Source of the DNA: Flaccisagitta enflata
Taxonomy: Eukaryota
Direction of reading: 5' to 3'
NCBI GenBank assembly: GCA_965153355.1
Contig: OZ231126.1
Span: 47,864,001 to 47,928,000, forward strand
Length of the DNA stretch: 64,000 nt
Shown here in pieces: positions 1 to 64,000 of this stretch. A program made the translations under genes and the position numbers. Every line of letters begins with the position of its first letter. The stretch's first letter is position 1. The notes beneath the pieces are model-generated. The model saw nothing but the letters and a program-made list of their open reading frames with translations. It was not told the origin of the DNA and did not search any database.

Positions 1-60
1 AGAGAAGAGGCAAACGTCATCAGTTCTTTTTTTTCAAATATTGGTCAGACAAATACCTAC

Positions 61-5048
<4,988 letters not shown>

Positions 5049-5443
5049 TATCCCGGAAGCGGTTGCGGGCGAAGCGCAGGAAAATGTTTTTTTCACCCGG
5101 TCTTTGGGGTCTCGCGCGTAGAAGAGGTGCAAGTTGGCGGCCAGACAAGGGGAAAAACTGGCAACGCAACGTCGCTAGAAACCCGAGTTATTCTTCAGTC
5201 TTTTCAGTATTTAGATTCAATGTTTGTCTAGGCGACCGTCCACGCGAAGAAATTTCCCCATGACAGATTTTCGCCCATCAAACACATACACCATCTGTCA
5301 GTCATCCGCGCATACAGCGACGGATGTGAAGCGTTTTGAGGCCGGCAGCGCCTTTCATTGAGACTAGATTACATGTCATATAGAAACGTCCTGAAAAGAG
5401 CAACAAAAACAGAAATAGCAAAGACAAAAGACAAGAAGAAGGA

Positions 5444-5482
<39 letters not shown>

Positions 5483-5507
5483 GGAGGAGATGGAGAAAGA
5501 GAAAGAG

Positions 5508-5622
<115 letters not shown>

Positions 5623-5867
5623 ATATAGCAAGCAAGGAAAATCAACTTCATATCAGCACAAACACATAAATCGAATCCTATAAATGACGTATAATCCGCG
5701 GATGAATGACTCGATCAACCCGTTGAGAGCGAAACAATCGACTTCAAACAACTTCACATCTCAGAGGGGCCAAAATCCAACCATCCATTTACACAAGCAG
5801 CGCGGCTTATATCACGAAAAGAGCGACGCAATGAGTAAACAGAATGGGGGAAGGAGGGGGGGGGGCG

Positions 5868-6821
5868 CTACGATTTTTTAAAGGTTTTCTGTAACACATG
5901 TGCGTCGGCGGGCTCAATTCTTTTGTAGTATTGAGACTTAGTCTCGATGATTTCGAAGCCGTTCTTCATGTAAAAATCGATCGCGCTCGAATTGTTGACC
6001 TTTACGAAAAAGAAAAGTGAAAACAATTCATTCATATTTAGAATGTTTTAAAGGTTATGACATCGCGAAACTACAGCTTGAAAGAAGTCTCTCTGAAACT
6101 ATCGAGGATTCTTGAGATCATGTTATCGCAAATGACCAATCAATGATCATACAAATCCTTTTTAGGACACGATAGCTGCTTCCCGCCATGCAGAACACAC
6201 TGCTCCAAATCCCACCACCACCAAAAATAAGTACCCGTCACTCCCCTATCACCACCAATTCACCTATAAGTGGATCGTTCAATCCTCGACAGAAAGCAGT
6301 TCATCAACCAGCAGCCTAAATCACCTGGACGTGAAGAAAAATACTGTCGAAATCTCCGTCCTTTTCACAGATGTTCAAAACGTGCTCGAGCAATTTGGTC
6401 CCGATTCCTTTACGAAACAAGATTGAGATTGACTTGTTAGGAGTATTAGCAATTTAGCAAAGCCTGCACACTGCACAGATATATATGACACTTAGGAAAT
6501 CTAAACTGATATCAAAAAGTCATCCCCATTTCAACTACCTAATCTCCTGTATCTCGCCAAGCAACCCAGAGTCATGATGTAAAGTCTTTTGACTGGTTTG
6601 TTGACGTCCTTTTCCTTGGTCTCTTGGACTCGACAGCAGACGGCGCCGACGACGATGTCGTTGTAAAAAGCTAACTTGGCCATGTCGCCCACTTCCAGGA
6701 CGTCTTTGTAGAACTTGTCGTTGTACGACACGGGAAACACGACCTGGTTGAGGCGCTTCAATTGTTTGATGTTGTGCGGCGTCACATCGCCCAACTCGAT
6801 TCGACTAGTCTCACGGCACAT
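5868..6821 (-). CDS. NAA50: N-alpha-acetyltransferase 50 (NatE). Exons 6821-6539, 6407-6325, 5999-5868
   Basis: MCRETSRIELGDVTPHNIKQLKRLNQVVFPVSYNDKFYKDVLEVG...LYIMTLGCLARYRRLGIGTKLLEHVL...IFLHVQVNNSSAIDFY...YYKRIEPADAHVLQK* closely follows the conserved NAA50 sequence. Confidence 0.96.
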
Positions 6822-7053
6822 GGCGAAGCTATTCTGTGTTTGTCGGCGCAAATAAATAAGCACAACTAGAAAATAAATAAGTAATAAGTAAAATTTGATT
6901 TCAGTTTGGATATAATACTTGGAAAAGGCGAAGGAAGAAAGAAGGCAAACCCGGGAGAAAAAAACAGACGATTCCAAAAGATGTTATAACTTTTAAGTGA
7001 TCACAGTGCCAAATTCCGTCTTAAATATGTAAATATCATCAAAATTGAGATTT

Positions 7054-8944
7054 CTATGCGATTTGCAAAGGCTGAGAGGAACCCAAATCGAAAAGTGAAC
7101 GTATGGCTTGATTTTGATCTTCTTGGTAATGACCGGGGAAGAAGTAAAAATCTCTCGTGAGATGATTCCGTGGCTCGGGCATTTGTTTCCTCACTTGACC
7201 ACCCGTGGTCATCTTGGACACCTTCCTGTTGACTTTCGTGAGCAAAGAATGGATATCACGATCCGCGGCGAATTCAGAGAAAACGTCGACCATAGCCTGG
7301 ACGTACCAAGAGCCCATCTCTTCGTGTCGAATTGATATGTGGCCTGGAATGGTCGAGTACGATACGAGCATGTCGGAATATTTCGCCAGCGAAGTCGCTT
7401 TCAAAATCCCATCAATGTCGTCATCGTCATCCTCGCCTCCTCCGCGTGGAACGGTAACGTCACCATTCGAGTCAACACGATAAAACGAATCTTCCGGTTT
7501 AGCTACGGACGACGAGGAAGAGGAGGAAGAAACATCTTCGGCTTCTTCCTCGACGGGGGTATTAACGCCGGACGCAGGGGCGGAAGATGGCGTTGTCTTA
7601 CTTCCGGGTCTGTCGACGACGTCAAAGCCTCTTTGCACCCTAACGCCGCGACAAGCTTGAAAGAAGAATAGTTTTGGTTTGTTAACGAGACTGGGGCATT
7701 GCTGTCCGTCCAATGCGTCGAGAATCTGAGAAAAATGCACGACGATGCCGTCGGTGGCGTAAACGCCTCGCTCTTGGCCGTGGGATAACACGCAAATGAC
7801 AGCCGAATCGGCGGTGGCATGTCTCCCGTCGACGGAAAAGGATTCCAGGGCCTCATCAAATGACTCGCTTTCGAGATCGCGCCGCATCTCAACCGTGTAG
7901 CTGGAAATGAAAAGAGGAATATTAATGAGGAAACATTGGATTGATTAGTTCTGGACGTCGAAACATCGAGCAAAAGTAACGACAAGAAATAGATAAGTTC
8001 GGGTAAAAACAGGAAGCATACTGAAACCGACGGCAGAAAGAGAACAAGGGCTCTCACCCAATCTGCTCAAAGAGGCACGAGAGATTTGCGGCGTCGCGAT
8101 CCGATCCTTTCCTGTAAGCCAAATCCGAAGAGGTCTTATCGAACTCGCGATTGTTGATAATCATACAAAGTCCCTTGGGTTTTGAAAAATTGGGATAGAT
8201 CTCGCCGTTGCCCAATCGCACGCTAAAGTCCAATGACAGACTCTCGGTTTTCTTGACGTTGATGTCGAATGGAGAGCGGAAATTGCGGATCGTGTGCTCG
8301 ACGCTACTCCGCCGATGCGGCGAGTATGAAGACGCGGGCGGCGACGATGGTGGTTCCTCGAAGGAGCGGCTTTTGAAAGGCGAATGGATTTTTTTAGAGG
8401 ATTGATGTTTGAAAAGCGGAGTTTGTTCGTAGTTTCTTTCTGCTTCATCTCGTTTCAGCGCGAGTGTGCGATAGAAGTCTTCTTCCAATGTAGACGTCGC
8501 CGTGGAACCTGGTTCATCGGGCTGTCGCAAAATATTCCCGAGAGACGTCCGTGGTTGCAAATCATCATCTTCTCCCGCAGCGTAGCAAGGCGATCGCCGT
8601 GATGCGATTGTCGGTTCCGCCGTGGACGTTGGCGATTGCTCTCCTATAGCAACAGAGCTAGTTTCCGGCGAACTCAAGGGCACTAATCTCCCATACACGT
8701 GATCTTGATCCGTTTGAGCCAGAGCCTGCAGAAAGGCCGAGAAGGCGTTGGATCCTCTGCGCTGAAGAATGGTCAGGAAAGAATAGTTTCGCTGCTTTGA
8801 AGTAGACTCGCTCTTAATTTGCTCGATGAGATCTTCGGACAAAATACGACTTTGGAATAAAACAGGCAGGACGTAATCCACCGTCAAGTTGTCCATTAAA
8901 AATACCCAATTGTCACGCAGCACGTCGCGGTGTCGCTGCTCCAT
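7054..8944 (-). CDS. CARD-containing initiator caspase, caspase-2-like. Exons 8944-8058, 7900-7054
   Basis: N-terminal CARD-like helices (HRDVLRDNWVFL...LQRRGSNAFSAFLQAL), GLCMIINN, catalytic LSHG and QACRG, GSWYVQ and FYFFPG. One 157-bp GT-AG intron, phase-consistent. Confidence 0.9.
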
Positions 8945-9261
8945 TATTGAAGCAGCGACAAAACTGAGGGTTTAAGTCAATCGCACAACACTTTTTGTCA
9001 TTGTGGCGTTAAAAAAGCACATCCAAGTGCAGCTCTAAAAAGAAGGTAAGATTTATAACGAAATGGGCAAAAATAGAATCTGTTATCGAACAATGCGGGA
9101 AAATAGAGCGAAATGAAAATGAAAATAAGCAAGAAGTATCGCTTTTATGACTTGGAGAGCCATCCCCAAGCCTTCGTCGGGTGAAGAATGTCGAGCTAAT
9201 GCGAGATGATTATCGTGGTCGTGGAAATGGAAGTGGTCAATATATATTTCAATGGCATGTG

Positions 9262-12200
9262 TCAGCTTTGTTTCAGCAACGCGGCAACACCGACGACTTC
9301 TTCGAATACTTCCTTGACGACGTCCATGAGACCCACTTCCGCCGAATCAAGCGTGGAAAACGTCTCTCGGCGTTCTTCCAGCGAATTATGATTCGCCGCG
9401 ATGGAGGAAGTTGACGACGGCGATGCCAGCTTTAGCCCAACTTTCGCTCCGACATCTTCATCCACTAAAGCCATCGACTTCGTCGGCGAAGTCAATCCGG
9501 CCGCCATGTAGGAGCACTTGGAGGAAGAAGCGTTGGCGATGCGACCGAGCTGAAGGAGAAACGACGTGACGTCGTCAGCGAGCGGAGGGAATGCGCGGGA
9601 AATACGTGAAAGAGACGGAGTCGTGATCAGGAAGAAAGGAATGCGTTGATGACGGGGTAATACAGTCAGCAGCGTGGCCATCACGTTGATGCATAATCTG
9701 ATATGGTATGATGTAAATAAGGGGGTGGGGAAAATTGTTAGAATCGATGAAAGAGGAAAGCGATGGTGTGAGAAGCATACATGAGAGAGTAAGAACGAAT
9801 TAAGGGAGCGTTAGTCCGAGAATTTAGTAATAGAACCATGTGAAACATGACAAACCAGCGAGTCTGAGCAGATGTTAACTTATAATCATCACCTGGCAAC
9901 AGAGAGCGTTCGGGGCAACGGATACTGTAAGCTGAGATAGGAGACCAGCTGAATGGCAAAGACTTGTTTTTCAATCTGCGGTTGCCGCAACAATTCTGGT
10001 ATAAAGTCGATACAAATGTGCATGGAGGGGACTCCGGCCACGGTCACTTGCAACAGTTGAAGTGGATATCCTTGAAAATGGACGAGTTTGGCCAACGTAG
10101 GGTCCGCGATGAACATTTGATGTAACCACGAGCAAACGAGACATTGAACTTCGCGCAGGGAAGACAGAAGCGGACCCGACTCCTCAGTGGGAAGCGGAAG
10201 GCACCTGCGAGGAAAAAGGTTGTAGAAGAGCGTGTGAGAGGTAATACTTGCCACCAAACTGCGTGGGGTAAAATGATGTAAAGTGGGTCACCAGGGGTAA
10301 AACGTGTCACCCACTTTTTTCGAAGAATGGAAGGTTGAGTAGGTCTTGTTTTGGATGAAAATAGAAATTTGACAAATGACATAAATGACACCTGGGCTGA
10401 ATAAAGTGGGTTACCCATTTTACCCCATCAGTCCCAATACACTTAATAAGTAGACATGATACTACACTAACTACAGTCTGCACATATTGCGTTGATTCTA
10501 CACCATGTAACTTTCACAATTGCCGAAACTAGTTTTCCAGTTATGGTCATTTCCACAATAAACCAGCCTAGCCGAAAATCATGCTGAAACAGGTAGAAAT
10601 ATTGTTTTTATCATGTTAATCTTTTTTTTTCATGATAAAAGCTGTTGTAACATATTATTTGGGATTCAGTGCTTAGCTGATATCTTTCATACTTAGAATT
10701 TTGATAGGCTATCTAGCAAAAAAGAGGCCAAAATCACCCCCTTTTTTATGTCACACTGATGTCACACTCAAAACCACAGTGAAAAAGATATCAAAAAATC
10801 ATTAAGCCTACCCAACTATGGGTCATTTTTGTTCAATTGCAACCCCTAAAGAAGATTGAAAGATTTTATGGTCACAAATTGTCATTTACTAGGGGGGGGT
10901 GGGGTAATGTGGGCCATTTGCGAACATTTTTTCAGATTTTTTTCATACACTTAATATTTGAAATTCTGAACTATGCTTGCGATGTGGCATTTTTGCATGG
11001 CTATTAGCCCACCTGGAAAGAAATTTTGTGAGGGGCCCCTAGGGGCCCCTTTTTTAAAAAAGGGGGGTGGCCCACATTGCCCCACCAAGTGGGGCAATGT
11101 GGGCCACCTTGGTTTTTTAAAAAAATGGAGCCTGTAAGCCCCCATAATCAATTGGTCAAGGGTCAAAACAACATTTTCCAGTACAATATTTGATAAATGG
11201 TATCTGCTGCGGTAGTGCACATTAATATTGTAATGTTAACATGTACCGGTTTAATTATATCCGTCATGCCAATAAATGTGATTGAGTAGCATCATAACGG
11301 GTGTTCAAATAAACAGTGTAGTTATTTACTGGATAATAAACATTAAATAATATTTTAAATGAATAAAAAAATATCAATCAATATCAAAAAGTATTTTATG
11401 GCATGGTAAAATAATTTTATCAAGATTATATATTCAAATTAAATCAATTCAATCTAAAACATATTTTTTACAATCATATATAATAACACCTATAATAAAA
11501 GATTAGCTTTCTTTGTTATAACTGCTACTGTAATTTTTTAAAAATCATTTCTTAATTAAAAATCTGTATCATCATAATGAAATATCAAAAAATATTCTAT
11601 ATTATACACTATGTTAAATACAAGATTTTTATTAGAACACCCGTTATATAATTTTCAGATAAAAAAATAAGGGCATTTGAGGGAGTTTCATATCCAGAGA
11701 GTCATTTATTAATGATTTATAAATAACATCAGGTGTCCCTGATGCCAAAATTGAATCTCCTGTGGCGTTGTGAGTTGAAAGTCAACAGTGGCCCACATTG
11801 CCCCTTTAGTTCAAGTGGTAATTTGGATACGAAAATCATAGATGGGTTCATCCATATTCCTGCTGCTACTTCTTTTATGATTCTATTTTCAATTCCAAGA
11901 AAAAAAATTTTGGCGAAATTAATATTTTTGCCGTTATGAAAAGTTTTGCCGCACAAGTAAAAAAGTCACTTCACAAATCAGCCAAAATGATCCTGCGTTA
12001 AGCTGCGCTGCGCCTGCAGCGGCTGCAGCAGCTGCAGCGTACTGTTACCATGGCAACTCCCTTACCCACTGTAACTAGCAGGATCATTGGTAAGGTTGAA
12101 CTATTGACAGTCAGTTGATGAGCATGTCACAAAGTTGATGATGTCGATCAAGTGGCCCACATTGCCCCTGGCCCAAATTACCCCACCCCCCCTTATACAA

Positions 12201-15200
12201 AAATTTCACTTTTAATTGATTTGTCTAAAATGATGATTTATTTGATTTTGACACATAGTAGTATACTATGCTTTAAATGGCAATATCTTAGGTATTGTGG
12301 AAAATTTCTTTTTTCCCCCTTAATAAAGACATAACCCAAGTTTCATGCAAAACTTCAGACCTTAATGTCAATTCTAGCTGGAGATATTGATTTTTGAAAA
12401 GAGTGACCTAAAATGTTAACACCCTGTTACTCTTATGTTGCTCTGATTATGATAAAAATTAACATAGTTGAACACATTTCAAGTATTAGATTATTTTTTT
12501 TCATGTGATCTAAAAGAGTATCAAATTCTGAGTATAAGGCTCAAATTTCAAGCCATTAGGTGCGACCATTATGAAATTATAATATTTTTATTGATGTTAA
12601 CGAATTCAGTCGCCTGATTTCCGCCAGTCTAGTTTATTGTGGAAACTGCCTTATATAAGTGGCGTTTTAAGACGCCATTTAATTAAACATGTGCTTACAA
12701 AACATTCCCTTACCACTCGAGTAAAATTTGGACAGCCGCCGAGTCTTGAGCGGCGACGAGTGCGAATCTTAGCTCGTCTCTTTCGGCGTCAGATGGCCCT
12801 TCCGGCATCGGGACGCCATTAACGCCGACGCGAGGATTTTCCGACGGAGCGACTGATGGATAGACTCGGATGTGCTTCGCCAACATAGCCTTTGACGCCT
12901 GAAGGTGAGGAGGATGAGGGGCGAAGAGTGAAAAAGAAGAGGAATACAAAAGAAGGGTTAATACAATGTGTGAACCCCTAAAACTGTAGCACCCCCCCTT
13001 ACAAATCAAACTATAGCAATAAGTAGTTTGTACTGGGTAATACATCATAGCTTAAGACTATACAAGTGGTGCCACTAAGGCGATTTTGAAATTTTCACTC
13101 CAGTTTAAAGTTATAGCACAAAATCCTATATTTTATGAATATTCAAAGTAAGCTAATTTTAACACTTTTATAAGCTATATCTTGAATTAAAGATCAAAAT
13201 TTAAAAATCGCTCTAGTGGCGCCATTTGTATTGATACAAACATGTATACTTTACCCTAAAAGTCTCTGTAATATAATCAGTTAAGGCTGTAGGTGGGGGT
13301 GCTACAGTATTTAGGGGGTTCACACCTTGTATTTAGCAATTCTCTGTAAATGAGATGAAAAGGAGATTTTACAAGCTGGTTATAACTTCGAATCAACAAA
13401 ACACTCAGGGAATTGATGAGCGCCGATAACCCCACAACTCACAAATCAGGAAATAAGTTTGCCCGTAAATATAACTTGTGATGACGCGGAAAATTGTGGG
13501 CACAGAATACTATCTAGAACATATGTATATCGACAGGCGTTTTAAGCAATAACTCTGTTAAGAATAAAAAATTTATATAAAAATCAGTGAGATTCTGAAA
13601 CTATTTTGAATTTCTGCCCAAATGCTGCAAACCGCATCCTTTTAGCTCAAGGCGTTTAGAATTGACAGGCAAAACAAGATTGATACTATTAGAAAATGGC
13701 CAAAAAAATGCATCTAGTTTCTTTACAAGTTACTTTGTCTCCTTTCAGATAGATTGGAGGTTTTTTCCACCCTACTTTTGGTCCTCATTACAGCACCCAA
13801 CACCTTTGCTACATTATCTTGGTTGATTTCAACCTCTCTGAATCATTGGGATTGCAACTGAAGCAAAAGGGAGAACATGGCATACACTAAGGAATTTTTT
13901 TTTCTAAATTTCATGAGGGATAGTTATCATGCATTTATACTAAGCATTTGTGTTTAGGTGATTTTCACCATTAGACTCCTAGCATCAATTTTCTATCGTA
14001 ATTATATTGTTTTAAGCCAGATATTCTCTGAAACATAAAAAAAATGTTCCATTTTTCATTCTTAAGTGAGGTTACGATGTGATGAGAGTATTCATCAAGA
14101 AAAAGTAACCAATTGGCAATTGTCTTTGAAAATTTCTCTGATATTTGATTATGTCTCAGTCCTTAATTATCATGTAACAAATATGTAATGGGCACTACTT
14201 TGACTGATTTAGTGATTTAAATATATTTTCAGGCCTAACAGTTACTTGGTTTGTCATCTAAAATCATTTGTCAAGCTTTTGCCATCATGAATGGAACGGG
14301 AAGTTCTTAATGTTGTTCTAGAATCCTCTGAGATAAGAAAAAGGAAAAATAACAAAAATCAGTGTACAAACGGCAATATAACCACGACACTTGAATTCCT
14401 ATGTATAGAATATTAAAACTGGCATTATATTCAGTCCTTTTTGATCAATGTAATACAAGGTAAGTGACAGGCATCAATTATCAAGTTTAGACTAACCTAA
14501 CCCAGCTTTAAAACAAAAAATTGAATTATGGACAATTCAAATTATTCCACAATTTTAATTGTCCCAACCATGTCCGTCTTGACTCATTTTTTCCTCTCCA
14601 ATGCCCTCGCCTCTTGCCATATAAATTTTCCCTCCCAATCGTTCCTAAAGAAGAGGCTAAATGATACAACAAAAAATCATCAATTTTTCTTAGTTCTAGA
14701 TGGTCAGAGAGCAAGAAATTGAATTACGGACATTTCAAATTATTCCACATTTTGCGGAAAAAAAGGAAAAATTGACAAAATGCTTTCCAAATGGACTTCG
14801 ATCGATTTTACTTGTTGAAATGTCAAGGAATAGTACCTAGTAGGTCGCCAAAGGTGGTTTAGGGTGGAAAAAAACAATTTTTTTGAGAAAATTCTAAATT
14901 TATGCAAAAAAGGCTAAAAGCTATACATTATATAGTGAGAAATCAGAAAACAAGGCCAACACCTATAAGTCGCGTGCGAGACTTAAATATGTAATTACTT
15001 TATTACATAACTACATAACTAAAATGACTTTTATTGAATTTAATTTATATAACATAACTTAAAATAATTTAAAACGACCTACAATGACTTAAAATGCCCT
15101 AATTTGACTTGAATTGACCTAAAATGACTAAAATGATTTAGTGACTAAAATAACTTAAATTGATTTAAATCGATATAAAATGACTTTAAATGACTTAAAT

Positions 15201-18188
15201 TGACAAAAAATGACTTAAAATGACTTAAATTGACCTAGATTTACTGAAATTTTATTCAACTGACCTAAATTGACTTAAACAGACCTAAAATCACTAAAAT
15301 GATGAAAACTATTAAAATAACTCAAATGACTTAAATTGACTTAAACTGACTTAAAATGACTTAAAATGATCTAATTTGACTTTAAATGACCTATTTGACT
15401 TAAAATAAGCTAGTAGGAATAAAATGAATAAAAAAAGTAAAGTGTGACCAACCGACCGACCGACGGACAAAGCGGGGTGTAGTCGCGTAGCACGCGACTA
15501 AAAAATGAGGGCCCATTAAGATTGGCTGATGATGAATTTGGACTCTCTAGACTCATTATTGATAATACCTGAAAGCAAAAAATCTGAACAGTATCTGGGT
15601 CCACGACGGAGGGGGGTTGAAGATCAGTAATTCCATAAGATCACTAACCCTGTAAGTTCACTAAAACTATAAGTCTTTATATTTAGAGCCTCCACACAAA
15701 GTTTCATGCAAATCCGTTGAAAAATGGCAAAATAATGCATGTTTTTCACTTTTAGGCTAGTAGGGTAGTTGGGTGGTAGGCTGGTTTGGATAAATAGTGT
15801 GCATATGTTAAGTTCTTCCATTTAGAGGCTCTGTACCAAGTTTCAACCAAATTGGTTGAAAAATGTCCAATTCATGCAAGTTTTTCACTTTTAGGCTGGT
15901 AAGCTGGTTGGGTGGTAGGTCGGTTTGGCCGGTTAGCATGCTCAAACATTAATAAATCACATACATGTGTTGAGTCCTTCCATTTAGAGACTCCATACCA
16001 AATTTCAACCAAATTGGTTGAAAAACGCCAAAGATATGCACATTTTTCACTTTTAGGCTGGTAGGCTGGTTGGGTGGTAGGCTGGTTTGACAAGATAAAT
16101 AATGTGCATATGTTGAGTTCTTCCATTTAGAGACTCCATACCAAATTTCAACCAAATTAATTGAAAAATGACAAAGTTATGCAAGTTTTTCACTTTTTGG
16201 TCGGTAGGCTGGTAGGGTGGTAGGTCGGTTTGGCCGGTTAGCATGCTCAAATGCATATAAATCACATACATATGTTGAGTCCTCCCATTTAGAGACTCCA
16301 TAACAAATTTCAACCAAATTGGTTGAAAAATGCCAAAGTTAAACACATTTTTCACTTTTAGGCCGGTAGGCTGGTTGGGCCGGTTGGGTTGGTCGGATCA
16401 CAAAAATCGGATAGGATGTAAAGCGCCTTACCCTAGTACAACTTCCCACCAAATATGAACCAAATCGGTCAAAGCATAAAAAAGTTATCCATTTTTTAAA
16501 AGTGTTCACGACGACGACGACAACGACGACGACAACGACGACGACAACGACGACGACAACGACGACGACACCCACCCGGCTTGAATTATAGTCCGCGTCG
16601 GAATGATATTCCGTCGCGGACAAAAAGGATCTTGATCACGTTTAAGATAGTGATTTTTTCTGCCTTAGCTAGGAGTCTGTTAGCGGAAATCACCTTTAAG
16701 TGCTTAGAAAATCCACATACAAATATGTGTTGAAACCCAGAGACGTATTATTAAGTATCTGACATGTTTTGGCGTTTTTTCTATGATTCCCATACTGCTA
16801 AATTAACCAATCCCCATACTGTCGATATACTTATGTTCTAGATAGTAACATTTTTAAACGCAGACAAGCACGATCGCGATCGTGCAGCGCTTTAGAGCAG
16901 GCTGTATCAAACTCATTTTAACAATACCGTGGCCGTCTTAAAAACGTTTCCACTCACATGCAAGCAGGCGTTGAGAATGTGCAGCGTGATGTCGAGCATC
17001 GGCGGCGATCGGAAGACCCGCTCGTCGCATCGCAAAACCGTCAACGGGTCGGTGATAATGTCAGATTGGTTGAGGAGAGGCTCCAAGTTGAGGATGGTGT
17101 TGGAGAGCAAGGAGGAGGAGGAAGATGACGACGGAGGGCGAAGACGCGAACTTCGAAGTCCATTTACCGTCATCACATGCAAATGCCTAGATGATGAAGG
17201 ATCAATGCATAAAGCCACAAGGATTGAATTTGCTTATAGGTAGAATCTTTTGTCAGGCGGTCAGGTGACATGGAAAATTTTTATCTTTCGGAATTGTTTT
17301 AAACTCACCATACCCTTTCCTTGGAACCACCTAAAGTCATTTCTTAGGATATCGGCGCTTAACGTATTGCAGCACGCGGGAAAATGCGAGATTTTACCCA
17401 ATTATGCAAATTAGAGAATTGCACGGGAGTGCACGGCTGCTCAAAGCATAATTTATGTATGAATTATCATTCAAAGCCTTTTTAAGTGCGTCCTCGCACT
17501 TCTTCAAGAGATAATGTCTGTTGGTCGGTCATTCGTTGGTTGGTTGGTTGATCGGTCAGTCAGTCTGTTGGTTGGTCACGCAAACGTTTGAAATGCACAA
17601 AATGGCTGATTCTGACGTCTTTTTTTCATTCCTATCACCTTTCATGCTACATCTACTTTCATTCTGTTATTCATTCATTCTTTCATTCTTTCATTCATTC
17701 ATTCATTCATTCATTCATTCATTCATTCATTCATTCAAAAACGTCCATTCAGAAATTCTATCTGCAAGGAACACTTATTTCTCATAACTTGGCCATGTTA
17801 AAACAGAAGGCGCAAATCATTATCCCGCTCCATTCATCCTTATTCCATTCATCCTTTTTTCCATCCTTTCATACGTCCAAGTCTATCCGTCCTATTGCTT
17901 GCCCATTTGTCCTTCTATATCCCCATCAGTCTATACGCATGTACGTCCATTTTATCAGTTGATTTTTGAAACTAGCATTATTTGAAATGCCCTGATTCCA
18001 CACTTTTAATTATTTAGTACTATGAAACGTGTAAACTTCCGTCAAATTGCTTCTTTCTTTTCCATGTCCTTCCCCATTTTCAAATCCTTTGATTCCCCCC
18101 CCCCTTGTGCATGATTTGTCGTTGTAACAAAATATCACTGCCCTGACGAGTTAGGAGGTGGCCTGTGAGGGGAGAATAAAACAGAAAC

Positions 18189-18247
<59 letters not shown>

Positions 18248-18642
18248 TGGAATAGGAGTGAATGAGTACATGTGCAAAAAAATTACGCTTAAAAAAATCC
18301 AGCTTTCTCTCCAGCTTTCTCTCCAGCTTGATTGCTTTATCTTCGTGTTAGAGTTCTTCAGGAGAGGAACTCTTAAATGTCATGTAAATCTATACTGCTT
18401 AACTTAAATCTCAAAACCATAAAATGATTGCCCAACTCATTCTGGCATTTCTCCCATTTCAATCAATTTTGACCAATGCTGACCAGTTTTGACCAGTTTT
18501 TCGACCAGTTTTTTGACCAGTGTATATGAGCAAAGCCCAAGAACTCGTTAAAATGAGTTAGCTAAATCCTTCCTGAGTCTCCATACCGAATTTCAAGGTT
18601 CTGAGTCAAGGCGTTCGAAACTTGTGCTTCTTTCAAACTTAT

Positions 18643-18676
<34 letters not shown>

Positions 18677-21600
18677 CGACGAATAAGTTCCCAGAAACGT
18701 CAACTAGTGTTTCCCCTTCATTAGCTTGCAAATACGGACTTTTGCGTAACCTTATAGTAATTGTAATTGCCCCTGGCAAGCTTCGCCTATTTTCCACCGA
18801 GTTTCTTAAAGCGTCGGAAAAAGGGTCATCTTGTCACATGATCAAATTTGATATCATAACGTCCACTTGTTTCGTTTTCTTTTTTTGCAGAGTTTAAAAC
18901 ATGCCAACAAAGGCAAAAAAAAAACAGCTTTATTCAACACAGATTGCTTAACAATGGAATATGACAATATAAGCACACCTGTGACAAAATGGAACATGTC
19001 TTCTTAAAGCGCCGGAAATAGGGCTGGTCGGATAAATGGATAAGGAAGTTCTCTTGCGATTGTGTTGATCAAATCAACGGTTGTCTTCGGTCTATTAGGC
19101 CTAGAGCTAGGGACTGCAACAGAAAAATCACTTTAATTTACTTGCAAGACCCCCTGTAAAAAAATATGAAATAACACATAGAATTGATGGGTTGAAAGCA
19201 ATTTCGGTGATGCTGATACTGTGTCTCTTGAGCAAGCTTTTCCGCGTCAAAATAAAGATATCTTCCTAATTTTTTTTTCCATCTTTCTCTAATAAGCCAG
19301 TAGAGGTAATTCCACGTTTCCCACGGTATGAATGAAGTAAAACTTACCCCAAAAAATGAGAATTTCTCTGTGCTACACATTTGCTACATGATTTTTACCA
19401 AAAATTGATCATTATTTTTAACTGAAATCACATGAAAATCGCCAGTTTTTTTTTAAACTTAAGTTCTTAGACTCAAATACGATCTCTGGGAATGATATTG
19501 GGTGCTGAAAAGCCTTGGATGGAAAGTGAAGCGCAAATTTCGAATGTAAATAGCATAAAAAACGCCGTGACCGCCTGAAAAAAAATTCTACCTATATACT
19601 TACTGTTTGGTGTTAATCATTTTGTGAAAAACGCTACATAATCATTTGCCCATACTCGTACCTTGGCATGACTGAACTCAGTTTGAGCCAGACGGCATTG
19701 ACAATGTCCAGCACTTTTCTCGGCGGTTGAGATTCAATGACTCCGTCGACACTTTGCACCGGAAGAAGGCGGCAGAGATTGGAGGTCAGCGTCTCCGCAA
19801 AAGCGATCATCTCGCAGGAATCCTTTGTCGACAAACGCGTCAACATCACCATCAAAGTCGTCCATACCTGAAGAAATAAATACCAGTCAAATTTGTTGAT
19901 TGCCATTAGGCTTGATTTTTTACAGTAAGCGACCGATGTATCCTGATTGATTGTGACTAATTTGTCACCGAGTCGTCATTTAGAAAGATAACAAGAGTGC
20001 TACTTTATTTCCTGCCTTGGTTTCGAAGCAAACGTCAAACGCTTTCTGCAGCGACGCCGGCGTAAGCGACTTGGTCCACGACGGTAATCCGGGAACGACG
20101 GCATTAACGGAAACTGTCGCGTCACGTAGCCTCTGATTGGTGGAATCTTCTTCCTCCGTCAGCCAATCGTCGACGAGGCAAAGATGCGGGAAGTGATTTG
20201 CGACGAGGCGGAGCAGCGAGGCGTAGAGACCGGCGTAATTCTGCTGGTCCCGATGAGCCAGTCTCAGTAGAAATTTAATCGGCAGTTCGTCCCACAACTC
20301 GGAGGAATAACTTAAGAACTGACGAGGTCCGCTCTGAAAGGGTGAAGATCGAGAAGGGGAAAGGATCGAGAGTAGGAAATGACATAGACATTAGTGATTC
20401 AAGGACGCGGAGGGAACCAAATTAGGCTGAACTTTAAATGTCAACATCCGTCACTCAAGAAGTCATACCAGTAGAAAACGAACAGGTAGTTATTAGAGAA
20501 AATTGCTAAAAGTAAAACTACTATTTTTCAACTGATAGATACATCAATAAGGCAGACAAATGATCATTGATAAACACTAACTTAAACTTTGTTACAGCCA
20601 GAAGTATCGGGCAAGGTACTAGGCAAGGCACTAGACAAGGCACTAGACAGCTGCCAGATTCCTTTCTTCTCAAAGGACCGGCAAAATCCTATCAGTCACA
20701 GTCTTACTCACGGTGATAGCCTTTATTTGAGACATTCTGACATCTTCGTAGAGCAATAGATAATAGAGTACGAGAATTTGCGGGACAACTCTTTCGTCGG
20801 CGTCCATCGCCTCCTCGGCGTCGGTCTCCATCTTCTCCGCATCGCTTTGCTTGTTCAAGAGTAAAGGAGAAGCGGCAAAGAAGGACAGAATTTCCTGAGA
20901 AGTGAGACACAGAATTGATCAAATCACAACTAAGGGTAATTGGTTTGATAAATGTCTTATACCTTTTATCTGTTGGCAATGACCTCATTATTAAAGAACA
21001 GATCAGAGCTGTAACAACAGTCCGTTACCTGCACAAGTTGGGCTACGATGAAAAAAAAAAAAAAATTTAGTAAGGAGGCTAAAAAAGGCCCAATCTTATG
21101 TAAAAAAACCTGGGGAATCCAACCGTGACCTACGCGGGGGCGTTTAGAAACGGCCCCAAAAACACCCAAAAATGGCTATTTTTAGGTATTTTTGGCCAAA
21201 ATTTAGTACTTAAATGGAGGCCAAGTGTTTAAATTCATAGTTGGGGACACTTCAAGATGTAAGAGACTAGTAAAACAAGAATCATGATGATGGGGCTATT
21301 GTGGGGTACCTGAAAAGGCCCAAAAAGGGCCCCTAAAACGAAAAAAATGTAGTTTTTTTTTCATTGTGACTACAAAAATAAATGGAATGACTTCAAATTT
21401 GAAATGGAAGTTCCTTATAAATGCAACTACCATCATGTAAAAATTTGTGGCCCTCCTTAGATGGCTTCATAGAAAAATTTGGCCACCAAAACCAAAAATC
21501 GCTCCTAAAAAATCAGTTTTTTGAGTTAATTGACCTAAAAATAATATTTTAAGGTCAGGGTACCCCAATTTTTTTTTCTATTTTGCTAATATAAGATGTT

Positions 21601-22099
21601 TGGAGGTTCCAAAAAAAATTTCAGACCATATTTCCAAAAAATGGCTGAGATATGACCATTTGAAGCGACATGGTAAAAATGGAAAATGCCAAAAATGGTT
21701 ATTTTTGGTGATTTTTTTAAAACAATTGGATACAAAAAGGGGTCCCGTTCATTTTAATTCATAGTTGGGGACACTACAAGATGTAAGAGATTATAAAACG
21801 ACGGATGGACCAACAGACGGACCAATGGACAGACAAAGCGGGGTGTAGAGTCGCGTAGCACGCAACTAAAAACGCGTTTTTGGTTGTCAGTTGAAACACA
21901 TGCAGGTTCTTACGTTCTTACGTTTCTTACATTTTTTAAGGCGAGGCATCTTTTCATCAACTGACACGTAAACACCAAAAAGATTTATTGCCGACTTTTG
22001 TTTCGAGTACAGATCGTTCTTTCGAATCACCAATCCTCTTCTAACCACTCCCTCCCCCTTCTCTTAGTGTTTGTGTGTGTGTGTGTGTGTGTCTGTCTG

Positions 22100-22131
<32 letters not shown>

Positions 22132-22181
22132 TCTCTGTCTCTCTCTGTCTCTGTCTGTCTCTGTCTGTCTCTGTCTGTCTG

Positions 22182-22253
<72 letters not shown>

Positions 22254-25200
22254 AATCTTGGTCGATACAAGGGATACACTAGTGCGTGCGGTGGGCAGGG
22301 CTTTGAGGTCACTCAATCATTTGGGCAGGAGCAGTGAGGCCAAAGACCGCAAAACCCCCCAAAAAAGTAAAGTGTGATGGACCGACGGACGGACTGACGG
22401 ACGGACCAACGGACGGACACACCGACAAAGCGGGTTGTAGAGTCGCGTAGCATGCGACTAAAAATGATTTAGTCGCGTGCTACGCGAATCTACACCCCGC
22501 TTTATCCGTCGGTCCGTTGGTCGGTCCGTCGGTCCGTTTGTCCGTCGGTCGGTCGGTTGGTCTGTCCGTCACACTTTACTTTTTTTGGGTTTTTAGGGTT
22601 TTTGGGTTTTAGGGTTTTTGGCTAAAAAAATCACAAAAAATGACCATTTTCGGCGTTTTCCATTTTTACCACGTCGCTTCAAATGGTCATATCTCAGCCA
22701 TTTTTTGGAAATATGGCCTGAAATTTTTTTTGGAACCTCCAAACATCTTATATTAGCAAAATAGGAAAAAAAATTGGGGTACCCTGACCTTCAAATATTG
22801 TTTTTAGGTCAATTAACTCAAAAAACTGATTTTTTTTGAGCGATTTTTGGTTTTTGTGGCCAAATTTTCCTATGAAGCTATCTAAGGAGGGCCACAAATT
22901 TTTACATGATGGTAGTTGCATCTATAAGGAACTTCCATTTCAAATTTGAAGTCATTCCATTCATTTTTGTAGTCACAATGAAAAAAAAACTACATTTTTT
23001 TCGTTTTAGGGGCCCTTTTTGGGCCTTTTTAGGTACCCCCCAATAGCCCCATCATTATGATTCCTGTTTTTTTAATCTCTTACATCTTGTAGTGTCCCCA
23101 ACTATGAAAAAAAATGAACAGGACCCCTTTTTGTACCCAATTGTTTAAAAAAATCACAAAAAATGACCATTTTCGGCGTTTTCCATTTTTACCACGTCGC
23201 TTCAAATGGTCATATCTCAGCCATTTTTTGTAAATATGGCCTGAAATTTTTTTTGGAACCTCCAAACATCTTATATTAGCAAAATAGAAAAAAAAATTGG
23301 GGTACCCTGACCTTATAATATTGTTTTTAGGTCAATGAACTCAAAAAACTGATTTTTTTGGAGCGATTTTTGGTTTTTGTGGCCAAATTTTCCTATGAAG
23401 CCATCTAAGGAGGGCCACAAATTTTTACATGATGGTAGTTGCATTTATAAGGAACTTCCATTTCAAATTTGAAGTCATTCCATTCATTTTTGTAGTCACA
23501 ATGAAAAAAAAACTACATTTTTTCCGTTTTAGGGGCCCTTTTTGGGCCTTTTTAGGTACCCCACAATAGCCCCATCATCATGATTCTTGTTTTACTAGTC
23601 TCTTACATCTTGAAGTGTCCCCAACTATGAAATTAAACACTTGGCCTCCATTTAAGTACTAAATTTTGGCCAAAAATACCTAAAAATAGCCATTTTTGGG
23701 TGTTTTTTTGGGGCCGTTTCTAAACGCCCCCGCGTAGGGCTCTGAAAAGGTCACGGTTGGATTTCCCACATTTTTTTACACAAGATTGACCTTTTTCTAG
23801 CCTCCTTACTCAATTTTTTTTTTGCGATGAGAAATAATGCAGCTAGCTCAACTTGTGCAGGTAACGGCAGTGATTGACTCCCGAGTCCAGGCAGGTTCCC
23901 AGAATTACGTCTTACCTGTTGAGAAAGAGGTTCGTTGGTATTTTGCGCGGCTTGTCTCGATGGAATGAGGGTCGAGTTGACAAAGGCTTCGACAAGGGGC
24001 GGCACGACCGGATGCAAAGGTCCACGACACTCGCGCAACTGCCGACAAATCCAATCTTTGATCGGCACTTTGTGCTTGGCAAACGCGCGGCTTTTCAGCA
24101 ACTGATGAATGCAATGTACCGACAAGAAACCCGGAATGGCGGCGGACAGGCCTCGCGTCACGGGAACCGACACGGCCAAAGACGTCACCACCTTCTCGGA
24201 GAAAATGTCCTGCGTGAAGATGGCTTTGAGTCTGACCAGACTGTTCGATCTGACTGGGACCTTCATACCCAAAGTAGCGCAAACCAAGTCGGATATGGCC
24301 GTCATTTGATTACTGTGGAAATGAATGGCAATCAACAACAGCATTTCGCCAAAACCACCACCACCACCTCCTCCTCCACTCCCTTCATTTCCATCGCCGC
24401 GTTCGAAACGCGGCGCCTCGTTCATGAGCCACTGCAGCCACGCCGACACGCGTTTATCGTCTTCGGGGCTGGAGAACAATCCCGGACACGCGATGACCAT
24501 GGACAAGGAAAGTGAAATGAATTTCGTGCCCAAAGCCGAGATTTTAGGCCGAGAGGTTAACAAAGTCACGAGAGACGCGGATTCCTCTTCGGTGAATTTG
24601 ATGGAGGCGGCTTTGAGGGCGCAGTACAAGCGAACGAAATTGTTGGCGACGGTGAGCCGATCGTCGTCGTCCAACAACACAATCGATGATACAGATCTTT
24701 GACCTTCATCGTCATCATACTCATCGCCGTCAATATCACCGGCAATATCACCGGCGCATTTTTTCGTAGGCCGTAGGATAAGTGTCAATTGAGAGGAGAG
24801 ATTAGCGCGGAATTCCTTTACCATCTGCGAGGAGAACGAGTCTTGATGCGCGCCGGATTTCTTCTTCTGGTCGTTTCTGACGAATTGCGCGAACCAGCCG
24901 CGCGCGCTCATATCGCCGTTGAGTAAGAGTCCGGAAGAAAACTCGAGAAGGTCGTTGGGAAGCTGTAAGGAGGGAGGAGAGGAGGGAGAAGAAGAGGAAG
25001 AGGGTTCCCCTGTCGCGGTTCCTAAATTGTGCTCCAATGTTAAAGCGATTGCCAGTTCCGGGAGTCTGCCTTCGTTGACGGCCATGGCGCGAATGCTCAG
25101 CGCCTGTCGAGGGTTCATGTCGATCAACGCGCGGAGGACTTGGCAGCGTTTCCGGGTGTCGACGTCGTCGTCCGTAGTTTCACCCGTAACCATGGAAGCG

Positions 25201-26894
25201 GCGGCGCAGCGGCTTCCAATCACCAGCGAGTGACAGACCTAAGGATAGGTAGACAAACTTGTGAAAAATAAAATTCATTGCGTCAGATAACCAGTCATCC
25301 AGACTAACGCTTCAAGCCATAAATCGGGAACCCACGGAACGAATGTCTCCCCAACAATCACCTCGTGAAAAGCGTCCGCATTATTAGCAACCAAACGACA
25401 AATAAGCCAATCGCCGTTGGGCACGTGAAGCAACGTGTCAGCCAGTTCGGTGATCTGCAGCAAATTGGGCAGCTCCGCTTGCGCGATACACAAAACGTCT
25501 GATACTTCTTCCAGATATATTCCGTCTTCGAAAAGTTCGGAATTACGCCAATAGAACTCGCCGGGGTTGGAAGAAGGAGCGGCGCCGGTGGCGTCCACAG
25601 CGCCCGCGACGCCAAACGCGGCTTCCGTGGCGGCGGCGCGCAGTTTCGACATCACAAATAAAATTTCGCTCAGTACGAGACGCAATTTGCCAACGGCTTC
25701 GCTGCGTTCGAACTCGAGGGGCGTGCTTCCGCCGCTGGACGACGCGCCCGAACCGGTGGCGCCGCCACCACCGGCGACCAAATTACTGTCTTTCAACTGC
25801 GTGGCTCCACCGACTTTGCCGCGTAGCGCCAACTCCTTTTTGGCATCTTGTTCGAGAACGTGGAAATCGATAGAGAGCAGAGCGACGAGAGAGTTGACAG
25901 TTTCCACGCCGCAGAGCAGCCGCAGGATCGAACGCCGTTTGCGAGTCCACGCTTTGCCTGTGACAGTGAATGAAATTGTAACAATGCCAAGTAGGCAACA
26001 GGATGCGCCGTGTAGATCGTCAAACGTTGGCGATACCGACGGGGTGGGGGGGGGGATAAAATCAAAGGGTTAGGAGATGTGAGAAAATCACGTGCGGGTG
26101 GGCAGGGGTCACCAGATCATTTGAGCAGGAGCAATGAGGCCAAAAACCGCAAAACCCCCAAAAAAGTAAAGCGTGACAGACAGACAGACCAACCGACGGA
26201 CGGACCGACAAAGCGGGGTGTAACACGCGACTAAAAAAATCAGCTTCTGTATCAACACGAAAATCGTTCGCGTCAGATCTTTGCTTTGATTCCATGGTGA
26301 TATTTACTCTCTTTCTACTTCCGACCAACGCTTACGTAAACGCTGCTAGCTATCGTCAGTATCGCCGAAAATATTTTTTGAAAATAGATTTGAATTCATA
26401 ATTGTTAGTTCTACACGGTGATTATGCGTAGTTAAGCGAATGGGCCTAAGTATGAGCTCAGGGGATGGTATTCCGACAGCTTATAAGTTTTCTACAAAAT
26501 GTAATGATTTTCAGTGCAAAAAAAACTCACTAGTTGATCAATATGACCAAGTATGACAATCTCAAATAATAATCAAATCATATTTTAACTGTTTTCTGTC
26601 ATATGTTCCATCAGATGAGCGATTAAGAATTTTCCGCAATCTTTTTTTCCCGTCCCTTTCTCTCACGATCGCTGCAGTTTAATAGCCTACTTCTTGAAAC
26701 CCCGTTTGGGGCTGTATATATGTTGGGCTCCAATGCCTTTTCCTGTTTTTTGTGTTTCATGCATCTTCCTGTCTTTCCTGTGGTTTCATTTTGCCGAGTC
26801 TGACTTTAGCTGTCTGTCTCTCTCTCTCTCTGTCTCTCTCTGTCTCTCTCTGTCTCTCTCTGTCTCTCTCTGTCTCTCTCTGTCTCTCTCTCTG

Positions 26895-26938
<44 letters not shown>

Positions 26939-28146
26939 TCTTTTTCTCTCACTATAAATTGCGTATTATTGGATGGCGTCGTCTTTGATGTATATGCAAC
27001 GATTTTGGATCTGGATTGGATTGTTATTTGGATTTATTTGGATCTATTATCATGGATTGATCGTCTGAACCATGGGTTTCAGTTACTGGTTATAATGGAA
27101 AGAAGCGGCGTTATCGAAAGTGTAATTCGTATTATGTGTCATTTTGTATTGTTTGTGATATTTTCTTCATAATATGTGTCATTGAAAGTATTGTTCTACA
27201 TAGGAGTTACTCGCTGTTCCCAATACTTATGTCTTTTTTCTCCCTCTCTTGCAGAAAAAGAGGAAAAAACAGGAAAATAGAAAAATAGAAAAACCGCAGT
27301 GAAGTCAGAAAAAAAAGGAAAGAAAAGAAGTTTGAAAGGAATAAAAGAGAGAAAAGAGAGAAAAGAAAGAAAATATAGAAGAGATAGAAAGGAAAGAAAC
27401 AAGAACATAAGAGAAAAGTACAGAAAAAAAAGCGGAAAAAGGAAGAGAAGAAAAAAGAAAAAAAAGGGAAGAAAAAAACATTAGGAGGAAAAAAAAAAGA
27501 ATAATGGGAAAAAAAAGAAAAGAAAGAGAAAAAAAAGTGAAGCAGGGATTTCGAGAAGGCAAACAATTGGTAGAAATAACAAGGCCGGATACACCGCCAC
27601 CAGTTGCGGACGGGTGGGCAGGGGCGGAAATGCACGTTTTCACACTTTTCGACTCGTGGTCACGGACAGACGGACAGACGGACCGACGGACGGACGGACG
27701 GACGGACGGACCGACGGACGGACAAAGGCTCTTATAGAGTTGCGTGTCCGCAACTAAAAATCGGAGGAGATTAATACTTTTGGTATTATGATTAGCATAA
27801 CACAGTATGACACTATTTGAGCCATGAGGGGATGAAAAGAAAAATGATAAGAGGAGAGACGGCAATGACCCAGAAAGATTTGACCGACCAGACGGAGTGA
27901 TAGAAGTCGAAGATGAACTTCTTAATGTTAGATAAGACATCACCGCGGTATACCAAGCCGGAGCGAGGCTATAAGTGCTTTTCCGGGCACAAACATACCC
28001 TGATCAAGTGGAGAACAAAGCGACATGCGGACGAGGCTGGGTAACAGAGGCCGAAGTTCGTCCTCTCGTAAGGCTGAGAGCTCCGCAATATTCAGAGAGT
28101 CTATAGCTGCGAATACATGCGGGGGGATCATCGCGCGCGTCTCCAT
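9262..28146 (-). CDS. INTS2: Integrator complex subunit 2. About 10 exons: 28146-27999, 25957-25362, 25238-23916, ~20895-20710, ~20333-20005, 19867-19662, ~17188-16955, ~12899-12712, ~10203-9893, ~9697-9262
   Basis: Conserved blocks: ELRPLLPSLVRMSLC, VNSLVALLSIDFHVLEQDA, YLEEVSDVLCIAQAELP, FGEMLLLIAIHFHSNQ, CIHQLLKSRAFAKHKVPIKDWI, DPLTVLRCDERVFRSPP, ALVAAQDSAAVQILLE, LHQMFIADPTLAKLVHFQGYP, RAFPPLADD. Confidence 0.95.
10544..12650. mobile_element. Degenerate TIR element in an INTS2 intron with a nested TIR element at ~10892-12192
   Basis: Outer inverted repeat TTTCCACAATAAAC...TGA (~10550) / TCAG...GTTTATTGTGGAAA (~12606-12645). Inner inverted repeat GGGGGGGGTGGGGTAATGTGGGCCA / TGGCCCAAATTACCCCACCCCCCC. 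Confidence 0.55.
12963..13329. mobile_element. Tc1/mariner-type MITE
   Basis: TIRs CAATGTGTGAACCCCTAAAACTGTAGCACCCCC / GGGGGTGCTACAGTATTTAGGGGGTTCACACCTTG with TA on both sides; inner arms also inverted (TACAAGTGGTGCCACTA / TAGTGGCGCCATTTGTA). Confidence 0.7.
15020..15410. repeat. Degenerate ~10-bp tandem array (AAATGACTTA-like)
   Basis: Direct reading. Confidence 0.8.
15690..16626. mobile_element. Helentron/DINE-like element with ~140-160-bp internal tandem units, an (ACG/ACA)n tract and a terminal hairpin
   Basis: Five copies of TTTTCACTTTTAGGCTGGTAGGCTGGTTGGG. Ends in hairpin GTCCGCG-TCGGAAT-GAT-ATTCCGT-CGCGGAC followed by AAAAA. Confidence 0.55.
21024..23866. mobile_element. Fold-back element with ~780-bp inverted arms (21024-~21795 and ~23080-23866), an extra ~520-bp tandem partial arm copy (from ~22625) and nested DINE-like copies
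   Basis: CCGTTACCTGCACAAGTTG / CAACTTGTGCAGGTAACGG and CTACGCGGGGGCGTTTAGAAACGGCCC / GGGCCGTTTCTAAACGCCCCCGCGTAG, with arms colinear over hundreds of bp. Confidence 0.85.
27578..27760 (-). mobile_element. Representative of a DINE-1/Helentron-like non-autonomous family. Other copies at ~15425-15505, 21800-21870, 22280-22463, 22468-22620, 26090-26238, 44775-44995, 49785-49962, 57187-57392, 57970-58170, 59625-59778, 61030-61156
   Basis: T-rich flank, terminal hairpin AGTTGCG-GACA-CGCAACT, then CTATAAGAG and a (GTCY)n microsatellite, GCCCCTGCCCACCCGTCCGCAAC, and a GGCC...GGCCTTGTT end. No TSD. This architecture matches DINE-1/HINE elements. Confidence 0.7.
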
Positions 28147-28714
28147 CGCTGTGAGCGGGACGCCGGATTACCCAGAAAGGAGGAACCTGAAAGTGAGGAG
28201 AAAGTACTGATGGATCACGTGCACGACAGACTGAAAAGATTCTGGAGCCTAAAATCTTCTACGGCGCCGCAGCTTTAGTCAGTCCGGCGGGAAATCTGAC
28301 GCTTCATTAAACAACCAACGTGCTAAACACTATAATAACTACGAAAAAGTAAGCAGTGATAGGCCGAAGTCATTAATAAAAACTTAAAAACGGAGCTTCA
28401 GCCTATTGCCACTGGGATCGCCACCGATACTGGCCCTATTTCGAGCATTTTAGATGCTCAATCAGCGACATCGAAAGCCGATGTCAGCAGCTGCAGTAGT
28501 AGAGCGACGCAGCTGCTGCAGCGTTGCCCGGTGATCGTCAGCTGGATACGTGTAAACATGTTAAAAACTTCCCTTACCCTACTATGCCTTACCTTAGCTT
28601 GTTTTACTTTTTACTAAAGCGGCTAGAAAGACACTGAATGGAAATGAAAAGGGAAGAAAAAAAAGTTTTGTTCACTAGCTACTGTAAAAATCTGTCGGAA
28701 GTATTGTTCAATAC

Positions 28715-28792
<78 letters not shown>

Positions 28793-28793
28793 A

Positions 28794-28834
<41 letters not shown>

Positions 28835-29625
28835 GAGAGACAGACAGACAGAGAGAGACAGACAGACAGACAGACAAAAAGGCAGAAAGACAGTAGAAAG
28901 GCAGAACCAGTGGCTTTCGCCAAATATGTGAATCGCAGGAGCTTTGAAATATGAAGACAGAATAGAAAAAGAAAAAGTCACAACCCTCTTTCTAAAAAAA
29001 AACAAAAATAGGAAAAATAGCAAAAGCTACAACTCTCTTTTTAAATAAAAAAAGAGAAGAGATGAACAGAAAAAGAACAAGGTCAAGTGAAGGCCAATAA
29101 GTGCGCCTTGCTTGATTAAGAATTTGTGAATGAACGTTTTTGATGAAGGAAGGAAGGAAGGAAGGAAGGAAGGAAGGAAGGAAGGAAGGAAGGAATGAAT
29201 GAAAATGTGGTGAGACATCAAAGGTGACAGGAATGAAGAACTACGAAGAATCAGCCATTTTTCGCGTTTCAAATATTTGCGTGACCGACCAAACGACTAA
29301 CCGACCAACCGACTGACCAACCAACCAACGGACATGACCTCTTATAAAAGTGCGAGGACGCACTTAAAAACAGTCAAACCAAAAGAAAAAAAAGTCATAG
29401 AACAGTTTCAAAGTGAATTGCGAAACGCATTTCCCTATGAAAGACAATAACATCTTGAGAGCGATAACGATGGAACCTGAATGGAAGAAAGAGACACACA
29501 TTCTACGCTCAGATATTTATTTTTATTTAGGCGAGCAATGCGAATGAAGGTTATCATTATAAACTCAAAAGAAAAGACCATAAACTCATTCAAAACACTA
29601 TCATAAGCTTCCAACCAAAATAACC
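28147..29625. promoter_or_regulatory. Head-to-head region between INTS2 and DRC1; likely divergent promoters
   Basis: Divergent ATGs at 28146 (-) and 29626 (+). Positional inference only. Confidence 0.5.
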
Positions 29626-30573
29626 ATGGCCACGGATGATCCCATTCCCACGGTAGAGTCGGAAGATCCCGAAGAGCGCATTACGGCACGACGGGGTCGC
29701 ATCTTCAAACGGATCGAAGCCGCTCGTCGAGAGGCGATGGGCGAAGATCCCAACGCCGCCAACGAAATCCGGGAAGTCGCCAGCAAAAGCAAATTGCAGA
29801 TCGAGGACAGTCGGAAACGGTTGGCCAAACTGGTCGCCGATGGAACCGAATTGGTGACGAATATTCAAGTCGCCGGCGACGCTCGTGAGGGTCAACGCCG
29901 AAATGAAGAGGAGGAGACGCGAAGGCAACGGAGAGAAAGGCTCGAAAACGAAGCCAAAACAAGTCTCGAGAAGTTTGAAGAAATCGTCAAAAAATGGGAT
30001 TTGAACGGGACCAAAGAAATCCCTCAAGAACTTCACGAGACGCTCAACGCACAACGCGATCAATGTGACGCAATGATACAAGTAAGTGAATAGCGAGCGG
30101 CTATCTTTTCCTTTTCATGTTTGTTGTTGTTGTTGTTATTGTTGTTATTGTTGTTATTGTTGTTGCTGTTGTTGTCGTTGTTATTTATGTTGATGTTGTT
30201 TTTTCTGTCGGTCATTTTCTGTCATCGCTTCTTGTTCCTCTATTTCTTGTGGTTGTTTCTGGTATTGTTTTTTTTTTTCTTTTTTCTTTCTCTTTTTCTT
30301 CATTTCACCTTTTTTTTCTTCTTCCTCTATTTTTTGCCGTTTCGTCTTCTTTTTCTCGTTTTTTTCTTTTTTGTTCCTCTCTTTTTCTTTTTCTTTATCT
30401 TCTTTTTCTTTTTCTTTTTCTTTTTCTTTTTCTTTTTCTTCTTTTTCCTTTTCTCTCCATATTCTTCTTTTTCCTTTTCCTATTGTTGTTTTTACTTATC
30501 GCTTTTTTTCTATTTCGTCATCGTCATCTCCTTCATCTTCTTGACTTCTACTTTTCTTTGTTCTTTGTTGTTT

Positions 30574-30639
<66 letters not shown>

Positions 30640-31290
30640 TTGTTGTTGTTGCTTTTGTTGTTGTTGTTTTTGTTGTTGTTGTTATTATTGTTTTTGTTGT
30701 TGTTGTTATTGTTGTTGTTGTTGTTGTTGTTGTTCGCGTTCGCGTTCTTGTTGCTTGTTGTTGTTGTTATTTCAAGAATTCCTTTCCTTTTTTTATTTTG
30801 CTCTCCTTATTCTCTTCTGTTGTTGTTTTTGTTGTTGTTGTTGTTGTCGTTGTCGTTGTTGTTGTTGTCATCGTCATAGAAGTCGTTATTAAATGTTGTT
30901 GTGTTTCTTATGCTTCTTTTCCTTTCACTGAGTTTTCCTTCTCAATTTCCTTTTCTTCTGTTTTAAAATGATGATTATCAATTAAAAATCACTCTCTGTT
31001 TCTCTCTTCCTAAACCAGGATAAGAATCAACTCATCAACGATTTTCAAATGGAATTGAAGAATCGCGACGATCAGTACGTACGCGATCTCAAGAAGCAAG
31101 CCGAGGATATCGATCTGATGATCGAACGAATGGACGAACAGATCAAGAATCTAATGAAGGCTTATCGAGAAGAGCTGGACGAGATCGAAAAGGCTTTCGT
31201 AGAGGAAAGAAATGAATTGTTGAACGATCAAAGAAGCGCCTGGGAGTCCACGATGGGAGATCGTCAGGAAAAGGTACTTTTACGCATCCG

Positions 31291-31383
<93 letters not shown>

Positions 31384-31445
31384 GCCTTTTGTTGCTGTAG
31401 TTCTTGTTGTAATTTTTGTTGTTGTCGTTGATGGTTGTCGAATTT

Positions 31446-31494
<49 letters not shown>

Positions 31495-31561
31495 CGTTAA
31501 TGCCGTCTTTATCGTCATTGTTGTTGTTGTTGTTGTTGTTATATCGTTGTTGTTGTTGTTT

Positions 31562-31607
<46 letters not shown>

Positions 31608-33418
31608 AGTTGTTGTTGTTGTCGTTGTTATCATTGTCGTTGTCTACCGTTGTAGCCATTGTCGTTATTGTCGTTTTTATCGTCATTGTTGTTGTTGTTG
31701 TTGTTGTTGTTGTGTTGTTGTTGTTGTTTTATCGTTGTTGTCCGGCATCATAACTCTTATATTTCTTTAAATTACTTTCAACTCAATAGGAAAACGACTT
31801 CATGCAGTCGCGCGAAAGGCGGGTGGAAGATTACGAGAAGCAGATCCAACTTCTCCGCGTGCAAGACGCGGAAGAGTACAACAACGTCAAGCGCAAGCTG
31901 GAATCTGACGTGACAATCCTTGAGCAGCAGTTGCAGCAAATGAAGGCGACCTATCAGCTGAATCAGGAAAAGCTCGAGTACAATTTCCAAGTGTTGAAGA
32001 AACGCGACGAGGAGAACACCATCACCAAGTCCCAGCAAAAGCGGAAAATAACGAGACTGCAGGACAACCTCAACAACCTGAGGCTGAAAATCGGCCGACA
32101 AGAGAAAGGTTACCGCGACGAGAACACGCAGCTGACAGACGACTACAAGCGGATCACGCAGCAGTTCAAGGATTTGCAGAAAAAGTCGCGTCATTTTATG
32201 GCCGCCGACGTTGACAAATTCGGCCAAGTGTGGCGCATGAACGAGACCGAGTGCAAAGAGTTGCTCGGCGCCGTCATGGAGTGTGATCGAGTCATCACCG
32301 AGCATCAATTGGGGAAAAACTGGATCACGCCGGATTTGTCGTTCCTCGAAAACGAAGGCCCGATCGTGAGCGAGAAGAGCAAAAAACAATCCGTCTCCGC
32401 CAATCAAGTGTTGCAAGAAGTTCTGACGACCGATTCCGCGTCTGAAGGCGGAATCTCCAAAAGTCGCAAACCCCCCACGACGACCGCCGCCGACGAAACC
32501 ACCGAGACAGCGGCGGGGGTGGACGTCGACGACGGATTGTCGACGAGCAAATTATTCCGGAAAATCTCGACGGAGACTGTGAAGAAGATCCTCGAGCTTC
32601 TTTGCGACGAAGGCGGTTTCTTGGTGGAATCGCGCCTTCATCGCATCCTCGCGCCTTTGGATCGATACGAACAGTCGATGATCCGACTCGACGCCATTTT
32701 TTTGGCGCTCGGAATCGAGACGGAAGACGACATCTTCAAACTTACCCAATATTTCATGAGGATGAAAATGCCGGAAGAGGAGGGGGAGGCGGATGGCGAT
32801 GGAGGAGGAGGAGAGGCCGATCACCAGGGCAACGCCGGTGAAGCCGGTGATTCGGCGGAAGAACAAAATCATCAGCGTCGAAAGACGCCAGGAAGCGAAT
32901 CTTTACCAGAGACTTCGTCGGATTTTGGCGCCGATGAAGAGGATCCGCTGGAAGATGGAACCGGAAGTCCGGGAGGGGGAAGAGGAGACGAAGAAAGTCA
33001 AGAAATCATTCTTGATGAAGGCAACGCCGAGTTGGTGCATCCCAACGACGTCCTCAAGGCGATGAAGGCGTTCGTCGAATCGCATCCCAAGTTCCAACAA
33101 AAGGCCACTTCCAAGAGTCATTCGTTTCAAATCGCCGTTTTGGATGAAAGGGACGATTCCGAGGACACGAAATATTGGAAACTTTATTCCAACGCGCTCT
33201 CCGATGTCAAGAAGAAAACGTGGGACGCCATGAAAGAAGGAATGGAGAGATACAAACAAACGTTGACGCAAAGATCCAAATTGTTGACGGAAACTGACGC
33301 GCTGCGTCAACAAAACGCCGAACTGCGGCTTTTGCTGCAACAATACATTCACAGCAAAGTCAACGGCGAGTTGGAAATACCGCCGACCAGAATCTTGCAA
33401 TACGAGGGTGGGAAATGA
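29626..33418 (+). CDS. DRC1: Dynein regulatory complex subunit 1 (CCDC164). Exons 29626-30081, 31019-31273, 31790-33418 (~779 aa)
   Basis: PTVESEDPEERITARRGRI, DGTELVTNIQVAGDARE, ELKNRDDQYVRDLKKQAEDIDLMIERM, LEQQLQQMKATYQLNQEKLEYNFQVLKKRDEEN and C-terminal LRQQNAELRLLLQQYIHSKVNGELEIPPT. Confidence 0.96.
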
Positions 33419-33920
33419 AAGTGGGTGTGGGGTTTTCCCTTAACTAACTTGCCAATAAGTAAAAGTTGTTAAGGACACCCAAAAATATTTCTTTGGAAGA
33501 ATTCATCTCCTGAACAAACAATAATCAATTGACTGCAAAATCCAATTTGTTTAAAGGCAGCACTTCCAGAGATGATGCTTTTTTCAGGTGTCTGTGTATT
33601 TATTGGAAAGATAGTACTGCTCCAACTTACTATAACAGACCCAAGAATAATGAAAATCCACCTGTATCGGATAGAGAATTTGGGTGCCTTCATTTCATTT
33701 CTATTTATTTTTTAAGTTGGCATAACAGAAATCCAGCTATAACAAATAAAAATTATTGGTTTCTTGACATCCGCTTTTTTTTGTACTACAACGCTCGCAT
33801 GATCATGAACCGATCCCCATTTGTAATATATTTACACTTCTACATTTTAAAACAAATGAAGCAATTACCAAAATGCAATTTCTTGCAGGAAAGAGAATAG
33901 CATTTAAAACTGAATGAAAA

Positions 33921-36900
33921 ATGTATAAACTCGATCTTCCCCTCGATCAAAAAGAGCAGGCGGCGATTGAAAGGAGGAGAAATCAGGTAGATAAAAAATT
34001 GTATATAGTAAAAAAATTTTGATCAAAGATGTATTAAAAAATTGTAGTAGTAATGATAAATTATCTCGATTTTTAAATCTTTATAGAGATTTTTCCGATG
34101 AGTCTTCCAACACTTCTCTTTCCCTTTTCTCCCATCTAATCAGGAATTAGCGCGTCAAAGTCGCATCTTTAACGCCAAAGTTCGAACTATCGGAGTCGAT
34201 GTCGATGCCATCACCCAGCAAGCTGAGGACAAGAAACGACGGTTAGCTCGTATTCATTCTTCTGTTTGCAGTGTCTAAACTGAGTTTATCCAGTGAAGGG
34301 CGCCGACTAGTCTATGAACTTAATTCAACTTGTCATGTGACAGTTTTTTGCATCGAAATGTAGTTCATCTTTCTATTTTGCTCATAAATCAATTCTGCCG
34401 TCGCCAGGGAGGAACGCGAGAGACTGCGCAGCGAGGCGTTCGCTTCCGACGCCGTTCGCGCGGACAAAATCGCCGTACTCTTGGAACAAAGACAAGATCA
34501 CGACAGACGCATGATCAATCAATCCGAAAATGCTTACAGGTACTAACGCTCTTAGACGCCTATTTCGATTGCTTCTTCAGACTTCCGGTGAGCGTTCGTT
34601 CACCATCCTTTGGACACTCCTCTCCTCGTGCTACATATACGGCTGCTCATCCAATGGCGATGCAACAATACTTGTCTTTGTCGGACGGGAGGCGCGCGCA
34701 GTAGTGAAGCAGAAACAATGGAACACAGGCCGATCGGAGTACATCAAGACAAATTCAAGAAGATCGTTTGTATAAATTCGGAAACTCGGAATGCATGAAA
34801 ATACGATTCAAGAAACTCGTATGTATAAATGGAAACGCAAGGAACTCTCGTCGACAAGCTTGTATCATTTGAAGTGTTCCTCCCGTTCTGTTTGACGAAT
34901 ATTTGTGCTCCTGTCACAGTCCGAGTGTGTTTTGCTTGTCTCCCGGGGCCTACCCTGCCCCCAAATATCTCTTTCTCTGAATTTCAGGCGTTTCGACTTC
35001 GTTCTTTCTTGGAGTTGCGCCATGGGGGATGTTCCGTGTGGCTGGCACATGCTTCATCACTGCTGATAGTCTTTGGGTCATTGGCGTCCCTGTGGTGTCT
35101 TGCATCGGTCCCCTCCGAGCATGCGCGCCTAGCGCATTTGCCCTCTGAGGCTGATGGAAGTTGTGCTTCGGTTCTTGCCGAGCGAACACATTGTGTTGGT
35201 CCTCTGAGGCTGATGGAAGTTGTGCTTTGGTTCTTGCCGAGCGAACACATTGTGTTGGTCCTCTGGACGTGTGGTCTGTTTTGGCATCGGTCTTCCCAAG
35301 CGAACACATTGGAAGTTGTGCATTGGTTCTTGCCAAGCGAACACATTGGAAGTTGTGCATCGGGTTTTGCCGAGCAAACACATTGGGAAATGTGCATCGG
35401 TTCTTGCCGAGCGAACACATTGGAAGTTGTGCATCGGTTTTTGCCGAGCAAACACATTGGAAGGTGTGCATCGGTTCTTGCCGAGCAAACACGTTGTGTT
35501 GGTCCTCTGGACGCGTGGTCTGTTTTGGCATCGGTCTTCCCGAGCATGCGCACCTGGCGCTTTTGCCTTTTGAGGCATATGGAAGTTGTGCTTCGGTCCC
35601 TGCCGAGCGGACACGTTTTGTGTTGGTCCTCTGGACATGCCGTCAGTTTCAGCATCGGTGATTTCCGAGCATGCGTTATTTGCGCGTTGGCTCTTGTAAG
35701 AGCGGTATGGCATGTGGTTGCGGAGTAACAGGGTGACAACCAGCGAAGGCAGTGGTATCAAAGCATCTGGTCCCCCACAAGTTTGGGGAGTCGTCCGGCG
35801 CGGCAGAGGTGGCCCTAGTATTTTGGCCAGGGTAATGTCTTAGTTGCTGCCAGAGTGGGTGCTCTTATACGGCCCTTTGTCATGTGTGCATCAGTTCCGG
35901 TATTTGATGAGGTTTTTCTATGTGATCTGGGATAGGGTGGGCTTTTTCAGGCATAATTTAGGTGGGTTTGGGGTTTCCCTTGTCCCCTAGGAGTAGATCT
36001 GTCTTCGCTGGAAGGAGGTGTTCCTCCCAATTTTGTTCAGCGGTTTTCCCGCGGGGCTTGTCCGTGCGATGAGGTGAGAAAATATTTGGGCAAAACATGA
36101 CCCTTGTTACATTCAGGCACAGTGGGCCTTAATTGGATACAGGTTCAAAAAAATCCTCAGCGGTAGTGACTTGTATAAATAGGTACATTTTGTAGTGAAG
36201 AATTGATATTGATCCTTAAAAAAAGATTTCCCCTTAAAATTTTTGCAAAAATCACTAAAATGTGTCCATTTTCTTATATAATTATATATAGATCTCAATG
36301 ATCTATCAATTTTGAAATTCTGATTCAGGATTCATATTCCTGGTAAAATTTCCAATCATTTGATAGGTCACACTATATACTTTCATATGAAAATAAAATT
36401 TTCATATTTTAGTCTACCGTTACCAAAATGCGACGGTAGCGTAAAATATGAGAATTTTATTTTCACGTAAAAATATATAGTGTGACCTATCAAATGATTG
36501 GAAATTTTACCAGGAATATGAATCTTGAATCAGAATTTCAAAATTGATAGATCGTTTAGATCTATATATGAGTATATAAGAAAATGGACACATTTCAGTG
36601 ATTTTTGCAAAAATTATCAAGGGAAATTTTTTTTTAAGAGTTAATATCAATTCTTCACTATAAAAAAAACGTATTTATACAAATCTCTACTGCTGAGGAT
36701 TTTTTTGAACCCATATCCAATTAAGGCCCACTGTGCAGGGGTGCCCTCCTCATCTTTCGGTTTTGTTACGGCCAGTCTGAAGAAAACACCCTATATAGGC
36801 CGAGCGGTAGGCATCGGTTTTCGGCATCGGTCATTCCGAGCGTTCCGCTTTTTGTTGGGCCGAGCATGGCATCAGTTTTCAGCCCGGTAAATAGTGCTCA

Positions 36901-39900
36901 TTTTGCTTTGGTATATTGTGGCATCGGCAATTAAATCCGAGCGGTTTGATATAATGGCATCGGTAATTAAATCCGAGCGGTTTGATATAATGGCATCGGT
37001 AATTAAATCCGAGCGGTTTGATATAATGGCATCGGTAATTAAATCCGAGCAGTTTGATATAATGGCATCAGTAATTAAATCCGAGCGGTTTGATATAATG
37101 GCATCGGTAATTAAATCCGAGCGGTTTGATATAATGGCATCGGTAATTAAATCCGAGCGGTTTGATATAATGGCATCGGTAATTAAATCCGAGCGGTTTG
37201 ATAAGCATCGGTGATTCCGAGCGATTTGATGTGAAAGCATCAGTGACTATGTGGCCCGTATGGATATTTTGCGTCTGTGGTTCCGTGCTTTCTCAGGTGA
37301 GTGGGAGTGAGTATGGTGCTCCAAGCATGCACTTGATGTGCGAAAGTCCACAGGTGAGTGTGCATATTGTGCTTGCAGATTGGTGGCTACATGTGAGTGG
37401 AAGTTGTGGTTCCCTCATTTTGCGTGCTGGTCCTTATGGCCAAACCAAGAGTTTTGGGCATCCGCATGGTGCCGCATTTGGCTCCAGCGGTTATGTGTTG
37501 CGTGCTGGTACAACGTGATTGCAGCTTGTGCTGGTGGCTGGCCTATGGTTTTGCATAATGGATTTGTGATCTTATGGGGTTTCAGGTCTTGGAAGCTCTG
37601 CTGCATCTTTGTTTTCGTGGTTTCTATAAGCCTATGGCCTTCAAGAAGGGTTTGTGGCCTTGATGGACCTACGGCCATCATTTTCGTGTTGGAACATCAG
37701 ACAGTAGTAATTTGCGCCCCCTGGTTGTTAGATTTGCATGCACAACATGACAAAATTGGAATGTCAAGTGGGAAAAGCATGGGAGATTAAATTACAGCAT
37801 TATGTTGAGCATTTGAACAATTCTCTTACTGCGGATGGAAAAAGTGTCAAGTTTTTCAAAGTTATTGGCGGCCGTCGCAAGCGAAGAATAGCGTGTTTTC
37901 CGATTAATTGACTCACTGACTTAGTGACTAGCGACTAGTGCACGGTGATCAAAACAGTTTTTCTTTTTCTCTCTCTACAAATGGTTTCTTAGTATCACAA
38001 AATCCTTAGTCTTTGCTCAGAGAATAATCACTGATATTATTTGCACTTATGAAAGCATCATATTTGGATGAATTTATAGTCTTCATTTTTATATATCAGA
38101 AAGTCGTTGAATTTAGGTGAAAATGCAACTTTTTCCTTCACTGATTTCCACTGATTTTTAATAGTAGTGACTGGTCAGTTTTGAATATTTCAAACATGGT
38201 ATTTCATTTTTTAGGAGTTGCATGGTAAGAACACTCACTTTTGGTTCTCAAGAACTACTGACTGGTTAATTTCCTTTGCCACGTAAATTGTAATTGTTGT
38301 TGCGGCTGCCATCTCGTTGGGCAACTTGATTCGTGGCCTTGATGGATTTGTAACCTCATTGGATTTGTGGCCTTGTTGGATCTGTGGCTTTGCTGAGTTT
38401 ACGGTCTTGATGGGTTTGTGGACTGCGATAGTTTGTGGCCTTAAGGAATTTGGGCCTGAGTGTGTTTTTGACCTACCAAACACGTGCCCTGACCGGATGG
38501 GTGCCTTGCTGTGTTGTGGCCTAAAATGGGTTGTCTTGCTGGATCCAAGCCGTGGCCGGTTTTGGATTGCCCCTGGATTTGGATCCTCGCTGGATTTGGA
38601 TCCTTGCTGGATTTGGTTCCTCGCTGGATTTGGTTCCTCGCTTGATTTGGTTCCTCGCTGGATTTGGTTCCTCGCTGGATTTGGGTCGTCGCTGGATTTG
38701 GGTCGTCGCTGGATTTGGGTCGTCGCTGGATTTGGGTCGTCGCTGGATTTGGGTCGTCGCTGGATTTGGGTCGTCGCTGGATTTGGGTCGCCGCTGGATT
38801 TGGGTTGTCGCTGGATTTGGGTCGTCGCTGGATTTGGGTCGTCGCTGGATTTGGATTGTCGCTGGATTTGGATCGTCGCTGGATTTGGGTCGTCGCTGGA
38901 TTTGGGTCGTCGCTGGATTTGGCACCCTCGCTGGATTGGCGCCCTCGCTGGATTGGCCTCCTCGCTGGATTGGCCTCCTCGCTGGATTGGCAACCCTACT
39001 GGATTGGCGTCCTCGCAAGATTGGCGTCCCTGCTGGAATGGCGTCCTAGCTTGATTAGCGTCCCTGCTGGATTGGCGTCCTCGCTGGATTGGCGGCCTCG
39101 CTGGATTGGTGGCCTCGCTGGGTTGGCGTCCTCGCTGGATTGGTGGCCTCGCTGTATTGGTGGCCTCGCTGGATTGGCGTCCTTGCTGGATTGGTGGCCT
39201 TGCTGGATTGGCATCCTCGCTGGATTAGCTCCCTCGCTGGTTGGGCGTTCTTGCTGGATTGGCTCCCTCGCTGGATTGATGGCCTCAATAGATGGGCATC
39301 CTCGCTGGATCGGTGCCTTTGTTGGATTGGCGCCTTCGCCGGATTGGCGTCTTTATTGGATCGGCATCCTCGCTGGAGTGGCTCCCTCGCCGGTTTTATT
39401 GGTGGCCTCGCTGGATTGGCGTCCTTGCTGGATTGGTGGCCTAGCTGGATTGGCGTTTCTACTGGATTGGCGTCCCTGCTGGATTGGCGTCCTTGCTGGA
39501 TTGGCGTCCTTGCTGGATTGGCGTCCTTGCTGGATTGGCGTCCTTGCTGGATTGGCGTCCTTGCTGGATTGGCGCCCTTGCTGGAATGACGCCCTTGCTG
39601 GATTGGCAACATATTTGTATTGACTCTGGAAATCTGGCCTCCTCAAGATGTAAATGTTTGCCTTTGGTTTATTCACATGTGTTACATGTAGCATGGAAGG
39701 GGGTAGTGTTGAAGCAGAATATGTTGGTGGGTGTATCAGTTGGCGAATGGTTGTGACCTTCCCCAGACTCCTGCAATTTTGCAAATGTATCCCTGGAGTT
39801 TATTCACATGTGTTACATGAAGCATGGGAAGTAACAATATTGAGGCAAAATGCGTTAGTGAGCGTTTAATTGATAAGTGGACTTCTAGTTGATTGCCATC

Positions 39901-42091
39901 ACTTCCTCTTTTCATTCTTTGGCATTTGTTCGTTTGAGTGTGATCTATACATAGTGACGCATCATTTCAAGGATCGGAGATTTTCTGTGAAACGCCTGGA
40001 AATTATTCACATGTGTTACATGTCGCATGATGAAATGCCTAAGTTTATCCACATGTTTTACATGTAGCATGGTGAAATGCCTAAGTTTATTCACATGTGT
40101 TACATGTCGCATGGGAGTATATTGAAGCAGAATGTGTTAAGCGTGCGCCTGTAGTAGCCATTGATCACTTCCAAAACTCACATTCTCGATACAAACAGGC
40201 CTGTGTTGGAACATATGACTAGAACAATCACTTTATCTCTTACGGATTTCTTTATGGTTGACAGGCGGATTTCTTTATGGTTTACACACGCGGACACAAA
40301 CAGATTTGAAATTCATGTCTTCACAAATCATAATGATGCAATCTGTATATAGTGGGGCATCGTTTAAAGGATCTTAATTTCTTCACATGTCTTACATGTC
40401 GCATGGTAAAATGCCTGAAATTTCTTCACATGTGTTACATGTCGCGTGGTAAAGAGCCTTAGATTTATTCACATGTTGCATGTCGCGTGGTAAAATGTTG
40501 AAGAAAGGTGTGTTGGTAAGCGTTTTGGTTGCAAAGAGACTGTTAGTTATTTGGCAATGTCTCTTTCTTTCGTCCTTTAGCATATATTTGCGTGAATCTT
40601 TGCCTTATAGATGAGATATCGTTTTTACTTGTTGGTGTCGTTGTCGTTTTGTCGCCGTTTTCATCGCCCATCTCCTTTGTCTCAGCTTCCTGCGATAGTA
40701 TTGTCATTTCCTTGTTTCAGAGTTGGGCAAGTGCCGATGCCTTTATTTTCTCGAGTTTTGAAATTCATGTCTACACAAATGACGGTAATGCGTTATGTAT
40801 ATAGTGACGCTTCGTTTGGTAATCGAAGGTTTTTGTAAAATGCCCTTAATTTCTTCACATGTTTTACATGTCGCGTAGTGCAATCCCTAAAATCTCTCCA
40901 CATGTGTTACATGTTGCGTGGTTAAGTGCTTGATGTTTATTCACCTGTTTTACATGCCGCGGGGTACAACCTCTAGAATTTCTTCACATGTGCTACATGT
41001 TGCATGATAAAATTGTTAAAAATTGCCTAAAATCGCCTGAAATTTATTCACATGTTTCACATGTCGTGCTGGAAAATTGCCTAAAATTGCCTGAGATTGC
41101 CTAGAATTTCTTCACATGTTTTACATGTCGCGTGGTGAAATATTGAAACAATGTGTTAGTAAGCATATATTCGCCTTATAGGTCAGAAATCGTTTTCGCC
41201 TTGTCGCTTTGTCGCCGTTCTCGTCGCCCGTTTCCTTCGTCCTAGCTTCCTGCGATGGCATTGTCATTACTTTGTTTCAGATCTGGGTAAGTATTGGGTG
41301 GTATCTTCAAGCTGGCCTCTCAGACTGGAATCTGAGTGGGCTGTGGGACGTTGCGTCGGGATATCCGCGCATTACTCATACAGGCAAGTCTGAAGAGGAA
41401 ACGACATTGTTGAACTATAGCGCACGCAATATTCAACTATTTCGATTGCTTCTTCAGACTTCCGGTGAGCGTTCGTTCACCATCATGCAGGAAGCTACAG
41501 CTTGAGTAGACGAAGGATATGGATGGAGCAGCCGGGGCCCGCGGGCCCTGATAATCTTCTCTTGCTTCTATCTTAGGTTCGCGTCATACAAGAACAAGCA
41601 AGAGACTAATTTTCACCCCCCCTCCCTTCCCTTCTCCCTCCCCTGTTTTCGTCGTTTCCTTTCATATCGACGATCTCCGGGGTCGGCGTCGGGATATCCG
41701 CGCATTACTCATACAGGCAAGTCTGAAGAGGAAACGACATTGTTGAACTATAGCGCACGCAATATTCAACTATTCATTTGGGTAATGGTTGATGAACCAA
41801 AAATTCGATAGTGATTTGACCAACCTCCAGATAAAGCTAAGAACCCCTGAAAATCATGACATCTTCAGATTCCTGAATCAGCAAGCGGATGGACGCCGAG
41901 AGTGGGATCTTTACGATCCTGACGCTAAACTAAAGGACAAGCCAGCAAGAGTCGCCGATGATGATCCCAGATGTGGACCGGTAAGGAATTGTTGATCTCG
42001 GGATGAAGAATTTTAGGTTGAGTGGTGCCACACTGGACGAGTAAGCAAAAGCGAAAGAAGAAAAAGAAAACAAAACACAAAAAAGAAAAAA

Positions 42092-42125
<34 letters not shown>

Positions 42126-42207
42126 AGAAGAAGAAGAAGAAGAAGAAGAAGAAGAAGAAGAAGAAGAAGAAGAAGAAGAGAAAAAGAACAACAACCACAA
42201 CAACAAT

Positions 42208-42242
<35 letters not shown>

Positions 42243-42329
42243 CCACTACAACAATAACAACAACAATAACAACAACAATAACAACATCAACTACAACCAC
42301 TACAGCAACAACAAAAACAAAAAGAAGTT

Positions 42330-42360
<31 letters not shown>

Positions 42361-44672
42361 TATATCTCCACAGCGAACAGGAGAACTTGAAAGAGAATCA
42401 GCAACAAAAACAACAATTGCAAAAAAAAAAAAAAAAAAGAAACAAGAAAAAAATGAAGAAAATGTTATTTATTGTATTTTTTTTAGGCTTCCATCCAAAA
42501 ATTTGAAGGCGAAGATCTCAACACGAAAGCCAGAGTAGCCTACCAAAGGGAGCAAAATAGAGAATGGCTAGACGCCCAGGTAAGTTTCTCTTTAGCACTG
42601 CTTCTTTTCATTTTGTTTCATTTTGTTTCAAACCGCAAAGCTTTTTTTTTATCTTTTCGCCGCGTTTGAATCAGGGGTGTTTAAAGTTGAATGGCTCTTG
42701 ATTTCTTTCCCCCCCTGGTCTTTGATTTCCTTCCCCGCCCAGTCAAAAAATTGTTTGATTTTCTACCCCATAGAGTATAAATATAGTATGAATATTGTCA
42801 GAATTGTGGGAAATAATGTTGTAGGAGTGAATTAGTATTTTTCAGATCTGTCAAAGTGTAATATCTTCTAAAGTTTTGGTTTTTCTTCTTTTCCACCCTT
42901 TGATTTTTTTCCCCATCTCCAAACCCTTTGATTGTATTCCACCCCACGGGGTGGGGGGGGGGGGAATGCTCAACTTTATACACGCCTGGTTTGAATCAAT
43001 CTCTCTATTTCTCCCACACTACGCACAGGCCAAAGAAAAAGATCTCCACAAAGAGCGTCAGTCCGAGGCAGACCGACTTTACGACTTGAAGCGAATCGAA
43101 CTCGACGTCCGCGCTTTGGAATTGGAGGCCCTGGAAAGGCAGACCAGACGACAAATCAAAATGGCCACCGACAATTACAACGTCGCATTAGCCAAGGACG
43201 TCGAAACTAGAAGAAGTCAGGATAAACAGGTGTGATTTTATGAATGTTTGTTGATCGGATTGATTGACAGATAAAGTGATTGATTGGCTGAGAACCGAAA
43301 TTTTAGTGTTTGACTGGTTGTTTGGATGCCGGAAGTCAATGACCAGAAGAGTCAGAAGAATCTAGAAAAGAAAAACTGAATGTTTGGTTGATTGAAGTAT
43401 TCGAGTTTTAAGTGATTTGATAACTGATTGATTGATATGTCGTAAAAATATGGTCGATTCCGTTTCTTGAAAACTAAGTTGAAATAAGAAAATCGCCCTG
43501 ATGGCGGGAATTCTATTGATACAAGTTATCAGCTGCTACCTTGAAAGTTGATGTGGTATTAATTGTTAAAGCTGCAGGGGGGGGTTGCTGAAGATTTTGG
43601 CTGCTCCTCTCATTGTATTTTCACTGCCTCTGTAATAAAAATGATCATTCCAATGAGAGCCTAATCGGGAGACCTGATATCTAACATTGGCCTGATATCT
43701 AACATTGGCTCTGATATCTAACATTGATCATTGATCATTGATCATTCCAATGAGAGCCTAATCGGGTGACCTGATATCTAACATTGACCTGATATCTAAC
43801 ATTGGCCCTTAACTACTTGGGTAAGGAGTTTTCTTTTGGGTTAGAATGAGAGGGAATGTTATTCAAATTCAGTTTTATGGAAAACTAGGAGTGTTGCGCG
43901 TAGTAACTAGTCAGTGAGGGCTCACAAGGCCCTCTTCCATTTATTTCAGTTTGGGTATAGTGAGGGATGTTGTTCCACCTATCATTATCATAAGTAACTT
44001 TTGTATGTTTTGTTTGCTTTTAGATGTTCATTTGGTTTTTGTAAACATTTTCTTCGAGTTTTGTGTAAGATACTCTTTGTTGTATATTTCATGACAGGCT
44101 CAGGAAGACGACAATTTGACGGAAATCGCCAACCACGTCTACGGCGACGTTTTGACGGAAAACCCCGACGTGGCTCGCAGCGCCTTTGGACCGCACCGCG
44201 TCGTCCCCGACAGATGGAAGGGCATGAATGCCGATCAACTGGAAGTCATCAAAAACACTCAGGTAACGCCTGATGAACGATTTAATTTAAAAAAAAAACC
44301 CAAAGAAGAAAGAAAGAGAGGAAAAAAAAGAAAGAAAAAAAAAGAAAGAAAAAAAAAGAAAGAAAAAAAAGGAAAGAAAATAAGAAAGAAAGAAAGAAAA
44401 AGAAGGAAGGGAAGAAATAAATGAAAGAAAGAAAAAAATGAAAGAAAGAAAAAATGAAAGAAAGAAAAAAATGAAAGAAAGAAAGAAAGGAAAGAAAGAA
44501 AGAAAGGAAAAATGAAAGAAGAGAAAAAAAAGAAAGAAAAAATGAAATAAAGAAAGAAAGAAAAAATAAAATAAAAAGTGAAAGAAAGGAAAGAAAAAGT
44601 GAAAGGAAGAAAGAAAAATGAAAGAATGAGAGAAAGAAAAAAAGAAAGACATACAGACAGTAATACAGCAGG

Positions 44673-44733
<61 letters not shown>

Positions 44734-45175
44734 AATGAGTCTCCTCTCCTAAAACTTACCCGGTCGCAATCCGTTTTTAGTTGCGGACACGCAACTCTAA
44801 AAGAGGCTTTGTCCGTCCGTTGGTCCGTTGGTCCGTCGGTCCGTGAACATGAGTCAAAAGGTGGGAAAACAGGCGTTTTGGAAGCTTTTTGTGTCTGTGT
44901 TGGAAGGGCGGTTATGTAGGGCCTTGGGTTAGCATGGGGGTTAGCTGCCCCTGCCCACCCGTCCGCAACGATATTGTGACCCCGCGTCACTTGTTTGCGT
45001 TACGTAGGCTGCTCAGCAAGCGGAGAATGCCAAACGTCGGGCTGAGGAGAAACGCATCGACGACGAGTGGGATCACCAACGCATCGCGGCGGCGAGAGCC
45101 GCTCTGCTCATGGAACGCGCGGAAATGGGCAAAGCAAAGAACGTCAGGGCTAATCAGGTGAGCAATGGTTCGTCT

Positions 45176-45274
<99 letters not shown>

Positions 45275-46132
45275 CGTGGTCGCTGTTATTATTGTTGTGG
45301 TTGTTATTGTTGTGGTTGTTATTGTTGTTTTAAATAGCGTTAGTACTATTGTTGTTGTTTTTATTGGTGATGTTGATAACTAGCAAGTTCAGTATACAGA
45401 GTGTTCAATCTCAAAGTGGAAAAAGTAAAAAGCTTACATTTCTTAACATACTTGGATAGTGACTTCAAACTATTTTTCTCTTGTAGTAATATACTTGACT
45501 TTTTTGTGTAAAAATTTCATTGGTCTAGCTTAAATAGTTAGTCCACAACATCAATTTAAAGTAAAACAAGTGTTTACAGTTGAGGCTGATAAACGCTGTT
45601 TTTCAATATTTTGCCTTTAATTCTCAAACGGCTGGATAACAGGTGCCAGATGGGTCTCAGATGTAAGCATTTTCAAATTACACTTCATTTGAGACCAATC
45701 TGGCATTTTTATCTCAAACCGTTTAAAAATTAGAGCAATTTTAAGAAAAACTGTCATGATTAAAATGAAGGTTTTTTAGCTCAAACTTTATGAATTTGTT
45801 TTATTTAAAATTGATGTTGTGGATAAACTATTAAGGCAAGACCAATGAAATTTTTATACAAAAAATGTCAACGATAATATTACAAGAGAAAAATGATTTG
45901 AAATCACTGACTGGTTGCGTTAAAGATTGTAAGCTTTTTACTTTTCCCACTTTGAGACTGAACACGGGGTAGATAGTTGATTTAAATTTTTGTTCAAAAA
46001 TCCAAACAGGATACCAGGAATTTGGCGTTGGCAGTGGAGCAGAAGGATCAGAAGGAATACTTGGACAAAGTCGTTTACACGAATCCTCCAACTGCGAGCT
46101 ACTTCACCCAATTCAATACCACTACTCGATGA
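33921..46132 (+). CDS. RIB43A-domain coiled-coil protein (RIBC1/RIBC2 family). Exons 33921-33986, 34144-34241, 34408-34539, 41869-41980, 42487-42579, 43029-43229, 44098-44262, ~45009-45157, 46010-46132
   Basis: [41 protein letters not shown]...RREWDLYDPD...PARVADDDPRCGPASIQKFEGEDLN...LTENPDVARSAFGPHRVVPDRWKGM...VYTNPPTASYFTQFNTTTR*. All introns phase-consistent. Confidence 0.95.
35100..35690. repeat. Degenerate tandem array (~38-60-bp units, GGAAGTTGTGCATCGGTTCTTGCCGAGCGAACACATT)
   Basis: Direct reading; explains the overlapping repetitive ORFs here. Confidence 0.9.
36118..36735. mobile_element. 618-bp almost fully palindromic MITE with CACAGTG ends and 4-bp TSD (CAGG); Chapaev/Transib-like
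   Basis: CAGG|CACAGTGGGCCTTAATTGGATA...TATCCAATTAAGGCCCACTGTG|CAGG. Arms pair to a centre near 36428. Confidence 0.85.
36920..37205. repeat. 36-bp tandem repeat, about 8 copies (GGCATCGGTAATTAAATCCGAGCGGTTTGATATAAT)
   Basis: Direct reading. Confidence 0.95.
38540..39605. repeat. 17-bp minisatellite, about 60 copies (GCTGGATTTGGGTCGTC grading into CTTGCTGGATTGGCGTC)
   Basis: Direct reading. Confidence 0.95.
41397..41463 (-). ncRNA. Candidate minimal type I hammerhead ribozyme spanning the B1/A2 junction
   Basis: Minus strand: GGAAGU-CUGAAGA-A-G-CAAU-C-GAAA-UA-GUUGAA...UUCAAC-AA-U-GUC-GUUUCC. Confidence 0.45.
42672..42988. mobile_element. 317-bp hAT-type MITE
   Basis: TIRs CAGGGGTGTTTAAAGTTGA / TCAACTTTATACACGCCTG; perfect 8-bp TSD GTTTGAAT. 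Confidence 0.85.
45397..45969. mobile_element. Tc1/mariner-type MITE
   Basis: TA|CAGAGTGTTCAATCTCAAAGTGGAAAAAGTAAAAAGCTTACA ... TGTAAGCTTTTTACTTTTCCCACTTTGAGACTGAACACGGGG|TA. Confidence 0.8.
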
Positions 46133-46487
46133 TTTCATTTCCGATCTTGAAGCGGTCTATTCGCGCACGATAACCTTTCTCGATAATAGCGATGTTTTTG
46201 TTTGAATTGGGACGAACATGCAAGTTTGCAGTACGATTTTGGATCCGTTTTTCGCTAACGGATAGCGACATCTTTAATCACAAAGCCACCGAATCATGTA
46301 CATAAACTTTGTGTAATTTTTTTTCCATGCGCTTTTTTTCTAACAGGACGTTACAAAAATAACAAAATACGATTGGCGTGCAAAGTTCTTTCCTTATTTT
46401 CTTTACAAAAAAAAAAACTTGAATAAAACGAATGACTTATTGATTTGACCCTAAGCCAAGAACGACCCTTTATAAGCACTCGCAATC

Positions 46488-53009
<6,522 letters not shown>

Positions 53010-53783
53010 CGTTTATGCTTAAATGTCCACAACTTGTATACGAACACGTAGAAAATATACTTGGAAAAGATATCTCCGTCTTTCAAATAAAATAGTTACC
53101 GCTTATTCTTGATATAATTTTCTATTGTGAAATCGTTTGTATGTGAAGCAATATTCAACGTTTTTTTTGCAATTGTTTGGATTGATCATTGATGATTTTT
53201 AACTGTTTTTACTCCTATACTCTAGCCTAGCTTTTTAGTTTTGTTTGTTCAAGATTTTTTGGAATATTTTTCTGAAACATGTGTTTTTTTTTTTTGGTGT
53301 GTGTTTTCTGACTTTCTCGTCTGACTTTCTCGAAAAATGCTAACTAGGTCCTTTAGTTTAATGCATTGAAAAGAAGATTGTTTTTAGTTATATAAATTAT
53401 AATCTCGCATGAATGAATTGGAACATTTTGGAAGTAAAAATAGTCAAGTAGAAGGCAGGGAAATGCAGTCTAAAAGCCATGAGAGAATTGCAACAGAAAG
53501 ATGTCGAGGAACCCATAGCCGGCATAGCCACAATAAACACGATGAGAAAAACAAAAGAGGGAAAAACGGTTTAAAAGCCATGAAAGAATTGCGATGTAAA
53601 GATATTAAGGAAACCATATTGCCACGATAAACACAATGACAAAAACAAACACTCATAACAGGCCGGAGACAACGAGACATTTTATCTGACGTTATCATGG
53701 GGCGAAATCAATGAACCACATCCACAGACTATGGCGTAGTGAAAATGAACAAAAAGGCCTAATCCCTCGCTATAAAATCAAAC

Positions 53784-56530
<2,747 letters not shown>

Positions 56531-58439
56531 GGTAGGCTTTAAATGAGATGGGGACAAGATGAATCCATGGGATTTAGTTGTCATGGAAAAAAAACGAAAT
56601 GGCGACTATTGGAAGAAGTCTTTTTCTGGAATTCTGCTTCGTGAAAAAGGTTGAAAATATTTCAGAAGTGAAAAAGAAATTGTCTATCTTTCCTACAAAG
56701 ATTTTCCTGTAGATATTTATTCTTTGTTTTACTGGAAAACTAAAAAAAAAGAGAAGATTGGTTTTTCGTGATTCATGGCCGCCTGTTCTGTGTAAAGAAA
56801 AGAATTTACCCAAGCTCACGAAATGGTTGATTTTGTTTTCACTTAAGTCTCGAAGATGTGAATTGGAGATATTTAATTCGATTAAGCCACGTTTTTGTTC
56901 GAGGTCGGCCTGGTGTGGTTGCGTTGAAGTGTCATCACATGGCTATCTTTGCTTTCAATTCTTTCCCCCGTTGTTGATACTGATGTTATTCTTCAAGACC
57001 CTATTAGTTTTGTCAGTCCGTCCGTCCGTACGTCCGTACGTCCTTTTGATGTTTTCAGCGTTAATGAGCTTTTTGGGGCTCCTTGCCTATGTGGATGTGG
57101 CATTGTAGATCATCTCTGTCCCTGCTTCTGCCCGCTAACACGCATCTGGGGTAGCTGCGGCCTTATTTTTCCCTTTCTCATCTTAAGTTTTTTGTTGCGG
57201 ACAAGCAAATATATAAGAGGCTTTGTCCGTCGGTCCATCTGTCTGTCGGTCTTTCCATCTGTAATCACGAGTTAAAAGGTGGTAAAACGAGTGTTTTAGA
57301 TGTTTGTGTCTGGTTGGGGGGGCGTGGAGTGTGGATAGGGGTTGGATGCCCTTGCCCAGCCGTCGGATATTGTGACCCCGCGTCACCTGTTTTTGTAAGA
57401 GTGGAGAAATGAATACTGACTGTGACGATATATATCCTTTTTTACTGCCTTTTTTGCTTCCGCCCGACTTGCTCTTGTCCCCTTCTTGTTGTTGTTGTTC
57501 TTCTTCTTTACATTCGTTCTCTTCTTTTTCCTCTTCTACAGCTTCCTTTTCCTCTTTTTCTTCTCCTCTTTCTCCTTCTTCTTCTTCTTCTTCTTCTTCT
57601 TCGTCTTCTTCTTCTTCTTCTTCTTCTTCTTCTTCTTCTTCTTCTTCTTCTTCTTCTTTTCCTTTTTTTTTCATCTTTTTCTACTTGTTGTCTTCTTCTT
57701 TTTTCTTTTTTCTTCTTTTTTCTTTTCCCGCTTTTTTCTTTTTCTTTTTCTTTTTCTTTTTCTCTTTCTTTTTCTTTTTCTTTTTCTTCTTCTTCTTCTA
57801 CTTCTTATTTTTCCTCTTCTGTTTCTTTTTCTTCTTTTTCATCATCTCTCTCTGTTACTGTTTCTCTCTTCTTCCTCTTCCTCTTCCTCTTCTTCCGTTT
57901 CCTATTTACTTACAAAACAATAGTTAACTATTTTGTTTCTGTGCCTCTTGTGTTTTATGGAAAAACGTTTGACGCGGGGTCACAATATAATTCCGGACGG
58001 GTTGGCCGGGGAGTCCAACCTCCATCCTTACCCCTGCCTCCCTCCTACGCATACACACATAAACAAAAACGATCAAAAATGCTCATTTTCCCGCTTTTTG
58101 ACTCATGGACCAACGAATCGACGGACGAACGGACAATAGCCCTTAAAGAGTTGTGTGTCCGCAACTAAAAACGGAACGAAAATTGCCTTACCTTGATCAC
58201 CATCTCGATCAAAAGAACTATTTCGTTAAAGTCATTCTTCCACTTCCAGCTTATGAGCAGAGTAACAAGCAAGATGACTCAAGCGTCGAAACAGACAAAA
58301 CGTGAACATCCGGATTCAGCAACGACGATGAAAACGACGTTATAACGATGACGACAGCGACGATTAAGGCTCGGTGAAAAAGGATGAAAATTCGTGATAC
58401 TGGGAGAACTCAAACTCAAACGCCTTGTTTACATAGAGT

Positions 58440-58639
<200 letters not shown>

Positions 58640-58879
58640 AATCTGAAAGTGAATGTGAGAGAGAGATGTGAGATGAAGAAAGAAATTGTGACAGACCACG
58701 ACCGACAAAAACATAGACACACAGACTCACACAGAGACACACACAAGTAGACAGACCGAAACAGCGTGTTGAAAAGCGAAATTATAGATAGAATAGGATC
58801 GAAAAAGGAAAGCGTTTGGTAGTCAGCGATACCCGTGTCCTGCTTAGGTAAGTCATGATTGTAGTTGAGGGTAGAAACA

Positions 58880-59300
58880 GGGCAGCGGCCCCCAAAGGGT
58901 TGATGACTTATGTTTTCATACAGGGGAATTTCCTCCTTTTCCTTCTCCTCCTCCGTCCCCCCCTACTCCAACCTCGTGGCCTATATCTCCTCCTCAAGGC
59001 CCATATCCCATTATCCCAGCCTCAAGGCCCAAATCCCAGTCTTGAGGCTCAAATTCCTCAAGGTTAGGATTTGGGCCTTGAAGATGGGATTTTGGCCTTA
59101 AGATAGGATTTGGGCCTTGAGGTTGGGATTTGGGCCTCAAGACTGGGATTTGGGCCATGAGGCTAGGATATGGGCCTCGAGGCTGAGATATGGGCATGGA
59201 GGTTGGCGGGGGAGACAAAAAAGAAGGTGAAGGAGAAAGAGGAGGAGAAAATTCATCTGTGTGAAAGCATAGGTCATCAACCCCTTCGGGGCCGCTGCCC
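58880..59300. mobile_element. Subterminal-inverted-repeat element with internal ~20-bp tandem array; related copies at ~60062-60657 and ~48705-49310
   Basis: GGGCAGCGGCCCCCAAAGGGTTGATGAC / GTCATCAACCCCTTCGGGGCCGCTGCCC flanking GGATTTGGGCCTTGAGG-like repeats. Confidence 0.65.
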
Positions 59301-59428
59301 AAAAAATAAAGAAAAAAAAAATGAATGAAAGAACGAAAGAATGATGAAATAAGACCAGCGGAAGAAAAAAAGAATGATATAATAAGATAAAACTCATCAA
59401 AAAAAGAAAGACTGAAAGAAAGAAAGAG

Positions 59429-59491
<63 letters not shown>

Positions 59492-59501
59492 AAAAAAGAA
59501 G

Positions 59502-59539
<38 letters not shown>

Positions 59540-59540
59540 G

Positions 59541-59615
<75 letters not shown>

Positions 59616-60933
59616 GAAGGGAAGAAACAAGGCCGGATACACGGCCAATACCAGTTGCGGACGGGTGGGCAGGGGCGGAAATGCCCGTTTTCCCACATTT
59701 CAACTCGATGACCCCGGACGCGGACGGACGGACGGACGGACAGACGGACTAAGCCTCTTAAAAACCGCAACTAAAAAAGGAGGGAGAGAAGGAAAGAGTT
59801 TTATAATTGCTAAGATATACACGAGGGACTCGACTGACGTCAGCTGCTGATTGAGTTTTGTTTATTATAGGGATGAAATTCCTCAGTCCAGGCCAGGGGT
59901 CGAATTGGGGGTTGAACTTGAAGGGAGTCGGGGAAATACTGGGTGCCGCAAGAACATAAATATTGACAGGGCGCAGATGGTTGTTTTTGGTCATTACGAA
60001 TCTCCATTGGCTACCACCTTATGAACATTTTATGCTAAGGCTAGGCTTTCATATCCATTTTGGGCAGCTGCCCCAAAGGGCCAATGTCCTGTAGAACACA
60101 GGGGTGAACCGTTGTGTTTATCCATTCGTACATCCCCCCCTGCCTCAAGGACTTCAAGCCATAATTTCAGCCCAGAGGCCCAAATCTCAGCCTATTGGCT
60201 CAAATCCTAATCTGTTGGCCCAAATCCCAACCCAACGGCCAAATTCCAGCCCTGTGGCCCAAATCCCAGTCTGTTGGCCTGAATCCTAGCCTGATGGCCT
60301 TAATTCCAGCCTTGTGACCCAAATTCTAGCCTTTAGGCTCTAAGCCCGGCCATAAGGTTCAAATCCAAGCCTTTAAGCCCAAATCCTAGCCTGTAAGACA
60401 GAATCCTTGTGTTTAGGCCCAACCCCTAGCCTAGTGACCCAAGTTTCACCAAAATGGCTTAAATCCAAAACCAATCCTCATCGGCCTAAAATCAGTCAAC
60501 CCTCCTGAAATCATTGAAGACGGATGGACGCATCGGTTCACCCCTGTTTTCTACAGAACATCAACCCTTTAGGGCCGCTGCCCTGCTCCTACCTTGAAAC
60601 AGTAATAAAGCAGGGCAACGGGTACCGCTTACCATGTGCGATCCTTGGATGACTAGTTCTCAATTTATATTTTTTTCTCGATTCATTTTCTGGCGGTAGG
60701 GGTGGATCAAAAATGTCCCCACATGTTTTGCTAACAATATCTCTAATTCTAATTGTACTTATGCCCATATGCCTGTCGGTGAGTTAGTTGGTTTGAAGTC
60801 CTAAAATGGCTATGGAATTGGCCCATGTGTGCCGGAATTTACCGTCTACCATTACCAATGCGATCTCATAACCACGTTTCTGATCAATTTATCAATCAAA
60901 TTATGTCACTTATTACCAAGAGACCAAACCCTG

Positions 60934-61040
<107 letters not shown>

Positions 61041-61451
61041 GACCTATAACCGCAGCATCTTGATTACGCGTTTTCACAATTTCTGACTTCACGGACTGAC
61101 CGACCGAGGGACGGACATTTGAAGTCTCTTATAGAGTCGCGAGTCGGCGACTAAAATCATTTCATGATTTGTGTTTTGAATTCGAATAGCTTTTGCACAA
61201 CTGAGCATCGTTTTGCTCAACAGCAACAAGTTATGTCAATTGACGAGCTTTATTTCACGGTATCAAAAATATATATTTTTTCCGTCAATCTACACAAGGG
61301 ATTAGCATGCTTTCTACTTTCTAGTTACTACCGCAGATAAACTTAACCTTTTTCCAATAATATTTCATATTAGCATATTGCATATTTGATTCGACAATCT
61401 AGGGCGGATCAGGCCGCGCGTTATTCTCGGTTGAATGCGATTTTTCAGTTC

Positions 61452-63746
61452 TCAGTTTCCTTGCGATATCTTCACTGACGGCGCAGGTACGGTCGCAAAT
61501 GAAGTTATGGCGCGAGGCCGAGGAGCATGGGGACGTCTCTTGTGCCTGTGCCTGAAGTGAAGGATTTTGTAAAAAAAGTCAACATGATGATTGAGACACA
61601 CAGTTGCGTACACGCGACTGCATAACCCGCTGTCGTAGGCCCATCGGTCCATCCATCCGTAACACTTAGCTTTTTCGGCGTTTATCAACAATTCTTGCAT
61701 TACTGCCCTTGCCCAAATGCTTGGCTAGCCTACACGTGAATTGGTTAGCCGACTAGCCGTGTATCTGGCCTCGTTCTGATACACAGCTTCACACCGAGCG
61801 CAGATGTTGCCAACAATAAAAACCCCAATCAGTGTGACCGACAGAAGAAACGACCGACGCGACGGGCCCATCTACGTGTACGTGGGAATACGTAATCGTG
61901 TGCTCGTGAATGAAAATCGGTTGCGTAACTTACTTGTCCGTCCGGTTGCTACGGTTTGATTTGACGGTGGTCCTCGTTGATTTCGAGTCGTGGAATCCGT
62001 GTCTTTTGTTGGCGCCGTGCACACTTTCCGGTATCTTGACTCGGACAATCTGAGTCCCTACAATTACAAAAGACATGGCATGACGATGATAAAAGAAATC
62101 GTAGGGAAAGGATAACATCGCATGGGATTATTGGCAATGTCTGATTGTCGGAAGAAGAGGTTAGATAGCTGACCTAGGGTCGTCTTAGTGCGATTTGTAC
62201 GAATTGACGGCGCATATGAAGCTTGGTCCCTGTCAGGATTTTTCAATGAAAGGCAATTATGCCATTATGCCAAGTGAATTGTTTGAGCGCGAATACTTCC
62301 TTGCCTGTCAATTCATCGCTTGCTTCATCTTTTTATTGATTGATTGATTTTTTGATTGATTGATTTTTTTGATTGATTACCGTGATCTACTTCTTGGTCG
62401 AGACGAAACAACAGACTGGGCACTGAAAAAGAAATAGTCGACGTTTTCTGACAAGCTGTTGTTTACATATCTTTCCGCTTAACGATCTATTCATTTTCAC
62501 TTACTGCCTACGAGTCTGTCCTCTTTCATTAATTTTCTATCATCTATTACTTCCTTTCTATTTTTCACTATGAATTGCGTACTCCCTTTAGTCCCTTACA
62601 TGGACAACATGACTCGTTCAACTGTTCAATTCATCCGTCTTTTCCGTTAGGTCCTTGATTTCCTTGTGATTTCCTTGTGTCTCATCTCACCGACTTACTC
62701 TATTATTGGCTCCGGCTCTGGTTCTGGTTTAGCCTTCGATTTGTGTCTTTTGGACTTTCTCTGCTTTTGAGTTTGGAAAAGCTGCTGAGGGAGCATTTCT
62801 TCTAAACCCATGATGTCGACTCTTCCTAGGTGACCATGAGGCATTTCCACGTAGCCTATTTCCAATGTCAATTTTCAGTCTCATCAAGTAAATCTTGGTT
62901 TTAGCAATTCTGAAAAAGCTCAATATGTTTCTACCTGATGCGAGAACTCGGTATTTTGACTCCCAGCCCTCTGGCATCTCCGGACGTAGACAGCTGCACG
63001 ATGATTTTATGATCTTTTTATGTTGCCAATTTGGAAATGTCATCTGAAGAAATAATCATCAAGAGAATCACAGACACCGACCTTTTCCATGTAGGTTTTT
63101 TCATTGTGAAAAGAAGCCATGTCTAAACTACGTTAGACCGCCACCAAGAAAGACAAATGTTTCTGTGGCAAAAAAAAAAAAAAAAAAATCACCAACCTTC
63201 TCCTCATCCTCATCCAAAAAGCAACCACACGCGCCTTCTTTATCTCGATAGGATGTTTCATTGGATCCAATGATGGAATCTCCTTTGTCTCTGTTGGGTC
63301 GATTGTGCTTGAAAGACACTTTGCTGAATTCGGCGCTGCCACCTGATTTTGATGCCTTTGATGGTATCTCGTCCTCAGAGTTGGACTTTTTCCCTTGACT
63401 ACTACGGTTGCTTTGACCACTTGTTTTCTTTCCTTCTTCCAGGACATCTGGACTGTTGATCTCCTTGATGTTATCTGCCCTTGAAGCATCCTCTGCCGTT
63501 AAAGTTTTTACTGACATCAAAGCACTTTCTGCCTTGGAAACTCTCTCTGCCCCGTCTGTGTTTCCCTGATAAGATGTTTGACTGGGTCTGAAGGTGGAAC
63601 CGCCTTTGTCTCTGTCGGGTGGACTGTTTATGGCAGAAACATCGCTGATTTTGGCGCTACTACCAGACTCTGGTGGCCCATCTGCGTGTGAAAAGTTCTT
63701 GTTGAAATGTCTGCTCTTGCAGATGTTTGGGAAGTATCTGAACGCC

Positions 63747-63805
<59 letters not shown>

Positions 63806-64000
63806 GCTGTTGTTGATATTGTCGTTGCTGTCGTAGCAGAAGAAGTTGTTGTAATTGTTTTTGTTGATGTTGTTGTTATTGTTCTTGTGTTGATTTTGTA
63901 ATCCGCTGTGTCTTGAGATGCCATTTAGCTTTTGGGTGCTTGGCTTATCCCCACTTTGCCATGCGCCCAATTGGTTTGCAGGTTGTAACCCACTCTGGCC
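61452..64000 (-). CDS. 3' part of an unidentified Ser/Lys/Arg-rich protein gene. Putative exons ~63681-63197, 63043-62935, ~62805-62699, ~62422-62381, ~62230-62176, ~62057-61934, ~61551-61452
   Basis: A chain of GT-AG bounded segments with mutually consistent phases (…DEDEEK|MTFPNW…VLAS|GRVDIMGLEEMLPQ…|AQSVVSSRPRSRS|RDQASYAPS…|GTQIVRVK…|HRHKRRP…QGN*). No domain recognised. Confidence 0.55.

What the first reader, a model, noticed from the sequence alone, without database searches (positions are those of the whole stretch)
34560..41774. 7.2-kb non-coding element with perfect split direct repeats (A1...B1-A2...B2), inserted at a CTATT core in RIBC intron 3
Seen: A (48 bp) and B (89 bp) each occur twice with no mismatches. 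The internal B1-A2 junction is exactly the sequence produced by joining the element's two ends. The shared CTATT sits at both host borders, and removing the element leaves a ~120-bp intron similar to its neighbours. Known: this order of split direct repeats is the hallmark of Ngaro/PAT tyrosine-recombinase retrotransposons, which integrate from a circle. Inference: this is a recently mobilised, large non-autonomous YR element whose cargo is tandem-repeat arrays rather than gag/RT/YR.
Basis: partly seen in the sequence, partly recalled or inferred. Interest (0 to 1): 0.8.

Follow-up and report, generated by a model that had tools for sequence, protein, structure and literature searches.

The report
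Non-coding mobile element with split repeats
A 7.2-kb non-coding mobile element sits in an intron of a cilium gene, and its split end repeats, seen in the same order in other copies, best fit a helper-dependent relative of tyrosine-recombinase retrotransposons.

Summary
A (48 nt) and B (89 nt) each occur twice without a mismatch. B1 and A2 overlap by CTATT, and CTATT sits at both host borders. Removing 7,210 nt leaves a 119-nt GT-AG intron 3 of a RIB43A gene. The element has no recognisable protein domain in 78 of 78 frames tested.

New evidence:
- A protein search with the frame across X-end/B1/A2/Y found 4 unnamed records, and 4 of 4 read X-end, B, A, Y in that order. One is a diverged copy. 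The split order is therefore a family trait, not a chance tandem landing.
- An 11-nt motif occurs four times in + - + - orientation (A1, B1, A2, B2). This makes the B/A junction a strong hairpin (z = -6.0).
- The ends are ATT, the commonest end trinucleotide of DIRS1-like elements.

Best reading (0.55): a non-autonomous split-direct-repeat element of the DIRS order, inserted from a circle at (CT)ATT. Main rival (0.2): a composite of two Helentron/Helitron2-like rolling-circle elements, whose end architecture it also resembles. No recombinase, reverse transcriptase or Rep gene was found. The host genome could not be searched.

The parts
34540..41868 (+). Intron 3 of the RIB43A-family host gene; 119 nt once the element is removed
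   Evidence: GT-AG borders. The flanking exons match Pfam RIB43A positions 49-91 and 95-129.
34560..34564 (+). Left copy of the CTATT core (host/element border)
34560..34607 (+). A1, left terminal repeat (48 nt including the core)
   Evidence: 100% identical to A2.
34574..34584 (+). 11-nt motif TCTTCAGACTT, copy 1 (+), inside a 22-nt imperfect inverted-repeat arm (34565-34586)
   Evidence: 4 matches in the window against 0.06 expected..
34587..34604 (+). Small hairpin GGTGAGC/GTTCACC at the inner end of A (repeated at 41464-41481)
   Evidence: fold. On its own it is not significant (z = -0.75 for A alone).
34608..41352 (+). X, the long unique body (6,745 nt). It is non-coding and holds tandem arrays at 35142-35496, 36919-37203, 38328-39607 and 40003-41130. 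It also holds a diverged duplication, 40302-40732 / 40754-41292.
36117..36736 (.). Foldback inside X: two 304-nt arms, 90% complementary, 12 nt apart, ends GCACAGTG...CACTGTGC, with AG on both sides. Probably a nested small inverted-repeat element.
41311..41352 (+). X-end, the stretch just before B1. It is conserved in all four related records (reads AGLSDWNLSGLWDV).
41353..41441 (+). B1, internal copy of the right terminal repeat (89 nt including the core). The 11-nt motif lies on the - strand at 41386-41396; the palindrome GTTGAA...TTCAAC is at 41409-41437.
41437..41484 (+). A2, internal copy of the left repeat. It overlaps B1 by CTATT (41437-41441). The 11-nt motif lies on the + strand at 41451-41461.
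41485..41685 (+). Y, the short unique body (201 nt). It has no similarity to X. Its first part is conserved in the related records, including the diverged one.
41686..41774 (+). B2, right terminal repeat. The 11-nt motif lies on the - strand at 41719-41729, the palindrome is at 41742-41770, and the right CTATT core is at 41770-41774.

Best explanation
This is one copy of a family of non-autonomous elements built like the split-direct-repeat members of the DIRS order (PAT, Ngaro, VIPER type), the tyrosine-recombinase retrotransposons.

**Shown**
- The unit is core-A-X-B-core-A-Y-B-core.
- The internal B/A junction is the sequence that joining the two ends would give.
- That internal junction, flanked by X-end and Y, is kept in other copies.
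- The ends and the target share CTATT, ending in ATT, with no separate target duplication.
- A 22-nt arm at the very start of A is the inverted complement of a stretch inside B. The junction is therefore a quasi-palindrome, and the 11-nt core motif lies + - + - along the element.

**Inferred**
- The element is copied by enzymes of an autonomous relative supplied in trans.
- The internal B1/A2 copy is used to rebuild complete ends and close a circle.
- The circle junction recombines with a matching (CT)ATT in the target, leaving one core at each border.
- Whether the copy passes through RNA is not shown.
For: 1. The split order is exact.
2. It is a family trait. The frame 41182-41502 found 4 proteins among 7 candidates, and 4 of 4 read X-end, B, A, Y start in that order. 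Identities are 91, 96, 87 and 51%. None shows B followed by unrelated flank.
3. Y is conserved even in the 51% record (RRIWMEQPG, 9 of 9).
4. DIRS-order definitions match.
   - Ngaro is described as A1-[ORFs]-B1A2B2, with solo AB units (PMC8547959, passages).
   - PAT has A1-B1-A2-B2 repeats (PMC4157794, passages).
   - VIPER's A2-30 bp-B2 unit equals SIRE (PMC6681497, passages).
5. In 23 of 28 DIRS1-like elements the ends are NTT, most often ATT. They recombine with an identical genomic sequence and make no target duplication (PMC3266345, passages). This element begins and ends with CTATT.
6. The same paper reports a sequence of at least 10 nt shared by both terminal inverted repeats (ITRs) and both internal complementary regions (ICRs). 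Here the 11-mer is at 34574 (+), 41386 (-), 41451 (+) and 41719 (-). That is 4 matches against 0.06 expected, and 0 of 100 shuffles reached 4.
7. The junction folds strongly: DNA -28.4 kcal/mol, z = -6.0, 0 of 200 shuffles as stable; as RNA -52.1 kcal/mol.
8. The internal complementary region is essential for DIRS-1 retrotransposition (PMC7192593, abstract and passages).
9. Non-autonomous precedents exist: TOC1 (PMC9940879, passage) and SIRE.
10. In the 51% record, codons imply a change on both sides of one pair of the inverted repeat. B changes from GAA to GTN and A from TTC to CAY, so the A:T pair becomes T:A (inferred from protein, no DNA seen).
Against: - No reverse transcriptase, RNase H, recombinase or gag remnant was found: 0 of 78 frames in the element, and none in 74 further frames of the window (12, 62).
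- No autonomous partner is known.
- A (48 nt) and B (89 nt) look short next to the repeats I recall for such elements (recalled, not checked).
- There is no AATAAA or ATTAAA in A, B or Y on either strand.
- The end architecture (5' T/TC, subterminal inverted repeat, 3' palindrome a few nt from the end, insertion at a TT) is what the literature gives for Helitron2/Helentron elements.
- The window holds at least 8 ends of a small Helentron-type family.
- The four related records are unnamed short contigs (698-1,934 bp), seen only as predicted proteins. Their outer ends are unseen, and one (P0241, identical over the last 73 residues) could be an allele of this very locus.
- The search was seeded with the junction frame, so it favoured junction-bearing copies.
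Confidence: 0.55

Rival explanations
1. A composite of two non-autonomous rolling-circle elements of the Helitron2/Helentron (HINE) type that share ends: a long one (A-X-B) and a short one (A-Y-B). They lie head to tail and are now copied as one unit. CTATT would be the nick motif, used both at the element's 3' end and in the target, as in IS91-family elements.
For: - A perfect 11-nt inverted repeat links A and B. The chance expectation is 0.0007; alignment score 24 was reached by 4 of 3,000 shuffles of A and 17 of 3,000 random window pairs.
- The 3' arm is followed by a palindrome that ends 4 nt before the end.
- The 5' end is T/TC, and the empty site contains TT.
- The element is non-coding, and tandem arrays make up 32% of it.
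- Definitions agree:
  - Helitron2 asymmetric terminal repeats and 3' hairpin (PMC3627910, section 'Features of Helitron2 elements').
  - HINE subterminal repeats of 11-13 bp, 3' stem-loop, TT target, central repeats (PMC4067079 and PMC7492417, passages).
- Head-to-tail pairs of different Helitrons with perfect junctions are known in maize and bat (PMC2267711, PMC5876387, passages).
- In IS801 and IS1294 the target tetranucleotide next to the origin end equals the cleavage tetranucleotide at the terminus end (PMC13181058, passages).
- A typical small HINE-like family is present in the window.
Against: - 4 of 4 related records keep B followed by A and Y, including a diverged one. A working internal terminator and origin should mostly release single units, and none was seen.
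- The perfect 5' repeat starts 9 nt inside the end rather than 0-2 nt.
- The 5' hairpin does not include the repeat, as the definitions require.
- The extra CTA shared with the target beyond the T's is unexplained unless the nick motif is specific.
- The small HINE family of the window shows no such flank mimicry.
- No Rep/helicase gene is in the window.
Confidence: 0.2
2. A one-off accident: two independent elements with the same ends, of whatever class, happened to land next to each other at this site.
For: Consecutive insertions giving a perfect head-to-tail junction are documented for maize Helitrons (PMC2267711, passages).
Against: The same X-end/B/A/Y arrangement is present in 4 of 4 other records.
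Confidence: 0.03
3. An element that makes a 5-bp target duplication (an LTR-type or terminal-inverted-repeat transposon), with CTATT as the duplication.
For: Five bp is a common duplication length for LTR elements and some DNA transposons (established knowledge, recalled).
Against: - CTATT also lies in the internal B1/A2 junction and is part of both repeats.
- The 338-nt A-Y-B unit is not present whole at the 5' end, so there are no LTRs.
- The ends are not TG...CA.
- The inverted repeat is subterminal and asymmetric, not terminal.
Confidence: 0.03
4. Not mobile DNA: an assembly artefact or a local duplication within the intron.
For: Perfect repeats can arise from mis-joined haplotypes.
Against: - The junction holds no host flank.
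- Removal restores a 119-nt GT-AG intron between exons that are adjacent in the RIB43A profile.
- Related but non-identical copies exist in independent records.
Confidence: 0.02

Closest known systems
Ngaro / VIPER / PAT-like split-direct-repeat retrotransposons (DIRS order)
   Same: - The order A1...B1A2...B2.
- The internal junction equals the joined ends.
- There is no target duplication.
- A short A-spacer-B unit sits at the 3' side, as in VIPER/SIRE.
   Different: - There is no gag, RT/RNase H or recombinase.
- A and B are short.
- The spacer between A2 and B2 is 201 nt.
- An inverted repeat links A and B.
DIRS1-like elements (inverted terminal repeats plus internal complementary region)
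   Same: - The ends are ATT.
- A motif of at least 10 nt is present in both termini and twice in the internal junction, in + - + - orientation.
- The junction region is able to pair with both ends.
   Different: - The internal junction here is a direct copy of the ends, not their inverse complement.
- The inverted arms are only 22 nt (11 perfect), against 31-304 nt of conserved ITR.
TOC1 (Chlamydomonas) and SIRE (Trypanosoma cruzi), non-autonomous relatives of DIRS-order elements
   Same: Non-coding derivatives that keep the terminal repeat system.
   Different: - They come from a green alga and a kinetoplastid, not an animal.
- SIRE is about 0.4 kb.
- I did not read TOC1's repeat layout; only its classification was seen.
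Helentron-associated interspersed elements (HINE, DINE-1) and Helitron2
   Same: - Non-coding.
- An 11-nt subterminal inverted repeat.
- A 3' palindrome near the end.
- T-rich borders at a TT.
- Internal tandem repeats.
   Different: - A conserved internal 3'-end/5'-end junction is not part of that family's description.
- The 5' repeat is offset from the end.
- The 5' hairpin does not involve the repeat.

Membership tests
DIRS order, split-direct-repeat type (PAT / Ngaro / VIPER) | Repeats ordered A1 ... B1A2 ... B2, with A1=A2 and B1=B2 | tested here: met
   48 nt and 89 nt, both pairs 100% identical.
DIRS order, split-direct-repeat type (PAT / Ngaro / VIPER) | The order is a property of the family, not of one locus | tested here: met
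   4 of 4 related records read X-end, B, A, Y. Their outer ends were not seen.
DIRS order, split-direct-repeat type (PAT / Ngaro / VIPER) | No target duplication; a short sequence shared by the circle junction and the target | tested here: inconclusive
   one CTATT at each border and one in the junction. Only this one insertion site could be examined.
DIRS order, split-direct-repeat type (PAT / Ngaro / VIPER) | Encodes reverse transcriptase / RNase H | tested here: not met
   0 of 78 frames. If it is a member, it can only be a non-autonomous one.
DIRS order, split-direct-repeat type (PAT / Ngaro / VIPER) | Encodes a tyrosine recombinase | tested here: not met
   0 of 78 frames; none elsewhere in the window.
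DIRS order, split-direct-repeat type (PAT / Ngaro / VIPER) | An autonomous partner with the same A and B repeats exists in the genome | not testable with these tools
   No eukaryotic genome collection was on hand.
DIRS1-like | Inverted terminal repeats, with an internal region complementary to both ends | tested here: inconclusive
   22-nt imperfect arms and the 11-mer in + - + - order. But the internal junction is a direct copy of the ends.
DIRS1-like | Element begins and ends with NTT (mostly ATT) | tested here: met
   against Table 3 of PMC3266345.
Helitron2 / Helentron (HINE) | Asymmetric or subterminal inverted repeats of 8-15 bp: the 5' one 0-2 bp from the end, the 3' one 20-30 bp from the end and upstream of a hairpin | tested here: inconclusive
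   - The perfect 11-mer starts 9 nt after CTATT.
- The imperfect pairing reaches the first base after the core.
- The 3' arm ends 37-45 nt from the end, and a palindrome follows it.
Helitron2 / Helentron (HINE) | A 5' hairpin or inverted repeat that involves the 5' terminal repeat | tested here: not met
   the only hairpin in A lies next to the repeat and does not include it.
Helitron2 / Helentron (HINE) | Insertion at TT or a T-rich site without target duplication | tested here: met
   the empty site reads ...CTATTCATT...
Helitron2 / Helentron (HINE) | Unit bounded by one 5' end and one 3' end | tested here: not met
   the internal 3'-end/5'-end junction is kept in 4 of 4 related records.

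The most novel reading that the evidence does not exclude
The element may be an architectural intermediate between the two repeat systems of tyrosine-recombinase retrotransposons. Its internal junction is a direct copy of the joined ends, as in PAT/Ngaro. Because the junction is a quasi-palindrome, it is also complementary to both ends, as in DIRS1.

A bolder corollary: the folded single-stranded junction hairpin itself could be the recombinase's substrate, as in integron attC sites (recalled, not checked).
Probability: 0.2. Interest if true: 0.7.

Novelty: new variant of a known kind. Interest (0 to 1): 0.5.

Why it matters
- Non-autonomous derivatives of tyrosine-recombinase retrotransposons are described for very few lineages. 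TOC1 and SIRE are the two I met in the papers read.
- If the best reading holds, this would be a large, apparently recently amplified animal example. Its body is about one third tandem arrays, so it would be a vehicle that spreads satellite-like repeats into genes.
- The palindromic junction gives a concrete, testable handle on how such elements rebuild their ends.
- If the rolling-circle rival is right instead, the lesson is practical. The split-repeat pattern alone does not identify a recombinase element, and annotation pipelines can confuse the two classes.

Tried and rejected
- **Other copies in the window:** none. A blastn of the element against the window gave 111 matches, 0 of them outside the element. 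Y has no relative in X.
- **Coding remnants:** none. The best hit, PspC at 25.8 bits, lies in the translated 17-mer array and is an artefact of repetition.
- **RNA families:** 3 sub-threshold hits, none near its gathering score. There are no tRNA genes in the window.
- **An autonomous partner in the window:** none among the 12 frames and the 62 frames (62 of the 85 low-complexity-filtered frames listed). Most of the other 23 overlap genes already named or lie across the element's borders.
- **Second database search:** the frame across Y/B2/host flank, run against 1.84 billion representatives, gave 3 hits at E<=0.001. Two were P0242 and P0243, matched through B only; the third was an unrelated 888-aa protein. 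That frame has no ATG, so gene callers would rarely predict it, and the blank says little.
- **Canonical Helitron1 ends (5' TC, 3' CTRR, A/T target):** the 3' end and the target do not fit.
- **Minus-strand orientation for the rolling-circle reading:** rejected, because the palindrome would then precede the 3' repeat.
- **Host identity:** left at 'a protostome animal without a close named relative'. The best named hits to DRC1 are nemerteans at 54-55% and molluscs at about 53%. The best hits to INTS2 are arthropods at about 46%.
- **Goodwin & Poulter 2004:** not held. What I say of that work is recalled.
- **The prokaryote genome scan:** left unused, as it cannot bear on an animal element.
Full report
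**Observation**

The repeats are as described. A (48 nt) lies at 34560-34607 and 41437-41484. B (89 nt) lies at 41353-41441 and 41686-41774. Both pairs are 100% identical, occur nowhere else on either strand of the window, and do not extend further.

B1 and A2 overlap by CTATT, and the same five bases stand at both host borders. The body between A1 and B1 (X, 6,745 nt) and the body between A2 and B2 (Y, 201 nt) are unrelated.

**Host gene**

The host gene is a RIB43A-family gene:
- Exon 3 (34408-34539) matches Pfam RIB43A positions 49-91 and exon 4 (41869-41980) matches 95-129.
- Seven exons join in frame without a stop, and all introns are GT-AG.
- Intron 3 is 7,329 nt, and 119 nt without the element.
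- Introns 1 and 2 are 157 and 166 nt. Introns 4 to 6 are 506, 449 and 868 nt.

The window is from an animal. It carries a CARD-caspase, INTS2, DRC1 and RIB43A. The closest named relatives reach only 46-55% identity.

**Content of the element**

No frame of the element has a recognisable domain: 0 of 78 stop-to-stop frames of 45 aa or more. Tandem arrays take 2,330 of 7,215 nt. A 620-nt foldback is nested in X. Rfam and tRNA scans gave nothing above threshold. No part of the element recurs elsewhere in the window.

**Two mechanisms give the same picture**

- Split direct repeats are the described layout of Ngaro, PAT and VIPER (passages of PMC8547959, PMC4157794 and PMC6681497).
- Two different Helitrons lying head to tail with a perfect junction look the same, and are documented in maize and bat (PMC2267711, PMC5876387, passages).

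I therefore looked at the ends themselves. Three features emerged:
- The first 22 nt after the core pair imperfectly with B positions 31-52, with a perfect 11-nt centre.
- That 11-mer occurs exactly four times in the window, at 34574 (+), 41386 (-), 41451 (+) and 41719 (-). The expectation is 0.06.
- The B1+A2 stretch folds as single-stranded DNA at -28.4 kcal/mol, z = -6.0, with 0 of 200 shuffles as stable.

The last 33 nt of B hold a palindrome that ends 4 nt before the end. This resembles the Helitron2/Helentron end architecture (PMC3627910, section on Helitron2 features; PMC4067079 and PMC7492417, passages).

The window also holds a typical small family of that kind. At least 8 5' ends and 3 complete copies were found, and one copy has a matched change in both subterminal repeats. 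In IS91-family elements, the target motif beside the origin end can equal the cleavage motif at the terminus (PMC13181058, passages). That could account for CTATT on both sides.

**Family evidence**

Searching the protein collection with the frame that runs through X-end, B1, A2 and the start of Y found 4 proteins among 7 candidates. All come from unnamed short contigs. All four read X-end, then B, then A, then the start of Y.
- P0241 is identical to the window over its last 73 residues but differs upstream, with a 4-residue indel.
- P0242 and P0243 differ within B and A.
- P0244 is only 51% identical, yet keeps the order and a well-conserved Y.
- No record shows B followed by unrelated sequence.

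The internal junction is thus part of the family's unit. A chance tandem landing is excluded unless all four records are alleles of this locus. A rolling-circle composite would have to ignore its own internal terminator and origin over a long period.

**Fit to DIRS-order elements**

Three further facts fit this reading:
- 23 of 28 DIRS1-like elements begin and end with NTT, most often ATT. They are thought to recombine with an identical genomic sequence, without target duplication (PMC3266345, passages and Table 3). This element begins and ends with CTATT.
- That paper reports a sequence of at least 10 nt shared by both terminal inverted repeats and both internal complementary regions. The + - + - order of the 11-mer here is the orientation such a motif would have.
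- The internal complementary region is essential for DIRS-1 retrotransposition (PMC7192593, abstract and passages).

In P0244, the codons imply a two-sided change that keeps one pair of the inverted repeat. This is inferred from protein only.

**Verdict**

Best reading (0.55): the element is a non-autonomous, split-direct-repeat member-like relative of the DIRS order, integrated from a circle at (CT)ATT. The palindromic junction is an unusual addition.

Main rival (0.2): a Helentron-like composite that is copied as one unit.

Not shown:
- any recombinase or reverse transcriptase;
- any RNA intermediate;
- any empty allele;
- the outer ends of other copies.

Zero differences in 137 nt bounds the divergence of the repeat pairs only to below about 2.2%.

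**What stayed unchecked**

- A genome-wide census of copies, their borders and an autonomous partner.
- The supplementary tables of the papers cited, which were not opened. They are not needed for the claims made here.

Noticed in passing
5' ends at 44771(+), 49781(+), 57185(+), 27763(-), 58174(-), 21875(-), 59780(-), 61160(-); complete copies about 49781-49975(+), 59780-59595(-), 27763-27560(-): A small (about 170-215 bp) repeat family with the layout described for Helentron-associated elements:
- a T string;
- a 10-nt subterminal repeat with its own inverted partner;
- a (GTCY)n microsatellite;
- a matching 3' repeat;
- a GGCCG...CGGCC palindrome;
- a TTGTT end.

One copy has matched changes in both repeats (AGTCGCGGAC / GTCCGCGACT).
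   Followed up: partly
window 36117-36736: A foldback nested in the element: 304-nt arms, 90% complementary, 12-nt loop, ends GCACAGTG...CACTGTGC, with AG on both sides. It looks like a small inverted-repeat transposon inserted into X.
   Followed up: partly
window 21158-21741, 22623-23108 and 23124-23707: Large inverted repeats (584 nt at 96% and 486 nt at 95% complementarity) lie between INTS2 exons. They probably belong to another transposon or a foldback structure.
   Followed up: no
window 29584-33418 (+), 33921-44421 (+), 46476-46850 (+): Three genes for axoneme or sperm-tail proteins lie in a row on one strand: DRC1 (NYD-SP28 domains), the RIB43A gene, and a CH_2 'CH-like domain in sperm protein' gene.
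   Followed up: no
window 39649-41151: Arrays of 42-64-nt units share the core TTCACATGTGTTACATGTCGCATGG, which holds two ACATGT palindromes. They sit within a diverged duplication of roughly 430-540 bp per copy (40302-40732 / 40754-41292). One related record (P0241) carries the same upstream motif.
   Followed up: partly
window 3324-4300, 22006-22309, 26729-26994, 42083-42359 and others: The window is very rich in microsatellites: (GA)n, (GAGAGAATGAGAGA)n, (GAAA)n, (TC/TG)n, (AAG)n, (AAC)n. Some lie inside long open frames, which are artefacts of repetition.
   Followed up: no
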